A stretch of DNA of 64,000 nucleotides from an uncultured Halanaerobiales bacterium (GTDB lineage: Bacteria; Bacillota; Halanaerobiia; Halanaerobiales; M55B127), in contig CAYSHP010000007.1 in assembly GCA_964430875.1 (NCBI GenBank), forward strand, positions 1,736 to 65,735, written 5' to 3'. Of this stretch, positions 1-64,000 are shown piece after piece. Both the position numbers and the translations under genes were made by a program. How positions within the stretch are numbered: the stretch's first letter is position 1; each line of letters begins with the position of its first letter. The notes beneath the pieces are model-generated. The model made no database searches. It saw only the letters and a program-made list of their open reading frames with translations, and was not told the DNA's origin.

Positions 1-1955
1 TTTGACCACTCTTTTTCAGTAAGTTTCACGGGCTTATTCAATATCTTTTCAGAGATAATAGTTTTCCCTACATCATGCAAAATAGCTAATAGAGATAACC
101 TATCAATTTCTGATTTAGGTAATTTAATTTTATTGCCTAACTTTTTGGCAAGAATACTTAACCTTTCAGCATGTTCCTTCGTCTCAGAACTTTTCTGTTG
201 TAGGGTAACTAAAAGTGTATTTATAATATGACTTTTAATACTCTTTTCTTCAAGTAATTTATCTTTGTACATCATGTCTTCCGCTTCTTTAAATAAAGTT
301 GAAATCTTTTTGCCTTCTTTCCTTTTTATAGAAAAACCTACTGCTAATGACAAAGGCATCTTATCATTATTTTTCACTGTTACTAATATATTTTGTTTTT
401 TAACTTCGGTTACTAACTTTTCAATATTATTTTGTTTAGAATTACTAACCAAGATTATAAATTCATCTCCACCCCATCTTGCTATGATATCTTTTTCATT
501 AAAGATATCTTTTAATATTTCAGCAGTTTTAATTAAAAATTGATCTCCCTTTTCATGACCATAGGCATCGTTAATTAATTTTAAACCATTTAAATCAATC
601 ATTACTAAACCGAGTGGAAATTCTTTTTTTGTATTGAGCCTTTCTAATTCTGACTCAAAAAATGTACGATTAAATGCATCAGTTAAATGATCCCGGTAAC
701 TCAGATGTCTAATTTCATTTTCCTTTTCTTTCTGTTCAGTAATGTCTTCATAAATACCATATACGCCAATGATTTCACCATCGTCCTTTACAGGAACTCC
801 CTTTATTAGGCAATGAATCTTCTTCCCATTTTTATCAAAGCGTATTCCCTCTTTTTTTATATTTTCTCCTCTTAAAACTTTAGCGGTAATATTTTCATTT
901 GCAGAATTACTCTTACTCATATTCATTACATTGTCCATATCTTTACCCTTGATTTCAGGTAAAGTATATTTAAACAACTTCTCAAAGGCTTTGTTAATAT
1001 CAATAACCTTATGATTTTTATCTAATATTGCAATAGCTTCAGTAGAGTTTTTATATAAAGCTTTGAGCCATAAATTTTCTCTTTTCAATTTTTGTTTATA
1101 TTCATATTTTTCACTAACATCACTAAAAACTAAGATAACACCCACTATATTGTTTTCTTGATCTTTAATTGGGGAAGCACTATCTGCTATTTGAATATTT
1201 TCGCCATTTTTTGAAATTAAAGTAGTGTCGTTGGCTAAACCAACAACTCTTTCCTCTTCTAATACCTTTTCTACAGGATTTTTTACTCTTACACCGGTAT
1301 GGGCATTTATAATATTAAATACTTTTTCCAAATCTTGTCCTTTTGCCTCATGGTATTTCCATCCGGTTAATCTTTCAGCTGTAGTGTTCATGCGAATGAT
1401 TTCTCCATCTGGATTAGTTGTAATCACTGCATCTCCAATGGCTTGTAAAGTTATGTCTAATCTTTTTTCTTGTTTTTGTAATATGAGGTTTTTATAAATC
1501 AAACTAAGGTGTAATTCTATTAAATCTCTAAAATTTCTTAAGATATCCTTTGCTTTTTGATTATAAGGATTTTCCTGTTTGTCTAGAACACATAAAGTAC
1601 CAAAAATATCTCCATCAGGCCATTTTATAGGATAACCAAGATAAGATATCATGCCCAATTCAATATCAGGGTTTTCTTTCCAGTCCTCATCTTTTAATGC
1701 ATTTTCAACTAATAAATAATCATCATCTAATATAACAGTCTCACAATATAATCCTGTTAATTCTTCACTATCCCCGACTTTGTAAGGATTATTTTCCGTA
1801 TCACTAGAGCGAAATACTTCTATCATAGGGGGATTTACTCGCATTATCAAAGCGGTAGGTACATCTAGCAGTTTTGTTAAATTATCAACAATTTCTTGCC
1901 ACCTATTGACAATTTCAGTTGGTATGGATAAATCTTTTACTGTTATTTTATTCAT
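1..1955 (-). CDS. Sensor protein GAF-like/PAS/PAS/GGDEF/HD-GYP (bifunctional c-di-GMP turnover), C-terminus cut by window edge
   Basis: Absent from the ORF track because it runs off position 1. The minus frame is open from ATG at 1955 (RBS GGGAGA upstream). Translation starts MNKITVKDLSIP. In-frame motifs are ARWGGDEFIILV (around 460-490) and LSLLAILHDVGKT (around 60-100). Confidence 0.85.
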   Translation of the reverse strand, partial: MNKITVKDLSIPTEIVNRWQEIVDNLTKLLDVPTALIMRVNPPMIEVFRSSDTENNPYKVGDSEELTGLYCETVILDDDYLLVENALKDEDWKENPDIELGMISYLGYPIKWPDGDIFGTLCVLDKQENPYNQKAKDILRNFRDLIELHLSLIYKNLILQKQEKRLDITLQAIGDAVITTNPDGEIIRMNTTAERLTGWKYHEAKGQDLEKVFNIINAHTGVRVKNPVEKVLEEERVVGLANDTTLISKNGENIQIADSASPIKDQENNIVGVILVFSDVSEKYEYKQKLKRENLWLKALYKNSTEAIAILDKNHKVIDINKAFEKLFKYTLPEIKGKDMDNVMNMSKSNSANENITAKVLRGENIKKEGIRFDKNGKKIHCLIKGVPVKDDGEIIGVYGIYEDITEQKEKENEIRHLSYRDHLTDAFNRTFFESELERLNTKKEFPLGLVMIDLNGLKLINDAYGHEKGDQFLIKTAEILKDIFNEKDIIARWGGDEFIILVSNSKQNNIEKLVTEVKKQNILVTVKNNDKMPLSLAVGFSIKRKEGKKISTLFKEAEDMMYKDKLLEEKSIKSHIINTLLVTLQQKSSETKEHAERLSILAKKLGNKIKLPKSEIDRLSLLAILHDVGKTIISEKILNKPVKLTEKEWS

Positions 1956-2145
1956 AGTTTTTTCTCCCTATTATAAATTAAAAATTATTCTGCTAATTTA
2001 TTTTTTAAATTTATATATTTTTACTTTAGTAATGCTTTGTAATCATATATATTTACTTTGAATATTTATATCTTAATTTGTACAACACTTTTTAAAGTCC
2101 TGCTAATATTAAAATATTTAATAAATAAAATATAATTCTCCTGTT

Positions 2146-2358
2146 CTAATCTTTATAACAAATTAACTTTCCCGGAATAAATATCCATATAAAAATATAG
2201 ATTAATATACCGGTTCCATTTATAAATGACAAAAATACAAATATTAATCGAATTAAAGTGACATTAATCTTTAACAAATTTGCAATCGCTATACAGATAC
2301 CTTTTAATATAGGTTTTTTATTAATTTCAATATCTTTTTCAATAATATAAATCACCAC
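2146..2358 (-). CDS. PspC-domain small membrane protein
   Basis: 70 aa. GICIAIANLLKINVTLIRLIFVFLSF..GILIYIFIWIFIP resembles the PspC domain core. It lies 21 nt downstream of the GGDEF gene. Confidence 0.65.
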   Translation of the reverse strand: MVIYIIEKDIEINKKPILKGICIAIANLLKINVTLIRLIFVFLSFINGTGILIYIFIWIFIPGKLICYKD

Positions 2359-2379
2359 TTTTTTATTGCAATTATTATT

Positions 2380-4443
2380 TTATAGTTTCTTATTATTTTT
2401 ATCTTTATACATATTTTTGTCCGCTATTCTTTTGGCTTCAAAGAGTTCCTCATAAGTTTTATTAATTACTTTGTATCCTAAAGAAATACTTAAATCTATT
2501 TTTAAATTGTTTTCTTCAGTGTATGTTCTACATTTATCTTTTATTCTATTACATATCAATTCCGTTTCCTTAGCATCTGTTTCAGGCAGCAAAATGCCAA
2601 ATTCATCTCCTCCAAGACGAGCTACTATATCTTCTTTTCTGGTAATACTTTGTAAAATTTCGGCAACAATTATTATATATTCATCCCCTTTTGCATGTCC
2701 TAAATTATCATTGATAGTTTTTAGACCATCAAGATCTCCAATGACAATAGATATTGGTAATCGTCTTGAATGGTTTAATCTCTCCATCTCTTTTTCAAAA
2801 TATGCTCTGTTGTATAGATCGGTCATTTGGTCATGATATGATAAATATCTCATGAAATCCTCTTCTTTTTTTCTGGTTGTTATATCTCTCATAAATACCA
2901 CATAATAAGGTTCTTCGAGTTCGAGATATAAAGCACTGACCTCGATGTCAATTATCTTACCATCTTTCTTTTTATGCTTTGTTTCAAATTTAGCATATTC
3001 TTCTTTCTGTATTTTTAGCATTCTCTTATCTATATCTTCTTTATCATCAATTATTTCTAACTCAGATATATGCATACCCATTAATTCTCTTTGGGTATAT
3101 CCTACCATATTTGCATAAGATTCATTAACATCTGTAATATAAGCATATTTATTAATCATCCAATAACCATCAGGTGTCTTTTCTAAGATTTTTTCTAGTC
3201 GTTCTTTTGATATCAGTGATTTTTTTAAGTCTTTTTGCATTTTATTAAATGAATCAGCTAATATACCTATTTCATCATTTCTTTTCATGTTTATTTTCTT
3301 ATCAAGGTTACCTTTGCCTAAAGAAGTTGCTATAGAAGCAAGTTCAATTAAAGGCTTAGCTAATTCTTTGCCAAATTTTATAGATAATAAGGATAAAAAT
3401 ATTACTATAATTATACCCGAATATATCAATACTCTTCTAATTTCATAAAAATCACCTAATTTTTCATCTAGATCTGCTGTTATTAATACCTTCCAAGTTT
3501 CATCTTTATTGCCTTTTTTTTGATCAATAGACACAGTGTTGCCCCCAAATTTAATTCTGTTATTACCGTTAGTTATATTTACATTAGCACTACTAAATAT
3601 CTTTTCTTCACCATCAACATTAACAATATAAGAGTTGTTATCATTATCTAATTTATTTAAAACTTTCTGATTAACTTCTGTAGATAAAGGCTCCTTGTCT
3701 TTTTCATAAACAATATATCCGCCGGATCTTACAATTTTTAAATTGCCCACCATATATGAATAACTATAGTTTTCTTCTAAATTAGATAAAAGCCCTTTTA
3801 TATTAACATTACACTTTAAAATGCCTATTATGATATCATCCTTTTTGATAGGAACAACTATTCCTAAAACATAACCTTCAACACTGCTATCATATCCCCT
3901 GTCATCTAGATATATTGTGCCGTAATTCTTATATGAACCCTGCCACCAATATTTATGAGAATGGGCAAGAGTTGTTAACTTACCAGTAGAAGCTACTAAA
4001 ACTCCATATTTATTGGTTAAAAATATTTCCCCAAAAAAATCAGAATCACTCTGATATAAATCACTAAAATAATTTGCCACTTTATTTTTAGTATATCTTT
4101 CTATAAAAGGATGATCATTTTTTTTTAAAAGCATCCATTTTTCATTCAATAAATTTATTATACTTTTTCTAGTTAATTCATTCATGTTTTGATAATTTGC
4201 ATTACTGGTTTCTAAGCTTTCTTTAATAATTGGTGATTTAGAAATAGTCTCAACTCTTGCAATTATTTCTTTTATTTCCTTATCTAGATTTAAAGAATAA
4301 TTGACCGCTAAATTTTTCATATCCTGTTTATTATTTTCGATATATACTTTCTTAAAATGAAAATTATGTATTAACAGCATTAACAAAATAGCTAGAAATC
4401 CCACAACTATAATCCTATAAGTTAACTTTTTCTTTAATTTCAT
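2380..4443 (-). CDS. Membrane sensor diguanylate cyclase (TM, Cache-like extracytoplasmic domain, TM, HAMP, PAS, GGDEF)
   Basis: 687 aa. N-terminal TM, about 300 aa extracytoplasmic region, second TM, HAMP (DEIGILADSFNKM) and PAS. GGDEF is intact (RLGGDEFGILL) with an RxxD I-site (RKED) 5 residues upstream. Confidence 0.9.
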   Translation of the reverse strand: MKLKKKLTYRIIVVGFLAILLMLLIHNFHFKKVYIENNKQDMKNLAVNYSLNLDKEIKEIIARVETISKSPIIKESLETSNANYQNMNELTRKSIINLLNEKWMLLKKNDHPFIERYTKNKVANYFSDLYQSDSDFFGEIFLTNKYGVLVASTGKLTTLAHSHKYWWQGSYKNYGTIYLDDRGYDSSVEGYVLGIVVPIKKDDIIIGILKCNVNIKGLLSNLEENYSYSYMVGNLKIVRSGGYIVYEKDKEPLSTEVNQKVLNKLDNDNNSYIVNVDGEEKIFSSANVNITNGNNRIKFGGNTVSIDQKKGNKDETWKVLITADLDEKLGDFYEIRRVLIYSGIIIVIFLSLLSIKFGKELAKPLIELASIATSLGKGNLDKKINMKRNDEIGILADSFNKMQKDLKKSLISKERLEKILEKTPDGYWMINKYAYITDVNESYANMVGYTQRELMGMHISELEIIDDKEDIDKRMLKIQKEEYAKFETKHKKKDGKIIDIEVSALYLELEEPYYVVFMRDITTRKKEEDFMRYLSYHDQMTDLYNRAYFEKEMERLNHSRRLPISIVIGDLDGLKTINDNLGHAKGDEYIIIVAEILQSITRKEDIVARLGGDEFGILLPETDAKETELICNRIKDKCRTYTEENNLKIDLSISLGYKVINKTYEELFEAKRIADKNMYKDKNNKKL

Positions 4444-4503
4444 AATATCGATCCCTCTATTTTACTTTTTGGTACTTAATCTATAAACTTAGTTATTATT
4501 GAT

Positions 4504-7014
4504 TTATCTTTTTTTAACAAAAGCAAAATCATAAACTGGTTCACCATAATTATCTTTAATTACTCTGACCTTTATATTTACATCTATATATTCTCCATTT
4601 TTCTTAATGTACTTTTTATTCAATTCAAAGTTATCTAGTTCTTTATTAGTTATCTTATCCATATACTCTTTATTTTTTTGATTGTCCTCTTTCTTTGTAA
4701 TATCAAAATGAGTCATTGTTTTTAACTCTTTTTCTGTATAGCCTAGTAATTCACAAAATTTATAATTAACTTCTATTATATTCCCCTTAAAATCAGAAAT
4801 TATAATTGCAATTGGCATTTCATTAAATACAATTCTTTTTTTATTTCTGACTATGCTTAATTTTCTTTTGAAATATTCTTTTTTATTTTGTTTTTTCATC
4901 TCATACATTTTCTCATCTGATATTTTAATTATTTCATTCAAATCCTGTTTATATGACTTTTTGATTGCAATACCGATCGATATGCTGAAATCAATATCTT
5001 TTATATCTATTTTTTTGATATTAATTGCTATTCTATTTTTTATTTTTTTAAGATTATCGTATTTTATTTCAGGCAAGATAATAGAAAATTCATCTCCGCC
5101 TATACGACATATAATGTCTGATTCTCTAACCACATTTCTTAAAACATCAGCTACTCTCTTAATATATTTATCACCTATACTATGACCATACATATCATTT
5201 ACTGATTTTAAATTGTCAATATCAGCAGTAATAACACCTATCGGTAATTTGCGTGATTTATTTATTCTCTTAACTGTATCTGCAAAATATGCCCGATTAT
5301 ATAAACCTGTTAATTGGTCCTGTATTGAAAGATACTTTATTTTATCTTTTTCTTTTTTCCTTTGAGTTATATTTCTTACAAATGCATAAAAGATAGGGCT
5401 AGCTTTTTCATTTATATATGTTTTATTAACCTCTACATCTATTACCTTTCCATTTTTCTTTTTATATTTAGTTTCAAAAAGTTCTTTCTTCTTTTCAATT
5501 ATTTTTTGTAAGCGTGCCTGTAAACCTTTTTTAGTTTCTTTAATATCAATATCTGAAATTTTCATATGCAATAATTCTTTTTCATTATAATCAACCATAT
5601 CTATAAAGGATTTATTAACTCTTATAAATTCACCCTTTTCATTAATTATAAAGAAACCATCTCCAGTTGTTTCAAGTATTTTATCAAGCTTATCTTTTTG
5701 TTCTTGCAATTTTTCATCTTTTATTCTTTTTTCTGTTATATTTTCATGTGCGATTACTGCACTGTATTCACCTTCTCCAACAAATGGAGTTATCCTCATT
5801 TTAAACCATCTTTTTTTATAAGGTGAATGACAAGGATATTCTATAGAAAAAGTGTCTGCCTTACCCTTAATAACTCGTTTTATACCGTCATAAACAATCC
5901 CTGCCTCTTTAGACCATTCACCTTCAGAATTTTTACATACTTCTAAATAATTTGTGCCTACTCCGCTTTCTTCTTCTTTTAAACCATTATTTACAGCAAA
6001 ATTTTCCCAAGCATTATTTACATATTTAATAAATCCTTTTCTATCTAGAACAGCTATATTTGCCGATAAGGAATTTATTAAGGATTGGCTTAATTCTTTT
6101 TCTTTTATTAAATTTTTCTCATATTTTTTCCTTTTAGAAATGTCCCTGGATACACTTAATACCATTTTCTTTTTATCTAAATTCACAATTTTTGAATTAA
6201 TCTCAACAGGTACTTTTTTGCCATTTTTAGTTTTATGAATAGTTTCAAAGATGTGTTCTTTTTTCTCTTCTAATTTTTTTATATTTTCTTTCCGCTTTTC
6301 TATAGTTTCTGATGTTATTACATCTAGTTCTTCGGGGCTAAGTTTTAAAAGTTCATCTTTAGTATATCCTAATTTTTTACAGGTAGCCTCATTAACATCA
6401 ATAAATGGTCCTAATTTATTTTCCTTGCTCTGAGGATAGTATTCATGGAAGAATATCGGGTCATTAATACTATCAAGAATCATTTGGGAATCATGCTTTA
6501 TTTGTTCATAGTCTTTTATTCTTTCATTTAAAATACTATTAAGGTATATATTTTCCAGCTTATATTCAATGATCGTTTTAAATTCTTTCATTAGATCTTT
6601 TTCTTCTTCTTTGAAATTTCTTTCTTTATTATCAAAGACACAAAAAGTCCCAAATGTTTTACCGTCAGGTTTTAAAATCGGTACTCCTAAATATGATTTC
6701 AAATTATATTTTTGGGACTGAGGAAACTCTAAATTATTTTTGTTTTTATAATTACTAATTTCTATTAATCTCTTTTCCTTTAATACTTTTTCACAATAAT
6801 GACCAGCCATTTTATATCTATCATTTTTTTTAAAGGGATTATTATTGGAGTTGTTTGTACTAATGATTACTAAATTATCATTATCGCGTTTTGTAATCAT
6901 AGCAATATTAACTTTTAAAAGGCTGACAATTAAATCTGCTATCTTTTGCCATTCTTCTTCCACTAATAATAGCAACTCATATTTATTTTTATTATTGGGT
7001 CTTCCACTAAACAT
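4504..7014 (-). CDS. Cytoplasmic multi-PAS diguanylate cyclase (GAF-like, PAS x3, GGDEF, C-terminal PAS)
   Basis: The ORF is 4504..7023. I prefer ATG at 7014 (GAGGTG RBS 6 nt upstream) over the GTG at 7023. Carries RIGGDEFSIIL with an RESD I-site. An extra PAS domain follows the GGDEF domain. Confidence 0.88.
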   Translation of the reverse strand: MFSGRPNNKNKYELLLLVEEEWQKIADLIVSLLKVNIAMITKRDNDNLVIISTNNSNNNPFKKNDRYKMAGHYCEKVLKEKRLIEISNYKNKNNLEFPQSQKYNLKSYLGVPILKPDGKTFGTFCVFDNKERNFKEEEKDLMKEFKTIIEYKLENIYLNSILNERIKDYEQIKHDSQMILDSINDPIFFHEYYPQSKENKLGPFIDVNEATCKKLGYTKDELLKLSPEELDVITSETIEKRKENIKKLEEKKEHIFETIHKTKNGKKVPVEINSKIVNLDKKKMVLSVSRDISKRKKYEKNLIKEKELSQSLINSLSANIAVLDRKGFIKYVNNAWENFAVNNGLKEEESGVGTNYLEVCKNSEGEWSKEAGIVYDGIKRVIKGKADTFSIEYPCHSPYKKRWFKMRITPFVGEGEYSAVIAHENITEKRIKDEKLQEQKDKLDKILETTGDGFFIINEKGEFIRVNKSFIDMVDYNEKELLHMKISDIDIKETKKGLQARLQKIIEKKKELFETKYKKKNGKVIDVEVNKTYINEKASPIFYAFVRNITQRKKEKDKIKYLSIQDQLTGLYNRAYFADTVKRINKSRKLPIGVITADIDNLKSVNDMYGHSIGDKYIKRVADVLRNVVRESDIICRIGGDEFSIILPEIKYDNLKKIKNRIAINIKKIDIKDIDFSISIGIAIKKSYKQDLNEIIKISDEKMYEMKKQNKKEYFKRKLSIVRNKKRIVFNEMPIAIIISDFKGNIIEVNYKFCELLGYTEKELKTMTHFDITKKEDNQKNKEYMDKITNKELDNFELNKKYIKKNGEYIDVNIKVRVIKDNYGEPVYDFAFVKKR

Positions 7015-7064
7015 AAAATACACCTCTTTAAACCATATTTCAATTTAATTTTTTCGGTTAAAAA

Positions 7065-9332
7065 TTAAAATATGTCTTTTAAACTAGAATTTATGAATCG
7101 TTCAACAATCTTTGGTGAAAATTGAGTTCCCTTATTAGAAATTAACTCTTCTAAAGCTTCCTTTTTACTTAGATTGTTCCTGTAAGGTCTTTCAGAAGTC
7201 ATGGCATCCCATGCATCTGCTACCGATAATATTTGCGAAATGATCGGTATTTGATCTCCTTTTATACCCTTTGGATAACCATTGCCATCCCATCTTTCAT
7301 GATGATATAAAATATATTCAGCTATTTCCCTTAATTCTATTGAATTCTTCAAAGTTTCATATCCCCAGACCGAATGTTTTTTAATAATAAAATATTCATT
7401 TTCCGATAATTTACCTTTTTTATTCAAAATATTTTTAGGTATTATCATTTTACCTATATCGTGTAAAAGTCCAGCCCAATAAGTCATCTCTATGATTTTT
7501 TGGGAAAGATCCATTTCTCTGGCAATTTCTCTCGAGATATTTGCTACTGTTTCATTATGCCCTTTTGTATAATCATCATGTATTTCGAGTAAATTTGTTA
7601 AAGAAATGATAACCTCATCTGTAAACTCTCTTTGCAATCTATTATAATTTTTTAATGTTAAATACGAAGAAGCCAATCTTTCTATAGAATATAAGGTCCT
7701 CTGGGCATTTTCTGTAAACTCTTCGCTACTATCTTTTTTTATTTCTATAGACATTCGACCAATTATGTTATCATTAACTAATATATTGACTAGTAAAGAA
7801 TTTTTTATTTTTTTTATATTATTTTGGTAATGATCATACAACTTAATAGGTGCTTTATCCTTATCAATAATATTGTTATCTTCAATTTCTTTTATATAAA
7901 ATTTATCATGATTTTTCATATGTATTCTCTTAATATCCAATTTATTTATATTATCAATATTATAACCTACAGCATCAATGAATTTAGCTTTACCATTTTC
8001 AAATAAGTAAATCAACCCATGGTCTGCTTCCGGGATTAATTCCATAGATTTTTTCAAAACTATCGATAAAAACTCTTCTTTATTAGTATCAGTTCCTATT
8101 TTTGAGATTAATTCAATGATATTTTCTAGGTTATAACTCAATATATCTAACTCTTTATAAGTTCTTTCTAAATCTTCATTCATAGCTCTTATTTCTTCAT
8201 TATTTGCCTCAAGCTCCATATATTTTTCTTGTAACTCATCGTTGGCTTCCATTATTTTCTTTTGTTTTTCTTTTCTATCAGAAATATCTCTACTAATAGC
8301 CAATAAATATTTTTTTCCGTTTTCTCTATAAGCATTCAATTTAGTTTCAACCGGTATGCTTTTTTTATTCTTATTAATATGAACTGATTCATAGCTGAAT
8401 TTATTTTCTTTAAATAGTTTTGTAAAAATTTTTTGATGAATTTCTTCAACTATTCTTTCAGGTACTATTTTAGAAGGACTAATTTCTTTAAATTCTTCTC
8501 TAGTATAGCCTAATACTTCACAAGCTTTATCGTTTACTTTTATAAATTTACTGTCTTCATATTTATCTTGAATTTCTAGTAAAAAAACTTCGTCATTAAT
8601 CTTGTTGAATAAAAACTCATATTCATTATTTTTTGACTTTAATTTACGCTTAAATTTACTTTCTCTTTTTTTAAATTCCTGTATGTTTTTAAGCCATGTT
8701 TTAATTTTATACTCAACAATTCTATTGTTTTTAAACCCATCAGGCTCAATATAATAAGGATTTTCATACAGATTGTCCTTCCAAATTATATAATGATGTA
8801 ATTCAAGAATTGATTTAATAATTTCATTATCAAACTTATTCAAATTATATCTACATAAAGCAATTACAGGATAATTATCAAAAATTTCATCATTCAACAA
8901 CCACTCATATTTAATTAGTTCTTCTTTCCCTCTTTTATAGTTTAAGACCCAACTTAGTTCTCCTGTAATACTAAGCCCAGTATAACCATCTTCAATAGCT
9001 TGGGAAGATAAATTTTTCAAAAGTGTTATCATCTTATCTGCTTCAAATTGATCACTTAAAGCATAAGTTTCTTCTTTAGATAAAAATTGTAATTGTCTGG
9101 TTTTTATTAACTGACTAAAATCATCTCGTTCTTTTTGCAGTTCACTATTTATTAACTTTGTATTTGCATCCCCTTGTATATATAAACATATTTCTCCCCG
9201 TTTTAAACTGTTTTTTATAAAAGAAACAACTGGATTTAATGTTTCCTTTTCTTCCTCGTATAATAATACTGAATGGTCGCCCGGTTCTAATTTATCCATG
9301 TTCTCCATTTTTCCAAAATGAACATTCTGCAC
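7065..9332 (-). CDS. MEDS-PAS-GAF-HD-GYP c-di-GMP phosphodiesterase
   Basis: 755 aa. GTG start with an AGGGGG RBS. The N-terminus GDHSVLLYEEE..GEICLYI..LSITGELSW..ALCRYN matches the MEDS pattern. The HD-GYP core is intact (LLHDIGK, HHERWDGNGYP). Confidence 0.88.
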   Translation of the reverse strand: MQNVHFGKMENMDKLEPGDHSVLLYEEEKETLNPVVSFIKNSLKRGEICLYIQGDANTKLINSELQKERDDFSQLIKTRQLQFLSKEETYALSDQFEADKMITLLKNLSSQAIEDGYTGLSITGELSWVLNYKRGKEELIKYEWLLNDEIFDNYPVIALCRYNLNKFDNEIIKSILELHHYIIWKDNLYENPYYIEPDGFKNNRIVEYKIKTWLKNIQEFKKRESKFKRKLKSKNNEYEFLFNKINDEVFLLEIQDKYEDSKFIKVNDKACEVLGYTREEFKEISPSKIVPERIVEEIHQKIFTKLFKENKFSYESVHINKNKKSIPVETKLNAYRENGKKYLLAISRDISDRKEKQKKIMEANDELQEKYMELEANNEEIRAMNEDLERTYKELDILSYNLENIIELISKIGTDTNKEEFLSIVLKKSMELIPEADHGLIYLFENGKAKFIDAVGYNIDNINKLDIKRIHMKNHDKFYIKEIEDNNIIDKDKAPIKLYDHYQNNIKKIKNSLLVNILVNDNIIGRMSIEIKKDSSEEFTENAQRTLYSIERLASSYLTLKNYNRLQREFTDEVIISLTNLLEIHDDYTKGHNETVANISREIAREMDLSQKIIEMTYWAGLLHDIGKMIIPKNILNKKGKLSENEYFIIKKHSVWGYETLKNSIELREIAEYILYHHERWDGNGYPKGIKGDQIPIISQILSVADAWDAMTSERPYRNNLSKKEALEELISNKGTQFSPKIVERFINSSLKDIF

Positions 9333-9614
9333 GATGCACCCCCTATACTTTTACCTATAATTTCTTAATACATTTTTCACAATTTTTAACTTTATCAAGT
9401 GCATCATATACCCTTTCTTATAATTCATTAATAATTTCCTTTTTATTTAACTTTACAGCTTAAAGCTACAGTTATCATCAATATTTCGACTATATTTATA
9501 GTAGTATATTTTCTATAACTATATTTTCAGATTTGTATTAAAGAATAAGTAAGACTTCACTTGTTTCTTTTTATTATATTTTGTAAAATTTACTCATAAG
9601 AATAATATATAGGT

Positions 9615-10073
9615 TTAGTGTAAGTTTTTAATTTCTTTAAGTTCTTTATTCTTTAAAACATTACTGGATTCAATAATTATAATTAATTCATCATTTAAAT
9701 TTGCAATCCCGTTAATATAATTAGCATCGATTTTTTTGGTTATTTCAGGGGCATCATTAATGTCTTTTTGATTTAAACCATTTATTCCAATAACTTCTTC
9801 CACCATAAGACCAACCAATTCATTATCGACAGATATGATAATTATTTTATTGTTATCTATATTAATATTTAAATTAAACTTCTTATCTAAATTAATGATA
9901 GGAATTATCTGTTCCCGCAAATTGATAACTCCCTCCACATAAGAAGGTGCTTCCGGGATAAAAGTTAGTTCCTCAGTCGTAATTATCTCCCGGCTGTCCA
10001 TCACATCAATACCATATTTTTGTCTTCCTAGTGCAAAAATTACATGCTGTCTATTTAGATCTTTTTCAGGCAT
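9615..10073 (-). CDS. cheW: Chemotaxis coupling protein CheW
   Basis: 152 aa with a CheW-like fold (FALGRQKYGIDV..REII). The ATG overlaps the upstream cheW stop. RBS GAGGAGG. Confidence 0.9.
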   Translation of the reverse strand: MPEKDLNRQHVIFALGRQKYGIDVMDSREIITTEELTFIPEAPSYVEGVINLREQIIPIINLDKKFNLNINIDNNKIIIISVDNELVGLMVEEVIGINGLNQKDINDAPEITKKIDANYINGIANLNDELIIIIESSNVLKNKELKEIKNLH

Positions 10074-10572
10074 TTTTTACCTCCTCTGATGGATTATTGT
10101 TATCAAAAAGTATATCTTCTATATTAATAATTACAATCAATTTCCCTTTAGAAGTGAATACACCCTTAATATATTCTTCTTCTAAACTCTGCTTTCCATC
10201 AGTAGTTTTCTCAATATCATCAGAATTAATTGAAAGAACTTCTCTGACATCATCTATATATAATCCTACCATTATTCCATCAATATTTATTATGATTATC
10301 TTATTATTGTCCTTTTTTTTATGATTTTTCACTAATCCTAATTTTTCTTTTAAATCAATTACCGGTGTAACTTTACCTCTGATATTTATAACACCCATTA
10401 CATGTTTAGGTGTATTGGGTACATTTGTTATCTTAGGCGGTTTTATTATCTCTTTCGCTTTTTCTAACTGCAGTCCATAATATTCTTGTTCCAATTTGAA
10501 AGTAAGATACTGGTTTAAACTACCTATATTTGTTTCTTTTTTATCAAGATAAATATCATCTTTTTCTGACAT
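10066..10572 (-). CDS. cheW: Chemotaxis coupling protein CheW (second copy)
   Basis: 168 aa. YLTFKLEQEYYGLQLEKAKEII..GVINIRGKV is typical of CheW. Confidence 0.9.
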   Translation of the reverse strand: MSEKDDIYLDKKETNIGSLNQYLTFKLEQEYYGLQLEKAKEIIKPPKITNVPNTPKHVMGVINIRGKVTPVIDLKEKLGLVKNHKKKDNNKIIIINIDGIMVGLYIDDVREVLSINSDDIEKTTDGKQSLEEEYIKGVFTSKGKLIVIINIEDILFDNNNPSEEVKNA

Positions 10573-10585
10573 TAGAAATCCCCCT

Positions 10586-12580
10586 TTAGGCTATATCACG
10601 AACATCTAATATTAAAGCTACTTCGCCATCCCCAATTATTGTAGCTCCACTTATATTTTTTACATTACCCAGATAATCACTAAGTGATTTAATTACTATC
10701 TCTTGTTGATATAGTAATTCATTAACTATCAATCCCACTTCTTTACCACTAGATTTAACTATTACAACGGACATCTCTTCCTGCTCAGTATAATTATTAT
10801 CTCCCACTTCAATATTTAAACTCTTACGGCTGTCTATAAGGGGTATAGTTTCATTTCTTAAAACTATCACATCATTACCCTTTACCTGTCTGATTTCCTT
10901 AGATTTAATTTTTAAGGTTTCACTTATCGCATTAAGCGGTATTGCAAATACTTCCTCATCTATTTTTACCATAAGGGCATCTTGAATAGCTAATGTTAGA
11001 GGAAGTGATATAACAATCTTAGTACCCTCTTCCTTTTCAGATTTTATGTAAACATCTCCATCTAAGCTTTTTATAGTTCTTTTAACAACATCCATTCCTA
11101 CTCCACGACCAGAAACATTTGAGACCTGGTCAGTAGTGCTTAAGCCCGGTTCAAAGATAAGCTGTAATTTTTTCTCTCTGTCCATTTCTTCAAGTTCTTT
11201 TTGGGTGATCAATTCTTTTTCAACAGCTTTAGCTGTCAATTTATCTATATTAATCCCTGAACCATCATCTTCTACTTCTATAATTATTTCGCTGCCTTTT
11301 TGATAAGCCTTTAACTTTATTTTCCCAGTTTTATCCTTACCCTTTTTAACTCGAGTTTCTGGTTTTTCAATACCGTGATCAACAGCATTTCTCAGTAAAT
11401 GGGTTAAGGGATCTCCCAGTTCATCTATAATAGAACGGTCTAGCTCTGTTTCTTTACCTTTGATTAAAAAATCAATTTCTTTTTGGCTGTCCTTTGATAG
11501 ATCGCGAACCATGCGGGGAAAACGATTAAACATAACTCCGATCGGTTCCATTCTGATCTGCATTACTGTATGATGCAGTTCCATGGTTACCCTATCAAGT
11601 TGAGGCAGTATATCTTTAAATCCTTCCGAATTTATGTTCAGTGCCTCTAAGCGGGTTTTATTAATAAGTAATTCACCAATCATATTCATTAACTTATCTA
11701 ATTTCTTGATTCCCACCCTCACTGTAGAAGATACTGCAAACTTAGAAGAACTACTGTCTTCATTTTTTGCTTTTTGTTTTTCATTATCTGATTTCATATT
11801 CTTATCTGTTGATTCAATATCCATAGCAGTAATATTTATTGCTACTACATCTGTAATATTACTAAGATTATTAACTATATCTTCTCTATTTTCATTTGAA
11901 ATTAATATCATTTTAACTACATCTTCTTCTATTTCTGCTTCATCTACACTTTTTATATCTGGATCTGATTTAAAGATATAGCCCATTTCTTTGGCTTCTT
12001 TCAAAACCATAGAAGCCCTAACTTGTTTAAACTCAGTAACTTTATCTAATTCAGCATTAACAGCATAAACTGTATCTAGCTCTTTTTTGTTTTCTTGAAT
12101 ATTATTTTTTTCAACCTCATTTAAAGTTAGCCTTTTTGAATCAAAGTTATCATTATTATTCTCTATATCTTGATTAGAAGTTTCTTTATGTGCTTTTCCC
12201 TCTTCTATATTATTTTCCAGTTTATGCAAATATACTTCTAAATTAAAATCATCTGTACCCTCATCTTTAATCTGCTTTACTATTTCTTCTATGTAATCTA
12301 TTCCTTCAAATAAAAGGTCTATAATTTCTGTAGTCACATCTATTTTATTATTTCTAACCTTATCCATTAAATTTTCAATTTTATGTGTTAACTCTGTCAA
12401 TACATCAAATCTCATAGTTGCTGACATGCCCTTTAAAGAATGGGCTGCTCTAAATAATGAAGCAACTACTTCTTTATCTTCGGGGTTGTTTTCTAATTTC
12501 AAGATATTATCATTTAATACCATGATGTATTCTTCTGATTCTGCGAAGAACATATCTAAATATTCATTATTATCACTCAA
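10586..12580 (-). CDS. cheA: Chemotaxis histidine kinase CheA
   Basis: 664 aa. Hpt motif AAHSLKGMSATM, HATPase motifs (DDGSGI, GRGVGMDVV) and a C-terminal CheW-like domain. TTG start with a GAGGAGG RBS. Confidence 0.95.
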   Translation of the reverse strand: MSDNNEYLDMFFAESEEYIMVLNDNILKLENNPEDKEVVASLFRAAHSLKGMSATMRFDVLTELTHKIENLMDKVRNNKIDVTTEIIDLLFEGIDYIEEIVKQIKDEGTDDFNLEVYLHKLENNIEEGKAHKETSNQDIENNNDNFDSKRLTLNEVEKNNIQENKKELDTVYAVNAELDKVTEFKQVRASMVLKEAKEMGYIFKSDPDIKSVDEAEIEEDVVKMILISNENREDIVNNLSNITDVVAINITAMDIESTDKNMKSDNEKQKAKNEDSSSSKFAVSSTVRVGIKKLDKLMNMIGELLINKTRLEALNINSEGFKDILPQLDRVTMELHHTVMQIRMEPIGVMFNRFPRMVRDLSKDSQKEIDFLIKGKETELDRSIIDELGDPLTHLLRNAVDHGIEKPETRVKKGKDKTGKIKLKAYQKGSEIIIEVEDDGSGINIDKLTAKAVEKELITQKELEEMDREKKLQLIFEPGLSTTDQVSNVSGRGVGMDVVKRTIKSLDGDVYIKSEKEEGTKIVISLPLTLAIQDALMVKIDEEVFAIPLNAISETLKIKSKEIRQVKGNDVIVLRNETIPLIDSRKSLNIEVGDNNYTEQEEMSVVIVKSSGKEVGLIVNELLYQQEIVIKSLSDYLGNVKNISGATIIGDGEVALILDVRDIA

Positions 12581-12623
12581 TTTCTTTCCTCCTCTATCAT
12601 TATGAACATATCACTTTAACGGC

Positions 12624-12980
12624 TTATATTATTTTATCAATTGCCTCTTTAATTCTCTTTTTGTTAAAAGGTTTCACAATAAAATCTTTAGCCCCAGCTT
12701 CAATTGCTTCTATTACAAGTGATTGTTGACCCATTGCAGAACACATTATTACTTTGGCATCAGAATCAAATTCCATTATTTTTTTTACTGCCTCGATTCC
12801 ATCCATTTCCGGCATGGTTATATCCATTGTTACTAAGTCCGCTCCATGTTTTTGATATGATTCAAAACCTATTTTCCCATTGGCTGCTTCATCTACAATC
12901 TCATGCCCATTATTTTCTAATATGTTTTTTAAATTCATTCGCATAAAAGCTGCATCATCTACTATTAATATTTTTGCCAC
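12624..12980 (-). CDS. cheY: Chemotaxis response regulator CheY
   Basis: 118 aa single REC domain (ILIVDDAAFMR, LVTMDITMPEMDG, KPF). Confidence 0.95.
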   Translation of the reverse strand: MAKILIVDDAAFMRMNLKNILENNGHEIVDEAANGKIGFESYQKHGADLVTMDITMPEMDGIEAVKKIMEFDSDAKVIMCSAMGQQSLVIEAIEAGAKDFIVKPFNKKRIKEAIDKII

Positions 12981-13003
12981 TTTTCATCCGCTCCTTATCA
13001 TTT

Positions 13004-13031
13004 AAAAGAAGAGGCTCTAAGAGCCCCTTCT
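13004..13031 (-). other. Intercistronic stem-loop between mcp and cheY (possible attenuator or mRNA stabiliser)
   Basis: Minus strand AAGAAGGGGCUC-UUA-GAGCCUCUUCUU forms a 12 bp stem with one G-U pair. The following U tract is weak. Confidence 0.4.
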
Positions 13032-13039
13032 TGGTCAAC

Positions 13040-15112
13040 TTATATTTCAAATTGCTCAACTTTACTAGAAAGCTTTTGTGCCATCTCTGAAAGATTTTCT
13101 GATGCTTTAACAATTTCTTCGGTTGAGGCACTTTGTTCTTCACTGGAAGCAGCTACTTCTTCTGCATTACTAGATGCCTGTTCACTAACTGAGGCAACTT
13201 CATCTACAGCTTTTTCTACTTGTGAACTCTTCGCAGCCATATCTTCTGCTGCCTCTGTGATATCTTTAATAAGGCTTCTTAGACTAACTGCTGCAGAATC
13301 AATCTCACCAAAGGAATTCTCAGTTGTTTTAATTGCATCTACGCCATCTTCAACTGCCTCTTCTGCTTTATTCATTTGTTTTATAGTATCTTGAACACCA
13401 TCTTGTATTTCATTGATCAAAGAAGCAATGTTTTCTGTTGCATCAGAAGATTCTTCAGCAAGTTCTCTAATCTCATCTGCAACCACACTAAATCCTCTGC
13501 CAGCTTCTCCTGCTCTAGCTGCCTCTATTGCAGCATTTAAAGCAAGTAGATTGGTCTGGGCCGAAATACCATTAATCAGTTCTACAATATCACCAATTTG
13601 TTCTGATAATTTGCCCAAGTCATCTATCCTATTTGATACAGCCTGTGATTGATTTTTAACTTCTCTGACTTGGTCGATTGAATTATTTATTGAGGTATTA
13701 CCTTCTTTAATATTATCCATAACATTACCAGCTTTTTCATCCATTTCTCCAGACTTTTCTCCCACATTATCAATTCTACCGGCTAAATCTTCAACATTCC
13801 CTTTTGTTTCTTCAATCTGAGCAGTCTGCTCTTCAGCCCCGGAAGCAACTTCTTGAATAGCAGTTCCTACCTGTTCAGCGGAGGCTGAAATCTCTTCACT
13901 GGAAGCTGAAAGCTCTTCACTAGAAGAAGAAAGGTCACTAGCGATTTCTGCCACATCTTCAATTACACCTCGTAAATTATCCTGCATTTTATTTAATGCA
14001 TTTGCTAAAGTCCCTATTTCATCCTCTGAATTAACATCAATTTTTTTAGCTCTCAAATTACCTTGAGCAATCTCTTTAGCAAACTCTACTCCGAGATTAA
14101 CAGGTTTAGTAATACTTCTAGTTATTATAAATGCGATAAGGGCTCCAATTATTAAAGCAACAATTAAAGCTATAATTAAATTTCTAATTGCCGCTGTTTG
14201 CCCCTCTTCCATTTCGGCAAGTTGTAAGTCCTGTAATTCATTTGCACTAGCCAAAAATTCATCAGCTTTAGTTTCCATAGTTGCTTTATTTTGATCTTTG
14301 GTTAGTTCTATTTCATGAATTTGTTGGAATACATTTTCTGTATTATTCAATTGATTTAATATACCCTCTGCTGTTTTAATATCTTTTTCCTCATTAAAGG
14401 AATTTTTAAGTTCCGTTGCTGTTTCTTTAGCAGTTTGGAAAGCAGCTAAAGTACTGTTTGCATATCTTTCCTGCCCTTCTGCATCAGCAAGGTTAATTAT
14501 GTAATTTCTCTCCTGTCTTCCTATATTATCAACATTTTGAACCAACTGATTAGCAAGTAATAAAGTTTGAAGTTTTTGTTCGATATCCCTTATTTCTACA
14601 TTTCCCATTCCACTATTCATATCAGCTATTAGTTCGTCATATTCTTCCTTTTGGGCTTTTTCTAAACTCTCTATTTGACTTTTTAGTTCTTCTTCTACAG
14701 CCACAAATTCAGTTCTAAGTTCATTTTGCTGAAAAAGAGAGTCCGCATAAGAAATAGCGGCTGTTTTATATTGATTAGCAAGAGACTGCATGTTATCAAT
14801 CCTTTTTTTATCAGCCTCTTCTTGCATTAGTTCTTTGGTTTTATCACCGCTTGCCACCATAGAACTTACCATCTGGTCTATATTATCAATATATATTTGT
14901 TCTTCTTGTAACATGAAATTTTTCTCATTTTGTCTAATTTCCAATGTCGTTTCAGCAAAACCAGCTGCATCATTAGAAATCTGAACGTCATGATCGACAT
15001 TATTTAAACCCTGATAACCCACTAATGCCATAATACCAGCTATCAAAATTAAAATTGCAAATCCTCCACCAATTTTAAACCCTAAATTTAAATTCTTAAA
15101 AAATTTTAACAA
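13040..15112 (-). CDS. Methyl-accepting chemotaxis protein (4HB-type sensor, HAMP, MA domain)
   Basis: 690 aa with two TM segments, HAMP and the conserved signalling tip ([33 protein letters not shown]). TTG start with a GGAGGAG RBS. Confidence 0.95.
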
Positions 15113-15410
15113 TATTACTCCTCCTTTTAATTATTAGATCATTTATTATTTATCCCAATTTAATTAATTGGGTTTACAACCAATATATTTATATGTTTTG
15201 AAAATTGTGAAATTGAAAACAATTATTAATATTTGTAATATTTATTTCGTAATATATATTAGATCTATTAAATGTGCTGAATGGCTTTTTAGACAATTAT
15301 TCTCCTCTATGATAGTTATAGCTCTTAAATACTTCATTTAAGTATAAATATTAATTAATTTATATATTTATTATTTTCCTGATTATGTTGATAATATTAC
15401 TTAAGTTTGT

Positions 15411-15527
15411 AAATAAAAAAATATGGCCCTTCTTTTTGGCCATAGTATCTATGGTAACCTGGCAGTCTATTTAAAATAGACCCATAGCTTTGCGTCCTTT
15501 TCTTACGAAAAGTTTGCCTTTTTCATC
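15411..15527 (-). promoter_or_regulatory. c-di-GMP-I (GEMM-I) riboswitch aptamer plus intrinsic terminator expression platform
   Basis: The minus-strand RNA carries GGCAAAC-hairpin(GUAA)-GGACGCAAAGCUAUGGGUC...GACUGCCAGGUUACCAUAG. This is followed by UAUGGCC-N9-GGCCAUA and U7. It matches the class I c-di-GMP aptamer core as I remember it (Vc2). Confidence 0.85.
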
Positions 15528-15788
15528 ATATTATTTGATTTTATTATTTTTTATATGGTATTATAATAACATCTATTATAATAAATAACTTATTTTTCCC
15601 TATAAACTTCCTAACTCTTAAAAATTCTTTCATATTATATCACTTTATCTATATTTATTTTATAACAAATATTATAAAATTTCAGTAAAAAATTATAAAA
15701 ATATGTTCTTTATAGTAACTTTTTGTAAAATATTATCAATTTTTAGTGGTTTTGTGTATAATGATATACAATCTGGGGGTTTTTACTT

Positions 15789-16943
15789 TTGGAATATTTT
15801 TCTTCAAGATTAAAGTTATTAAGGAAAGAAAATAATCTTACTCAAAATAAACTCGCAAATATTTTAGGTTATTCAAGATCAACAATAGCTAAATATGAAG
15901 CAGGTCAGATGATCCCCTCGGGCAGTTTTTTATATGATGTTGCAGAATATTTCGAAGTTTCATTAGACTATCTATTAGGCCGAACTAATATCCATGAAAG
16001 TTTTGGTGACTATATTTTATCAAAAGCACCTAGTATATTATTATTTGTAGACCCTAAAGATGGAAAAATAATAGACCACAGTCCCTCTGCTCTCGATTTT
16101 TACGGATATAAAAGACATGAACTTCTTAAAAAAACCATATATGAACTAAATACCCTACCAAAAGATGAAGTTAAAAAATTAATGAAAAAAGCTATTGAAG
16201 CAAAACATAAAACATATTTTTTTAAACATAAACTGTCTAATGATAAAATAAAAGAAGTAAAAGTAACAACTACAAAAGTTACCATCAATAATAGAAAGGT
16301 AATTGGTTCTTTAATTCAAGACCTTAGTATTAGTAATAATAAGAAAGAAGATAATAAACTATCTAAAAATTTATTTCAATCAATTAATAATATAGCTTTA
16401 CAAAATATTCATCATAAAGACCAACATATTTATAATGTCACTAAACTTGCTGCTGATATTGGTAAACATCTCTTTTTATCCACAAAAGATCTAGAAAATC
16501 TAACATTTGCTAGTCAGCTTCAAAATATTGGAGAAGTTAATATACCCCACCATATTATTAATAAGCCAAACATATTAAATGAAAATGAATATTCAATAAT
16601 AAAAAGCCATCCTGTTTTTAGTCTGCAATTACTTAAAAATACTTCTATTAATAAAAAAATAAAAAAAATTATATTACAACATCATGAAAGATTAGATGGT
16701 TCTGGATACCCGAATAATTTAACGAAAAATGAAATTTTAATAGAAGCACAAATTATCGGAGTAGCTGATGTAATAATTGCTATGATATCTAAAAGGCCTT
16801 ACAGAAAATCATTTGATTTAGAAGATGCTTTAAAAGAAATTAATAAAAATAAAGGTATAAAATATAATAAAGAAATAGTAAATATTTGTAATCATATCTT
16901 AAAAAATACTAAATATAAACCTGAATTTAAAGCCAACTATTAA
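15789..16943 (+). CDS. XRE-family HTH / PAS / degenerate HD-GYP protein (candidate c-di-GMP-binding regulator)
   Basis: 384 aa. TTG start with a GGGGG RBS. XRE HTH (LTQNKLANILGYSRSTIAKYEAG) and PAS. The HD-GYP domain has QLQNIGE in place of LHDIGK but retains HHERLDGSGYP. Confidence 0.85.
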   Translation: MEYFSSRLKLLRKENNLTQNKLANILGYSRSTIAKYEAGQMIPSGSFLYDVAEYFEVSLDYLLGRTNIHESFGDYILSKAPSILLFVDPKDGKIIDHSPSALDFYGYKRHELLKKTIYELNTLPKDEVKKLMKKAIEAKHKTYFFKHKLSNDKIKEVKVTTTKVTINNRKVIGSLIQDLSISNNKKEDNKLSKNLFQSINNIALQNIHHKDQHIYNVTKLAADIGKHLFLSTKDLENLTFASQLQNIGEVNIPHHIINKPNILNENEYSIIKSHPVFSLQLLKNTSINKKIKKIILQHHERLDGSGYPNNLTKNEILIEAQIIGVADVIIAMISKRPYRKSFDLEDALKEINKNKGIKYNKEIVNICNHILKNTKYKPEFKANY

Positions 16944-17091
16944 AATCAATAATATAAATTATTATAATAATTGTTTTAGTGAATAAATAATATTGATAAA
17001 CTATTATTTATATCTTTTTTAAAATTTTATTTTAAAGAAAACATAATTTTATAATTGATAAGCTGTTTAATTGAAAAATATTATAAAAATA

Positions 17092-17120
17092 TAAAATCCC
17101 GGTTAACCCGGGATTTTTGT
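17092..17120. terminator. Bidirectional intrinsic terminator between the convergent HTH-HD-GYP gene and hsp20
   Basis: AAAATCCCGG-TTAAC-CCGGGATTTTT: a 7 bp GC-rich stem flanked by A and T tracts. Confidence 0.7.
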
Positions 17121-17131
17121 GGTTCTATTAT

Positions 17132-17575
17132 TTATTTAATATCTATTGTTTTCTTCTTACTTACAGTTTCTTCTTTTTTAGGAAGTTTAATTTCTAATAT
17201 ACCATCGTTGTATTCTGCTTCTATTTCATCTTCTTTGATGTTTTCAATATAGAAACTTCTGCAATAGCTACCTCTTCTTCTTTCTTTTCTAATATATCCT
17301 TCATCTTCTTCTTCAGTGTATTCTTCATTGTTTGCAGAGATGGTTAAATAATTATCATCCATTTCAACCTCAATATCTTCTTTTTTCATACCAGGTAGTT
17401 CAGCATCTATAACATACTTATCATCCTTTTCTTTAACATCAGTTCTGAAACCTAATTTGGAACGGTCCATCACATTGTTAAAGAAACTATCCCAAAGAGC
17501 GTCAAACGGATCTTCACTTCTTTCAGTCATTTCATTTTGACTTCTACGGTTACGACGTGGAATTAAATCAAACAT
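17132..17575 (-). CDS. Small heat-shock protein, Hsp20/alpha-crystallin family
   Basis: The ORF is 17132..17653. The start is moved to ATG at 17575 (RBS AGGAGGTG), giving MFDLIPRR. The alpha-crystallin core is DVKEKDDKYVIDAELPGMKKEDIEVE..DGILEIKLPK. Confidence 0.9.
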   Translation of the reverse strand: MFDLIPRRNRRSQNEMTERSEDPFDALWDSFFNNVMDRSKLGFRTDVKEKDDKYVIDAELPGMKKEDIEVEMDDNYLTISANNEEYTEEEDEGYIRKERRRGSYCRSFYIENIKEDEIEAEYNDGILEIKLPKKEETVSKKKTIDIK

Positions 17576-17596
17576 ACAGACACCTCCTGAAATTTT

Positions 17597-17631
17597 TTTG
17601 ACTTTATCTGTCTTTCTGACCTTTATTGACT
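17597..17631 (-). promoter_or_regulatory. CtsR-like operator (RGTCAAA heptad repeats) overlapping the hsp20 transcription start
   Basis: The minus strand reads AGTCAAT-AAA-GGTCAGA (17631..17615), against the CtsR consensus RGTCAAA-NAN-RGTCAAA. A third perfect AGTCAAA heptad lies at 17603..17597. Confidence 0.5.
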
Positions 17632-17642
17632 TTCTACTTATT

Positions 17643-17670
17643 ATTATAATCATAATATGGAAAATTTCAA
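17643..17670 (-). promoter_or_regulatory. SigA-type promoter of hsp20
   Basis: -35 TTGAAA (17670..17665), 16-nt spacer, -10 TATAAT (17648..17643). Confidence 0.6.
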
Positions 17671-17673
17671 ATA

Positions 17674-17708
17674 TGAAAAATCGGCAATAATTTTACTTAT
17701 TGCCGATT
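17674..17708 (-). terminator. Intrinsic terminator downstream of the PHP gene
   Basis: Minus strand AUCGGCAAUAA-GUAAAA-UUAUUGCCGAU followed by UUUUUC. Confidence 0.7.
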
Positions 17709-17749
17709 AATTAAAATTATCTCAATATATCTTAAATATACTCAATTTT

Positions 17750-18469
17750 TCATTTTTTACTATTCAAAAAATTTAGTACTTTATTAACTGATGAATTTAT
17801 TATATTTTCGTTTGTAATAAGTCCATCATTGATGATTGGGTCTAAATTACTTAAATCCCCAACCATGTCCCGATAATGAGCATCACTATTTAATGCCAAA
17901 TGGTTCCCATTTTCTAATGATAATTTTACTAATTTTCTGGTTAACTTTTTATCTCCTCTACCTTTCATTTCACTTTTATGAGAACTTGCATTAACTTCTA
18001 AAATTACATCAAATTCTTTAGCAGTTTTTACTATTTCTTCTAAATCTACCATATTAGAAAGGTTAATGGGATGGGTAACCATATCTACTAAGGGATTTTT
18101 CATTGCTGCTATAGTTGCTTTTGTATGCTCTTTAACCGTTGTATTGGTATAACCTGTATTCATGTGAATTCCACAGGCTACGAAATCAAGATGCCTAAAA
18201 TATCTTTTTTCTAAATCAAGTGAACCATCATTTAAGATATTAGCTTCAATTCCCTTGAGTATTTTGACTCCTTTGATCTTATCAGGTAGAACCTTTAAAT
18301 TATTAAAATAATTGAAATGAGTTCCACCTGGTAAGGCAGGACCATGGTCAGTTAGAGCAATTAATTTCAATCCTTTATTTTTAGCTTCTTCTGCTATTTC
18401 ATCAATAGTTGAATAAGCATGTCCACTAAATATAGAGTGGACATGCAGGTCTGCTTCAATTTTTATCAA
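17750..18469 (-). CDS. PHP-domain metal-dependent phosphoesterase
   Basis: The ORF is 17750..18478 (GTG). I prefer TTG at 18469 (GGAG 8 nt upstream), giving MIKIEADLHVHS. PHP motifs present: DLHVHS, TDHGP, GIHMN, SDAH. Confidence 0.8.
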   Translation of the reverse strand: MIKIEADLHVHSIFSGHAYSTIDEIAEEAKNKGLKLIALTDHGPALPGGTHFNYFNNLKVLPDKIKGVKILKGIEANILNDGSLDLEKRYFRHLDFVACGIHMNTGYTNTTVKEHTKATIAAMKNPLVDMVTHPINLSNMVDLEEIVKTAKEFDVILEVNASSHKSEMKGRGDKKLTRKLVKLSLENGNHLALNSDAHYRDMVGDLSNLDPIINDGLITNENIINSSVNKVLNFLNSKK

Positions 18470-18577
18470 TTTATTCACTCCTGTATATTACAATTTAACC
18501 TATTATTATTTGAATAATAATTTTTATCAAATAATAGGTAGCTTTTTTGATTTCATCTTTGTCGATAGTAACTCAAT

Positions 18578-20968
18578 TTACTCATTCTTATTTTTTCCTT
18601 TGAACTCTGCTGCTTTAGCTGCTTTTTCTTCCATAACCTCTTTTACTTTTTGGTGAACTTCGTCCGCTGGTCTATCAAACATTAATTCAATTGCTTCATC
18701 AATATTACTTATTGAATAAAGTTGAAACTTGTCATCTTTTATAGCATTAATAACTTCTTCTTCTAGCATGAGATTATCTTTATTTTGTTCAGGTATTATT
18801 ACACCCTGAGTACCTGTTATTTCTTTATTTTTACAGACTTTATAGAAACCTTCTATTTTCTCATTTACTCCCCCGATAGGCTGTATTTTCCCCTTCTGGT
18901 TCATAGAACCAGTAATTGCTAAATCCTGTCTGATTGGATATTCAGATATTGAAGAAAGAATTGCAATTAATTCAGCTGCTGTTGCAGAATCTCCTTCAAT
19001 TCCACCATAGCTTTGTTCAAATGCTAAAGATACATTTAAACTTAAGGGAGTATCTTTTGCATATTTATTTCCTAAATATCCAGAGAAGATTAAGACAGCT
19101 TTGTTGTGGATCTTACCACTCATATCAGCTTCACGTTCAATATTGATAACTCCTTCTTGACCCATAAAGGTCTGAGCTGTAATTCTAGTCGGGCGTCCGA
19201 AAGAATACTGACCAGTTTGATATACAGATAAACCATTAATCTGACCGGACTCGTCTCCATCTACATCAACTAGAATATGCTCATCTTCAATTTTTTCCTG
19301 GATTTTTTCTTCAATAAGATTCGATCTTCTGATCTTTTCATCTATAGCTTTTTTAACATCTTCTCTTTCTACTAAGTCATGACTATTAACATCTGATAAA
19401 GCATCTGCTTCATAGATCAATTCTAATATTTGGTTAAATTTAGCTGTCATCTTATCCTTGTCTTCTGACATCCTGCTTCCATATTCAATTACTTTTGAAA
19501 CAGCTTCTGGCTTAAAGTGATTTAAACCTTCTTTTCTACAGATAGAAGCTATAAAGGAAGCAAAGTTTTTCATATTTTCTTCATTTCTTTTCATTTCATA
19601 ATCAAATGCTGCTCTAATTTTAAATAGTTTTTTGAATTCTTCATCATAATGGTAAAGTAACTGATAGATATATGGGTTACCTATTAATATTACTTTAACA
19701 TCTATAGGTACTCCCTCTGGTTTTAGACCACTAATTGGAATACTTCTGTATTGTTCACCTATATTTTCAACCACTATCTCCTGGTTTATGAGGATCCTTT
19801 TTAATGTTTCCCAGGCAAAAGGCTTAGTTAAAAGGTCTTTTACCTTCATAATGAGGTATCCGCCGCTTGCCTCATGAATAGCCCCACTTTTTATCATTGT
19901 GAAATCAGTTGTTAAAGTACCAAACTGACTTTTAGCCTCTATCTTACCAAATAGATTATAATAGGTTGGGTTTTGTTCAAAGATAACAGGTGCTCCATCA
20001 AGTTCTTTATTATCTACTATTAAGTTTACTTTATATCTTACGAAAAAGGAATCATCATTTTGCTGCTGTTGGAATAATTTCGAAAGGCTCTGATTTTGGC
20101 TATCCTGATCCCCATCTTTAAACTTATCTAGATGTTGTGTTATATCATGTTTTACTCTCTCTAAATACTGCTTTATTTCTTCAATATCATCATATTTTTC
20201 TTTTAAGTTTTCTATCCTGGGTTCTATTACATTAAGACTTAATTTTTTTTCCATTTCTTTCAACTTTTCCTGTGCTTCTGACTTTATATCTCTGATCCGC
20301 CTCATCATTTTTTCCATATCATTTTGAATTTCTTGACTTTTTTCGCGTAATTTACTTTTCTTTTCTTCATCTAATTTTTGAAATTCGTCTTGTTTGATTA
20401 CATTACCTTCTTCATCTATAGGTACAGGAACTGTACCTCTAGCTGTATTTTGCAAAGTAAATCCTTCTTTTCTAATTTCTTTATTAAATTCTTCCATGAT
20501 TTCATTTGACTTTTCCTGGTACTGTTTCATGATCTTATCACGGGCTTCATCATACTCTTCACCCTGGAAAACTTCTGGAATCTCTTCTTTAAGATCCTTT
20601 ATAATATTTTCCATATCACTTTCTAATCTTAAACCAGTACCCGGAGGTAATTTCATTGCTTTTGGTTTTTCAGGATTACCAAAATTAAACACATATACTA
20701 CATCTTCGGGAACTTCTTTTTTAGCAGCTTTTTTATCTGCTATTGTTTTGGCATAAGTTGAACGTCCAGAACCACTTACACCAGATATATAGATGTTGTA
20801 TCCTTCGTGTTCAATACGCATTCCAGTTTCTATTGCATCTACGGCTCTCTGTTGTCCTATTATTCCGTCTTCAAATGGTTCTAATTCAGCTGTGGATTCA
20901 AACGAGAAAATATCAGGATTACATGCACACTTAAGTTCATCTACAGGAATATTGTAACCTTTTTCCAT
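18578..20968 (-). CDS. Lon-like protease (AAA_32/LonC type) with coiled-coil insertion and C-terminal S16 Ser-Lys protease domain
   Basis: 796 aa. The P-loop reads GVSGSGRST (Arg in place of the Walker A Lys). A long charged helical insert spans about residues 130-310. The protease domain carries GDSATAAE and GGVNEKIEG. Confidence 0.88.
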   Translation of the reverse strand: MEKGYNIPVDELKCACNPDIFSFESTAELEPFEDGIIGQQRAVDAIETGMRIEHEGYNIYISGVSGSGRSTYAKTIADKKAAKKEVPEDVVYVFNFGNPEKPKAMKLPPGTGLRLESDMENIIKDLKEEIPEVFQGEEYDEARDKIMKQYQEKSNEIMEEFNKEIRKEGFTLQNTARGTVPVPIDEEGNVIKQDEFQKLDEEKKSKLREKSQEIQNDMEKMMRRIRDIKSEAQEKLKEMEKKLSLNVIEPRIENLKEKYDDIEEIKQYLERVKHDITQHLDKFKDGDQDSQNQSLSKLFQQQQNDDSFFVRYKVNLIVDNKELDGAPVIFEQNPTYYNLFGKIEAKSQFGTLTTDFTMIKSGAIHEASGGYLIMKVKDLLTKPFAWETLKRILINQEIVVENIGEQYRSIPISGLKPEGVPIDVKVILIGNPYIYQLLYHYDEEFKKLFKIRAAFDYEMKRNEENMKNFASFIASICRKEGLNHFKPEAVSKVIEYGSRMSEDKDKMTAKFNQILELIYEADALSDVNSHDLVEREDVKKAIDEKIRRSNLIEEKIQEKIEDEHILVDVDGDESGQINGLSVYQTGQYSFGRPTRITAQTFMGQEGVINIEREADMSGKIHNKAVLIFSGYLGNKYAKDTPLSLNVSLAFEQSYGGIEGDSATAAELIAILSSISEYPIRQDLAITGSMNQKGKIQPIGGVNEKIEGFYKVCKNKEITGTQGVIIPEQNKDNLMLEEEVINAIKDDKFQLYSISNIDEAIELMFDRPADEVHQKVKEVMEEKAAKAAEFKGKNKNE

Positions 20969-20997
20969 TGATTACCACCTCCGAAATTGTTAATTAA

Positions 20998-21006
20998 ATT
21001 ATACCA
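20998..21006 (-). promoter_or_regulatory. Extended -10 element (TGGTATAAT) upstream of the Lon-like gene
   Basis: The minus strand reads TGGTATAAT about 30 nt upstream of the GGAGGTGG RBS. No good -35 element. Confidence 0.4.
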
Positions 21007-21079
21007 TAGTCACGAAGGTAAATAAAAGTCTAGAGAAGAATTATTAACATTCTAATCTTCATAAAAACTTTACTACAAA

Positions 21080-21111
21080 TTAAAAAACCCTATCTGAGAT
21101 AACAGATAGGG
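21080..21111 (-). terminator. Intrinsic terminator (hydantoinase 3' region / candidate sRNA 3' end)
   Basis: Minus strand CCCUAUCUG-UUAUCU-CAGAUAGGG followed by UUUUUU. Confidence 0.8.
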
Positions 21112-21198
21112 AAGGGGTGTCATAAAATTTATTTAACTTTTGCTTGTTAATTTATAAGCAATTAAAATGTTTTAAAAAGTTTCTTATTTATCGATTTC
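21082..21198 (-). ncRNA. Candidate small RNA (about 115 nt) bounded by its own promoter and the terminator above
   Basis: A near-consensus promoter at 21205..21233 fires into a non-coding 180-nt gap. The predicted transcript has an internal hairpin UUGCUU-N10-AAGCAA, a single-stranded CACCCCUUCCC tract and a terminator. No plausible ORF with an RBS. Confidence 0.35.
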
Positions 21199-21204
21199 AA
21201 AGAT

Positions 21205-21233
21205 AGTATAACATAATTAATTACTTTGTGCAA
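21205..21233 (-). promoter_or_regulatory. SigA-type promoter inside the hydantoinase-Lon intergenic region
   Basis: -35 TTGCAC (21233..21228), 17-nt spacer ending in TGT, -10 TATACT (21210..21205). Confidence 0.55.
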
Positions 21234-21291
21234 GGTTTCACAATAATTTTTTTAATTTTTTTTCTCCTCTCTTATTTCTAAGCTAATTAAC

Positions 21292-22680
21292 TTAATATAA
21301 AGAACTTTTATCGGCCTTAATAAACTGTCCATCTCCCCTATTTCCACGATAAGCACCTTGATTTACAACTAGATTACCGCGGCTAATAGTAGTTACTGGA
21401 TAACCTGATACTTCAATATGGTTATATGGACTATAGCCGGCATTAGAATGCATAAACATAGCTTCTAATTTTCTTGATTTGGCAGGGTCAAAAATAACTA
21501 AGTCAGCATCTGTATTTTCTTTTAGACTACCTTTTTGTGGATAAAGTCCAAATATTTTAGCGGGATTAGTAGATAATTTATTTATTATATCTACTAAATC
21601 CATACCTTTTTTAGTACCAAAATGATGAATTAAAGGTAAAAGAGTTTCTGAACCAGGTATTCCCGGTAAAGTATTAAAAACATCATCACCCATTTTCTTT
21701 TGAGCAATATCAAAGGAACAATGATCAGTTGCTACTACATCAATATTATTTTGTAATAAACCATCCCATAATTTTTTATTATCCTCTTCGGTTCTAAGAG
21801 GAGGAGTCATAAAATAAAGATAACTATCTTCTCTATTAAGAAATCCTCTATTTAAAAGCAAATAATGTGGTGCTGTTTCTGCCTTTAAATTTATGCCTTT
21901 CGCTTGATTTTTTCTTAATACTTCTAAACCTTCTTTTGACGATAAATGTACAATATAGCCTGGCATGTTAAACATTTTTATCAATTCAGCTATATTATCC
22001 ACTGCTTTTGCTTCTGCTTGTCCGGTTCTAATATCTGGATGGTATTTAAGATCTGTCTTACCCTCTTTTTTATATTTTTCTTCATTTTTTTCAATAATTT
22101 CATTATCTTCAGCATGTACAATAGGTAAAAGTTCCATTTGTTTTAAAGTTTTAAATAGCTCATAAAGTTTATCTTCTTCAATTAAATAACCTGCTCTGCG
22201 GTAAGTTGTAAATATCTTAATTGAACTTATTCCTTCATCTTTTACTTTTCTTAATTGCTGAGGACTTAATTCATCAAAATGAGTAACTGTTTGATGAAAG
22301 GTATAGTCTACAACTGCATCCCGGGCCTCCTTTTTCCTATTATCTAAAGAGTCCTTAAAAGTCCGGTCTCTTTCATGTTCATCATCAATGAAATCTATAA
22401 AAGTTGTTACTCCGCCAAAGGCAGAAGCAATCGAACCACTGTAAAAATCATCAGCTGTAACCGTGTTACGTGATTTTAAAAGATAATGGGTGTGGGCATC
22501 AATGATACCCGGAAAAACATATGAACCTTCTGCATCTATTACATTACTTTCTCTAACTTCAGATTCATTAAAATCTTCTGGTTTAGCAACTTTTTTTATA
22601 TACTCATCCTCAATTAAAATATTCATTTGCTCTATAGTATTTTCTTTAACTACTTGACCGTTTTTTATATAAATACTCAT
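21292..22680 (-). CDS. Cyclic amidohydrolase: D-hydantoinase/dihydropyrimidinase family, HyuA (YgeZ)-like
   Basis: ATG at 22680 (RBS AAGGAGGT). Motifs: DAHTHY, SIKIFTTY (carbamylated-Lys region), IVHLSS, PPLR..LW, DVVATDHCSF, FGLYPQKGSL. From memory these resemble E. coli HyuA. Confidence 0.88.
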   Translation of the reverse strand: MSIYIKNGQVVKENTIEQMNILIEDEYIKKVAKPEDFNESEVRESNVIDAEGSYVFPGIIDAHTHYLLKSRNTVTADDFYSGSIASAFGGVTTFIDFIDDEHERDRTFKDSLDNRKKEARDAVVDYTFHQTVTHFDELSPQQLRKVKDEGISSIKIFTTYRRAGYLIEEDKLYELFKTLKQMELLPIVHAEDNEIIEKNEEKYKKEGKTDLKYHPDIRTGQAEAKAVDNIAELIKMFNMPGYIVHLSSKEGLEVLRKNQAKGINLKAETAPHYLLLNRGFLNREDSYLYFMTPPLRTEEDNKKLWDGLLQNNIDVVATDHCSFDIAQKKMGDDVFNTLPGIPGSETLLPLIHHFGTKKGMDLVDIINKLSTNPAKIFGLYPQKGSLKENTDADLVIFDPAKSRKLEAMFMHSNAGYSPYNHIEVSGYPVTTISRGNLVVNQGAYRGNRGDGQFIKADKSSLY

Positions 22681-22699
22681 CAAATACCTCCTTTTTAAG

Positions 22700-22737
22700 A
22701 TAAAAAGAAAAGCCTATCTAAATTGAAGATAGGCTCT
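22700..22737 (-). terminator. Intrinsic terminator/attenuator after phoU, immediately upstream of the hydantoinase RBS
   Basis: Minus strand AGCCUAUCU-UCAAUUU-AGAUAGGCU followed by UUUCUUUUU. Confidence 0.7.
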
Positions 22738-22763
22738 TTAATAAATATATTATTTAATACTTC

Positions 22764-23417
22764 TTAATATTTTGTTCTCTTTTTAGTTAAGATGAATATT
22801 GTTTCTTCTCCAATATTAGTAGCATGGTCTCCAATTCTTTCTAATGATTTAGCAACCTTTGTAAATCTAAAAACCTGATTAATATTTTGTAGGTCTTCTT
22901 TATCACTTGCAAGTTTCAAGTTTTTATTATAGATCTGTTCATATATGTTGTCCACTCTTTCATCCTGTCTACAAGCAGCTTCTGCAAGATCAGCATTTTT
23001 AGTAATAAATGCTTCAAGTACAACATCAAGCATATCCTTTACTATGCTTGCTAATTCAGGAATCATAACTAAAGATTGTAAATATTCTTCATTTTTTAAT
23101 TCAAGAACAATCTCTGCTATGTTTGTAGCATGGTCGGCAATTCTTTCTAAGTCACTGGAAATCTTAACAAGAGCGATACAGTATTGAGTATCACTCAAGA
23201 GGGGTTTGTCGAGCGATAATAATCGGGTAACTTCTTCTTCAATCGTAACCTGGTAGCTGTCCATGACATCATCTCGATTTATAACGTCTCTGGCTAGATC
23301 TGCATCTTTTTCATCGAGCGCTTTAATAGCGTTTTGTAGCATCTCTTCAGCAACTTCACTCATGTTACTTAGATCATCAAGTAGTTGTTTTCTTCTCTCC
23401 TCATAAACCTGTTCCAT
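22764..23417 (-). CDS. phoU: PhoU-family phosphate signalling protein
   Basis: 217 aa with two PhoU repeats, each ending in ERIADHATNIAE / ERIGDHATNIGE. Confidence 0.9.
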   Translation of the reverse strand: MEQVYEERRKQLLDDLSNMSEVAEEMLQNAIKALDEKDADLARDVINRDDVMDSYQVTIEEEVTRLLSLDKPLLSDTQYCIALVKISSDLERIADHATNIAEIVLELKNEEYLQSLVMIPELASIVKDMLDVVLEAFITKNADLAEAACRQDERVDNIYEQIYNKNLKLASDKEDLQNINQVFRFTKVAKSLERIGDHATNIGEETIFILTKKRTKY

Positions 23418-23514
23418 ATAGACACTTCAGCCCCTTCTTTAAAAATAATTATCCTTTTATCATATATTCTCTATTAGGGTGTAAAATCCTCCCTTATTTC
23501 TTGACTATATTAGT

Positions 23515-24180
23515 TTACTTTTGTCTAATTTCTAAACCTTCTTTTAATACAGCAATAAATTCATCTAAGATATCTTCTAACTCCTGGTCAGGAATAGGCA
23601 TTTTATTTATATTATTTTCAATTAACTCTCGATAAGAAAAATCATATTGTTCGGTTACATAATCGAGAAGTGACATTGAAATACGGCTTACTAAAAAAGA
23701 TAAAAACTGACTATCGATATCTGAACGTAATTTCCCATTTTTTTGAGCCTCTATTATATAATCTTCAAAATACTGATCAGACCTTTTTTTAAGCTCGACT
23801 CCTATATTTCCTAACTCATCTATTAAACTCTCATTCATTGCATTCAATATTAATTTTGAATACTTTGGATGAGTGAGGTCAAAACGAGCTCCTTCTAAAT
23901 GCATGGTTTTTAGCATTACAAAAAAGTCTTTTTTAGTTTTAGAAATGTTTTCACTTATGAAATTTAGTTTTTTTTCACCAGCTTGGTCTAATAAATAAAG
24001 GTATAGGTCTTTTTTATTATCAAAGTACTGATACATACTCCCTTTTGAGATCCCGGCTTCTTTCACAATATGATTTATAGAAGCAGAATTATAATCATTA
24101 ACCGCAAATTCTTTTAAAGCCACCTTAAATATCTTATTTCTTTTTTCATCATTCAAATTAAAAAAGGTTTCCTTTGGCAT
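23515..24180 (-). CDS. TetR/AcrR-family transcriptional regulator
   Basis: The ORF is 23515..24204. The start is moved to ATG at 24180 (RBS AAGGAG), giving MPKETFFNL. HTH: SINHIVKEAGISKGSMYQYF. Confidence 0.9.
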   Translation of the reverse strand: MPKETFFNLNDEKRNKIFKVALKEFAVNDYNSASINHIVKEAGISKGSMYQYFDNKKDLYLYLLDQAGEKKLNFISENISKTKKDFFVMLKTMHLEGARFDLTHPKYSKLILNAMNESLIDELGNIGVELKKRSDQYFEDYIIEAQKNGKLRSDIDSQFLSFLVSRISMSLLDYVTEQYDFSYRELIENNINKMPIPDQELEDILDEFIAVLKEGLEIRQK

Positions 24181-24198
24181 AAATCCATCTCCTTTAAC

Positions 24199-24340
24199 GA
24201 CCATCTGGTCATAATTATAATATAAAATTAGCAGGCTGTCAAAGTTTTTATGACCAAGTGGTCTTTTTTTCTAATATTCTCTTGACAAGGGTTTGAGGGT
24301 GTGTTAATATATGACCAAGTGGTCGTATGACCGGGTAGTC
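24199..24340. promoter_or_regulatory. Divergent promoter region with four copies of a TATGACCnnnTGGTC-like operator
   Basis: GACC-N4-GGTC palindromes at 24199-24210, 24252-24263, 24313-24324 and 24329-24340. Two copies are identical 15-mers (TATGACCAAGTGGTC). The minus promoter is TTGACA(24242..24237)-17-TATAAT(24219..24214). The plus promoter is TTGACA(24282..24287)-17-TAATAT(24305..24310). Confidence 0.65.
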
Positions 24341-24358
24341 TTTTTTAGGAGGTGAAAC

Positions 24359-24988
24359 ATGCCCTTAAGTACATTTTATAATTTAGACCCCAAAAAACAA
24401 GAAAAAATTGTCGATATATCTATCAAAGAATTTGCTAAATATGGATATAAAAATACCACTGTTAGCAGTATAGCTAAAAAGGCAAAAATATCAAAGGGAA
24501 GTATGTATCAATATTTTAAAAGCAAGGAAGAACTATATATCTATATATTTGATATATCATATAGAGATAAAAAAAGACACATTAAAAATGCAATTAATAT
24601 AAATGAACTTGAAGATTTCTTCAGCTTATTAGAAACATTATTTATGGAAGCTTATCTCTTCTCTTTAAAACATCCTAATCTTCAGAAGATCTATTTTGAT
24701 TTATTGAAAAACACTAATCGAAAATTGAAAAATAAAGTTTTAAATAGATACAAAACTGATTTAGAAAATGATAATTTCAATTACCTACATTATTTGAAAC
24801 AAGAAATTGATAAAAAAAAGATTAAAAGTGGTGTAGATAAAAAGTTAGCAGCTTTTATAGTTTCTTCTTTTTTAGAAAATTTTTCATTACTGCTTATTGA
24901 AAAAGATATTTTAACTAAAAATATGGAGATTCAAAAATATATAAAAAACTTTATAAAGATTTTAAAAAATGGTATTAAAAAAGATTAA
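24359..24988 (+). CDS. TetR/AcrR-family transcriptional regulator (second, divergent)
   Basis: 209 aa. HTH: TVSSIAKKAKISKGSMYQYF. RBS AGGAGGTG. Confidence 0.9.
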   Translation: MPLSTFYNLDPKKQEKIVDISIKEFAKYGYKNTTVSSIAKKAKISKGSMYQYFKSKEELYIYIFDISYRDKKRHIKNAININELEDFFSLLETLFMEAYLFSLKHPNLQKIYFDLLKNTNRKLKNKVLNRYKTDLENDNFNYLHYLKQEIDKKKIKSGVDKKLAAFIVSSFLENFSLLLIEKDILTKNMEIQKYIKNFIKILKNGIKKD

Positions 24989-25005
24989 TTGAAAGGAGTA
25001 TTAAA

Positions 25006-25404
25006 ATGTTATTTAAAATTATTTGTTATGTGTTGGCATCTACTGCTTTTTTAAAAGGACTTGTTGGTATTTTTGCACACCAATTATTATATGGTTGGGC
25101 TGAGAAACATTATGGTAAAAAAGGTAAATCTTTTACTGTTAATCTACTTTTATTTTATGCATTTACAATATTAATACTAACTTGGTATGCTACTCTTTTT
25201 CAGTATACAGAATATGGATGGATTCTAACAACATTTATTACCTTAATGTCTATAAAAACTGTCGGCTTAACTTTTAAATGGAAAAAAGCATCTCAAAAGT
25301 TTGTTTCTTTCATTAAAAATAGTGGTAAAAAACTCTGGCTTTTAGATGTTGTTGTAATTATTTTAAGTCTTGTCTTTTTTGGACTTGGATACTTTGTCTA
25401 TTAA
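25006..25404 (+). CDS. Hypothetical 4-TM membrane protein
   Basis: 132 aa, hydrophobic, with an RBS (GAAAGGAG). Lies in an operon with the ABC-2 exporter. No family recognised. Confidence 0.6.
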   Translation: MLFKIICYVLASTAFLKGLVGIFAHQLLYGWAEKHYGKKGKSFTVNLLLFYAFTILILTWYATLFQYTEYGWILTTFITLMSIKTVGLTFKWKKASQKFVSFIKNSGKKLWLLDVVVIILSLVFFGLGYFVY

Positions 25405-25422
25405 AATAAGGAGGAATTTAAA

Positions 25423-26277
25423 GTGATAGAAGTTAAAAATTTATTTCATAAGTATGATAATCAATCAGAATATGCCGTCAATGATGTCTCTTTTAAAATA
25501 AATAAAGGCGAGATATTTGGGTTTTTAGGTCCAAGTGGGGCCGGCAAAAGCACTGTACAAAACATTATGACTGGCCTTTTAGAATTACAAAAAGGTGATA
25601 TCTTATATAATAATAGTTCTTTAGATCAAATGGGGCTTGATTTTTTTAATCAAATAGGAGTTTCATTTGAGCACCCTAATCTTTACAGTAAACTCAGTGG
25701 TTATGAAAACCTTAAATACTATGCTGGTCTATTTGATGTACCTACAAAAGAGCCCGAATACCTTTTAAACCAGGTAGGTTTAAAAGAAGCAGCAGATAAA
25801 GAAGCCAAAAGTTACTCTAAAGGCATGAAACAAAGATTAGTATTTGCAAGGGCTTTACTTAATGATCCAAAGATTCTTTTTTTAGATGAACCATTATCCG
25901 GTTTAGACCCTTCTATAGCCAGAGAAATTAAAAATATAATTATTAATAAAAAGAAAAATAAAACTACCATCTTTCTCACCACTCATAATATGTTCGTTGC
26001 AGAAGAATTATGTGATAAGGTCGCCTTTATTAATGAAGGTGAAATAGTAGCTTTAGATACTCCCCGTAATTTAAAATTAAGGTACGGTGAAAAGTCGGTT
26101 AAAGTAGAATACAAACAAGATAATAACCTACAAAAAGAATATCTGTTTCCTGAAAATCAAGCAGATAATTTAAGATTAAAAAAATTAATAGGTAGTAATA
26201 ACATAGAAACAATACATTCTCAGGAGGCCACCTTAGAACAGATTTTTATTAAAATAACCGGTAGGGAGTTGGCATAG
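25423..26277 (+). CDS. ABC transporter ATP-binding protein (ABC-2/drug-exporter type)
   Basis: GTG start after AAGGAGG. Walker A GPSGAGKST, signature YSKGMKQR, Walker B LFLDEP. Confidence 0.9.
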   Translation: MIEVKNLFHKYDNQSEYAVNDVSFKINKGEIFGFLGPSGAGKSTVQNIMTGLLELQKGDILYNNSSLDQMGLDFFNQIGVSFEHPNLYSKLSGYENLKYYAGLFDVPTKEPEYLLNQVGLKEAADKEAKSYSKGMKQRLVFARALLNDPKILFLDEPLSGLDPSIAREIKNIIINKKKNKTTIFLTTHNMFVAEELCDKVAFINEGEIVALDTPRNLKLRYGEKSVKVEYKQDNNLQKEYLFPENQADNLRLKKLIGSNNIETIHSQEATLEQIFIKITGRELA

Positions 26278-27321
26278 ATGCTAAACAAATATTTAAATTT
26301 AACCAAACAAAATCTTACTATTTTAATGAGAAACAATTTTCACTTAATTGTTATTGGATTAGCAGTCATTATGGTAATCTTAGTTAATTTCGTGATACCT
26401 GGCCAAGTAAAAATTACACCTAAAGAGCTCTTTTTTGATAATACTAATAATAATATAGTGCAGGATTATTTATTAAAAAATGATGTACAAAAAGATCGCT
26501 TTGTCGATAGTGAAAAAAAATTATATGAAAGATTAAATCAGAATAGTAATACACTCGGAGTAATAATTGATGGTAATAAAGATAATACTTCCTTTACCAT
26601 TATTGGACAGGGCAATGAAAATGATGAAGCATTTAATCTATTAAGTGCAGCCATGGCAAATTTAATTGACAGAATAAAAAATAATCAAAATGAAAATATT
26701 AATATTCAATATTTAAGGCCTCAACAACCTAATATTCCTTTTAACCAAAAATTAATACCTATAATTATCTTTACAGAAGTTATCTTGTTAGGTTTTCTCT
26801 TGGTCGCAGTTATTGTCTTTCAGGAAAAAGAAGAAGGCGGTATTAAGGCCTTTCGGGTAAGCCCAGCTAATACTATTGTATATATTTTATCTAAAGTTAG
26901 TGCTAATCTAATATTAGCTTATCTATATCTCTTAATTGTACTTTTATTTACATTAGGTTTTAATGTGAATTACTTAAATATATTTGTTTTAACTACTTTA
27001 GGCAGTATATTAATGACGCTTTTAGGTTTGAGTATTAGTGTGTTTTTTAAAAACTTAGAAGAATTTATTTTTGTAGCTTTAATTGTATTATCAATACTTG
27101 CATTACCTATGATGACTTATTTAACTCCATCATTTTCACCAGATTTCTTTAGATTTTTACCTTCTTATTCTGTACTTTTTGGATTAAGAGAATTACTATT
27201 TACCTCTGGCAAAAACTCCATATTATTTAATTTAAATATGTTATTAGTATTAGAAGGTATTGGAATGTTCATTATAGCTACCTGGTCTGTGAATAGAAAA
27301 CTAATGAAGGAGGGTAAATAA
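26278..27321 (+). CDS. ABC-2 family permease
   Basis: 347 aa. N-terminal TM, a large extracytoplasmic loop, then a C-terminal 5-TM bundle. Abuts the ATPase stop. Confidence 0.8.
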   Translation: MLNKYLNLTKQNLTILMRNNFHLIVIGLAVIMVILVNFVIPGQVKITPKELFFDNTNNNIVQDYLLKNDVQKDRFVDSEKKLYERLNQNSNTLGVIIDGNKDNTSFTIIGQGNENDEAFNLLSAAMANLIDRIKNNQNENINIQYLRPQQPNIPFNQKLIPIIIFTEVILLGFLLVAVIVFQEKEEGGIKAFRVSPANTIVYILSKVSANLILAYLYLLIVLLFTLGFNVNYLNIFVLTTLGSILMTLLGLSISVFFKNLEEFIFVALIVLSILALPMMTYLTPSFSPDFFRFLPSYSVLFGLRELLFTSGKNSILFNLNMLLVLEGIGMFIIATWSVNRKLMKEGK

Positions 27322-28319
27322 TGTTTAAAAAAATTAAATACTATTTTAAACAAAATTTAATATTATCTCTAAGAAACAATATGATAATATATATGACAGT
27401 CTTTCCTATCTTATTAGCACTTGGCTTAAGTTTCTTTATGCCGAATGTAACTGAAATTGAAACTACTATAGCAGTAGATAATACTATAGAACAAAATAAG
27501 ATAGATAAATTAGAAGATTATGGTAATGTAATTACTTATAATAATTTAGATGCGCTTAAAGAGAGGGTAAATCAGTGGGATGATGTAGCTGGGATAACAA
27601 AAATGGATGGTAAATATAATATTATTTTAGAAGGAAATGAACCAGAAGAAACTGCCGAAATGAGTGAAGCAGTTCTTGGCTTAATTTTAAATCAAAATAA
27701 TCAGTATTCATTTAACTATGCCAGTTTAGAAAAAGATAATTCTAGTATGGTTGAACTTGCAGGTAGCCTGGTTCTTTTAACCATCATTTTGATCGCCGGA
27801 CTAACTATTGGATTAGGTATTATTGACGAAAAAGAAAATGATGTAATTAATGCTTTGTCAGTTTCACCTATTAGTCTAAAGGAATTTATCTTATCTAAAA
27901 GTATTATCTCAATCTTTTTTGCAGTAGTCTTATCCTTCATTACAGTATTTATTATGGTGGGTAATTCAGTTAATTACTGGCTTGTATTAATAGCAGTTTT
28001 AGCCTCGGTTAAAATAGGAATAATTTGGGGGTTTTTAATTGGAGGTATCGCTGATAATTTAATTGGTGCAATTGGAGTCATTAAAAGTACTGCCCTATTT
28101 TTAATAGCAGTTCCCATGGCTTCAGTATATACTCCTATAAAATTTCACTGGGTATATTATATTTTTCCTAATTACTGGGCATTTAAAAGTTATCAAAATA
28201 TCTTTAATCAAAATCAATGGATCAATTTTAACTATGCCTCAATTATTACCTTTATCTTTAGTTTGGGTTTATTATTAGTCTTAACCCCTTATTTTAAAAG
28301 AAAATTAAATATTAGATAA
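27321..28319 (+). CDS. ABC-2 family permease (second)
   Basis: 332 aa with the same topology. Its ATG overlaps the previous stop. Confidence 0.8.
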   Translation: MFKKIKYYFKQNLILSLRNNMIIYMTVFPILLALGLSFFMPNVTEIETTIAVDNTIEQNKIDKLEDYGNVITYNNLDALKERVNQWDDVAGITKMDGKYNIILEGNEPEETAEMSEAVLGLILNQNNQYSFNYASLEKDNSSMVELAGSLVLLTIILIAGLTIGLGIIDEKENDVINALSVSPISLKEFILSKSIISIFFAVVLSFITVFIMVGNSVNYWLVLIAVLASVKIGIIWGFLIGGIADNLIGAIGVIKSTALFLIAVPMASVYTPIKFHWVYYIFPNYWAFKSYQNIFNQNQWINFNYASIITFIFSLGLLLVLTPYFKRKLNIR

Positions 28320-28371
28320 AAAAATAGGCGGTACTTTTATTATGAAAGTAACCCTCTTACTATTTCAAAAT

Positions 28372-28436
28372 ATATTTAAAACAATACATCTTCACCATTT
28401 AACTTATAATGAACATTATCTAGTTTTTCTATAATA
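28372..28436 (-). pseudogene. Remnant of the 3' end of an aldo/keto-reductase paralogue
   Basis: About 65 nt, roughly 88% identical to 29919..29983, the 3' end of the AKR gene at 29923..31038. It still reads in frame EKLDNVHYKLNGEDVLF*, against EKLDIAHYKLSGEDVLF* in the intact gene. An upstream stop leaves only about 21 codons. Confidence 0.6.
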
Positions 28437-28478
28437 GTTAATTATTGGCTTTTTGATGGTCTTTAACTGAAATTTAAT

Positions 28479-28507
28479 TTGACATTAGGAAATATTAATG
28501 TTATAGA
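28479..28507 (+). promoter_or_regulatory. SigA-type promoter of the MFS gene
   Basis: -35 TTGACA (28479..28484), 17-nt spacer ending in TGT, -10 TATAGA (28502..28507). Confidence 0.6.
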
Positions 28508-28566
28508 TATATAAGTATAGAGTAATAATTTTAATAGTATATTTAAAAATAAGGGTGAATACATAA

Positions 28567-29841
28567 ATGATAAAAGAAGAAATTAATGAACAAAAGCCAA
28601 TAAAATCTCCTTTTTATTATGGCTGGATTGTATTAGTTGTAGCTGCCTTAGGCCTGTTTTTCTCTGGGCCAGGACAAACTTATTCTATTTCAATATTTAT
28701 TAACCACTATATTGATAAATTTGGCTGGAGTCGCTCCTTGATTTCCAGTTTTTATTCAATAGCTACTTTAATTTCAGGTCTTATTCTTACATTTGTAGGT
28801 AGGTATATAGATAAATTAGGGCATAGAAAAATGACTACTATAATTTCTATATTATTTGGATTTGCCTGTATATGGATGAGCCTGATCTTTAATCCACTCA
28901 TGATTTTTATAGGTTTCTTTTTGCTGAGATTATTAGGCCAGGGTTCTATGTCTCTTTTACCACAAACTTTAGTTCCCCACTGGTTTAAACAAAAAAGAGG
29001 GCTTGCCTTGAGCTTATTAGGGATAGGAGGAGTTATAAGTTCTAGCCTGCTACCTCCCCTTAATAATTGGCTTATTAATACATATAGTTTAACCTTTACC
29101 TGGAGATTATGGTCATTTCTGCTCATCTTTTTTATGGCACCAGTCGGATGGATCTTTATTAGAAACAAACCTGAAAATATTGGCCTTAATCCTGATGGTA
29201 TTGACCAAGAGGATAATACTATAGCACCAAAGATTCATATCAGTGAAGATCCTTGGACATTAAATCAATCTATGAAAACTAGGTCTTTTTGGTTTATGAA
29301 TTATTGTGGGGTTGTCTCTGCATTAGTCACTACAGGATTAACCTTTCATATGGTTTCTATTGTAAATAATATTGGTTATTCACCTAGTTTTGCTGCTTTA
29401 ATCTTAAGTATAACTGCCATGATAAAGTTTCCTTTTACATTTGTAGCTGGATGGTTACTAGATCGTTTTAAAGTTAATATTATCAAAGGGATTAATTTTC
29501 TTATTTTATCCGGAGCAATTTTCTTATTATTAAGAGCAGATAGCAAAATCACTTTAATAATATATGCCTTAGTACATGGCACATTTATGGCCTTTGACGC
29601 TGTTAGCACCGGGGTTGTTTGGCCTAATTATTTTGGAAGAGAAAACCTGGGTAGTATTAGAGGGTTTGCTATGACTACAATGGTAATTGGTTCTGCTCTC
29701 GGCCCTTTGCCCTTTGGAGTCGCTTATGATTATTTTGGAGGTTACCATGAAATCATGATTGGAATTTTAATCCTCCCCACCCTAGCTGTTTTTGCTTCAC
29801 TTTTTTCTCCCCCACCTAATTATAAATTCAAAAATAAATAA
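28567..29841 (+). CDS. MFS transporter
   Basis: 424 aa, 12 predicted TM segments, with an MFS loop motif (GRYIDKLGHRKM). Confidence 0.9.
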   Translation: MIKEEINEQKPIKSPFYYGWIVLVVAALGLFFSGPGQTYSISIFINHYIDKFGWSRSLISSFYSIATLISGLILTFVGRYIDKLGHRKMTTIISILFGFACIWMSLIFNPLMIFIGFFLLRLLGQGSMSLLPQTLVPHWFKQKRGLALSLLGIGGVISSSLLPPLNNWLINTYSLTFTWRLWSFLLIFFMAPVGWIFIRNKPENIGLNPDGIDQEDNTIAPKIHISEDPWTLNQSMKTRSFWFMNYCGVVSALVTTGLTFHMVSIVNNIGYSPSFAALILSITAMIKFPFTFVAGWLLDRFKVNIIKGINFLILSGAIFLLLRADSKITLIIYALVHGTFMAFDAVSTGVVWPNYFGRENLGSIRGFAMTTMVIGSALGPLPFGVAYDYFGGYHEIMIGILILPTLAVFASLFSPPPNYKFKNK

Positions 29842-29869
29842 AACTAATATCTTAATATATTTTTTCAAA

Positions 29870-29910
29870 GAAAAGACCGGGAGTGAAATTTCACTCTCGG
29901 TCTTTTCTTT
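29870..29910. terminator. Bidirectional intrinsic terminator between the convergent MFS and AKR genes
   Basis: GACCGGGAGTGA-AATT-TCACTCTCGGTC flanked by an A-rich tract on one side and a T-rich tract on the other. Confidence 0.8.
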
Positions 29911-29922
29911 CTTATTTAATAT

Positions 29923-31038
29923 TTAAAACAATACATCCTCACCACTTAATTTATAATGAGCGATATCTAGTTTTTCTACAATTGGTAAATCATATGGACA
30001 TTGATTGATACATTCTTTACAATTAGTACACTGATTGGCTTTAACATCTAATTCTTGATAAAGTGACCTTGCCTTTTCTTCTCCTTCAAACCAGAATCTT
30101 AATCTATCTCTTAAAGCAAAATCAGCCGGGTTTCTAACTTTACCATCTCTCATCTGACGATCATAATATCCTTCTAATTTAAAGATCTCTTTTATATCTA
30201 TATCTTCAGGACAATCTACACATTCATCACATTGTCTACATACATAATTACCTAATTCAGGTGCATTCATATATAGATCCTGTTTTTCTTCTTCACTCAT
30301 TGGAATATAGTTATTGGCATAGCTAATATCTTCTTTTATCATTTCTTCTGTATTAATACCGGTTACTACTATTGAAACTGGTAAAGAAAAGGCATATCTA
30401 AAGGCAGTTTCTGCTGATCTCCATAAGAAACCATCAGCAAGAGCTTTCATAAGAACAATCCCCACATTTTTGGCTTGAGCCAAAGGTAGTAGTTCATTTT
30501 CTAATTTGGGAAAGTTAAACTTATCGAAGTAATTAAAGGTTGCCATTACCACATCAAATTTATCTTTTTTAAGGGCTTTTATTAAGACATCTGGCTGCCC
30601 GTGCATAGAGATACCTAAATTATTTACTTTGCCTGCTTCTTTTAATTCAAGATAGGCCTCATAGGCTCCACCTTCTGAAAAAATTGTTTCTAATTCCTCA
30701 AAGCTTTTTACGGCATGCATAAATAATATGTCCAGATGGTCTGTTTTAAGATTATCTAAAGTACGATTTACATCTCTTAAAGCTCCTTCTTTAATTCTTG
30801 AACCTGTTTTACTTGCTAATACTACTTCATCTCTGCGCTTTTTAATTACCGGCCCTATCTTTCTTTCTGATTCACCATCTCCATAATCAGCAGCCGTTTC
30901 TATGTAATTGCCACCCATGTCAATATATTTGTTTAATAATTTCTGAGCCCTTTCAGCTGGGATTTCAAGTAAGTGAAAACCACCAAATCCAATTAGACTA
31001 ACTTCTAAACCTGTCTTTCCTAACTTTCTCTTTTCCAT
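29923..31038 (-). CDS. Aldo/keto reductase fused to a C-terminal Fe-S (ferredoxin-like Cys cluster) domain
   Basis: 371 aa. AKR N-terminus (LGKTGLEVSLIGFGG, DTAADYG). C-terminal CRQCDECVDCP and CTNCKECINQCP motifs. Confidence 0.88.
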   Translation of the reverse strand: MEKRKLGKTGLEVSLIGFGGFHLLEIPAERAQKLLNKYIDMGGNYIETAADYGDGESERKIGPVIKKRRDEVVLASKTGSRIKEGALRDVNRTLDNLKTDHLDILFMHAVKSFEELETIFSEGGAYEAYLELKEAGKVNNLGISMHGQPDVLIKALKKDKFDVVMATFNYFDKFNFPKLENELLPLAQAKNVGIVLMKALADGFLWRSAETAFRYAFSLPVSIVVTGINTEEMIKEDISYANNYIPMSEEEKQDLYMNAPELGNYVCRQCDECVDCPEDIDIKEIFKLEGYYDRQMRDGKVRNPADFALRDRLRFWFEGEEKARSLYQELDVKANQCTNCKECINQCPYDLPIVEKLDIAHYKLSGEDVLF

Positions 31039-31041
31039 ATA

Positions 31042-31938
31042 TTACTTTCCCTCCTTTTTATCTGGTCTACCGCCAATCTTATTTACACATTTAAAACCTA
31101 TTTGATTTGCATAATGAGCTGCTTCTTTTAAATTTTTATTTTTTAGATATTTAGCTATAAAAGCAGCTGAAAAAGCATCTCCTGCACCCGTGGTATCTCC
31201 TTCAGCTAACTTTCTTTTCTGTTGAATAAAACAAATTTCATTTTGGTTTCCAATCATACAGCCTTTTTTACCTACTTTTAAAATTACATTTTTATAATAG
31301 TTCAGCAAGTGACTTGTAATTTCTTTTGGCTTATTTTTACCTGTTAGTATCTTGCCTTCTTCTAGATTAGGAAAACAAAGCTCAATACCTTCTGTTTGAT
31401 TTAAGATCTTTTGGATTCCATAATCTTTAAGTCCGGAATAAGAAGAAGGGTCAAATGAAACTGTAATATTTTTTTCTTGCGCCCTCTTTATAGCTTTAAG
31501 AGCAGTATTTTCCATGTTTTTTTCGCCAAAAAAGCTATAACCTCCTAGATGTAGATGGTTTACATCTTCAAAAAATTCTTCTTTTATATCCTCTGGCTTA
31601 ATTTTTACATTTGCACCCCGGTCTGTAATCATTGTCCGGTCTCCATCTTTACTTAATAGAACCACAATTCTGCCGGTTTCTTTTTCTTTACTAATCAGAT
31701 TTTTAAAATCAATATCTGTATTTGCAAATTCTTCTTTTAAATAATCTACTATAAAGTCATCACCTGTTTTAGCAATAAGTCTAACTTTTTGATTTAGATA
31801 ATCCAACCAGTAAGAAAAATTAGCAGCAGAACCACCACCTTTAAAAAATATCTCTGATTGGCTGTCAGTATTAAAGTTTATTGCTTCTCTTAAATTCACG
31901 ATAATATCAAGATTTATATCTCCAATTACTAAAATCAT
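31042..31938 (-). CDS. psuK: PfkB-family carbohydrate kinase, probable pseudouridine kinase
   Basis: 298 aa. PfkB motifs GGGSAANF and DTTGAGDAF. Lies immediately downstream of psuG with a 1-nt gap. Confidence 0.7.
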   Translation of the reverse strand: MILVIGDINLDIIVNLREAINFNTDSQSEIFFKGGGSAANFSYWLDYLNQKVRLIAKTGDDFIVDYLKEEFANTDIDFKNLISKEKETGRIVVLLSKDGDRTMITDRGANVKIKPEDIKEEFFEDVNHLHLGGYSFFGEKNMENTALKAIKRAQEKNITVSFDPSSYSGLKDYGIQKILNQTEGIELCFPNLEEGKILTGKNKPKEITSHLLNYYKNVILKVGKKGCMIGNQNEICFIQQKRKLAEGDTTGAGDAFSAAFIAKYLKNKNLKEAAHYANQIGFKCVNKIGGRPDKKEGK

Positions 31939-31939
31939 T

Positions 31940-32857
31940 TTATCTCATTTCCTTTAATGCTTGCGATATTTTACAACCGGCCTTCAAGTTATTTTTTACC
32001 AGAGATATATTAGCTTTTACACTCGCTCCATCGGTTTCTTCTTTTATTCTTGCTAAAAGATAGGGCGTAATATCCTTACCTCTGATATTTTTATCTTCTA
32101 CTTCCTGTATTAACTCATCAATAATTTTATTAAACTGAGCCCGGTTAAGTTCATCTTCTTTCGGAATAGGTACGGTAACTAATATTCCATTTCTATTTTC
32201 TAAAAGCATATTCTTTACCATTATATCAGCAACTTCTTTACCATTGCTGACCGGGTAATCAACTTCAAGACCACTATCTCTTAAATAAAAAGCAGGAAAT
32301 TTTTCAGTATTATAGCCAAGAATAGGTACTCCTTTTGATTCTAATACTTCCTTGGTTTTTGGTAAATCAAGTACTGATTTAGCTCCAGCACAAACTACGG
32401 TTACTGGAAATTCAGATAATGCTTTTAGGTCAGCTGAAATATCAAAGGTTTTTTCTGCTTTTCTATGTACTCCCCCAATACCACCTGTTACAAAAACATC
32501 AATACCGGCTAAATATGCAATTTGCATAGTTGCTGCGACTGTTGTTGCACCATTTAACTTTTTGGAGACCAAAACTGGTAGATCCCTTAAACTAGCTTTT
32601 TTAATATTATTTGATTGTCCAAGAAATTCTATCTCTTCTTTAGTTAACCCCACCCTCAACTCACCATCAATAATTGCAATTGTCGCTGGAATTACTCCCA
32701 CTTCTCGGGCTTGTTCTTCTAATTCTATGGCCAGCTCAATATTGTCAGGATAAGGAAAACCATGTGCGATTATTGTGGATTCTAAAGCAACAATCGGTTG
32801 ATCTTCTTTAATAGCTTTCCCTACCTCTTTAGAATACCTTAAAAAATTTTCCACCAT
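31940..32857 (-). CDS. psuG: Pseudouridine-5'-phosphate glycosidase
   Basis: 305 aa. VALESTIIAHGFPYP, GATTVAATM, FVTGGIGGVHR and DISADL are characteristic of PsuG/IndA. Confidence 0.9.
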   Translation of the reverse strand: MVENFLRYSKEVGKAIKEDQPIVALESTIIAHGFPYPDNIELAIELEEQAREVGVIPATIAIIDGELRVGLTKEEIEFLGQSNNIKKASLRDLPVLVSKKLNGATTVAATMQIAYLAGIDVFVTGGIGGVHRKAEKTFDISADLKALSEFPVTVVCAGAKSVLDLPKTKEVLESKGVPILGYNTEKFPAFYLRDSGLEVDYPVSNGKEVADIMVKNMLLENRNGILVTVPIPKEDELNRAQFNKIIDELIQEVEDKNIRGKDITPYLLARIKEETDGASVKANISLVKNNLKAGCKISQALKEMR

Positions 32858-33052
32858 TAACTCCCCCCTTTTAGATATATCAAGTAAACTGGTAGCTATT
32901 TTTTTCTTTTAAATATTTTCTATAATTTTGTCTGTTTCTTATATTAATGATTTCAATATCGAACTTGCTTTTCCTTTATCAAGCTATCTAGAAAAAATTA
33001 AACCCCTTTAATTTTTATTTAAGCTTAAAGATTAAGTGAACTTCACAACTTA

Positions 33053-33391
33053 TTAATTACTGTTGTCCTCTGCTTTATAGGTTAATATTTCTACTTTTTC
33101 TACTGTTACTAATCCTTCTTTTACCATCTCTTGTACAGTAGGTATTATATTGTCTATCTTTTCTGACTTATCAACCACCTCAATCATAATAGGAAGATCT
33201 TCAGATAGTTGCCAGATATGAGAATTTTTAATTCTACTGTTTAAACCAAACCCTTCTATTCCGGAAATTGCAGTTGCTCCAGCTAATCCCATTTCTTTAA
33301 ATTTTTTTATCAATGCTCTGTAGAGTGGTTCACCTTCCAACATATCATTTTCGCCAATATATATTTTTAACACTTTACCTTCTCCAACCAT
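33053..33391 (-). CDS. DUF190 (PII-like fold) protein
   Basis: The ORF is 33053..33433. The start is moved to ATG at 33391 (RBS AAGGATGGTGA), which removes the overlap with the antiporter. KIYIGENDMLEGEPLY..GLAGATAISGIEGFG is typical of DUF190. Confidence 0.8.
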   Translation of the reverse strand: MVGEGKVLKIYIGENDMLEGEPLYRALIKKFKEMGLAGATAISGIEGFGLNSRIKNSHIWQLSEDLPIMIEVVDKSEKIDNIIPTVQEMVKEGLVTVEKVEILTYKAEDNSN

Positions 33392-33407
33392 TTTATCACC
33401 ATCCTTT

Positions 33408-34601
33408 TTATTTAAGCCAATTATTACCCGCAAATTTAATACCGACTGCCCCCAAAGGTGCAGTAATCACAATAGCTAACACTGCCATAGCTAAAATTAA
33501 TTCACCCGATTCAACTCCAACTGCTATAGGTACTGCCCCAATTGCTGCTTGAACTGTCGCCTTTGGTGTATAGGCTATCACACAAAAAAATCTTTCTTTT
33601 AAATTTAAAGGGGTATTAGTTACAGAAATTAACACACCTATACTTCTAGCCAAAAGACCAACTGAGATAATTAACAAACCTTTCAAACCAGTTTCAATAG
33701 CCAGATAAACATCCACCTCAGCTCCCACAAGTACAAAAAGCATTATTTCTGCAAAAACCCATATCTTATTAAATTTAGAAGCAAGTCTTGTTCCTACTAA
33801 TTTATAACGTTCCTGAAGTACAAATCCTATTGTCATAACCCCAAGAAGAGAAGCAATTGGCACAATATCTTTTAAATAATCTTCTAAGCCAGTTAATAAT
33901 ATTGCGGATCCTAATATAATTAAAGCTTTTTTTGTATCTCTAAAGTGATATTTCTTAAATAGATAAACCATAAATAAAGCTATAAAAAATCCAAGCAGAA
34001 CTCCTATAATAATGGATAAGGGGACATCCATTATCTTTTTTGTAATATTTATTTGTTTCCCTCCATAAATACCCATGAATGTAGTAAAAATTGTAATAGC
34101 AACTACATCATCAATAGAAGCTCCAGTCAATATTAAAGTGGGTATTCCTTTATTAGTTCCCTTATTTTTATTTATCAAATTTAACATCTGGGGAACTACC
34201 ACAGCCGGTGAAACAGCTGCAATAATAAAAGCTAATATTCCTGCCTCCACGAAAGATAACTCAAAAATATAACTTGCAACTAATAAAATTGAAATCCCTT
34301 CTAAAATACCCGGTATAAAACTTAGTCTAAAAGCAGGAAGACCTACTTTTTTGAGCGTTTCTTTTTCAATACCTAAACCTGCTCTCAACAAAATTACAAT
34401 TAAGGCAATCTTTCTTAAATCGGCTGATATATTTAATATTTCATTACTGATAATACCAAATCCATAAGGACCAATTAAGATTCCCAAAATTAACATCCCC
34501 AGTAAACCCGGTAACTTAATTTTATCAAATAATCTATTAAAACCCAATCCCAATAAAATAATTACTGCTAAACTAAAGGCCATAACAACTTCACACTCCA
34601 T
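33408..34601 (-). CDS. Cation:proton antiporter (Na+/H+ exchanger family)
   Basis: 397 aa polytopic protein with an LPGLLGMLILGILIGPYG N-terminus. The start could instead be ATG at 34583 (MAFSL). Confidence 0.85.
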   Translation of the reverse strand: MECEVVMAFSLAVIILLGLGFNRLFDKIKLPGLLGMLILGILIGPYGFGIISNEILNISADLRKIALIVILLRAGLGIEKETLKKVGLPAFRLSFIPGILEGISILLVASYIFELSFVEAGILAFIIAAVSPAVVVPQMLNLINKNKGTNKGIPTLILTGASIDDVVAITIFTTFMGIYGGKQINITKKIMDVPLSIIIGVLLGFFIALFMVYLFKKYHFRDTKKALIILGSAILLTGLEDYLKDIVPIASLLGVMTIGFVLQERYKLVGTRLASKFNKIWVFAEIMLFVLVGAEVDVYLAIETGLKGLLIISVGLLARSIGVLISVTNTPLNLKERFFCVIAYTPKATVQAAIGAVPIAVGVESGELILAMAVLAIVITAPLGAVGIKFAGNNWLK

Positions 34602-34618
34602 TATAATTTATTTTTGCA

Positions 34619-34710
34619 TAAAAAAATAAGCTCCTATTCAGCCCAATTGTTCTGAATAGGAGCCATCAATTGCAAAATATGCAATAATTAAGGTGAGCTC
34701 CATCACCTAC
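34619..34710 (-). promoter_or_regulatory. Fluoride riboswitch (crcB motif) with terminator expression platform
   Basis: The minus-strand RNA reads AGGUGAUGGAGCUCACCUUAAUUAUUGCAUAUUUUGCAAUUGAUGGCUCCUA. This is followed by the hairpin GCUCCUAUUCAG-N10-CUGAAUAGGAGC and U7. It closely parallels the remembered B. cereus crcB riboswitch (AGGCGAUGGAGUUCGCCAUAAACGCUGCUUAGCUAAUGACUCCUAC plus terminator). Confidence 0.85.
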
Positions 34711-34731
34711 TATATTTTTAATTATATATTA

Positions 34732-35646
34732 TCATTCTCTACTGTATGGTTTACCAAGTGCAGCCGGGAATTCTACTCTTTTTCTGAAAATCCACATTAT
34801 CAATAAGACCGAAATAAAAGGTAACATTAATAAGAACTGATAAGGTATTAAAGAATTTCCCAATTGCTGTTGGAAAGAAAAAACTTCAATTGCAGCAAAT
34901 ATAAAAGCACCAAGTAAAGCTCTTTCCGGCCTCCAACTAGCAAATATAGCAATACCTATCGCCATGAAACCTCTACCATTAGAAATATTGGTAGTATATG
35001 TTCCTGTAACAACAAGCGGTAAATAAGCGCCTGCAAGGCCCATTAATGAGCCACCTATGATAGTAGTTACATATCTTCTTAATTTTACATTTATACCAAC
35101 AACATCTGCAGCCTTGGGATCTTCTCCAATAGCCCTAGTTTCTAATCCTAAACGGGTATGATAAAAAATATAGTAAGCGGCAAAGACTGCTATATAAGCA
35201 AAGTATACCACTATATCCTGATTTAAAAAGGCAGATATTATAGGTATCTGTGAAATACCTGGTATTCTAATATCAGGGACAGGAGGAGCTTCTGGTGCAA
35301 AAAGCTGAACTCCCACAATAGTCTTATATAATAAATCAGATAAGCCTGTCCCTAAAATTACTAGAGTAATCCCTAGTATAAATTGGCTAATCTTTAGCTT
35401 TTCATGGATATATATTAATATCAGTCCAAAAAGAGCTCCCATTAAAGCCCCTACTAAAAAACCCATAAACCAATTTCCAGTTTGATAAGCAGCAATAAAA
35501 CCGGCAGAAGCGGAAGCAAGCATAATACCTTCCCCAGAAATATTAAAAACTCCCGTTCTTCCACCAATCACTATTCCAAGACTGGCCAGGGCATAAACAC
35601 TTGTATAAGAAACTATCTGAGTAAGTATTTCTGTTAGTTGGCCCAC
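34732..35646 (-). CDS. Nucleoside/BMP-type ABC transporter permease
   Basis: 304 aa, about 8 TM segments, ribose/BMP ABC permease family. In an operon with the BMP binding protein. Confidence 0.88.
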   Translation of the reverse strand: MGQLTEILTQIVSYTSVYALASLGIVIGGRTGVFNISGEGIMLASASAGFIAAYQTGNWFMGFLVGALMGALFGLILIYIHEKLKISQFILGITLVILGTGLSDLLYKTIVGVQLFAPEAPPVPDIRIPGISQIPIISAFLNQDIVVYFAYIAVFAAYYIFYHTRLGLETRAIGEDPKAADVVGINVKLRRYVTTIIGGSLMGLAGAYLPLVVTGTYTTNISNGRGFMAIGIAIFASWRPERALLGAFIFAAIEVFSFQQQLGNSLIPYQFLLMLPFISVLLIMWIFRKRVEFPAALGKPYSRE

Positions 35647-35682
35647 AACAACACTTCCTTTCTATAACTAAGTATATGTTTT

Positions 35683-36774
35683 TTATTCAATATATCCACC
35701 GCCAGCTTGACGTCTTAATACTACAATCAATAAAACTATTATTGCTTGAGTTAAGAATACAAGTTCTACAGGTACCTGTAAAGTCCTCTGCATAGCATCT
35801 GCACCTACTAATAAAATTGAGATGAACATTGCTGAAAGAGGTACACCTAAAGGTTTACCCTGACAAATTAAGGCAGTTAATATACCGAAAATACCGTATT
35901 GAGCACCACTAGTTAAGGCAAATCCTTCAATTAGACGGGAATGAACCCCCATAACTTCTATTCCACCACCAAGGCCACCCATGGCCCCAGCAATTAAGAA
36001 AGTAAATATTAAGGTTTTCTTCATCTTTATTCCATAAACAGAAGAAGCATCAGGATTATATCCTGTTGCCTTTATTTCATAACCTAAAACGGTTTTATTC
36101 ATTAGATAATATACAGCAATTATTGCGATTAAAACAACTATAATACCCAAATGAATTTGGCCAAACACCTTAGGAAACAAGGCCGCTTCTGGCAGTTTCA
36201 AAGTCATCGGATGGCCGGTTTGAGGAGCCTTCCAGGGATTCGTTGTCGCTACAAAGTTAACGAAGTAAAAAGCTATAAAGTTTAACATAATAGTTGAAAT
36301 AATTGGATTAATATTATAATAAGCTTTTAAAAATCCAGCTAAAAATGCAAAGGCTGCGCCAGCTACCATTGCTGTTAATATGAGTATCGGTATGAAAATT
36401 ACAGAAGGTATATTAAAACCTGATAATCCAATTCCTACAACTGCTGTAATAGTTCCTCCAAAAAGCATCTGGCCCCAGCCACCGATATTAAAAAATTTAA
36501 TTCTAAAAGGAATAGCAAAGGCATATGTTGCGAAAGTTAAAGGAATAAATTTCTTTAAAGTCTCTATTATACCTCTTCTTGAAGAAAACGAAGTTAAAAT
36601 TAAGGTTTGATACGCTTTCGGTATATTATATCCTAACAAGCCAATAATCACGCCTGAAATTCCAAATGCAATTAATAAAGCTAACACATAAGGCTTAACA
36701 TTATTCCAAATTTCTTGCCCTCTGGAATCTTCTTGAATTACTTGTTCTTGTCCAGCCACTTTACTAACCTCCAA
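35683..36774 (-). CDS. Nucleoside/BMP-type ABC transporter permease
   Basis: 363 aa polytopic protein. Overlaps the ATPase stop. Confidence 0.88.
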   Translation of the reverse strand: MEVSKVAGQEQVIQEDSRGQEIWNNVKPYVLALLIAFGISGVIIGLLGYNIPKAYQTLILTSFSSRRGIIETLKKFIPLTFATYAFAIPFRIKFFNIGGWGQMLFGGTITAVVGIGLSGFNIPSVIFIPILILTAMVAGAAFAFLAGFLKAYYNINPIISTIMLNFIAFYFVNFVATTNPWKAPQTGHPMTLKLPEAALFPKVFGQIHLGIIVVLIAIIAVYYLMNKTVLGYEIKATGYNPDASSVYGIKMKKTLIFTFLIAGAMGGLGGGIEVMGVHSRLIEGFALTSGAQYGIFGILTALICQGKPLGVPLSAMFISILLVGADAMQRTLQVPVELVFLTQAIIVLLIVVLRRQAGGGYIE

Positions 36775-38299
36775 TCATCTTTGCACCAATTTCATATTTA
36801 TCATACTGATCTTGCGTAAATATATCTACAAGTTTTCCTTCATGGATAACTCCAATTCTATCACTTACTTCCATTAGTTCATCTAAATCTTCATTGATAT
36901 ATAATACTGCTGTATTCTTTGACCTCAAATCAACTAATCTATTAAATACAAATTCCACAGAAGCCATATCTAAGCCAGCAGTTGGACTGTGAGTTACCAA
37001 TAAATCCAAATCATTTATCAAAGCTCTTCCAATAACTACTCTTTGTATATTACCGCCTGAAAGCTTGCCAATTTGCTGTTCTTCATCAGGAGTTTTTACT
37101 TCATATTCATCTATTATTTCTTTGGTTTCTTTTTTAACTTTATTCCATTTAACTATACCATTTTGTTGAAATTGATCTTCTCGCTGGTGTCCCAATAAAA
37201 CATTATCTTTTATATCCCCTAGTCCTAAAATAGATTCATTTTTTCTGTCTTCAGGTATATAAAAGACATTTCTTTTAAAAATCTGATTTGTAGTAAGTCC
37301 ATTTACTTTTTTACCTTTTAAAATAATTTCTCCTTCAGTAATGTTATTGGGATCAATTAAAACTTCCGCCAGCTCTTTTTGGCCATTACCGGAAATCCCA
37401 GCTATACCAAGTATTTCACCCCCATAAATATCAAAAGAGATAGAATCTAAATTAGTGCCATCTTTTTCTTTTGATTTAGCCGAAACATTTTTGAGACTTA
37501 AGATAGGTTCTTTAGATTTTTCAACCTCCGGTATATCTATTATGGGAATAGCGCTTTCTGTAATATTTATTTCTTGATTTTGGAACATTAGTTTGACTAA
37601 ATCTTCTTTTGTAACATCTTCAGTATCTACGGTACCCTGCATTACACCACCTGTTAACACACTTGCCCGATCACAGGCCTTTAAAACTTCTTTTATTTTA
37701 TGGGTGATAAAAACAATGGTAACCCCATTTTGCACCATTTTTTTAAGAGAATCTAATAATTGTTCAAATTCCTTTTCTACTAAGGAAGTAGTAGGTTCAT
37801 CTAAAATTAAAATATTAGCTCCTCTATAAATAGCCCGAATTATTTCAACCTTTTTTTGCACTCCAGCTGGTAGTTCTTTTACTTTAGTATCAAGGGGAAA
37901 TTGTAAACCAAAATCCTTTTGTAGTTTTAAGATTTCCTCTTTTGCCTCCCCTAGTTCTAAATTTAATTTACTACCTTCAGTACCTAAAATTAAATTTTCA
38001 AGAGCAGTAAATTCTGGCACTAAAGTAGAGCTTTGATGAATCATTCCAATACCTTTTTTTATAGAATCAATAGGAGAATTAAATTTAACTTTTTCTCCCT
38101 TTATATAAATTTCACCTTCATCTTCATTATAAAGACCATATAATACATTCATTAAAGTAGATTTACCGGCACCATTCTCTCCTAATAAACCATGGATTTC
38201 ACCTTTATTTAGATCAAAATTAACTTTATCTAAAGCCTGAACTGGACCAAAACTTTTACTTATATTTTTAGCTTCTAACACTTTATTTGTATTAGCCAT
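36764..38299 (-). CDS. Nucleoside/sugar ABC transporter ATP-binding protein (tandem ABC domains)
   Basis: 511 aa. Walker A GENGAGKST, LSGGNIQR, and two nucleotide-binding domains. Confidence 0.9.
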   Translation of the reverse strand: MANTNKVLEAKNISKSFGPVQALDKVNFDLNKGEIHGLLGENGAGKSTLMNVLYGLYNEDEGEIYIKGEKVKFNSPIDSIKKGIGMIHQSSTLVPEFTALENLILGTEGSKLNLELGEAKEEILKLQKDFGLQFPLDTKVKELPAGVQKKVEIIRAIYRGANILILDEPTTSLVEKEFEQLLDSLKKMVQNGVTIVFITHKIKEVLKACDRASVLTGGVMQGTVDTEDVTKEDLVKLMFQNQEINITESAIPIIDIPEVEKSKEPILSLKNVSAKSKEKDGTNLDSISFDIYGGEILGIAGISGNGQKELAEVLIDPNNITEGEIILKGKKVNGLTTNQIFKRNVFYIPEDRKNESILGLGDIKDNVLLGHQREDQFQQNGIVKWNKVKKETKEIIDEYEVKTPDEEQQIGKLSGGNIQRVVIGRALINDLDLLVTHSPTAGLDMASVEFVFNRLVDLRSKNTAVLYINEDLDELMEVSDRIGVIHEGKLVDIFTQDQYDKYEIGAKMIGG

Positions 38300-38426
38300 A
38301 TTGCAAACTCACTCTCTTTTTTAAATATTTTTATTTAAAATGTCTCAAGAAAACTCCATCTAAATCTTATTTTTAATTCAGGTGGAGTAATTGACTAATC
38401 TATCAATAATTAAATTAAAATCAAGA

Positions 38427-38453
38427 TTGCTGCCTGATAACCACAGGCAGCAA
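38427..38453 (-). other. Stem-loop after the binding-protein gene (partial terminator or stabiliser typical of ABC operons)
   Basis: Minus strand UUGCUGCCUG-UGGUUAU-CAGGCAGCAA: a 10 bp stem with a weak U tract. Confidence 0.5.
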
Positions 38454-38488
38454 ATTATAAACTATTAATTTGAATATTTTAATAATCT

Positions 38489-39499
38489 TTAGTCTAGATC
38501 TATTTCAGATAAATTTTTCTCTACTTTTATCTCGCCACTTGCTACTTTTTCTGCAATATCTTTAACCCAGTTATTAACTTCATCAGACACATTATCTACA
38601 GGAAGTTTAAGATAACGAGACTTTTCTGGACCATATTCCATGGGAATAAAGTTGCTTGTTTGACCTGATTTAATTTTTTCAATTGCTTCAAAAACAACAG
38701 GATTATATCTAAATAAATCTGAAGTTAGATGATGTTCTGGTGCTTGATTATACTTATTAGTATAAGTGGTTGTTACATATACTTGTCTTTCAGCATTTTC
38801 AACGGCTCTAAATAAACCATAATTTCCTAAGTTAACTCCACTAATAATTACATCTATACCCTGTGAAATCAATGCTTCAGCACTTTGTTTGGTTTTTACA
38901 GGGTCATTAAAGTCTCCTACATAAATATATTTAAACTCAACTTCAGGTTTATAGGTATCAATTGCCTGGTTAATTGCATTAACTTCACCATAAGTAAAGG
39001 GAAGTTCTAATCCACCGATATAACCTATTTTGTTAGTTTCTGTTACTTGAGTAGCTAAAGCTCCTAATACATAAAAGCCTGGATAATAATTACGTTCTAA
39101 AAGAGTAATATTAGGATATTCTTCTTCTAAAGGCATATCGCCTTCAATTATGAAAGCCACTTCTGGAAATTCCGGAGCTACTTCAAATACTGCTTCATTA
39201 AACTGTGCACCATGAGCCCAAATAATACCATAACCGCTAGATGCATATTCACTTAAAACACGAGCAGCATCTGGTACAGCAACTTGCTCAGAATAAGAAA
39301 CTTCTAGCCCTAATTCTTCTTCAACGGCCTCCATTGTCCTATAACCGGTCGCATTATAATCCGCATCCTGGATTGAGCCCGGGAAGATTACAGCAAACTT
39401 ATCCATATCTTGAGCCATTACACTATTACTAATTGAAACAAGACTTAACACCAACATTAAAGTTATTGTTAGAACACTAATAAAGCTAATTTTTTTCAT
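38489..39499 (-). CDS. BMP-family (Med/PnrA-like) nucleoside-binding periplasmic protein
   Basis: The ORF is 38489..39595. The start is moved to ATG at 39499 (RBS AGGAGG), giving MKKISFISVLT. SPase-I type signal (SVMA/QD) with no lipobox Cys. The mature protein is very acidic. Confidence 0.9.
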   Translation of the reverse strand: MKKISFISVLTITLMLVLSLVSISNSVMAQDMDKFAVIFPGSIQDADYNATGYRTMEAVEEELGLEVSYSEQVAVPDAARVLSEYASSGYGIIWAHGAQFNEAVFEVAPEFPEVAFIIEGDMPLEEEYPNITLLERNYYPGFYVLGALATQVTETNKIGYIGGLELPFTYGEVNAINQAIDTYKPEVEFKYIYVGDFNDPVKTKQSAEALISQGIDVIISGVNLGNYGLFRAVENAERQVYVTTTYTNKYNQAPEHHLTSDLFRYNPVVFEAIEKIKSGQTSNFIPMEYGPEKSRYLKLPVDNVSDEVNNWVKDIAEKVASGEIKVEKNLSEIDLD

Positions 39500-39685
39500 T
39501 TTAACTTGCCTCCTATTATTGTTGGAATATTTATTCATAGATACAGTAAATATAAAAGCAAAACCACTCCTTTCTTTCCCTTTTATATTAACCATTATAA
39601 CATATTTTTTAAAAAAATATTATGTTTATAAACATTAATATTAATAATATTTTTTGTAAATTATTACAAATATATTATATTTTAT

Positions 39686-40708
39686 TTATAACTTTCTCTT
39701 AAAGATTTCTGCTGCTTCTAAAATATCCTCTCTATTTACATCTAGATGTGTTACAGCTCTTAGTTTATCATGTAAAACACTAACTCTTAAACCATCTTCT
39801 AATAACTTTTCAGCAAACTGAGCTGAATTTTGCCCTTTTATCTTAAATATAACAATATTTGTATCCACAGTCTCGGGATCAATCTCTACTCTATCTAATT
39901 CAGCTAACTTCTCTGCTAACAGTTTTGCATTTCCATTATCTACCTTTAATCTTTCAAGATTATTTTCAAGAGCATAGATTCCACCGGCTGCAATGATACC
40001 AGCCTGACGCATAGCTCCCCCTAATCTCTGTTTCCAATACCGAGCTTCATTAATAAACTCACTTGATCCCGCCAATACTGAGCCAACAGGTGCTCCTAAT
40101 CCTTTACTTAAATCAAACCAAACCGAATCAAAGTTAGCGGCATATTTTTTTGCAGAAATACCAGTTGCTGCAACTGCATTAAAAAGCCTTGCTCCATCCA
40201 TATGGGTTTTTAAACCCAGTTCATGAGCTCTTTCGGTAAGCTTATTTATTAATTTAAGCGGCCAAACTCTGCCTCCACCTAAATTAGAGGTTTGTTCAAT
40301 TGATAAAACCTTACTCTGTGGGTCATGATAATCTTTAGTCCTAACTGCCTTTTCAAACTGATCTAATTGAAAAATACCTTTTTCACCTTCTAAACCCCGA
40401 ATGGTAGCCCCACTTATGACAGCCGTAGCTCCGCCTTCATAATGAATAGGGTGAGCACTTTGATCCATAATAACCTCATCACCAGGATTACAGTGAACAG
40501 CAAAAGAAATTTGGTTAGCCATCAATCCTGAAGGTAGATAGACTGCTTCTTCTTTACCTAAAAGTTCAGATGCCATTTCTGTTAATTTATTTACACTAGG
40601 ATCTTCAAATAACTGTTCATCACCGACTTCAGCTTCAGCCATGAATTTTCTCATCTCATCTGAGGGTCTTGTACCAGTATCACTAAATAAATCAATCTTT
40701 ATTTCCAT
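39686..40708 (-). CDS. ltaE: Low-specificity L-threonine aldolase (PLP, beta-eliminating lyase fold)
   Basis: The start is moved to ATG at 40708 (GGAGAGG 8 nt upstream). Motifs: DLFSDTGTRP, VYLPSGLMANQ, and a FDLSKGLGAP PLP-Lys region. Confidence 0.82.
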   Translation of the reverse strand: MEIKIDLFSDTGTRPSDEMRKFMAEAEVGDEQLFEDPSVNKLTEMASELLGKEEAVYLPSGLMANQISFAVHCNPGDEVIMDQSAHPIHYEGGATAVISGATIRGLEGEKGIFQLDQFEKAVRTKDYHDPQSKVLSIEQTSNLGGGRVWPLKLINKLTERAHELGLKTHMDGARLFNAVAATGISAKKYAANFDSVWFDLSKGLGAPVGSVLAGSSEFINEARYWKQRLGGAMRQAGIIAAGGIYALENNLERLKVDNGNAKLLAEKLAELDRVEIDPETVDTNIVIFKIKGQNSAQFAEKLLEDGLRVSVLHDKLRAVTHLDVNREDILEAAEIFKRKL

Positions 40709-40722
40709 AAATTTCACCTCTC

Positions 40723-41040
40723 CTAAATTAATGTGAAAATATATAAATATAACATACCTAAAAATACTGTAGTAAAGATGCTCCTTGTAAAATATGCAGT
40801 GATAAAAGTGGGTATTGCAGCTAATAGATAATGATTACTCAAAGATATATCAACTGCTCCTTCTGTAATAAAAAGAGCTGGAGCTAATAATGATGCAAGA
40901 ATAGCTGGACCTACAAACTTTAAAATTCTAACTAAAATATCAGGAATTTTAACCTTTGAAAGAAGAGTTACCGGTAACATTCGAGGAATATATGTTACTA
41001 AAGTCATACCCAATATCATTAATATATATTTAGATTGCAT
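40723..41040 (-). CDS. azlD: AzlD-family branched-chain amino acid transport protein
   Basis: 105 aa, 4 TM segments. Overlaps azlC by 11 nt. Confidence 0.8.
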   Translation of the reverse strand: MQSKYILMILGMTLVTYIPRMLPVTLLSKVKIPDILVRILKFVGPAILASLLAPALFITEGAVDISLSNHYLLAAIPTFITAYFTRSIFTTVFLGMLYLYIFTLI

Positions 41041-41734
41041 TTTCTATTACCACCCCTGCTACTGCTGCAGTTACTGTTGCCACTATTATATTCCAATTTC
41101 CCGGTAAAATAAAGTAAAAAACAATTGATAGTAATGCAGCCATGATGGAAACTACTATATCCATTTTTTCATTGATCTGTAAAATAAGTAAGATTATAAA
41201 CATAGCGGGTAGGACAAATCCAATCACAGGAATTTCAAAGTTTAATATATACCTGCCAATAATCACACCGGCCAGTGAACTAAAAACCCAGCCCAGGTAA
41301 GCACTTAAACCCATTGCTAAAAAGAAAATTCCTTTATTTTCCTCTTCATCTTTTATAAGGGTATTACCTAAAGCATAAGATTCATCAGTTATCACAAAGC
41401 CAATAATAGGAAGCAACTTTTGAGGGGTATTTTTGAAATGTAAACTTAAAGATGCACTCATTAAAATATGCCTAAGATTTACCAAAAAAGTAGTCATAAC
41501 AATTGGGATAAGAGCTGCTTGAGCAGTTAACATATTTACTGCTATAAGTTGAGATGACCCTGCAAAAACAAAAATAGACATACCAACGATAAGGTAAGGA
41601 GATAAGTCAGTCTGCAAAGCCAAAATCCCATAGCTGATTCCAATTGGCATATAACCTAAGATAACTGGTATTGATTTTTTAAAACCAGATATAATACTTT
41701 TTTTGTAGTTCAAAATAAAAAACTCCCTTCCCAT
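41030..41734 (-). CDS. azlC: AzlC-family branched-chain amino acid exporter
   Basis: 234 aa with FAGSSQ and NLRH motifs. Confidence 0.85.
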   Translation of the reverse strand: MGREFFILNYKKSIISGFKKSIPVILGYMPIGISYGILALQTDLSPYLIVGMSIFVFAGSSQLIAVNMLTAQAALIPIVMTTFLVNLRHILMSASLSLHFKNTPQKLLPIIGFVITDESYALGNTLIKDEEENKGIFFLAMGLSAYLGWVFSSLAGVIIGRYILNFEIPVIGFVLPAMFIILLILQINEKMDIVVSIMAALLSIVFYFILPGNWNIIVATVTAAVAGVVIENAI

Positions 41735-41739
41735 TAATA

Positions 41740-42507
41740 TTATATTTCGGGAAGGGCTATCTCAATTCCTCTTGCTTTTTCATTAATTTTTATATCAATT
41801 CCGTAAGCATTACCCAGATTACGGCCAGTCATTATCTCATTGGTATCCCCATCTGCCATTATTGAGCCATCTTTAACAATGATTACTCGGTCACAATACT
41901 TTAAGGCAAGATTAGGATCATGCAAAGCCATAATTACTCCGGTATTACTGTTCCGTGTTAATTTTTTAATTTCTCTCATTAAGAGATTCTTATTTTTAAA
42001 GTCAAGATGGGAAGTAGGTTCATCCATGATTAAATAGCCCGTATCCTGCATAAGGGCTCTAGCAATTAAGATTAGTTGTTTTTCACCACCACTTAGCTGA
42101 TTATACTGTCTATCAGCCAGGTATTCAATATCCAACTTTTTAAGTATCTTAAGAGCTCGCTCATAATGTTTTTGTCCAGGCATCTTTCCAAAACCCAGAT
42201 AGGGGGTTGCGCCCATTGTAACTACATCCAGGACTCTATAGGAAAAAACCACTGAATGCTCCTGGGGTACCATACTAACATATTGAGCAATCTGCCTTTG
42301 ATTTAATTCATCTAAATCAGTTTGATCTATCTTTATTTTTCCTTCGTCTTTTTCTAAAACTCCATTTAAACATTTTAAAATAGTTGTTTTACCAGAACCA
42401 TTAGCACCCAAAAGGCAGGAAAACTCCTGCCTTTTGACCCTGAAGTTTATGTTATTGATGGTTTTAACTTTATTATATGAAAACCCTAAATTTTTAACTT
42501 CTAACAT
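41740..42507 (-). CDS. Type-II ABC importer ATPase (FepC/BtuD/MolC-like)
   Basis: 255 aa. GANGSGKTT, LSGGEKQ, LIMDEP and H-loop HD. Confidence 0.9.
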   Translation of the reverse strand: MLEVKNLGFSYNKVKTINNINFRVKRQEFSCLLGANGSGKTTILKCLNGVLEKDEGKIKIDQTDLDELNQRQIAQYVSMVPQEHSVVFSYRVLDVVTMGATPYLGFGKMPGQKHYERALKILKKLDIEYLADRQYNQLSGGEKQLILIARALMQDTGYLIMDEPTSHLDFKNKNLLMREIKKLTRNSNTGVIMALHDPNLALKYCDRVIIVKDGSIMADGDTNEIMTGRNLGNAYGIDIKINEKARGIEIALPEI

Positions 42508-42524
42508 ATTTACACCTTCTATTT

Positions 42525-43532
42525 CTATAGGTTGCTTCCACCTAATTCTTGATAACTTTGTTCATATAAAGTATTGTAATATTCATTAACTATTTTTTCA
42601 ATATCTAGATCGTCATACATTTCAGGATATAATTTTTCAGCTAACCAGACAATCCCTAGATAAGAAGAAGGACTTGGAAAATCCCAAGGTTCAACTTTAG
42701 AGGGAAATCTATAAATATTCTCATTTTTAACAGCTTTAAGCTGTTGTAATTCTGGTCGGTTTGATAGATCTTCTATAGTACCACTATAATATTGTGAAAC
42801 TACAATTACATCTGGATTCCATTTAATTAATTCTTCTAAAGAGGTTTTTATAAATCCTGTTTTTACTTCTTTAGCAGGATTAATACCCCCTGCTAATTCG
42901 ATCATGCTGGTCTGTAACATATTCTTGCCAACTGTATCAAATAAATCTGAATTTGCAAAGTATACTTCTTTCCTGTCAATAATTTCATTTGTATTATCTA
43001 CTATCTTAAGTATTTTATTATATTGATCTATTACCTCTTCAGCTCTTTTCTCAGCATCTAAAGCTTTTCCTAAAATTCTGGTAGTTTCCTTGATTTGAGC
43101 ATAACTTTCAGGCACTATTATAATTGAAGCTATACCAAATTCTTTTAATTTCTTGGCAACCTTAGGTCCATCATTGTAGGGAAATAAAATTACTAAATCA
43201 GGATCTACTTCAATGATCTGTTCTAAGTTTAAACCATGTCTTTTCGAACCTACATTTGGAAGTTTTTCTCCTTCATATAATTTTTGGAACAAGGAAATCT
43301 TTTCAAAACTTAGATCAGAAGCTACTAATCTATCTTGAGCATTAAGGCAAAATACAAATTGAGTTGCAGAACGATATGTTGTCACTATTCTATTTACTTC
43401 ATCTGGTACTTCAACTTTTCTACCTGTCATATCAGTGACCAGCTTCCCGGCAAAAGCAGATGAAGTGACCATTAAACCTATGACTAATACCATTGTTATG
43501 ATTATTGCAAATTTTCTAGAATAATTTTTCAA
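42525..43532 (-). CDS. Class-III periplasmic binding protein (FecB/BtuF/MolA-like)
   Basis: 335 aa. TTG start after AAGGAGG. SPase-I signal (SSAFA/GK). PDLVI and NPDVIVV motifs of the PF01497-type fold. Confidence 0.85.
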   Translation of the reverse strand: MKNYSRKFAIIITMVLVIGLMVTSSAFAGKLVTDMTGRKVEVPDEVNRIVTTYRSATQFVFCLNAQDRLVASDLSFEKISLFQKLYEGEKLPNVGSKRHGLNLEQIIEVDPDLVILFPYNDGPKVAKKLKEFGIASIIIVPESYAQIKETTRILGKALDAEKRAEEVIDQYNKILKIVDNTNEIIDRKEVYFANSDLFDTVGKNMLQTSMIELAGGINPAKEVKTGFIKTSLEELIKWNPDVIVVSQYYSGTIEDLSNRPELQQLKAVKNENIYRFPSKVEPWDFPSPSSYLGIVWLAEKLYPEMYDDLDIEKIVNEYYNTLYEQSYQELGGSNL

Positions 43533-43555
43533 AGTTAATTCCTCCTTATGTTTTT

Positions 43556-43579
43556 CGTTATTTGTAACCTCATATAACG
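43556..43579. promoter_or_regulatory. ModE-type operator-like inverted repeat
   Basis: CGTTATTTG-N6-CATATAACG (8 of 9 positions symmetric) lies 24-47 nt upstream of the binding-protein start codon. It resembles the remembered E. coli ModE site pattern CGnTATAT-N6-ATATAnCG. An overlapping ATAACGTTAT palindrome lies at 43574-43583. Confidence 0.5.
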
Positions 43580-43596
43580 TTATTAAAAAAATAATT

Positions 43597-43962
43597 TTAC
43601 TCTTTTAATTTATCTTTGAATTTTTGAGTAAAATATTTTGTTTCCAATTTAGACATTTCGCGCCTGGCTTCAGTTCTAAAGTTTAAAAAAGTATCCATAA
43701 TTAATCTACCTTTTTTGGTTAAAGTAGAACCTCCACCTTCAGCTCCACCAACCTGTTTTTCTAATAATTTAAATCCCAGCTTCTTTTCTAATTTGTCGAT
43801 TAATTGCCAGGCTTGGCTATAGGACATATTTATGGCTGCAGCAGCTTTGCTTAAAGAACCCAGTTTATCTACAAGTCTTAATATATCTGCTGGTCCGTCA
43901 CCGAAAAGGCGTTCTCCATCTTCTTCTAACCATAGTTTGTAATTCAACTTCATAAAAATCAT
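43597..43962 (-). CDS. ModE N-terminal-domain-like winged-helix regulator (no Mop domains)
   Basis: 121 aa. GDGPADILRLVDKLGSLSKAAAAINMSYSQAWQLIDKLEKKLGFKLLE..GGAEGGGSTLT matches the ModE/LysR-type HTH. The start could instead be ATG at 43953. Confidence 0.75.
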   Translation of the reverse strand: MIFMKLNYKLWLEEDGERLFGDGPADILRLVDKLGSLSKAAAAINMSYSQAWQLIDKLEKKLGFKLLEKQVGGAEGGGSTLTKKGRLIMDTFLNFRTEARREMSKLETKYFTQKFKDKLKE

Positions 43963-43964
43963 CC

Positions 43965-44567
43965 CTAATCATATTTGTTTTTATAATAAAGGTAATCATC
44001 ATAGTAATCTAAGTCTATGATTACCTTTTGGTTATCAATAGGATAATACTCAACTAAGTCTTTATGTTCTTCAATAAATGGTTTTAATCCCATCGGACCT
44101 TCTAACTTTTTCATTTCAGATAAGTATTTTGTACTAATAATCACCGGATGGCCCGGTTTATCATTATAAATAGGCATTATTATCTCAGAGGATGATTTTT
44201 CAAACTCACTTATAATATTATCAAATATATCTGGTGTAATCAATGGTTGATCTCCCAAAAATATTACCAAGTTTTTTGTGTTATTTGATAAATTATTAAT
44301 ACCCACTTTTAAACTACTGCTCATACCTCTGGTAAAATCAGGATTTTCTTTGATTCTAAAGCGGTTATCATCATAGTAATCTATTTTCTTTTTAACTCTC
44401 TCTGCTTCAGCACCTAAGACCACCCTGATCTCATCATCAATATATTCACTAGCTAATACATTATCAATAACTGTTTCCAGTATTGTCTTATCTTTCCAGG
44501 GTAACAGTTGTTTTAATTTTCCCATTCTATCCGCTTCACCAGCGGCTAATATAATAGCTGTATACAT
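43965..44567 (-). CDS. MobA/MocA-like molybdenum cofactor nucleotidyltransferase
   Basis: The ORF is 43965..44663. The start is moved to ATG at 44567, giving MYTAIILAAGEADRMG..KQLLPW, the NTP_transf_3 signature. This removes the overlap with the permease. Confidence 0.8.
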   Translation of the reverse strand: MYTAIILAAGEADRMGKLKQLLPWKDKTILETVIDNVLASEYIDDEIRVVLGAEAERVKKKIDYYDDNRFRIKENPDFTRGMSSSLKVGINNLSNNTKNLVIFLGDQPLITPDIFDNIISEFEKSSSEIIMPIYNDKPGHPVIISTKYLSEMKKLEGPMGLKPFIEEHKDLVEYYPIDNQKVIIDLDYYDDYLYYKNKYD

Positions 44568-44591
44568 AATAACCATCCTCTTGATTATAAA

Positions 44592-44611
44592 GGGGAGGAA
44601 ATTTCCTCCCC
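44592..44611. other. Perfect 20-nt GC-rich palindrome (intercistronic hairpin)
   Basis: GGGGAGGAAATTTCCTCCCC lies between the permease stop and the MocA start. On the minus strand only UUUAUAAU follows it. Confidence 0.4.
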
Positions 44612-44628
44612 CTTTTATATTTATATCT

Positions 44629-45951
44629 TTATAAAAACAAGAAGTATGCAATAAATACTGCACCTAATACATAAACTAATGTATTTACTTCTTTTCCTCT
44701 ACCAGTAAATAACTTAATTAGAGGGTAAATAATAAAGCCTAAAGCAATTCCATTAGAAATTGAATATGTTAAGGGCATTGCGATCATAGCAATAAAGGCT
44801 GGTAATACTTCAGTGAAATCATCCCAGTCTAAGTCACTTACATTAGTCATCATCATAGTACCTACTATAACTAAAGCAGGGGCAGTAGCTGCACCGGGCA
44901 CTAGACCAATTAATGGTCTAAAGAACAATGCTAAGAAAAATAGGATAGCAGTAACTACACCTGTTAAACCTGTTCTACCACCTTCAGCAACACCGGCAGC
45001 AGACTCAATATATGTTGTAACTGTACTGGTACCAAAGAGCGCACCACCAGTAGTACCAATCGCATCAGCCAAGAGAGCATTACTTGCTTTTGGTAGGTTA
45101 CCATCTTCATCAATATAGCCAGCCTGTTTACTTACTCCTACCAGAGTACCGGCTGTATCAAAAAGGTCAACAAATAAGAATGATAATAAGACTCCTACCA
45201 TACTTAATCTTAAAGCTGAAGCAATATCTAATTGGAATAAAACTTGGTTCCAATCAGCCATCTTAGGCATTGCAAAAATACCATTAAAAGCTGGGGTTAC
45301 ACCATTTGTCCAGCCAAAAGCTGTCGCTATTAAGATACCCCAGAGGAGTGATCCTTTTATTTTAAGGGAATGTAAAATTCCAGTTACTATTAAACCAATC
45401 AGGGCAACTAAAGCAGGCCCTGATAATAATGAACCCATACTTACTAAAGTAGCTTCATCATTAACAACGATTCCAGCATTTTGTAGTCCGATAAAAGCAA
45501 TAAATAAACCTATACCAGCACTAATACCAGTTTTTAGATTCATTGGTATAGAGTTAACTATCTTTTTCCGGACCGGCGTCACACTTAAGACAATAAAGAT
45601 TATACCTTCTATAAATATTATCCCTAAAGCGGTCTGCCAGGATACACCCATACCAATAACTACAGAATAAGCAAAAAATGCATTTAAGCCCATACCTGAA
45701 GCTAGTGCAAATGGATAATTTGTTAAGAAAGCCATCGCCAAAGTACCTAAAATAATACCAGCAATTGTAGCAATAAATACTCCATTAAAAGGCATCCCTG
45801 CTTCACTAAGGATTGATGGGTTTACAAATATAATATAAGCCATGGTTAAAAAGGTTGTAAATCCAGCAATTACCTCAGTCTTAGGATCGGTATTGTTCTC
45901 TTTAAGTTTAAATACCTTTTCCAGGAAGCCTCCGTCATTCATTTCGTTCAT
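44629..45951 (-). CDS. NCS2/AzgA-type adenine-guanine-hypoxanthine permease
   Basis: ATG at 45951 (RBS AAGGAGGG). TEVIAGFTTFLTMAYIIFVNP is the hallmark N-terminus of PbuG/GhxQ-type permeases. Confidence 0.9.
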   Translation of the reverse strand: MNEMNDGGFLEKVFKLKENNTDPKTEVIAGFTTFLTMAYIIFVNPSILSEAGMPFNGVFIATIAGIILGTLAMAFLTNYPFALASGMGLNAFFAYSVVIGMGVSWQTALGIIFIEGIIFIVLSVTPVRKKIVNSIPMNLKTGISAGIGLFIAFIGLQNAGIVVNDEATLVSMGSLLSGPALVALIGLIVTGILHSLKIKGSLLWGILIATAFGWTNGVTPAFNGIFAMPKMADWNQVLFQLDIASALRLSMVGVLLSFLFVDLFDTAGTLVGVSKQAGYIDEDGNLPKASNALLADAIGTTGGALFGTSTVTTYIESAAGVAEGGRTGLTGVVTAILFFLALFFRPLIGLVPGAATAPALVIVGTMMMTNVSDLDWDDFTEVLPAFIAMIAMPLTYSISNGIALGFIIYPLIKLFTGRGKEVNTLVYVLGAVFIAYFLFL

Positions 45952-46043
45952 CAAATTCCCTCCTTATTAATGATAAGTCTTAATTTAGATAAATATTGAA
46001 GATAATCTTACACTTATTTTCCCTTTTAACACCTCCTCTTAAA

Positions 46044-47759
46044 TTAATCGCCTACTCCTAGGGAAACAAATTTATTCTCATCAATATCAAATAAACCTTG
46101 GTCAGTTATTTTTAAAGAAGGAATTACTGGTAAAGCCATGAAAGACAAGGTCATAATGGGACTCTGACGAGTTACCCCCATCGAATATACCTTTTCTTTC
46201 ATCTTCTTTAATTTTTTTGCTACTTCAGGTATTGAATCTTTAGACATCAAACCGGCAATTTCTAAAGAAAGACAGTCTAATAGTTTACCATCTTCAACTA
46301 CAGCAATACCACCCTGTAATTTCTCTATTTCTTTGACTGCTTTATACATATCTTTTGAATTTAAGCCAACCACAATAATATTATGTGAATCATGGCCAAT
46401 AGAAATAGCTATTGCTCCTTTACGGAGTCCAAAACCTTTGAGTAATCCTAAACCAACATTCCCGGTTTTTTTATGTCTTTCAACTACAGCTATTTTTACT
46501 AAGTTATTAGCAACTAAATCATCAATTTTTACTTTCTCATCAAATTTTATAATTTCTTTATCAGTTACTATTTGATCTTTTATTAAGCTCATCACACGAT
46601 ACTCTTTAAAATCGGGTAAATTGAAGTCCTGTTTTTTTAACTTACCAATATTAACTGATTTAAATATTTTTTCCGATTTTCCTTCTTTTATTTCAGGTAA
46701 ATTTACAATTAAGCTCTCATTTTCTGCTACAAGTCGACCATCTTTAAAGACTTTTTCTATATTAAAGTCTTTTAGATTATCAAGAATAACTAAATCTGCT
46801 TTATAGCCAGGCGCAATCGCACCCACATTATTTAAACCCAAAGCCTTAGCAGAATTAATAGTCGCTAATTTGATAGCCCTTAACGGTGAGATACCATTTT
46901 GAATTGCCTTTTTGATCACAAAGTTAATATGACCGTTTTCATATAAGTCTTCAGGGTCCCTGTCATCTGTGGCAAATAAAAATCTAGATAAATTACTATT
47001 ATTTACAGCCGGTAGTAAGTTCACGAGATCTCGTGTTACTGAGCCCTCTCTGATCATAACATACATACCCTTTGTTACTTTTTCAATTGCTTCCTCAGGT
47101 TCAGTACATTCATGATCTGCCATTATACCCCCAAGCAGATAAGCATTAAGTGCTTTGCCGCTGACCCCAGGGGCGTGCCCATCGATGAATTTATCACCAA
47201 TCATATCTATTTTTCCCCAAATGTTTTTATCTCCTTTGATCACTCCAACAAAATCCATTACTTCACCTAAACCAAAGATCCCTTCTTTGTCTTTAAGTTT
47301 AGCTAATTTATCGGCTGTTAACACAGCTCCAGAAGTTTCATTAGAGGTAGCAGGTACACAGGAGGGAAGCATTAAATTAAAGTTCCAGGGTAGCTTTGTC
47401 CCGCGGTCTAGAAAATATTTGATTCCATCTAAACCCGCTACATTAGCAATTTCATGTGGATCTGCAAACACAGTTGTGGTGCCTCTTGGCACTATCCAAG
47501 CTGCAAATTCATCCACTCTAACCATAGCACTTTCAAAATGAAGGTGCCCATCTATAAAACCAGGTGCAATAATATTTTCTTCAAAATCAATCTCCTTTAC
47601 CCCTTCATAATCACCAATACCAATTATCTTACCATCTGCAATTGCAATATCTTCTCTAATTAAGCGTTCATTAAACACATCAACTATTCTTCCGTGCTTT
47701 AAGACTAATTCCGCGGGTATTTCACCCTTAGCCATTTTTAAAATTCTATTGTTAATCAA
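46044..47759 (-). CDS. ade: Adenine deaminase
   Basis: 571 aa. PGFIDGHLHFES, DPHEIANV, DGHAPG and HDSHNIIVVG motifs. Confidence 0.9.
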   Translation of the reverse strand: MINNRILKMAKGEIPAELVLKHGRIVDVFNERLIREDIAIADGKIIGIGDYEGVKEIDFEENIIAPGFIDGHLHFESAMVRVDEFAAWIVPRGTTTVFADPHEIANVAGLDGIKYFLDRGTKLPWNFNLMLPSCVPATSNETSGAVLTADKLAKLKDKEGIFGLGEVMDFVGVIKGDKNIWGKIDMIGDKFIDGHAPGVSGKALNAYLLGGIMADHECTEPEEAIEKVTKGMYVMIREGSVTRDLVNLLPAVNNSNLSRFLFATDDRDPEDLYENGHINFVIKKAIQNGISPLRAIKLATINSAKALGLNNVGAIAPGYKADLVILDNLKDFNIEKVFKDGRLVAENESLIVNLPEIKEGKSEKIFKSVNIGKLKKQDFNLPDFKEYRVMSLIKDQIVTDKEIIKFDEKVKIDDLVANNLVKIAVVERHKKTGNVGLGLLKGFGLRKGAIAISIGHDSHNIIVVGLNSKDMYKAVKEIEKLQGGIAVVEDGKLLDCLSLEIAGLMSKDSIPEVAKKLKKMKEKVYSMGVTRQSPIMTLSFMALPVIPSLKITDQGLFDIDENKFVSLGVGD

Positions 47760-47813
47760 TTTAATCCCTCCCTCCCTTATACTTATTATCTATTATATTC
47801 TTATATGTTTTAA

Positions 47814-48902
47814 TTACTCTAATTTTAATGCACCAAAGTTACAACGGGTGATACATAGTCCACAGCCTGCACATTTATCAGGATCGATGACAATATAGTC
47901 TCTACTTTCATTATATGAAATAGCATCATATACACAACTGGTGATACATAAGCCACAAGTGGTACAGTTTTCTTCAATTACTGTTGGTACAACTGTATTA
48001 AAGTTAGCTTCTTCTTTAACCACCTGAGCAGTTAAACCTTTAATATCATTTACACTTTCATATCCATTTTCATCTAAGAATTTATTTAATTCTTCATTTA
48101 TTTTCTTATAGACACTAGGACCATTTACAATAGCTTCTGTACAAACCTGTACAGCAGATGCTCCAGCCATAAACATCTTGGCAGCTCTTAAGCCGCTATC
48201 AATACCACCTACACCAATAACAGGAATATCAACATTATTGGAGGCTTGGTAAACTGCTCTTAAGGCCAGTGGGAATATAGCTTCACCTGATAGCCAGCCA
48301 AATCCATTGTCACTACCCATTACTGGTTTTCCAGTTTTGGGATCAATATCTAAGGTTGGGCCAAAGGAATTAATCAATACAATACCATCTGCACCAGCTT
48401 CTTCAGCCGCTTTAGCAAATTCTGGTATGTCAATTCCCGGACTTAATTTAACGAAAACTGGAATATCGACTTCATCTTTAGCTGCTTTAATACTTTCTTC
48501 CATGGGAGTTGTGTCATCACCTAAATAGTGAGTAGAAAGTTCTAAAGCATCTGCATACTTTTCTACCTTTTTAGCTAACTCTCTAATTTGATCTTTTGTA
48601 TAACCAATACCTGCTATAACGGGTAAGCCTAATTCTCTAATCACAGGATATTCCTCTTCTAGCCAATGTTCTGGAGTTAGTTCGGACCATAGTTCAGTAT
48701 TTAAGAAACCACCTTTTATTCTAGCCATGTTTGGTCTCGGTACTTTAGCAGCCGTAGTAGAGATAGTCTTTGTAACGATTGCACCAGCCCCACCATTTTT
48801 GGCTCTTTTTGCTGCTTTTGCATCTTTAACTGGCGGACCGGCCGCCGGCATAACGGGATTATCTAATTCAATTCCTGCAAATTCTACTTTTAAATCAGCC
48901 AT
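47814..48902 (-). CDS. DHOD/DPD-like FMN oxidoreductase with C-terminal 2x[4Fe-4S] ferredoxin domain (PreA-like)
   Basis: ATG at 48902 (RBS GAGGAGTG). The TIM-barrel DHOD family N-terminus reads FAGIELDNPVMPAAGP. C-terminal CTTCGLCITSC and CAGCGLCITRC motifs. Confidence 0.85.
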   Translation of the reverse strand: MADLKVEFAGIELDNPVMPAAGPPVKDAKAAKRAKNGGAGAIVTKTISTTAAKVPRPNMARIKGGFLNTELWSELTPEHWLEEEYPVIRELGLPVIAGIGYTKDQIRELAKKVEKYADALELSTHYLGDDTTPMEESIKAAKDEVDIPVFVKLSPGIDIPEFAKAAEEAGADGIVLINSFGPTLDIDPKTGKPVMGSDNGFGWLSGEAIFPLALRAVYQASNNVDIPVIGVGGIDSGLRAAKMFMAGASAVQVCTEAIVNGPSVYKKINEELNKFLDENGYESVNDIKGLTAQVVKEEANFNTVVPTVIEENCTTCGLCITSCVYDAISYNESRDYIVIDPDKCAGCGLCITRCNFGALKLE

Positions 48903-48907
48903 CAATA

Positions 48908-49486
48908 TCACTCCTCATTTTTATTAATTTTCATAATTGTCTTTCTTAATTCTTGATAAATATCTTCAAAAACAGATTCATGGTTTTTTTCTTTAACCCT
49001 ATACATACTTATATCATTTCTGCTTCTTATCTTATCTAAAAACTTGTTATGCTCATCTTTGATTACAGCCAATACTGGTTTTTTACTGTCCATAATTTCA
49101 AACACTTTTTCTTGAAATTTTAAAGCCTTCAGCTCAAACCTCCCAAGTTCATCCATGACTAATATATCTCGAAATTTGCTTCCAATTTCTAAAAACTGAA
49201 CTCCTTTATCATCAAAAACCTCGGGATTAACTTGCCAATCTTGGGAAGGATGGTCTCTTTTCGCAAAAATCTGACATTTCTTTTTAAACCCTGCTGAATC
49301 TTTTCCCTGCCAATGGTAATAGTAATCCAGAGGATCTGTTAGGTAAAAACTTAACCACTGATTTATATTGCCTGTTCGACCTACTACAAATCCTCCGGGT
49401 TTTAGATTCAATTTATCTAAAATTCTTTTTACAATAGTACTTTTACCGACATACTTATCTCCGGTAATCAATATATTGTTTGGCAT
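48908..49486 (-). CDS. P-loop NTPase, THEP1/PF03266-like
   Basis: 192 aa. ILITGDKYVGKST (Walker A) and ILVMDELGRFEL (Walker B region) parallel Aquifex THEP1 (IIITGEPGVGKTT, IIIDEIGKMEL) as I remember it. The start overlaps the Mo-subunit stop. Confidence 0.7.
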   Translation of the reverse strand: MPNNILITGDKYVGKSTIVKRILDKLNLKPGGFVVGRTGNINQWLSFYLTDPLDYYYHWQGKDSAGFKKKCQIFAKRDHPSQDWQVNPEVFDDKGVQFLEIGSKFRDILVMDELGRFELKALKFQEKVFEIMDSKKPVLAVIKDEHNKFLDKIRSRNDISMYRVKEKNHESVFEDIYQELRKTIMKINKNEE

Positions 49487-50475
49487 TAATTATTTTTTTC
49501 CTCTAATGCATCTAATATTTTTTCTGGTGTAATCGGTAGACTTTTAATTCTAACACCGATTGCATCATAAACTGCATTTGCCACGGCAGGACTAGCAGCA
49601 ATTAAAGTAGGTTCACCTACTCCTTTAGAGCCAAAAGGTCCATCAGAATCTTTATTTTCAATTAAGGTACTTTCAAACTCGGGAATATCTTTAATACTGG
49701 GAACCAGGTAATTAGTCATATCGGCATTTAAGGTAATACCATCTTTAATCACTTGATCTTCCATTAAAGCCATACCTAATCCCTGAACTGTACCACCTTC
49801 AATTTGACCGTGTACATTTTGCGGATTAATAGCTTTTCCTACATCTAAAGCCGTATAGACATTCATTACTTCAATAATACCAGTATCGGTATCTACTTCT
49901 ATATCCATCACCTGAGTCATAAAAGTATAGGCTACATAGTTTTTCTCAGTTTGGCCTGTTTTCTTATCAGGGGCATAAGTTTTAGGAAAAAAGCTTGCTT
50001 CAGCACTCAGTTTTTTTCCTTTTTCTTCAATTATGTCTGCTAATTGCCAATAAGTTATCTTTTTATCCTCATCACAAGCGTATAATTCACCCTCCTTAAC
50101 AGTTAATTCTGGATGGTTACTGTTAAAATAAAGGCTGCCATGGTGATAGATTTTACCCATAACTTCTTCGGCCGCTTCTCTTACTGCATTACCGGAAAAG
50201 AAGGTTTGTCTACTAGCAGAAGTAGAACCGGAATTTTTTGCATTGTGAGTATCCTGACCGACAATTTCAATATAGGAAGGATCTATTTTTAAGACTTCCG
50301 CAGCAATCTGAATCATTGTTGTTAAAAAGCCTTGACCCATATCTGCACCAGCTGTTCTTAATTTAATCTTCTTGTCTGGGGTGATTTCTATTTCAGCAAT
50401 GGAATGATCGGGAAAACCCTCACCATATCCAAAGCCGAACATTATTGAGGCCATACCTCTTCCTTTTTTTCTCAT
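49486..50475 (-). CDS. Molybdenum hydroxylase, C-terminal half of the Mo-pterin subunit (NdhM-like)
   Basis: 329 aa. Aligns to residues about 440-765 of the full-length paralogue at 57168..59465 and contains GVGEPTL. It has an ATGA overlap with the N-terminal half and a GGGAGGGGGAG RBS. Confidence 0.9.
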   Translation of the reverse strand: MRKKGRGMASIMFGFGYGEGFPDHSIAEIEITPDKKIKLRTAGADMGQGFLTTMIQIAAEVLKIDPSYIEIVGQDTHNAKNSGSTSASRQTFFSGNAVREAAEEVMGKIYHHGSLYFNSNHPELTVKEGELYACDEDKKITYWQLADIIEEKGKKLSAEASFFPKTYAPDKKTGQTEKNYVAYTFMTQVMDIEVDTDTGIIEVMNVYTALDVGKAINPQNVHGQIEGGTVQGLGMALMEDQVIKDGITLNADMTNYLVPSIKDIPEFESTLIENKDSDGPFGSKGVGEPTLIAASPAVANAVYDAIGVRIKSLPITPEKILDALEEKNN

Positions 50476-51791
50476 TTGTTAATCTCCCCCTCCCATTTCG
50501 ACAGATTAATTGCTTCTTCTATTGTTCTTTTAGTATTTACACTTTTCCCTAACATCTGACCATTGGGAGTAATTGAACCGGTATCATAAGCATTTTGATA
50601 TCTAAATTGAGCAGGATCCATATTTAACTTCTGAGCAATTATATCAATTTGTGATTCATAAGCAAATGCCATCTGGGTTGTACCAAAACCGCGCATAGCA
50701 CCACCATAGGTGTTATTGGTATAAACTGCATAAGAAGTACCACGTACATTGGATACATTATATGGACCTGTACAGTGATACATTCCTTTATGAACTACAG
50801 CCGGGCCACTAGAAGCATAAGCTCCGGTATCTCCGATTACAAATACCTGCCAGGCAGTTAGATATCCATCATTTGTTACACCTGTCTTAGCTCTAATGGT
50901 AAGAGGGTGTCTTTTTGATTGAGAAATCATTGATTCTTCTCTTGTATATTCTAATTTAACCGGTCTATTTACACGCATTGCTGCTAAAGCAAGGTGAATA
51001 TGAACTGAAACATCTTCTTTTTTACCAAAAGCTCCCCCAATTGCAGCATTTATTATTCTAATCTTATCTTTCGACATATTTAAAGATTGAGCAACATCAG
51101 CTTGGGTATCATGTAACCACTGAGAAGCAGTCCAAATCTTTATTTCACCAGATTTTTCATCATAGACTGCATAGCCTGCCTCATTTTGTATAGGAAGTTG
51201 GTCGATATGTTGAGTCTGATAATCGTTTTTTACTATAAAATCAGCTTCTTCAAACCCTTTATCTACATCACCTTTTTCTAGATGATGATCAACTAAGATA
51301 TTTTTGCGGTTTACATCGGGACTTAAATATTCTGTACATAAATCATCTAAATCCTCATGAATGGCAGGAGCGTCTTTTTCGATGGCTCGATGTGCGTTAT
51401 CAATAACTTCTAATTTTTCTACTTCTACTTCGATTTTTTCTCTTGCTTTTAAGGCAGCTTCGGCTGTTTCAGCTACAACTATGGCTAAAGCATCTCCCAT
51501 AAATCTCATTTTTTCACCAATTTTAATTAAAACAGGTTGGTCTTTAATGATTAGACCAAATTTATTGAGATCTGGGTAGTCTGCTTCTGTAATGATATCT
51601 ACGACGCCCTTAACTTTCTTAGCCTTACTAATATCTAAATCTTTTAAAATCGCATGAGGATAAGTTGCTCTTTTGACTTTAACATGTAAATAATCATCAA
51701 ACTTTAAATCAGATGGGTAATTAGCTTGTCCGGTGACTTTATCCTTTGCATCTACTTTTAAGATGTCTTCTCCTACATATCTTTTAGACAT
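50472..51791 (-). CDS. Molybdenum hydroxylase, N-terminal half of the Mo-pterin subunit (NdhL-like)
   Basis: The start is moved to ATG at 51791, giving MSKRYVGEDILKVDAKDKVTG. Contains GGAFGKKE and GGAMRGFG motifs. Confidence 0.9.
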   Translation of the reverse strand: MSKRYVGEDILKVDAKDKVTGQANYPSDLKFDDYLHVKVKRATYPHAILKDLDISKAKKVKGVVDIITEADYPDLNKFGLIIKDQPVLIKIGEKMRFMGDALAIVVAETAEAALKAREKIEVEVEKLEVIDNAHRAIEKDAPAIHEDLDDLCTEYLSPDVNRKNILVDHHLEKGDVDKGFEEADFIVKNDYQTQHIDQLPIQNEAGYAVYDEKSGEIKIWTASQWLHDTQADVAQSLNMSKDKIRIINAAIGGAFGKKEDVSVHIHLALAAMRVNRPVKLEYTREESMISQSKRHPLTIRAKTGVTNDGYLTAWQVFVIGDTGAYASSGPAVVHKGMYHCTGPYNVSNVRGTSYAVYTNNTYGGAMRGFGTTQMAFAYESQIDIIAQKLNMDPAQFRYQNAYDTGSITPNGQMLGKSVNTKRTIEEAINLSKWEGEINK

Positions 51792-52266
51792 TATCTTCAC
51801 CCCCACTTTGCATCTTGTGGGATGCCTCTTTGACAGCATCAACTATCTTGACATATCCGGTACATCTACATATATTACCGGATAAACCTCTTTTGATTTC
51901 TTCATCACCTGGATTTATATTATCATCGAGTAACTTTTTGCTGGACATAATCATTCCGGGTATACAAAAACCACACTGTACTGCCCCGGTTTCAATAAAG
52001 GACTGCTGGATTGGGTGTAACTTCTCTTTATCTCCTAATCCTTCTACAGTCTGTATCTCAGCACCATCAGCCTGGGGAGCTAATACCAGACAAGAAGCTA
52101 CCACTTTATTATTCATGATTACTGTACAAGCACCACATTCACCTTTTCCACAACCTTCTTTAGTTCCTGTTAGTCCAAGATCTTCTCTTAAAAGGTCTAG
52201 TAAGCGGGTATGTGGTTTAACATCTACTTCTCTTTTTTGACCATTAACTGTTAATTTAATTTTCAT
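51784..52266 (-). CDS. Molybdenum hydroxylase [2Fe-2S] subunit
   Basis: 160 aa. CGKGECGACTV and CGFCIPG..CRCTGY. Confidence 0.95.
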   Translation of the reverse strand: MKIKLTVNGQKREVDVKPHTRLLDLLREDLGLTGTKEGCGKGECGACTVIMNNKVVASCLVLAPQADGAEIQTVEGLGDKEKLHPIQQSFIETGAVQCGFCIPGMIMSSKKLLDDNINPGDEEIKRGLSGNICRCTGYVKIVDAVKEASHKMQSGGEDNV

Positions 52267-53168
52267 TGGTTAATCACCTCATTTAGGGCACTTTTAGTTA
52301 TATTAAAAGCGACCTGTCTGCGGTATTTAGCTGTACCTCTAATATCATCAATCGGTGATATTTTATCTGAAACTATCTGTGCTATTTCTTCTATATTTAC
52401 ATTATTAATTTTTTTGGCAAGTAATTCATCTTCTGCTTTTTTAATTCTAAGTGGTGTTGGAGCAGCTGAACCCACACATATTCTACTTTCTTTAATTTTT
52501 TTATCTTCATCAAACACAATATTAAAAGCTAAACTTATTGATGAAATAACGAGGGCTTTTCTTTTACCTACTTTAACCCAGGCCCCTCTGTACATTTCAT
52601 CTCTTAAAGGAAGAATTATTTTTTCAACAATTTCTCCCTTTTTTAATACATTTTTCTTGGGCCCTGTAAAAAATTCATTGGCATCTACAATACGTTCCCC
52701 ATCTTTTGAAATCAGTTTTAATTTAGCATTATAGACTAAAAGGGGTGGTAGTAAATCACCGGCTGGTGATGATGTAACAATATTCCCACCAATAGTACCC
52801 CTACTTCTAATCTGGGGTGAACCGACATCAGCCGCTGCCTGTTGAATGACAGGGAAAAGTTCTTTGATCTTATCTAATTTATAGAGTCTTTCATGAGTGA
52901 CCATAGAACCAATTTCGACCTTATCATCATAAATCTTGATCTCTTTAAATTCACTTACCCAGTTTAAATCGAGCCATCTATCAACTTTATATAGATTATT
53001 ATAATGTTCAACTAAAAGATCAGTACCTCCCGCTATTACGGTAAGGGCATCCTCATAATCTCTCAATACCTGCATTAATCCTTCTTTTGTTTGTGGCCTA
53101 AAGTAACTGTTAAAATCTTCTCCAGAAGTCTTTGGCCTGTTGTTTGCATTTTTTGATTGTTTTTTCAT
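52263..53168 (-). CDS. Molybdenum hydroxylase FAD-binding subunit
   Basis: 301 aa. IAGGTDLLV and TIGGNI motifs. The only in-frame start gives a 59-nt overlap with ssnA. Confidence 0.88.
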   Translation of the reverse strand: MKKQSKNANNRPKTSGEDFNSYFRPQTKEGLMQVLRDYEDALTVIAGGTDLLVEHYNNLYKVDRWLDLNWVSEFKEIKIYDDKVEIGSMVTHERLYKLDKIKELFPVIQQAAADVGSPQIRSRGTIGGNIVTSSPAGDLLPPLLVYNAKLKLISKDGERIVDANEFFTGPKKNVLKKGEIVEKIILPLRDEMYRGAWVKVGKRKALVISSISLAFNIVFDEDKKIKESRICVGSAAPTPLRIKKAEDELLAKKINNVNIEEIAQIVSDKISPIDDIRGTAKYRRQVAFNITKSALNEVINQ

Positions 53169-54447
53169 AATCTAAAACTTTCACCTCCTGGTTTTCCATC
53201 AAAACATGTCCATTTACAATTGTACTATCAACTAAACCCCCATTGAAACCAAATAGGATATGGTAAAAATAATTTTCATCGGTTATCGGAGTCGGAGATT
53301 TATAATCTACAACTATAATATCAGCGGGCACATCTTTTTTAATAATACCTAACTCTTTATCAAAATATTGTTTTGCTATCTTTCGATTATTTTCAAAAGC
53401 AATTTTATTAATATCTTCTCCACCTAGATTAGGATCTAAATTGTTATGCTTTTGTAAAAGATCGGCAACATTGATACTTTCAAACATGTCTGTGGTATAA
53501 CCATCAGTACCAAGTCCTATTGTTAAATCCTTATCTAAAGCTTTTCTTAAGTTAATTGCACCTACTGCATTTCCCATATTGGATTCAGGGTTGTGGATTA
53601 AAAACACATTATTATCCGCAAGTATTTCATATTCACTTTCAGATAAATGTACTCCATGAATTGCCAGTGAATCTTCTCTTAATATATTTAACTTATCAAA
53701 ACGATCTGCTAGATTCTTATAACCGCGTTTTTTACTATCTTCTTCATCTACTTTGCCTTCAGCTGCATGAAAGTGTGTTGGTGTATTGGTGCTTTCAGCA
53801 AGTTCAGCAACCTCTCTTAAAGTTTTATCACTTAAAGTAAAGGAGGCATGTAGACCAATGGCGGGAGTAATAAAATCGCTATTTAGCTTCCTAGCACGCT
53901 TAATAAAACGCTCATTTTCTTTGATTGCCTGTTTTGCTTTTTGTTCACCATGACGGTCAGAAATCTCATAAGATAGACTGGTTCTAAGTTTAGACTTTAC
54001 AACTGCCTCTGAGATTATATCAAGACTGTTTTCGATATATCCATAACTTGCATGGTGGTCAAAAATAGTCGTTGTACCACTTCGTATACTTTCAACTAAA
54101 GCATATATCGTACTGTAATAGATATCTTCACTATTTAGGGTTTCATCTAAACGCCACCATAGTTTTTCTAATATTTCTTCAAAATTTTGTGGTGGTAGCT
54201 CGGTTTTTAAATCCATACCACGTGCAAAAGTACTGTAAAAATGCATATGAGAATTTATCATTCCAGGCATGATTACTTTACCTTTTACATCTTTAAAGTC
54301 TGCTTCCTGATATCTAACCTTTAAATTATCAGTTTTACCATAATCTTTTATAATACCTTCATCAATTAATACAGCACCATCATTAATAACAGGGTCATTT
54401 GAATTTAAGGTGATTAATACACCATTTCCATAAAGTTTCAAGTTCAA
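53110..54447 (-). CDS. ssnA: SsnA-type amidohydrolase (putative aminohydrolase of the purine cluster)
   Basis: 445 aa. SHMHFYS, LWWRLD, FDHHAS, HAAE, GTDG, YKSPTP and a C-terminal FWRRF parallel E. coli SsnA as I remember it. Confidence 0.85.
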   Translation of the reverse strand: MNLKLYGNGVLITLNSNDPVINDGAVLIDEGIIKDYGKTDNLKVRYQEADFKDVKGKVIMPGMINSHMHFYSTFARGMDLKTELPPQNFEEILEKLWWRLDETLNSEDIYYSTIYALVESIRSGTTTIFDHHASYGYIENSLDIISEAVVKSKLRTSLSYEISDRHGEQKAKQAIKENERFIKRARKLNSDFITPAIGLHASFTLSDKTLREVAELAESTNTPTHFHAAEGKVDEEDSKKRGYKNLADRFDKLNILREDSLAIHGVHLSESEYEILADNNVFLIHNPESNMGNAVGAINLRKALDKDLTIGLGTDGYTTDMFESINVADLLQKHNNLDPNLGGEDINKIAFENNRKIAKQYFDKELGIIKKDVPADIIVVDYKSPTPITDENYFYHILFGFNGGLVDSTIVNGHVLMENQEVKVLDYEKTIKKCKQQAKDFWRRF

Positions 54448-54453
54448 CCCTCC

Positions 54454-55821
54454 TTATTTACTTAAAAGATCTTGCGCAATCTGATTGTGTTTCTTTATTA
54501 CATTATATTCTTTAATAGTTGTTAATTCTCCTTTTCGAACTACAACTTTACCGTCCACTATATTGTAATCTACTTCTTGAGTAGTGCCTGTATTTACTAA
54601 TGCTTCAACCGGATCACTTTGCCCACCTGCAAAACCTAACCTATCACTTCTAACCATGAAAAGGTCAGCAGCTTTACCTTCTTCAATACTGCCTATTTCT
54701 GGTTGGTTAAGTACATCTCTACCTCCATTAGTGGCAATAGATAATACATCTTCAGAAGATATACTTTTAATACCATGAATCAATTTATGCAGTAGATAGG
54801 CAAGCTTTAACTCTAAAATCATATTAGAGGCATCATTACTAGCACTACCATCAACTGCTAGACTAACCGGTACATTCTTTTTAAGCATATACGGAATCTT
54901 AGCTGCTCCCGAAGATAACTTCATATTTGAAGCAGGGCAGTGGGAAACACCCGTACCTGTTTCGGCTAGTTTTACTATTTCAAATTCATTAAAATGCACT
55001 CCATGGGCAAACCAGACATCTTTACCAATCCAACCCCATTCTTCCATCAAATCTAAGGGTCTTTTACCAAAGGTATCAACACAGTATTGGTTTTCATCTT
55101 GAGTTTCAGCAAGATGAGTATGGCTTAATACATTGTTTTTTCTAGCCAATTTTATTGATTCAACCATTAGGTCTTCTGAAACAGAAAAAGGTGAACACGG
55201 TGCTAATACTACCCTCTGCATTGCATATTTGCTATCATCATGGAATTTATCAATTACTCTCTGGGAATCATTTAAGATTTCATCTTCACTTTGTACAACC
55301 GAAGCAGGTGGTAATCCACCATCTTCTTCACTTAACGACATACTACCCCTGCTACCATGAAATCTAATACCGATTTCTTTAGCAGCTTTAAACTGATAAT
55401 CCATTAAATTATCAGGTTGGCTTTCGGGAAAGACATAAAAATGATCCACACTGGTAGAACAACCTGTCTTTAAAAGTTCTGCTGATGCTAATAATGTACT
55501 ATAGTATACTGCTTCCGGTGTTAGGTTAGACCAGATTGGATAAAGGAATTTAAGCCAGTTAAACAGCTCAACTCCTTGTGCTTCAGGAATATTGCGGGTT
55601 AAGGTCTGGTAGAAGTGATGGTGGGTATTTATTAAGCCGGGAAAGGCGAAATAGTTCCCGGCTTCAATTATCTCATCAACTTCATCTTCGCCTATATCAA
55701 TATTATCATCAATTGTTTTTATTTTTTTATCTTCAATTAAGATATCAGTGTTTTTATAACGGTTTCTTTTTTCATCCATCGTGATTAACTCTTTAATGTC
55801 TCTAATTAAAATTTTAGACAT
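54454..55821 (-). CDS. COG0402 amidohydrolase, guanine/8-oxoguanine deaminase-like
   Basis: The start is moved to ATG at 55821 (GGAG inside the upstream stop region), giving MSKILIRD. Motifs: NTHHHFYQTLTR, HTHLAE, HGVH, AVDGSASND. Confidence 0.82.
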   Translation of the reverse strand: MSKILIRDIKELITMDEKRNRYKNTDILIEDKKIKTIDDNIDIGEDEVDEIIEAGNYFAFPGLINTHHHFYQTLTRNIPEAQGVELFNWLKFLYPIWSNLTPEAVYYSTLLASAELLKTGCSTSVDHFYVFPESQPDNLMDYQFKAAKEIGIRFHGSRGSMSLSEEDGGLPPASVVQSEDEILNDSQRVIDKFHDDSKYAMQRVVLAPCSPFSVSEDLMVESIKLARKNNVLSHTHLAETQDENQYCVDTFGKRPLDLMEEWGWIGKDVWFAHGVHFNEFEIVKLAETGTGVSHCPASNMKLSSGAAKIPYMLKKNVPVSLAVDGSASNDASNMILELKLAYLLHKLIHGIKSISSEDVLSIATNGGRDVLNQPEIGSIEEGKAADLFMVRSDRLGFAGGQSDPVEALVNTGTTQEVDYNIVDGKVVVRKGELTTIKEYNVIKKHNQIAQDLLSK

Positions 55822-55822
55822 T

Positions 55823-56299
55823 TTATTCACTCCTGTCTTTGTTAACAACACTTTCAATCGCTTCTATGATTTGTTGATAACCGGTACATCTACAGAGATT
55901 ACCCTCTATAGCAGTTTTAATCTCTTCTCTATCAGGATCCGGCTTTTCATTGAGTAATGCCTTTGCCGACATTAACATACCGGGTGTACAAAAACCACAC
56001 TGTACGGCTTGATGGTCGATAAATGCTTCTTGTAAAGGATCTAGCTTACCATCGATCTCTAATCCTTCCACAGTTAAGACTTCACTGCCATCAATCTGGA
56101 AAGTGTAGACCATACAGGAGTTAACCGCTTTGCCATCTAAAACTACTGTACAGGCTCCACATTCACCTATACTACAGCCTTCTTTAACTCCTGTCAGGTG
56201 TAATCTGTCTCTTAAGGTATCAAGTAGTCTTTCATCTGACGGAACTTTTATATTATGTTCTTTGCCATTAACGGTTAAGGTTACATTAACTTCTTCCAT
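55823..56299 (-). CDS. Xanthine dehydrogenase-type [2Fe-2S] subunit
   Basis: 158 aa. CSIGECGACTV and CGFCTPG..CRCTGY. Confidence 0.95.
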   Translation of the reverse strand: MEEVNVTLTVNGKEHNIKVPSDERLLDTLRDRLHLTGVKEGCSIGECGACTVVLDGKAVNSCMVYTFQIDGSEVLTVEGLEIDGKLDPLQEAFIDHQAVQCGFCTPGMLMSAKALLNEKPDPDREEIKTAIEGNLCRCTGYQQIIEAIESVVNKDRSE

Positions 56300-56301
56300 T
56301 A

Positions 56302-57171
56302 TTACTGCACCTCCTTAACTATTGACTGGAGGGCTCTCTTTAATAGATTACCAACAACAGGTCTTTTATAAGGAGTAGACCATCTTTCACCTGTAATACC
56401 GACCATTTCCTCGCTGGTTTTTTCAGCTAATTGTTCATAATCTATGGCTGAGAGGTCAGCTCCTGCAAGTTCTTTTTCAATTTCTTTAAATCTTGTAGCA
56501 GTAGGAGTAGCAGAGCCAAATGCTACCCTAATATCATTAAATTTATTGTCTTTAACTTTGGTAATTACAGCTAAATTAATTCTAGCTATAGCAACAGCCT
56601 GACGTCTTTTTACCTTTTGATAACAATCATAGTATTCGTCCTGTATATATGGTACCTTTACTTCCGTCATTATTTCATCTTCTTTACGGTCAGTACAATA
56701 AGGACCAGTAATAAATTCACTTAAAGGTAGTTCCCTCTTGCCGTGACTGGAATGTAAAACCACCGAAGCATCAAGAGCAATTAGGGCAGTTACTAAATCA
56801 GCTGCGGGTGAAGCATTATTGACATTACCGCCCACCGTTCCTCGATTTCTAATTTGGGTAGAGCCGATAACTTCCGCTGCTTTTTGTAAGATAGGAAACT
56901 TTTCATTTATTAATACGGAGTCCATAATTTCACTGTGAGTAACTAAAGCTCCCAGCCTTAAATACTCTCCGTTATCTTCTATAACATCTAAACCGGAAAT
57001 AGCGCTAATATCTAAAAGATACTTCATCTCTTTTAGATCATCACTTTCATGATGAATCTGTACTAACATATCGGTTCCACCGGCAACCATTTTCACTTCG
57101 TTTTTCTTATCAGCTAGTATATCTATAGCTTCATCTAGACTATTGGCCTTTAACGCTTCAAATTCTATCAT
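56302..57171 (-). CDS. Xanthine dehydrogenase-type FAD-binding subunit
   Basis: 289 aa. VAGGTDMLV and TVGGNV. Confidence 0.9.
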   Translation of the reverse strand: MIEFEALKANSLDEAIDILADKKNEVKMVAGGTDMLVQIHHESDDLKEMKYLLDISAISGLDVIEDNGEYLRLGALVTHSEIMDSVLINEKFPILQKAAEVIGSTQIRNRGTVGGNVNNASPAADLVTALIALDASVVLHSSHGKRELPLSEFITGPYCTDRKEDEIMTEVKVPYIQDEYYDCYQKVKRRQAVAIARINLAVITKVKDNKFNDIRVAFGSATPTATRFKEIEKELAGADLSAIDYEQLAEKTSEEMVGITGERWSTPYKRPVVGNLLKRALQSIVKEVQ

Positions 57172-59465
57172 TTATGATCAACCCCTTTGTGTAAGTCCTT
57201 GCCCACAATGATTTTTTCGAGGTTAAGAGGTAATGATCTAATCCTCTTTTTAGTTGCATTAGCAACAGCATTAGCAATTGCAGCTGCTCCTAATTCAAGG
57301 GTAGGTTCACCAATTGATTTAGCTCCAAAAGGACCGTTTGGATCTGGATTTTCAACAATAATTGGCTCTATATCGGGCATATCTTTGACAGTCGGTATCA
57401 TATATTCATCAAAGTTAGTGTTTTCTATATATCCTTGATCTGTTTCTATTTCTTCCATAACACCATAACCTAAGCCCATGGAAACACCGCCATAGATTTG
57501 TCCTTTAACATTAGCGGGGTTAATAGCGCGTCCTACATCATGGGCAGCTGTCATGTTTAATACATCTATTTCACCGGTGCCAGTATCAACTTCAACTTCA
57601 GCGACCTGACATCCATAGACATAAGTGAAATAGGGGCGACCATGGCCAGTTTCTTCATCCCAAGAAATATCAGGGGATACATACCAACCATAGGTAGTCA
57701 GATAAACACCTTCCATAGCGGCTTTAGAAGCCATTTCATTAATACTCATAATCTCAACATCTTTTTGACCATAAATAGAGCCATCTTTGATATAGATATC
57801 TTCTTTATCTTGGTCATATTTATCTGAAATATATTCTTTTATCTTTTCAATTAAATTATCAGCAGCTTTCTTAACAGCATTACCACCGATTAGAGTTGCC
57901 CGCGAAGCAACTGTTGAACCACTATCCGGTGAAATTAAGGTGTCAACCTGCATAAAGTTAATCTTATCAGTATCTAAACCTAATGCTTCCGCAGCCATCT
58001 GACAGTAGACAGTTTTAAGTCCCTGTCCGTTTTCTGCTAAGCCAGAATAAAGGCTTACACTACCGTCTTTTTTAAGTGATAAGATAATACCAGCTGCATC
58101 GATTGCTTCTGCACCTAAACTACAACCTCTAAAACTAATAGAAAGTCCAATACCTTTTTTCTTATCACCGGGTTGTTCTTTACTATATTCTTTATATTTT
58201 TCAACAAAGTTACTTTTTTCTACTGCCTTTGTTAATACTTCTTCTAAACTAACTTCATGATTATCAAGTTTTTGTCCACTGGCTGTAAATGAGTTATTAT
58301 GGTAGATATTTTTCATCCTCAATTCAACTGGATCCATATCTAACTCATCTGCTAGTTCATCCATCAAGGATTCCTGTGCAAAGATAACCTGTGGAGAACC
58401 ATAACCACGCATCGCACCTGTGTATACATTATTTGTATAGTATCCATAAGTATCTGTTTTAACATTATCTACTTCATAAGGACCTGTGGCCTGTACTACA
58501 GATCTCCAGGTTACAAAAGGAGTCTGGCAGGCATAGGCTCCACTGTCTGCAACAGCTTCAATTTCCATAGCCTGAATCTTGCCATCTTCAGTTGCACCTA
58601 TCTTATACTTCATATGATAGGGATGTCTTTTATAACTTTCTTTAATAGATTCATCTCGACTATTTACAAGTTTTATAGGCCTTTCAGTTTTTAAAGCTAA
58701 AACTGAAGCTCTAGCGGCCATAGATGAAATAACTTCATCCTTACCTCCAAAAGAACCGCCCATATGGTTTTGAACAATTCTTACCTTATTTAAGTCTTCC
58801 TGTAAAACGGTTGCTACTGCATTTTGGGTAGCAAAAGGATTTTGAACTGAACCATAAACGGTGACAGTTGAATTTTCTTGATAAGGAACTGCAACTACCG
58901 CTTCCGGTTCAATATATGACTGTTCAATAAAGGGAGTATCATATTCCCTTTCTATAATTACATCTGAGTTTTCAAAACCTTTTTTCGGATCTCCTTTTCT
59001 CAAAGGGTGATGGATGACTTGATTGTCTTCTAAATCTTCATGTACTAACTGTGCATCTTCTTCTCTTGCCTCTAAAGGGTCATATATACCTTCTAACTCT
59101 TCATATTCCACCTCAATCTTTTCAGCTGCTTTAGCAGCCTGCTTAGCTGTTTCAGCTGCAACTACGGCTATACCATCACCTATATATAATGCTTTTTCTT
59201 TAGCTAGCACTTGTTGATTTTCAATAATTACACCAAATTCATTATTAGGTATATCGGCGGCTGTAATTACTGCTACTACGCCCGGCATTTTTTCCGCGTT
59301 TGTAGTATCTATACTCTTGATCTTCGCATAAGGATATTCAGTATGAAGAACTTTTCCATAAAGCATATCTGGAAATCTCATATCTGCTCCATACTTTGCT
59401 TTACCGGTTACTTTTTCGTAAACATCTACTCTTTTTTCTGATTTGTTTACATGTGCAAACTCCAT
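57168..59465 (-). CDS. Xanthine dehydrogenase-type molybdopterin subunit (full length)
   Basis: 765 aa. GGSFGGKDE, GAMRGYG and SIGEPTL motifs. Confidence 0.95.
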   Translation of the reverse strand: MEFAHVNKSEKRVDVYEKVTGKAKYGADMRFPDMLYGKVLHTEYPYAKIKSIDTTNAEKMPGVVAVITAADIPNNEFGVIIENQQVLAKEKALYIGDGIAVVAAETAKQAAKAAEKIEVEYEELEGIYDPLEAREEDAQLVHEDLEDNQVIHHPLRKGDPKKGFENSDVIIEREYDTPFIEQSYIEPEAVVAVPYQENSTVTVYGSVQNPFATQNAVATVLQEDLNKVRIVQNHMGGSFGGKDEVISSMAARASVLALKTERPIKLVNSRDESIKESYKRHPYHMKYKIGATEDGKIQAMEIEAVADSGAYACQTPFVTWRSVVQATGPYEVDNVKTDTYGYYTNNVYTGAMRGYGSPQVIFAQESLMDELADELDMDPVELRMKNIYHNNSFTASGQKLDNHEVSLEEVLTKAVEKSNFVEKYKEYSKEQPGDKKKGIGLSISFRGCSLGAEAIDAAGIILSLKKDGSVSLYSGLAENGQGLKTVYCQMAAEALGLDTDKINFMQVDTLISPDSGSTVASRATLIGGNAVKKAADNLIEKIKEYISDKYDQDKEDIYIKDGSIYGQKDVEIMSINEMASKAAMEGVYLTTYGWYVSPDISWDEETGHGRPYFTYVYGCQVAEVEVDTGTGEIDVLNMTAAHDVGRAINPANVKGQIYGGVSMGLGYGVMEEIETDQGYIENTNFDEYMIPTVKDMPDIEPIIVENPDPNGPFGAKSIGEPTLELGAAAIANAVANATKKRIRSLPLNLEKIIVGKDLHKGVDHK

Positions 59466-59577
59466 TAAAACACCTCCATTTTTTAATCTTAAACAGAACT
59501 TTCTTATTTCCTGTTTTCTTTTTATATCACTTTTAATTACTAGTTAGTTTATATGTTTAGTCATATATCTCAATTTC

Positions 59578-59586
59578 ATTATATCA
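59578..59586 (-). promoter_or_regulatory. Extended -10 promoter element (TGATATAAT) upstream of the xdh-type operon
   Basis: The minus strand reads GTGTGATATAAT about 110 nt upstream of the Mo-subunit ATG. The -35 element is poor (TTAAAA). Confidence 0.45.
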
Positions 59587-59623
59587 CACTAAAAACAATA
59601 TTTTTAATATTTCCCGTCTTTTC

Positions 59624-60991
59624 TTAACATTCAATACGTTTTTCTTTTCGGGGTAAAAGTAAGTTAAGTAAGATAGCACTTATAGCACCAACAGTTATTC
59701 CAGATGATAAAACTGTAGAAAGTATATTAGGTAACTTACTCACTATATCTGGCCTAAAAGTTACTCCTAAGCCGACACTTAAAGCTATTGAAAGGATAAA
59801 AATCTTACGATCTGTTAAACCACCCCTTACAATTATTTTCATACCAGAAGTAGCTACCATACCGAATAAAGCTATAGTTGCTCCTCCCAGAACAGGTTTA
59901 GGCATCACACTAATTAAAGCACCAATTTTAGGTAAAAGTCCTAAAATTACCAGGATCCCTGCCACTGCATAACCAACTACTCTACTGCCCACCTTGGTCA
60001 TTTGAATAACTCCCACATTTTGACTAAAGGTAGTATTAGGCATTGTGTTAAAGATTGCCGCGATGGCTGAACCTACACCATCAGCCAGGATACCCCCACT
60101 GATTCTTTCTCGATAAAGGTCACCTTCAACAGGTTCTCCAGAAACTTCTGAAATCGCAGTTAAGTCTCCAATTGATTCAATTGATGTAATAATATAAGCT
60201 ATAATCCAGGGCAATAAATGTGATATTCTAAAGGACATTCCAAATTTAAATGGTACAGGAACTGTAAACCAGCCAGCATCAGCGACAGGCTGAAAATCAA
60301 CTATACCTAAAGGTATTGAAACTATATAACCTGCTACTAAACCAATAGCTACTGCTCCTACCTTGATTAAACCATTTCCAAATCTATTTGCAATTACAAT
60401 AATTACTAGAACAAAGGTACCTAATAATAGATTTTGAACACTTCCAAAGTTTTCAGCACCTACTCCTCCACCAAAATCCGTTATACCAACTTCCATTAAA
60501 CCTAAACCAATAAGCATAACCACTACACCTGTTACTACAGGTGGAAAAAGTTTTTTAGTTTGTTTAATAAATCTACTAATTACCATTTCCACAGGAGAAG
60601 CTGCTAAAGCCATCCCTAAGACCAAGGCTAAACCACCAGTATTAACAGCTGAAATAGCCATTGGCACAAAAGTGAAGCTAGTACCATGTACACCTAACAA
60701 ACCAGATCCTACTGGTCCAAATTTACGACATTGAATATAAGAAGCTACCCCTGAAACAATAAGGGCCATATTAACAAAAAAAGCTGATTCAGCTGCATTT
60801 AATCCGGCTGCTCCGGCAATAATTAGAGGTGGTGTAATTATACCTACAAACATAGCTAACATATGTTGAAATCCCAATAGGATAGTTTCACCCGTAGGTG
60901 GTCTATCTTCTAATTCATAATATGCTTCCTCTTCGACCACAGTTTCATATTCCTGTTCTTTTGCTTTTTGGTCCTCTACTTTTTTACTCAT
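59624..60991 (-). CDS. NCS2 uracil/xanthine/uric-acid permease
   Basis: The start is moved to ATG at 60991 (RBS AAAGGAGAG). 12-14 TM segments, with a TFSQNVGV motif typical of xanthine/urate NCS2 carriers. Confidence 0.9.
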   Translation of the reverse strand: MSKKVEDQKAKEQEYETVVEEEAYYELEDRPPTGETILLGFQHMLAMFVGIITPPLIIAGAAGLNAAESAFFVNMALIVSGVASYIQCRKFGPVGSGLLGVHGTSFTFVPMAISAVNTGGLALVLGMALAASPVEMVISRFIKQTKKLFPPVVTGVVVMLIGLGLMEVGITDFGGGVGAENFGSVQNLLLGTFVLVIIVIANRFGNGLIKVGAVAIGLVAGYIVSIPLGIVDFQPVADAGWFTVPVPFKFGMSFRISHLLPWIIAYIITSIESIGDLTAISEVSGEPVEGDLYRERISGGILADGVGSAIAAIFNTMPNTTFSQNVGVIQMTKVGSRVVGYAVAGILVILGLLPKIGALISVMPKPVLGGATIALFGMVATSGMKIIVRGGLTDRKIFILSIALSVGLGVTFRPDIVSKLPNILSTVLSSGITVGAISAILLNLLLPRKEKRIEC

Positions 60992-61033
60992 ATTAACTCT
61001 CCTTTTTATAATATTCAAAAATTTTTTAAATGG

Positions 61034-61060
61034 AGAAAAAACGGAGATGATATCTCCGCT
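61034..61060 (-). terminator. Intrinsic terminator after ygeW, about 45 nt upstream of the permease start
   Basis: Minus strand CGGAGAU-AUC-AUCUCCG followed by UUUUUUCUCC. Confidence 0.8.
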
Positions 61061-61170
61061 TTTATTTGTATGAAATTAATGATAATGGTAAGTAAACTTT
61101 AAGTAGTATTTTTTAGAAGATTATTGCTATTAAAGTAATCTTTTTGTATAGAAAATATTTATATTAACGA

Positions 61171-62154
61171 TTATTTGCCACCCATTGTTAAAGCCATCAC
61201 AGCTTTAGCGGTATGAAGTCTGTTTTCAGCTTCATCATAAACGATAGAGTGGGGTCCATCTATTACAGAGTCTTCTACTTCATTGCCTCTATCTGCAGGC
61301 AGAGCATGCATGTACATAACATCTTCATCTGCCATTGCCATCATCTCTTCTGTACATTTCCAATCTTTATGTGATTCTAGGTTATCATCTATTACCTCAT
61401 CACTTTGATTTGTAACCCAGCTGCCCCAGTTTTTAGGAATAACTATATCGGCATCAGTATAGGCTACTTCCATATCATGAGTAATCTTAAATGAACCACC
61501 ATGTTTTTCAGCATTCGCTCTGGACTGTTCAATTACCCAATCAGGTAAGTCATAACCTTCTGGATAAGCTAAAGTAACATCCATTCCGAATCTTGGGAAG
61601 AGAAGTGATTGAGTTACCGGAACTGAAATCGGTTTCTTATGGCTTGTTGCATAAGCCCAAATGATAGAAATTTTTAAATTTCGGATTTTTTCTCTTTTTT
61701 CCATAATAGTCATTAAATCCGCAATACCCTGCATTGGATGGTAAAGATCATCTTGTAAACTTAATATAGGTACAGGAGCCCATTTAGCTAAACTTGTTAA
61801 ATAATCATTACCAATACCCCAATCACAGTTACGACAGGCTATCATATGACCGTATCTACCTAAGATAATAGCTGTGTCTTTAGCTACTTCACCGTGAGAA
61901 ACCTGCATGGTAGAAGTATCTAAAAAGTTAGCATGTCCACCTAATTGAGCTAAACCAGCTTCCATAGAGTTTCTAGTTCTTGTTGATTGTTCAAAAAACA
62001 TCAACATACCAGTTTTGTTATTTAAATAAGGTGTATCAAGACCCATTGCGAATTTCTTTTTTAAGTCAAAAGAGACTTCTAATAATGTATCAAGTTCTTC
62101 CTTTGACCAATCTTGTAAAGTTATAAAGTCTTTTCCTCTAAATTCAGTTTTCAT
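61171..62154 (-). CDS. ygeW: YgeW-type (knotted) carbamoyltransferase
   Basis: 327 aa. STRTR and HPMQ motifs. WAYATSHKKPISVP..RFGMDVTLAYPEGYDL and KDWKCTEEMM closely parallel E. coli YgeW as I remember it. Confidence 0.82.
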   Translation of the reverse strand: MKTEFRGKDFITLQDWSKEELDTLLEVSFDLKKKFAMGLDTPYLNNKTGMLMFFEQSTRTRNSMEAGLAQLGGHANFLDTSTMQVSHGEVAKDTAIILGRYGHMIACRNCDWGIGNDYLTSLAKWAPVPILSLQDDLYHPMQGIADLMTIMEKREKIRNLKISIIWAYATSHKKPISVPVTQSLLFPRFGMDVTLAYPEGYDLPDWVIEQSRANAEKHGGSFKITHDMEVAYTDADIVIPKNWGSWVTNQSDEVIDDNLESHKDWKCTEEMMAMADEDVMYMHALPADRGNEVEDSVIDGPHSIVYDEAENRLHTAKAVMALTMGGK

Positions 62155-62174
62155 CTTATTATTCCTCCTTGAAA

Positions 62175-63416
62175 TTATTCAACAATATTTTTGGTTATTT
62201 CAGGCATTTTATTAGCATAGTCATTTACATAAATTGATGGTATCAATGCATAGAAAGCGGCTGCTTTTACTAATTCATCTTTCCAGGTTTTTTCATTAGG
62301 AGCATGTGCCTGATCTTCATGCCCAGGTCCAAAACCTATACAAGGAATTCCATGTCTTCCCATAATTGAAACCCCATTAGTAGAAAAAGTCCATTTGTCA
62401 ACTAAGGGTTCATCATCAAATAATTTTTTATAAGAATCAACAAGAGTATCACAAACTGGGTGATCCTCTTCAATTACCCAGGTTGGAAAATAGGATTCAA
62501 TTGGATAACTTAGTCCAGTATAGGAAGGTCTTTCATACTCATACATCTCAACATCAGCCTTGGCTTCTTTAACTGAAGGTAAGTTTCTTATTTGTTGTAG
62601 AGCAAATTCCCAGGTTTCACCGGCTGTTAGTCTTCTATCAATTGAAATTGAACAGCCGTCAGCTACTGCACACCTAGATGGTGAGCTAAAAAATATCTCA
62701 GAAACGGTTAATGTACCTTTGCCTAAAAACTCATCATATTTTAGATTCTCATTTAATGCCTTTAACTCATTAATAATAGGTGCCATCTTATAAATAGCAT
62801 TATCTCCCCGGCTCGGAGCTGATCCATGACAGCTAACACCGTGTGTGGTTACCTTAATTTCCATCCGACCGCGGTGCCCGCGATATATGTTACAAGAAGA
62901 TGGTTCGGTAATAACCACAAATTCAGGTCTAATATCTTCTTCTTCAATCATATAATGCCAGCAGAGACCATCACAATCTTCTTCCTGGACAGTACCGGTT
63001 ACTACTAAAGTATAATCATCTTCTAAGCCTAAATCTTTAATAATCTTTCCAGCATAAACCATAGAAGCCATTCCGCCTTCCTGGTCACTAGCACCTCTAC
63101 CTCCAATTACTTCATCATCTTCATAGCCTTCTAAGGGGTCAAAGTCCCAGAGCTCTTCATCCCCTAAACCAACGGTATCTATATGGGCATCCATAGCAAT
63201 CAGATGATCTCCATGTCCTATGTATCCTAGTACATTCCCCATATCATCAATTTCAACTTTATCAAAACCTACTTTTTCCATTTCTTCTTTTATTCTCAAA
63301 ATAACATCTTTTTCCTGACAGCTTTCACTTGGAATCGCTATCATATCTCTTAAAAATTTTGAAATATCTGGACGATATTTTTCAGCTTGTTTTAAAATTT
63401 CCGAAAAATCTTTCAT
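62175..63416 (-). CDS. ygeY: YgeY-type M20 peptidase/amidohydrolase
   Basis: 413 aa. An M20 metal-ligand pattern ([21 protein letters not shown]) in the YgeY context next to ygeW. Confidence 0.82.
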
Positions 63417-63449
63417 CTTTATATAACCTCCATTATTGATAATTGATAA

Positions 63450-63989
63450 TTAAAAGTTTGGTGGTGTAATAGCTGAAATAAATACAAGATCTTCTTTTCC
63501 AATACTGGTTATTTTATGAGGAAGGTTGGCATTATAATAAATACTGTCACCCTTATCTAACTCATATCTTTCACTACCAATTGTAATTTGCATCTTTCCT
63601 TGAATGACAATACTTACTTCTTCACCATTATGGGATAATGGTTTCTCTAAAGTACTAGCTCCCGGCTCAAGTCTTGCTTCAATCATCTCAATATCGTGGT
63701 CGAGATCAGGTGATATTAGTTCAAAGGTTAAATTAGAACCTGGAAATCTAAGTACTTTTCTATCTTCTTTTCTAACTACTGCATTGTGTTTTTGATCTTC
63801 AATTAAAAAGTAAAATATCGGTACATTTAATGCTTTTGATATCTCCCTTAAAGCTGTTATAGAGGGTTCAGCTAAGCCTCGTTCAACCTGACTTAAATAA
63901 CTAGAGGTTTTGCCAATCTTTTCTGCTAATACCGATAGGCTGAGACCTTGAGTTTTTCTTATATTTCTAATCTTTTCACCCATCTTCAT
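63450..63989 (-). CDS. XRE-HTH / cupin-domain transcriptional regulator
   Basis: 179 aa. N-terminal HTH (LSLSVLAEKIGKTSSYLSQVERG) and a C-terminal cupin (GEEVSIVIQGKM..GDSIYYNANLPHK). Confidence 0.85.
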   Translation of the reverse strand: MKMGEKIRNIRKTQGLSLSVLAEKIGKTSSYLSQVERGLAEPSITALREISKALNVPIFYFLIEDQKHNAVVRKEDRKVLRFPGSNLTFELISPDLDHDIEMIEARLEPGASTLEKPLSHNGEEVSIVIQGKMQITIGSERYELDKGDSIYYNANLPHKITSIGKEDLVFISAITPPNF

Positions 63990-64000
63990 ATTGGCTTCCA

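Follow-up and report, generated by a model that had tools for sequence, protein, structure and literature searches.

The genes encoding a THEP1-like P-loop NTPase and a PreA-like Fe-S flavoprotein are part of one long operon on the minus strand of a Halanaerobiales MAG (Table 1); taken jointly with the assignments of these two proteins, the operon on balance likely encodes a Halanaerobiales version of anaerobic uric acid breakdown by the "reductive" (or "2,8-dioxopurine") pathway. The flavoprotein is a putative UacX-type, ferredoxin-dependent 2,8-dioxopurine (yanthine) reductase, an assignment that homology and gene context make very likely. This reductase is nothing new in kind and extends the UacX (2,8-dioxopurine) pathway reported in 2025 to halophilic Halanaerobiales and Petrotoga. 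The NTPase is a useful lead, given its link to Moco and metal-import genes, which was not found in the literature searched; we give about an even chance to its serving the supply chain of the Mo hydroxylases as an accessory factor driven by ATP or GTP, rather than being an enzyme of purine breakdown.

Table 1. Genes of the operon and related genes in the window, the whole stretch of 64,000 nucleotides that was analysed.
Feature	Coordinates	Strand	Basis and remarks
YgeY peptidase	63416-62175	-	TIGR03526, 729 bits; 73% identity to E. coli YgeY
OTC/YgeW-like carbamoyltransferase	62154-61171	-	Below all NCBIfam cut-offs
Second, unsplit xanthine-dehydrogenase-type enzyme: Mo subunit (765 aa), FAD and 2Fe-2S subunits	55823..59465	-	
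SsnA amidohydrolase, ring-opening partner of the reductase	53110..54447	-	NCBIfam NF005540, 563 bits vs cut-off 444; 35% identity to E. coli SsnA
FAD subunit of split Mo hydroxylase, YgfM/XdhB-like	52263..53168	-	Pfam FAD_binding_5 + CO_deh_flav_C
[2Fe-2S] subunit of split Mo hydroxylase	51784..52266	-	Pfam Fer2_2 + Fer2
Mo hydroxylase large subunit, N-terminal piece (MoN; hammerhead + MoCoBD_1)	50472..51842	-	Pfam; start uncertain, relatives 423-437 aa
Mo hydroxylase large subunit, C-terminal piece (MoC; MoCoBD_2), 329 aa	49486..50475	-	Pfam PF20256, E 4e-69
THEP1-like P-loop NTPase, 192 aa	48908..49486	-	Pfam PF03266
UacX-like Fe-S flavoprotein, 362 aa; FMN barrel + one 2x[4Fe-4S] domain	47814..48902	-	Pfam, NCBIfam; alternative GTG start 48911
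MocA-like molybdenum cofactor cytidylyltransferase (YgfJ/PucB-type)	43965..44663	-	Pfam NTP_transf_3; TIGR03310, E 1.5e-49, 168.6 bits vs cut-off 186
ModE-N-terminal-like HTH protein, 121 aa, without Mop domains	43597..43962	-	Pfam HTH_1; TIGR00637, E 1.7e-16, below cut-off
MolA-like Peripla_BP_2 substrate-binding protein (SBP)	42525..43532	-	Pfam PF01497
ABC transporter ATPase, FecE/BtuD type	41740..42507	-	Pfam, NCBIfam
HyuA-like hydantoinase/dihydropyrimidinase, ~25 kb from the cluster	21292..22683	-	34% identity to E. coli HyuA, 47% to the HyuA-like protein of the H. halobius cluster

Operon layout, gene junctions and the split Mo hydroxylase

Both open reading frames were confirmed on the minus strand, at 48908..49486 (192 aa) and 47814..48911. 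As originally predicted, the NTPase start overlaps the stop of the C-terminal Mo subunit, the two sharing one base (TAATG at 49486). The NTPase stop (TGA, 48910-48908) had also been predicted to overlap the start region of the PreA-like gene; this holds for the mechanical GTG start at 48911, which gives a 4-nt overlap, and not for an ATG at 48902, which leaves a 5-nt gap. Judged from the sequence, the ATG is the likelier start, because database relatives are 362 aa long and because GAGGAG, which falls within the 3' end of the NTPase gene, is found 8 nt upstream. We identified 20 syntenic loci in which the MoC-NTPase spacing ranges from -17 to +14 nt (with one mis-called start) and the NTPase-UacX spacing from -8 to +33 nt; the NTPase start overlaps the stop of the Mo subunit in 17 of them. 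Petrotoga also has the cluster together with the NTPase gene.

The split of the Mo hydroxylase large subunit, another element of the original prediction, is real, as it is also present in two complete genomes (Halobacteroides halobius and Anoxybacter fermentans) and in a draft assembly of Petrotoga; in the window, MoN (51842-50472) and MoC (50475-49486) overlap by 4 nt. An unsplit orthologue (761 aa, 51% identity) is encoded, without an NTPase gene, in locus L084. Both Mo enzymes of the window show about 30% identity to E. coli XdhD and XdhA alike, and Glu606 of E. coli XdhD, considered as a marker of the enzyme that converts urate to 2,8-dioxopurine, was discarded as such because it lies in an XdhD-specific insertion missing from both window enzymes.

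The module formed by SsnA, the FAD and FeS subunits, MoN, MoC, (NTPase) and the UacX-like protein is the counterpart of E. coli ygfK-ssnA-ygfM-xdhD, and YgeY and the carbamoyltransferase represent downstream steps of the pathway. A permease gene is also found within the operon that includes the genes for SsnA, YgeY and the carbamoyltransferase. No match to E. coli YqeB, YqeC, YgfK, PreT, YgeX or YqeA was found in the window (tblastn, E ≤ 1e-3), and Pfam scans found no XdhC, YqeC, SelD or Pyr_redox_2 domain in window ORFs of at least about 100 aa, in agreement with the predicted absence of XdhC and YqeB/YqeC genes; the genes at 31042-38299 (ribokinase/pseudouridine-glycosidase-like and nucleoside-ABC-like), which the Pfam scans left out, were read as translations. 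Genes for YgeX and carbamate kinase were likewise not found in the window. Scans of the window for promoters and terminators returned counts at chance level; the minus strand from 59465 to 44612 is without a terminator-like site.

The UacX-like flavoprotein

The PreA-like protein contains a DHO_dh barrel (PF01180, E 1.2e-42) followed by a C-terminal Fer4 dicluster with eight Cys (CxxCxxCxxxC twice), and it appears, as predicted, without a PreT partner: neither tblastn with PreT (E ≤ 1e-3) nor the Pfam scans for Pyr_redox_2 identified a PreT/GltD-type partner in the window; the only tblastn match of YgfT there is a 43-residue one that falls on the PreA-like gene's own Fe-S region. No window ORF with a DHODB_Fe-S_bind or NAD_binding_1 domain, as would be found in a PyrK-type partner, was found in the Pfam scans either. 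Clostridium chromiireducens PydAc, E. coli PreA and mammalian DPD, all of which act on pyrimidines, have homologous FMN barrels and, C-terminally, a 2x[4Fe-4S] domain. PydAc, like the window protein, is without an NAD(P)H module and uses ferredoxin, providing a precedent for a partner-less enzyme (PMC7332683); it differs in having two ferredoxin domains, as compared to one in the window protein, and in being encoded in a Pyd cluster.

The best NCBIfam and PDB matches of the PreA-like protein are the DHOD B protein PyrD and DPD, and its homology to E. coli PreA extends over the full length (E 3.5e-36, hhalign), which would be compatible with an ordinary dihydropyrimidine dehydrogenase of the PydAc/PreA type, or with a dihydroorotate dehydrogenase, that has its partner gene elsewhere. 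However, we consider such an enzyme quite improbable, as the protein scores below all curated cut-offs, both for PyrD (213 vs 269 and 207 vs 270 bits) and for the PreA equivalog (183.8 vs 335 bits), and as the window encodes no PreT or PyrK-type domain and pyrimidine-pathway genes are not adjacent. In addition, PreA, DPD and DHOD B have an active-site Cys loop, N-x-S-C-P, that the UacX-like family has lost through a 7-residue deletion, with an invariant E-L-S-T-H-Y-x-G where the loop would sit; the catalytic Cys of this loop is C671 in pig DPD. DPD and DHOD rely on the loop for proton transfer, and its loss bears on the mechanism of UacX-like enzymes. Linkage of the UacX-like gene to SsnA and xdh genes, which is kept across Bacillota and Thermotogota, also speaks against a pyrimidine enzyme.

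This linkage to SsnA and an xdh-type Mo enzyme was found in the 20 syntenic loci and in loci L083-L088, with SsnA encoded four genes upstream of the UacX-like gene. UacX-like relatives with 59-68% identity fall within canonical uricolytic clusters; a 59%-identical Desulfotomaculum relative is part of a C. difficile-type cluster (XdhC, MocA, YgeX, YgeY, UacY-like, SsnA, permease, UacX-like, HyuA), while relatives with 62-68% identity come after SsnA-FAD-FeS-Mo in loci L084/85, H. halobius and Anoxybacter. Orthology to C. difficile UacX (Q181U4; PMC12507026) is proposed from these context-defined relatives. C. difficile UacX resembles the window protein in having a DHO_dh-type FMN barrel and Fe-S clusters without an FAD/NAD(P)H domain, and in that its gene shares a uricolytic cluster with those of SsnA and an xdh-type Mo enzyme; ferredoxin is its proposed electron donor. 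It differs in its surroundings, as the window gene follows a split Mo subunit and the NTPase gene, and the window cluster has an OTC/YgeW-like carbamoyltransferase instead of UacY. Li et al. (2025; PMC12507026) showed that UacX replaces E. coli YgfK in C. difficile and, with SsnA, reduces and opens 2,8-dioxopurine; UacX, SsnA and reduced methyl viologen together converted yanthine to ureidomethylhydantoin (PMC12507026). The original prediction, in which a C=C bond of the purine ring is reduced and the ring then opened by hydrolysis, thus matches an activity that is already published. By homology to, and shared context with, this published enzyme, we infer 2,8-dioxopurine as the substrate here: the adjacent split Mo hydroxylase would convert urate to 2,8-dioxopurine, the UacX-type enzyme would reduce it with low-potential electrons, whose probable donor is ferredoxin and not a PreT/GltD-type NAD(P)H module, and SsnA would then open the ring hydrolytically.

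E. coli YgfK, an NAD(P)H-dependent 2,8-dioxopurine reductase, acts at the same pathway step and is also encoded beside ssnA, ygfM and xdhD; it differs in its size (1032 aa) and in its GltD-like FAD/NAD(P)H module, and it shows no tblastn similarity to the window protein. The E. coli cluster had been read as the converse of the window arrangement, a reading that is not borne out, as YgfK carries both an FMN substrate site and an FAD/NAD(P)H site (Li et al., PMC12507026) and is the fused functional equivalent of UacX. Common motifs of the YgfK N-terminus and UacX-like proteins, considered from a MAFFT alignment, were rejected, since hhalign matched the Fe-S region alone, with 57% probability.

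Sequence and predicted fold of the NTPase

The NTPase matches Pfam NTPase_1 (PF03266) over 167/168 model positions (E 6e-28; 98.2 bits vs a cut-off of 23.9), with no other Pfam match, and scores below the cut-off of the NCBIfam equivalog for the canonical NTPase (NF010248; 89.7 vs 156 bits), which places it in a divergent subfamily. Its Walker A motif is G9-x4-G14-K15-S16 and its Walker B motif M111-D112-E113-L114-G115; G9, G14, K15 and the five Walker B residues are invariant in 19 sequences, and position 16 is S or T. The sole PDB sequence match is THEP1 of Aquifex aeolicus (aq_1292; 1ye8, E 2e-7), which is also the only Foldseek match at E ≤ 0.001 for the AlphaFold model (pLDDT 92.3; E 7e-9, TM 0.71/0.78); the model predicts the THEP1 fold, a RecA-like variation. 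Aquifex THEP1 and human NTPCR share the Pfam family, the fold and both Walker motifs with the window protein; however, identity to THEP1 is only 24%, and an additional segment, around residues 37-75, sets the window subfamily apart. The structure of THEP1/NTPCR proteins has been solved and their NTPase activity is slow, but a literature search found no physiological role for them; neither a physiological role nor a Mo context is known for THEP1, and a search for THEP1 or PF03266 with molybdenum found nothing relevant.

Membership in the XdhC, YqeB, YqeC or MobB families was considered and rejected, as no sequence or fold match was found (MobB, 4oyh, ranks 37th in Foldseek, with a probability of 0.18) and as these proteins co-occur with NTPase relatives in loci L012, L089, L104 and L068. 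The C-terminal half of DVU_1551-family NTP transferases was also rejected as an NTPase_1 domain, since the window NTPase gave no match to that model.

Genomic neighbourhoods and possible roles of the NTPase

Conserved linkage in other genomes was found both in the 20 syntenic loci and in a sample of 60 unrelated, non-syntenic genome loci with NTPase relatives, which are phylogenetically non-independent. In 40 of the 60, the surroundings encode MocA, MobB, an xdh-type enzyme or an ABC importer of the FecCD type that comes with a MolA-like binding protein, alone or in combination. A FecCD-type importer is present in 27 loci (within 2.5 kb of the NTPase gene in 25 of these), and its density falls from 9.3 per 100 kb near the NTPase to 0.35 per 100 kb in distant flanking sequence (binomial p 7e-11, counting loci without correction for phylogeny). 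MobB is encoded 17-36 nt upstream of the NTPase in eight loci, MocA within 1.7 kb in five further loci, and an xdh-type large subunit in 12; in locus L065, the NTPase is followed by MoeA. About 31 of 62 non-syntenic loci in a metagenome set showed the same links although contigs were short, including loci with MocA 9-25 nt downstream of the NTPase. In loci L089, L012 and L104, NTPase relatives share an operon with YqeC, split YqeB/XdhC and MocA (e.g., SBP, FecCD, methyltransferase, ATPase, YqeC, YqeB pieces, XdhC, HyuA, NTPase and MocA::ModE in L089), and XdhC genes are found 6 kb from the NTPase in Halanaerobium (L015).

This co-occurrence bears on the original prediction that the NTPase is a candidate maturation factor for the Mo enzymes: comparative genomics supports an accessory role, while the reasoning from the absence of XdhC, YqeB and YqeC fails, as relatives co-occur with those very factors, which makes the NTPase a companion of, and not a substitute for, them. 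MobB (an accessory GTPase of molybdopterin guanine dinucleotide synthesis) and XdhC/YqeB/YqeC are likewise small accessory proteins encoded beside Moco nucleotidyltransferases or Mo enzymes, and the NTPase-MocA adjacency resembles that of MobB and MobA; MobB, YqeB and YqeC are, however, unrelated to the NTPase in sequence and fold. From these comparisons, the NTPase may plausibly contribute to molybdenum (or selenium) supply or to maturation. The supply chain would include a FecCD-type (type II) ABC importer with a MolA-like SBP, a TehB-like methyltransferase, MocA, MobB, MoeA, YqeB and YqeC, and in the lineage of the window the NTPase gene would have moved into the structural operon and become translationally coupled to the Mo subunit. 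More tentatively, the THEP1-like subfamily may represent a previously unrecognised accessory NTPase of Moco or trace-element trafficking that delivers Mo (or W, Se) or MCD to xanthine-dehydrogenase-family enzymes together with MocA, MobB or MoeA, the FecCD importer with its MolA-like SBP and the TehB-like methyltransferase. If true, this would be the first physiological role for the THEP1/NTPCR family, including human NTPCR, for which none has emerged since 2005. Maturation of selenium-dependent Mo hydroxylases is poorly understood and bears on urate disposal in the gut and on gout; an extra accessory factor and a candidate dedicated importer would help to make this maturation experimentally tractable.

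The remaining 20 of the 60 loci, one third of the relatives, contain neither a Mo nor a transporter gene nearby, and one group of these shows an unrelated context (Tex, ECF S-component, NTPase, methyltransferase, CoaX). These loci would fit a housekeeping THEP1-type nucleoside-triphosphatase that has no dedicated role and was inserted by chance and carried along, as would the low conservation of the NTPase relative to its neighbours (31-84% identity across the syntenic loci, evolving much faster than UacX at 63-96%) and the absence, in the literature searched, of a physiological function for THEP1 or human NTPCR. Clusters in H. halobius and Anoxybacter also have the same split Mo enzyme with the UacX-like gene following directly and no NTPase gene, so that the NTPase is dispensable for that enzyme and cannot be tied to the split of the Mo subunit. 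Nevertheless, chance insertion is unlikely, given that the overlap of the MoC stop and NTPase start is found in 17 of 20 loci that range from 31 to 84% identity and is present in Petrotoga, that the NTPase is encoded beside Mo-related genes in at least six operon architectures and two domains of life, that its fusion partners are drawn from the same neighbourhoods, and that the protein does not reach the equivalog cut-off set by NCBIfam for canonical THEP1.

Among the best 150 representatives, NTPase_1 is fused to a SAM methyltransferase in nine and to an ABC ATPase (ABC_tran) in one. These fusions are the strongest links of the NTPase, and they point at least as much to trace-element uptake or processing as to cofactor insertion. 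The NTPase could thus be a component of the ABC importer or could process its cargo with the TehB-like methyltransferase (e.g., as a kinase or NTPase acting on an imported oxyanion or small molecule), with only an indirect link to Mo enzymes. Operons with SBP, FecCD, methyltransferase, ATPase and NTPase genes in loci L019, L022, L089 and L142, transporter-only contexts in Methanocorpusculum, Peptococcaceae and Thermaerobacter, and NTPase-methyltransferase pairs adjoining an ECF S-component are all consistent with an importer-associated function. We nonetheless regard this as rather doubtful, because the NTPase of the window clade is 5.4 kb from the SBP and ATPase pair and coupled to a Mo subunit instead, because this pair is encoded without a permease or methyltransferase gene, and because many loci have direct MocA or MobB adjacency and no transporter. 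Against a role in the Mo supply chain, in turn, counts that the fused partners are methyltransferases and an ABC ATPase, not a Moco enzyme.

Purine feeding, in which the NTPase would help convert nucleoside triphosphates to free purines for catabolism, is scarcely credible. The gene does lie between genes of purine catabolism, its operon also encoding adenine deaminase, xanthine permeases and XDH, and THEP1 hydrolyses ATP and GTP in vitro (PMC1079890); however, relatives are found beside transporters, MocA, MobB and MoeA without purine genes, including in methanogens, THEP1-type turnover is described as slow (PMC2700126), and hydrolysis of nucleoside triphosphates before fermentation would presumably waste energy. 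An accessory role in the supply chain of the Mo hydroxylases remains our preferred reading.

The SBPs adjoining NTPase relatives belong to the Peripla_BP_2 subgroup of HI_1472 (E 6e-21), as does the window SBP, whose PDB matches are 4ovk, 4hn9 and 3psa/3psh (HI_1472, i.e., MolA; E 1.4e-32). HI_1472 is part of Haemophilus influenzae MolBC-A (HI1470-72), a type II molybdate/tungstate importer characterised as a molybdate importer (PMC4031551), for which no NTPase_1 or methyltransferase has been described. The best PDB matches of the importer SBP are without an assigned ligand, and tungstate or a selenium species, among other candidates, may be what it binds. MolBC-A-like SBPs beside NTPase relatives accompany FecCD-type permeases, whereas no FecCD permease was matched beside the ABC ATPase or elsewhere in the window. 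The neighbouring MocA-like gene (44663-43965), which was absent from the original prediction, probably starts near 44567, as its domain begins at residue 36; the ModE-N-terminal-like domain, encoded separately in the window, is fused to MocA in loci L089, L012 and L104.

Purine-catabolic supra-operon

The GC content of the window is low (~30–36%) and most genes are carried on the minus strand, where a purine-catabolic supra-operon spans positions 63416 to about 41740 (Table). The position of the 8-oxoguanine-deaminase-like gene is kept in all syntenic loci. The split Mo subunit of the second xdh-type enzyme is also found in H. halobius and Anoxybacter (both complete genomes) and in a Petrotoga draft assembly, and is therefore not an assembly artefact.

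Table. Window genes, in supra-operon order, and selected genes of related loci (positions are those of the window or of the named locus)
Sequence	Feature	Position	Strand	Remark
Window	YgeY peptidase		-	gene 1
Window	OTC/YgeW-like carbamoyltransferase		-	gene 2
Window	Xanthine/uracil permease		-	gene 3
Window	Unsplit xdh-type enzyme			Mo (765 aa), FAD and 2Fe-2S subunits
Window	8-Oxoguanine-deaminase-like amidohydrolase	54454-55857	-	between xdh-type enzymes; NCBIfam 587 bits, cut-off 532
Window	SsnA			before second xdh-type enzyme
Window	Second xdh-type enzyme, FAD and 2Fe-2S		-	
Window	MoN (N-terminal Mo piece)	51842-50472	-	
Window	MoC (C-terminal Mo piece)	50475-49486	-	
Window	NTPase	49486-48908	-	
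Window	PreA-like protein	48911 or 48902 to 47814	-	
Window	Adenine deaminase (Ade), second permease			
Window	MocA-like cytidylyltransferase			
Window	ModE-N-terminal-like HTH protein	43962-43597		121 aa; separate, between MocA and binding protein
Window	MolA-like Peripla_BP_2 binding protein (SBP), ABC ATPase, AzlC, AzlD	43532-40723		SBP and ATPase 17 nt apart, at 3′ end of supra-operon
Window	Beta_elim_lyase (threonine-aldolase-like)	39686-40717	-	after AzlCD
Window	HyuA-like hydantoinase	21292-22683	-	25 kb off cluster; adjoins PhoU and TetR genes
Window	Two GGDEF/PAS proteins, MEDS-HD-GYP protein, chemotaxis cluster (CheA, CheW x2, CheY, MCP)	2380-15112		no relation to finding
L089; L012; L104	MocA (NTP_transf_3) fused to ModE-N-terminal-like HTH	10554-11525; 5051-6016; 5000-5962		
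L128; L033; L047	DUF364/DUF4213 protein	10449-11837; 11363-12103;		between NTPase and MocA; fused to MocA in L128
L086; L012; L089	YqeB as three ORFs	15836-17755; 1107-2989; 6660-8598		L086, Halobacteroides halobius
L084/L085	YedE-like Sulf_transp, TusA-like, Se_S_carrier	16281-17817		~5 kb from uricolytic cluster with unsplit Mo subunit

Pfam searches bore out both the NTPase and PreA-like ORFs of the original prediction, with their domain assignments. The predicted overlap of the NTPase start with the MoC stop amounts to one shared base (TAATG); an overlap of the NTPase stop with the PreA-like start region, also predicted, exists with the mechanically called GTG at 48911 but disappears with an ATG located 5 nt past the NTPase TGA. 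This ATG has GAGGAG 8 nt upstream and yields 362 aa, the length annotated for database relatives. These tight junctions are preserved in 20 syntenic loci, and in the window the NTPase gene is genuine, conserved, and translationally coupled.

As predicted, XdhC/PucA- and YqeB/YqeC-type maturation genes and a PreT partner are missing from the window (tblastn, and Pfam on the ORFs examined); E. coli YqeB, YqeC, YgfK, PreT, YgeX, and YqeA had no tblastn match within it. A MocA gene is nevertheless present. YgeX and carbamate kinase genes are also absent from the window, suggesting that pathway genes are dispersed or continue past position 64000. The HyuA-like hydantoinase is 47% identical to the H. 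halobius in-cluster gene. The Beta_elim_lyase could substitute in YgeX-type chemistry or function in glycine metabolism; Anoxybacter carries an SHMT/Beta_elim_lyase-like gene after its carbamoyltransferase. By Pfam, the remaining ORFs examined were limited to chemotaxis, signalling, transport, and unrelated genes.

[quoted passage not shown]

Two 2025 studies described an anaerobic reductive (2,8-dioxopurine) urate pathway, in which XdhD (DOPDH) reduces urate to 2,8-dioxopurine, YgfK dearomatises this product, and SsnA catalyses ring opening; HyuA, YgeW or UacY, YgeY, and YgeX carry out the later steps to pyruvate. UacX (PF01180) carries an FMN site and Fe-S clusters and lacks an FAD domain. 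The C. difficile enzyme (CdUacX, Q181U4), together with SsnA and reduced methyl viologen, was shown to convert 2,8-dioxopurine to ureidomethylhydantoin (PMC12507026); ferredoxin-dependent PydAc is an earlier partner-less precedent of the same type (PMC7332683).

The window PreA-like protein has the architecture of UacX, scores under the curated NCBIfam cut-offs for both PyrD and PreA, and belongs to a family of 3868 proteins (E<=1e-20). A Desulfotomaculum member (59% identical) is flanked by genes for XdhC, MocA, YgeX, YgeY, a UacY-like protein, SsnA, a permease, and HyuA, and in H. halobius, Anoxybacter, and L084/85 members follow SsnA-FAD-FeS-Mo, exactly the window order. The family is homologous along its entire length to E. 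coli PreA (hhalign E 3.5e-36). Through a 7-residue deletion it lacks the N-x-S-C-P loop, where PreA, DPD, and DHOD B have their catalytic Cys, so the proton donor must be another residue; the family also has an invariant E-L-S-T-H-Y-x-G motif (residues 121-128, window 48540-48517; family alignment A2). From these comparisons, made via relatives in uricolytic clusters, we conclude that the window protein is probably a UacX-type 2,8-dioxopurine reductase. The window module (SsnA, FAD, FeS, MoN, MoC, UacX) is the counterpart of E. coli ygfK-ssnA-ygfM-xdhD; judged only by adjacency, the split Mo enzyme would be the one of the two that makes 2,8-dioxopurine. The originally proposed role in reducing a purine ring before hydrolytic opening was thus a correct guess, yet one already known from the 2025 work; the reductase is a further member of that kind of enzyme, and its function is not novel.

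Genomic contexts of the NTPase family

The NTPase (100% identical to a Halanaerobiales MAG protein) is THEP1-like by its Pfam match and its Walker motifs (A and B, both invariant), and its confident structural model (pLDDT 92.3) has 1YE8 as sole significant neighbour; it is nonetheless divergent, with just 24% identity to THEP1 and a score under the NCBIfam equivalog cut-off. A scan with one genome per GTDB species yielded 80 loci with relatives, of which 20, all from Halanaerobiales, keep the order MoN, MoC, NTPase, UacX, Ade (NTPase 31-84% identical vs. 63-96% for UacX); Petrotoga has the same block. The H. halobius and Anoxybacter clusters, where UacX directly follows the split enzyme, and that of L084, where it follows an unsplit one, contain no NTPase. 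The NTPase is therefore a lineage-specific insertion, not required by the split enzyme and not tied to the split.

Unbiased clustering of neighbours in the other 60 loci gave FecE-type ABC ATPases (25), FecCD permeases (23), and Peripla_BP_2 SBPs (19) as the top recurrent families. Within 2.5 kb of the NTPase, FecCD density was 27-fold that found 2.5-10 kb away in these loci (binomial p 7e-11, ignoring relatedness). Targeted queries found an importer in 27 loci, MobB in 8, MocA within 1.7 kb in 5 more, and an xdh-type large subunit in 12; at least one of these is present in 40/60 loci. Recurrent architectures are NTPase, SBP, FecCD, ATPase, (permease), FAD, FeS, Mo, MocA (Anaerotignum, Longibaculum, Thomasclavelia, Sporanaerobium); FAD, FeS, Mo, ModE, SBP, FecCD, ATPase, NTPase (Faecalimonas); MobB followed after 17-36 nt by NTPase (Oscillospiraceae and other Clostridia); FecCD, ATPase, SBP, NTPase, (MoeA); a transporter divergent from NTPase (Methanocorpusculum); and NTPase, (DUF364), MocA, Mo, FeS, XdhC, FAD (Gemmatimonadota, WOR-3). 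In L089 and L012, the NTPase is co-operonic with an importer, YqeC, YqeB in pieces, HyuA, and a MocA::ModE-like fusion. Substitution of the NTPase for an absent XdhC is contradicted by co-occurrence. In an independent metagenome scan, about half of 62 non-syntenic loci showed the same links despite short contigs, some of which duplicate genome loci; in several sediment contigs the NTPase is followed after 9-25 nt by MocA.

This evidence supports a functional tie of the NTPase subfamily to the supply side of Mo hydroxylases (import, cofactor nucleotidylation, maturation); its biochemical mechanism is something that we infer. Against such a role, sister clusters dispense with the NTPase, the protein evolves fast, and one third of loci lack Mo context, among them a conserved group with the order Tex, ECF S-component, NTPase, MT (TehB-like SAM methyltransferase), CoaX. 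An exhaustive profile search found 4750 relatives; among the best 150, ten are 404-453 aa, representing nine fusions of NTPase_1 to a SAM methyltransferase and one to an ABC ATPase, the same partners as in SBP, FecCD, MT, ATPase, NTPase operons. The original idea of a maturation or insertion factor gains a Mo-supply context; the fusions favour cofactor insertion into the apo-enzyme no more than a role near the importer and methyltransferase. A literature search found no paper connecting molybdenum with THEP1 or PF03266, and an NTPase is mentioned in neither of the two urate-pathway papers; the genome-context link of the family to molybdenum-cofactor and import genes is strong, with no earlier description found, and represents a worthwhile lead of moderate interest for experiments.

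Importer, methyltransferase, and neighbouring genes

The window and Anaerotignum SBPs fall in the same Peripla_BP_2 subgroup as H. influenzae MolA (E 1.4e-32 and 6e-21, respectively), MolBC-A being a molybdate importer (PMC4031551); their nearest PDB entries have no ligand assigned. No FecCD permease gene lies between or after SBP and ATPase in the window or in loci L001-L010, in contrast to SBP, FecCD, (MT), ATPase in relatives L019, L020, L022, and L089; the permease gene is located elsewhere, or else the importer is undergoing decay in this clade.

The methyltransferase is inserted in importer operons (SBP, FecCD, MT, ATPase, NTPase) in L019, L022, L089, and L142, follows the NTPase in the Tex group (L027, L035, L049, L073, L118, L131), and, in nine representatives (P0187 and others), forms one protein with NTPase_1; its substrate could be, for example, a chalcogen or other oxyanion. 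The DUF364/DUF4213 proteins, found in Gemmatimonadota and WOR-3, carry the Pfam label "putative heavy-metal chelation". YqeB, a single 541-aa protein in E. coli, is represented in three loci by a ~275-aa C-terminal-like ORF, XdhC_C, and XdhC_CoxI. The YedE-like, TusA-like, and Se_S_carrier genes of L084/L085 are candidates for selenium supply.

Follow-up and report, generated by a model that had tools for sequence, protein, structure and literature searches.

Two xanthine-oxidase-family molybdenum enzymes in a Halanaerobiales variant of the reductive urate/2,8-dioxopurine gene cluster

Gene content of the purine operon

In the 64-kb stretch of DNA from an uncultured, salt-loving anaerobic bacterium of the Halanaerobiales that was analysed here (the window), a predicted purine-fermentation operon spans from about position 64000 down to 43965 on the minus strand. 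Its genes, and one further gene that lies apart from the cluster (last line), are as follows, with profile scores and, in brackets, the cut-offs.

63450..63989, minus: HTH/cupin (PuuR-like) regulator, first gene of the cluster within the window; NCBIfam PuuR 83 bits, below the cut-off
62175..63416, minus: YgeY, M20 hydrolase; TIGR03526 729 bits (cut-off 321)
61171..62154, minus: OTC-like carbamoyltransferase; NCBIfam ornithine carbamoyltransferase as top match, 247 bits (cut-off 281)
59624..61018, minus: xanthine/uracil permease (pbuX family); TIGR03173 463 bits (cut-off 414)
57168..59465, minus: set 1 Mo subunit, 765 aa, 84 kDa; Pfam Ald_Xan_dh_C, MoCoBD_1, MoCoBD_2
56302..57171, minus: set 1 FAD subunit, 289 aa; FAD_binding_5 and CO_deh_flav_C
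55823..56299, minus: set 1 2x[2Fe-2S] (FeS) subunit, 158 aa; Fer2 and Fer2_2
54454..55857, minus: amidohydrolase, 8-oxoguanine deaminase family; NF006055 587 bits (cut-off 532)
53110..54447, minus: SsnA; NF005540 563 bits (cut-off 444), TIGR03314 530 bits (cut-off 455)
52263..53168, minus: set 2 FAD subunit, 301 aa; Pfam domains, 3HRD_C as top solved structure
51784..52266, minus: set 2 2x[2Fe-2S] (FeS) subunit, 160 aa; Pfam domains, 3HRD_D 179 bits
50472..51791, minus: set 2 L, 439 aa; hammerhead (Ald_Xan_dh_C) and MoCoBD_1 only, 3HRD_A 324 bits
49486..50475, minus: set 2 M, 329 aa; MoCoBD_2 only, 3HRD_B 208 bits
48908..49486, minus: NTPase_1 (THEP1-like) protein; PF03266 98 bits
47814..48911, minus: UacX, PydA/PreA-like FMN barrel with 2x[4Fe-4S]; DHO_dh-type matches, C-terminal ferredoxin domain
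46044..47759, minus: adenine deaminase; TIGR01178 614 bits (cut-off 472)
44629..45954, minus: second nucleobase permease; PF00860 161 bits
43965..44663, minus: MocA-like molybdenum cofactor cytidylyltransferase; TIGR03310 169 bits (cut-off 186)
21292..22683, minus: HyuA-like dihydropyrimidinase/hydantoinase; TIGR02033 391 bits (cut-off 393)

Curated NCBIfam cut-offs are passed by SsnA, YgeY and adenine deaminase, and YgeY, whose role is the cleavage of the ureido group at a late step of the pathway, is 73% identical to its E. coli namesake. The carbamoyltransferase scores 193 bits on the YgeW profile (cut-off 453) and is 37% identical to E. coli YgeW; it adjoins YgeY throughout the related clusters and is presumed to be the counterpart of YgeW. 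In every related cluster, the amidohydrolase gene lies directly 5' of ssnA. The start of the set 2 FAD gene overlaps the 3' end of ssnA by 59 nt, and the NTPase_1 gene, which shows translational coupling on both sides, is kept in Petrotoga and in the related cluster L089. The HyuA-like protein is 34% identical to E. coli HyuA; in Petrotoga, Selenihalanaerobacter and the metagenomic cluster L090, the orthologous gene is part of the cluster.

Two molybdenum enzymes and the divided Mo subunit

As the earlier note had described, the window encodes two complete xanthine-oxidase-family enzymes, and all seven open reading frames were recovered on the minus strand at the coordinates above. By their identities (Mo about 40%, FeS 52%, FAD 34%), sets 1 and 2 are distant paralogues, and eight cysteines are retained in the FeS subunits of both. 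The predicted masses are 84/32/17 kDa for set 1 and 49/36/34/17 kDa for set 2.

In set 2, L and M are a single Mo subunit divided at the linker between MoCoBD_1 and MoCoBD_2. The junction, TGGGAGGGGGAGATTAACAAATGAGAAAA, contains an ATGA stop/start overlap with the ribosome-binding site GGGAGGGGGAG upstream, and residue 1 of M aligns to residue 1 of Eubacterium barkeri NdhM. Separate L and M genes were also found in eight orthologues from other organisms, with overlaps of 1 to 44 nt if the earliest available start codon is used, so that the split is not a frameshift and the two-gene arrangement proposed earlier is real. The start of L is the ATG at 51791, which gives an 8-nt overlap with the FeS gene and has GGGGGTGAAG upstream, and it is supported by an equal FeS/L overlap in Halobacteroides. 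Whether the Mo subunit is split or joined varies among close relatives, and all set-2-type sequences, split, unsplit and naturally fused, are monophyletic (150/150 bootstraps).

The genes of E. barkeri nicotinate dehydrogenase (NDH) stand in the order F-S-L-M. This enzyme (PDB 3HRD) resembles set 2 in having four subunits of near-equal sizes and a Mo subunit split at the equal linker, and its chains A, B and C are the nearest solved structures to L, M and the FAD subunit, with chain D a close second for the FeS subunit. The match of subunit sizes to NDH drawn in the earlier note stands, but set 2 is no NDH orthologue. The identity is only 42%; position 802 (bovine numbering, as for all active-site positions here) is Glu in all set-2-type sequences and Leu in NDH and a Desulfotomaculum-type relative (L092); set 2 joins NDH in only 14/150 bootstraps, the Desulfotomaculum-type sequence doing so in 141/150; and set 2 falls in a separate clade. 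In addition, no nicotinate-pathway gene was found in the window, and every orthologue examined lies within a purine cluster. In sequence terms, set 2 is related to NDH without being its orthologue, and it is highly improbable that it is a nicotinate dehydrogenase.

Set 1 had been taken for an XdhABC-type enzyme, and it does share with E. coli XdhABC and the XDH of the gut bacterium C. sporogenes the gene order Mo, FAD, FeS and the subunit sizes. However, the identity is about 30%, the XdhA-type residues Gln802 and Tyr1078 differ, and its Mo subunit, which reaches no NCBIfam equivalog cut-off, forms a separate clade (200/200 bootstraps) and in 0/200 joins E. coli XdhA or the XdhABC clade of clostridia. 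Set 1 is not of the XdhABC type.

Pathway and conservation of the gene string

The cluster is a variant, found in Halanaerobiales, of the reductive urate/2,8-dioxopurine (yanthine) cluster, a pathway reported in 2025 (Liu et al., bioRxiv 10.1101/2025.04.24.650524; Li et al., Life Metab, PMC12507026) and recognized here by the nearby marker genes SsnA, UacX, YgeY and carbamoyltransferase. SsnA is the hydrolase that opens the ring of reduced 2,8-dioxopurine, and C. difficile UacX has been assayed, UacX and SsnA together converting 2,8-dioxopurine (PMC12507026). The window UacX is 50-57% identical to the SsnA-adjoining UacX of Clostridium and Paraclostridium loci and is predicted to be a 2,8-dioxopurine reductase. 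As in the clusters of E. coli, C. sporogenes and C. difficile, both SsnA and YgeY belong genuinely to their families, and the reductase is of the UacX type, as in C. difficile. Like other 2,8-dioxopurine clusters, the window also has a HyuA-like hydantoinase, a carbamoyltransferase, MocA, permeases and two xanthine-oxidase-family enzymes, but the carbamoyltransferase is OTC-like and not YgeW, and both molybdenum enzymes belong to non-XdhABC lineages. Two PLP enzymes that are not YgeX occupy the place expected for YgeX, and the 2,8-dioxopurine dehydrogenase (DOPDH, XdhAC) fusion, XdhD/YgfM, YgfK, YgeX, YqeA, yqeB, yqeC and selD were all missing from the 64-kb window.

Both molybdenum enzymes lie, as proposed earlier, within a purine-catabolic operon, with SsnA, UacX, YgeY, adenine deaminase and permeases alongside. 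The pathway is not of the Clostridium purinolyticum type: the neighbours mark the reductive urate route and not the xanthine-amidohydrolase route of purinolytic clostridia, of which the operon has no marker gene.

The gene order is shared with Halobacteroides halobius, Petrotoga, Halanaerobium saccharolyticum and several MAGs, giving 11 clusters with the window included. It runs YgeY, carbamoyltransferase, permease, set 1, amidohydrolase and SsnA, followed by set 2, in some cases the NTPase, then UacX, adenine deaminase, permease and MocA. In a twelfth cluster, from an Atribacteria MAG, a true YgfK replaces UacX and stands immediately before set 2; in every cluster but that of Atribacterota, set 2 comes after ssnA. 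Since adenine deaminase is present in all clusters, an enzyme oxidizing hypoxanthine to urate is required.

Proposed assignment of the two enzymes

We propose, with a probability of about 0.5 and on sequence comparison, that set 2 is the xanthine/hypoxanthine dehydrogenase and that set 1 is a non-orthologous replacement of the urate-reducing DOPDH. In this route, adenine would first be deaminated to hypoxanthine, and one molybdenum hydroxylase would oxidize hypoxanthine and xanthine to urate. The second molybdenum enzyme would then take the 6-oxo group from urate, yielding 2,8-dioxopurine, whose ring would be reduced by UacX and opened by SsnA, and the HyuA-like hydantoinase, carbamoyltransferase, YgeY and PLP enzymes would carry the product to pyruvate and ammonia. 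Set 2 (FAD, FeS and split L+M) would be the invariant xanthine/hypoxanthine dehydrogenase of the cluster family, and set 1 (Mo, FAD, FeS) would replace in place the FeS-Mo fusion DOPDH (urate to 2,8-dioxopurine) of the sister clusters. Gene content, conservation, clades and the exchange of enzymes in the slot are observed in the sequences; the pairing of reactions and enzymes, the electron donors and a possible role of selenium are inferred.

One line of evidence is the replacement seen in three sister clusters, those of Selenihalanaerobacter shriftii, Halarsenatibacter silvermanii and contigs L090/L091 of one metagenome, all of which lack set 1. Their flanks are orthologous to those of the window (amidohydrolase 55-58%, SsnA 49-50%, carbamoyltransferase 75-76% but not found in L090, PALP491 70-73% as compared in the two cultured species), and the PuuR-like regulator is in the equivalent place (59-64%). 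UacX is 62-63% identical in the two cultured species, and L090 has PreT/PreA instead. Each sister cluster carries 3' of ssnA a set-2-type enzyme with an undivided Mo subunit of 759-782 aa beside its FAD and FeS subunits, directly after ssnA in the two cultured species and behind a permease gene in L090; its Mo subunit is 58-60% identical to L by BLAST in the two species, and that of L090 is 55% identical to set 2. In the two cultured species, an FeS-Mo fusion of 913-916 aa lies 5' of the amidohydrolase-SsnA pair, in the cluster position of set 1, and it adjoins UacX in Selenihalanaerobacter; in L090 it comes after the set-2-type genes, beside PreT/PreA. The L090 fusion has TIGR03311 as its top profile (742 bits) and DOPDH-clade residues at positions 802, 873, 876, 880, 1005, 1006 and 1078, and in 146/150 bootstraps all three fusions fall together with the DOPDH-type fusions of clostridia. 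The fusion search found orthologues 54-57% identical in Selenihalanaerobacter and Halarsenatibacter, with none from Halobacteroides, Halanaerobium or Petrotoga among the best 120 matches. The clostridial DOPDH acts selectively on urate and 2,8-dioxopurine, and set 1 is predicted to have the same function. Set 1 differs from the clostridial DOPDH fusion (XdhAC, TIGR03311) and from the longer fusions (913-950 aa) of Selenihalanaerobacter and Halarsenatibacter in its three separate subunits, FAD included, and is 33-36% identical to them; its residues (D802/E803, Q873, F876, W879, R1005, V1078) lack the DOPDH signature Lys1005-Asn1006, Leu873 and Pro876.

The roles may also be reversed, set 2 being the urate/2,8-dioxopurine enzyme working with SsnA and UacX, and set 1 and the sister fusions being xanthine dehydrogenases, a possible arrangement that we consider unlikely. 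Several observations favour it. First, set 2 is placed between ssnA and uacX in a run of overlapping genes, ssnA followed by set 2 FAD and FeS/Mo matches the E. coli order ssnA-ygfM (FAD)-xdhD, and YgfK directly precedes set 2 in Atribacteria. Second, set 2, NDH and the DOPDH clade group together in 124/150 bootstraps (set 1 joins the DOPDH clade in 0/150), the set 2 profile gives DOPDH sequences 497 bits and the set 1 profile 406, and set 2 and DOPDH have E802-D803, F914, S1078 and a Pro-Asn-Gly loop in common. Third, set 2 and an 850-aa fusion occur together in none of 80 SsnA-centred loci. Against this, the three sister clusters pair a set-2-type enzyme with a fusion of the DOPDH clade in which the DOPDH residue signature is preserved, and the fusion adjoins the 2,8-dioxopurine reductase gene in two of the three. 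If the roles were reversed, these clusters would hold two candidates for one step, and the part of xanthine dehydrogenase would have to fall to the DOPDH-clade member. Moreover, adjacency to a reductase does not discriminate, since XdhABC-YgfK adjacency is frequent in other phyla too.

The C. purinolyticum enzymes suggest another arrangement, that of the earlier note, in which set 2 would convert purine and hypoxanthine to xanthine and set 1 would interconvert xanthine and urate, which we hold to be quite improbable. This organism has a four-subunit and a three-subunit enzyme acting on purines. Self and Stadtman are said to have purified them in 2000, as a purine hydroxylase and a xanthine dehydrogenase with subunit masses resembling those of set 2 and set 1, and the adenine deaminase of the operon would supply hypoxanthine. 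However, C. purinolyticum cleaves xanthine hydrolytically and the operon encodes a reductive route, the likeness being one of subunit counts and masses; SsnA and UacX act on 2,8-dioxopurine, and set 1 stands in the slot of a DOPDH-clade enzyme. The conversion of urate to 2,8-dioxopurine would then be encoded elsewhere or unused. If set 1 were merely a xanthine dehydrogenase, the pathway would be without its entry step in 11 conserved clusters.

That set 1 falls outside the DOPDH clade and set 2 lies closer to it counts against the assignment proposed above, and a DOPDH-type gene may exist elsewhere in the genomes that carry set 1. E. coli XdhD-YgfM, a urate-reducing molybdenum enzyme with a separate FAD subunit encoded right after ssnA, has this activity outside the clostridial DOPDH clade. 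XdhD is an FeS-Mo fusion about 30% identical to set 1 and to set 2, and its active-site insertion (Glu606) is absent from both. Urate-reducing activity is thus bound to neither a single clade nor a single residue signature, a lesson that counts both for and against the assignment.

In conclusion, the slot of set 1 is that of the known urate-reducing enzyme in relatives, and set 1 may therefore be a novel form of urate-reducing enzyme if this reading of the slot is true.

Gene content of the purine cluster

The reductive urate (2,8-dioxopurine) pathway was described in two papers of 2025 (bioRxiv 10.1101/2025.04.24.650524; PMC12507026). In this pathway, urate is converted to 2,8-dioxopurine by the clostridial FeS-Mo fusion XdhAC (2,8-dioxopurine dehydrogenase, DOPDH) or by E. 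coli XdhD-YgfM. YgfK then reduces the ring, a role that the PydA-like UacX has in C. difficile, SsnA opens it, and the final steps are carried out by HyuA, YgeW/YqeA (or UacY), YgeY and YgeX, while hypoxanthine and xanthine are brought to urate by a separate XdhABC. The pair that defines such a cluster, SsnA with a 2,8-dioxopurine reductase (YgfK or UacX), is present in the window and, since genes of the published set (SsnA, UacX, YgeY and others) recur here, the cluster is a variant of the reductive urate pathway cluster. The xanthine-amidohydrolase pathway of purinolytic clostridia was rejected, as the genes match the reductive urate set. [quoted passage not shown]

Genes of the purine cluster and associated genes
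From 63989 downward, minus strand: PuuR-like regulator, first cluster gene in the window
After the regulator, minus strand: YgeY (729 bits; 73% identical to E. coli YgeY)
61171-62154, minus strand: OTC-like carbamoyltransferase, below both the OTC and the YgeW cut-offs
Between the carbamoyltransferase and set 1, minus strand: xanthine permease
57168-59465, minus strand: set 1, Mo subunit
56302-57171, minus strand: set 1, FAD subunit
55823-56299, minus strand: set 1, FeS subunit
54454-55857, minus strand: amidohydrolase of the 8-oxoguanine deaminase family, above the cut-off of that family, between set 1 and SsnA
Between the amidohydrolase and set 2, minus strand: SsnA, above its cut-off
52263-53168, minus strand: set 2, FAD subunit
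51784-52266, minus strand: set 2, FeS subunit
50472-51791, minus strand: set 2, Mo subunit part L
49486-50475, minus strand: set 2, Mo subunit part M
48908-49486, minus strand: NTPase_1 (THEP1-like), between M and uacX with 1-nt and 4-nt overlaps
After NTPase_1, minus strand: PreA/PydA-like flavoprotein with two [4Fe-4S] clusters (UacX), 50-57% identical to UacX of clostridial clusters
After UacX, minus strand: adenine deaminase, then a second permease
After the second permease, minus strand: MocA, just short of its cut-off (169 bits vs 186)
Beside MocA: ModE-like protein
21292-22683, minus strand: HyuA-like dihydropyrimidinase, borderline (391 vs cut-off 393), 25 kb from the cluster
L001 (locus running past the window end) 1980-4728, just beyond window position 64000: two PLP enzymes, CysK/SbnA-like (491 aa) and ThrC-like (416 aa)

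The seven open reading frames of the two enzyme sets, reported earlier, are present on the minus strand between 59465 and 49486, and the finding is real. By Pfam, the set 1 Mo subunit carries all three of the hammerhead, MoCoBD_1 and MoCoBD_2 domains, which in set 2 are divided, with the hammerhead and MoCoBD_1 only in L and MoCoBD_2 only in M. Each set also has a FAD subunit and a 2x[2Fe-2S] subunit with eight cysteines, and the catalytic Glu (1261; bovine numbering here and below) and Gln767 are conserved in both. Judged by sequence, both sets qualify as molybdenum hydroxylases of the xanthine oxidase family, and they are distant paralogues, with identities of about 40% (Mo), 52% (FeS) and 34% (FAD). 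The 11 genes from the set 1 Mo gene through uacX are separated by overlaps or few-base gaps throughout. No terminator-like site was found on the minus strand between these two genes in a scan that itself was not above chance, the promoter and terminator sites of the window being no more numerous than in shuffled sequence. A search with Rfam found no purine riboswitch in the window. The last 59 nt of ssnA are at the same time the first 59 of the set 2 FAD gene (window 53110-53168, minus strand), and an overlap of 58-62 nt is also called in Halobacteroides, Petrotoga, the compared locus L089 and Halarsenatibacter.

The L/M junction is an ATGA overlap with GGGAGGGGGAG just before it, and residue 1 of M aligns with residue 1 of NdhM from the nicotinate dehydrogenase (NDH) of E. 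barkeri. Separate L and M genes are found in eight orthologues, overlapping by 1 to 44 nt when counted from the first possible start codon. In one Halanaerobiaceae MAG (L017 12588-15059), a single 823-aa ORF encodes both L and M, with about 45 residues between them that form a linker rich in Asp, Glu, Ala and Lys, and this protein nests among the split forms in the tree. The set-2-type sequences are monophyletic in the final tree (150/150 bootstraps), and the unsplit and fused members branch from within the split ones. When cluster representatives were ranked by their match to M, about 40 of the top 150 proved to be free-standing proteins of M size, in line with the remark that NDH homologues often carry the two Mo domains on separate polypeptides (Liu et al., bioRxiv 10.1101/2025.04.24.650524). 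Split, unsplit and re-fused forms are interleaved in one clade; the split Mo subunit is a known, evolutionarily labile feature and not a special one.

Family relationships of the two enzyme sets

Neither set reached any NCBIfam equivalog cut-off, and the NCBIfam scores failed to separate set 1 from set 2. Neighbour-joining trees were built with Kimura-corrected distances, using 200 bootstraps for the first tree and 150 for the final one. First, the XdhABC/PucCDE xanthine dehydrogenase type, to which set 1 had been assigned in the earlier note, was rejected on both the equivalog cut-offs and the XdhA clade: the best scores of set 1 were 565 bits with NF043082 (cut-off 780) and 558 with pucD (cut-off 784), and it grouped with the E. 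coli XdhA clade in 0/200 bootstraps. Second, the clostridial DOPDH type (TIGR03311, cut-off 830) was ruled out for both sets by the scores (443 bits for set 1, 359 + 157 for set 2), by the missing FeS-Mo fusion, which in this type comes without an FAD subunit, and by the residue signature of the DOPDH clade (L873, P876, K1005, N1006 and T/S1078), which is absent in set 1 and only partial in set 2. Third, the XdhD/YgfM type (TIGR03313/TIGR03312) was rejected with 297 bits for set 1 and 189 + 143 for set 2 against a cut-off of 1102, and the active-site insertion with Glu606 of this type is absent. In the trees, set 1 forms a separate lineage that never joins DOPDH or XdhABC, and set 2 falls in a clade with NDH and DOPDH (141/200 bootstraps in the first tree, 124/150 in the final tree).

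The proposed match of set 2 to NDH held for the architecture, since four subunits and a Mo subunit split at the MoCoBD_1/2 linker are common to both, but not for orthology. Set 2 is 42% identical to NDH, groups with it in 14/150 bootstraps, has Glu at position 802 where NDH has Leu, and lies in a neighbourhood of purine genes only; a nicotinate dehydrogenase is effectively excluded. A locus of Desulfotomaculum/Peptococcaceae type (L092) is probably a true nicotinate-type cluster. There the genes of a split enzyme run L, M, FAD, FeS; the enzyme shares 52% identity with E. barkeri NDH, Leu occupies position 802, and genes for an amidohydrolase, a large Fe-S protein, a TRAP transporter and YqeC lie next to it. 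Active-site positions 802, 880, 914, 1009 and 1078 were also compared for substrate clues, the alignment of the 1004-1014 loop being uncertain. Both the genetically proven clostridial XDH of XdhABC type and E. coli XdhD are without the canonical active-site residues, so substrate assignment from these residues was set aside.

Lower pathway, selenium genes and neighbouring loci

The lower pathway here is predicted to differ from the published one in the carbamoyltransferase and the PLP pair. YqeA and YgeX were not found in the window by tblastn. The PLP pair stands in the place of YgeX; the same pair is kept in Selenihalanaerobacter and Halarsenatibacter, and the sister-cluster contig L090 has the ThrC-like enzyme plus a 488-aa PALP. 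The HyuA-like gene adjoins phoU and a TetR-type regulator here; in Petrotoga, Selenihalanaerobacter and L090 the orthologous gene is part of the cluster. The 8-oxoguanine-deaminase-type protein may supply urate as a deaminase or act as a second ring-opening hydrolase. Its gene immediately precedes ssnA in each cluster of the family and is also present in two Clostridium loci without HyuA nearby (L026, L052). Petrotoga and L089 keep the NTPase_1 gene at the same place, and two Clostridium loci (L037, L058) have weak homologues of it close to UacX or the DOPDH fusion; its product may have a role in maturation.

The linked markers of selenium-dependent hydroxylases, YqeB, YqeC and SelD, are missing here, as tblastn found no yqeB, yqeC or selD in the 64-kb window. 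In the orthologous Halobacteroides cluster, MocA is followed by a true YqeB (TIGR03309, 334 bits, cut-off 220) and a YqeC-like gene, and L090 has both YqeB and YqeC, which makes selenium dependence of this enzyme set plausible. Next to MocA and the ModE-like gene, the minus strand at 41740-43532 encodes an ABC ATPase together with a Peripla_BP_2-type binding protein, but no FecCD permease; Petrotoga and L089 have all three at that place. A Bmp-type nucleoside ABC transporter (34732-39595, minus strand) and the pseudouridine genes psuK/psuG (31042-32857, minus strand) lie downstream of the purine operon, and the region 31042-39595 looks like a wider nucleoside-catabolism island. Two riboswitches were found on the minus strand. 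A c-di-GMP-I-GGC riboswitch at 15449-15527 scores 71 bits (gathering score 59) and lies upstream of the gene for a methyl-accepting chemotaxis protein (13040-15112). A fluoride riboswitch at 34650-34716 scores 42 bits (gathering score 34) and lies upstream of genes for a CPA2-type antiporter (33408-34601) and a DUF190 protein (33053-33433).

Related clusters and the roles of the two sets

The window lies on a metagenome contig that has uncultured Halanaerobiales as its closest relatives. Its gene string, both sets included, is shared by Halobacteroides halobius, Petrotoga, Halanaerobium saccharolyticum and several MAGs from Halanaerobiales and Bacillota. The string is also found in an Atribacteria MAG, where an inserted nucleoside-transport block parts set 1-SsnA from a true YgfK and the set 2 that follows it. 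When set 1 was the query of a homologue search, all hits were orthologues at 67% identity or above, and no more distant contexts came up. When 80 SsnA-centred loci were compared, SsnA was paired with YgfK or UacX in most of them; many also had HyuA and an 850-aa FeS-Mo fusion (34 fusions complete), some had an E. coli-type XdhABC, and none of the 80 had set 2 together with the fusion. This exclusion, together with the 141/200 clade, the YgfK-set 2 order in Atribacteria and the shared residues, suggested at first that set 2 replaces DOPDH. Examination of the nearest unsplit relatives of M then led to the sister clusters of Selenihalanaerobacter shriftii, Halarsenatibacter silvermanii and the L090/L091 contigs, and the idea was downgraded because these hold both a set-2-type enzyme and, in the slot of set 1, a DOPDH-clade fusion.

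The sister clusters are orthologous gene for gene to the window cluster. An unsplit set-2-type enzyme lies directly after ssnA in both cultured sister species (Mo subunits 58-60% identical to L) and after a permease gene in L090 (Mo subunit 55% identical to set 2). Set 1 is absent from these clusters, and its place is taken by an FeS-Mo fusion of 913-916 aa; in two of these three clusters the fusion gene immediately precedes UacX or PreT/PreA. The three fusions join the DOPDH clade (146/150 bootstraps); for the L090 fusion, TIGR03311 is the best family and the residue signature of the clade is kept. The set-2-type enzyme is common to all of 15 related clusters, and the second enzyme is either a DOPDH-clade fusion or set 1, never both.

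The pathway needs one enzyme for hypoxanthine/xanthine to urate and another for urate to 2,8-dioxopurine, and adenine deaminase is always present in these clusters. The model of the earlier note, with set 2 as purine hydroxylase and set 1 as xanthine dehydrogenase, is possible, but it would leave a conserved cluster without its entry enzyme. The constancy of the set-2-type enzyme and the alternation of set 1 with the fusion suggest, as the simplest reading, a role for set 2 as the xanthine/hypoxanthine dehydrogenase and a takeover of the urate-reducing step by set 1 (probability roughly 0.5). Reversed roles, with set 2 as the urate/2,8-dioxopurine enzyme and set 1 as the xanthine dehydrogenase, have real support in the phylogenetic affinity of set 2 to DOPDH, in several active-site residues common to the two, and in the position of set 2 after ssnA, as in E. 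coli. For set 1 as the urate-reducing enzyme, the one basis is replacement in the slot of the fusion, from which we infer the activity.

Through this replacement in the slot, set 1 becomes a candidate, open to test, for a urate 6-dehydroxylase of a third type. We tentatively propose, at slightly less than an even chance, that set 1 is a third, independently recruited Mo/FAD/FeS form, in a lineage apart from the clostridial XdhAC fusion and E. coli XdhD-YgfM, which took the position of the fusion in Halanaerobiales, Petrotoga and Atribacterota, and that the set 2 clade, split or unsplit, is the XDH of these anaerobes. With its own FAD subunit, set 1 would be like XdhD-YgfM in layout but not in descent. 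The cluster variant itself is new and widespread in halophilic and subsurface anaerobes, and it runs on two NDH-related lineages that replace XdhABC and DOPDH.

The 2,8-dioxopurine pathway was published in 2025 with its entry enzyme known in two unrelated forms, and the present cluster widens its range from gut bacteria to anaerobes of saline and subsurface habitats (Halanaerobiales, Petrotoga and Atribacterota). A third form with its own FAD subunit, if true, would mean that regiospecific removal of the 6-oxo group of urate evolved repeatedly in one family. It would also provide clean comparison sets for the determinants of C6 versus C8 specificity, and a wider choice of enzymes for engineered urate-degrading probiotics.
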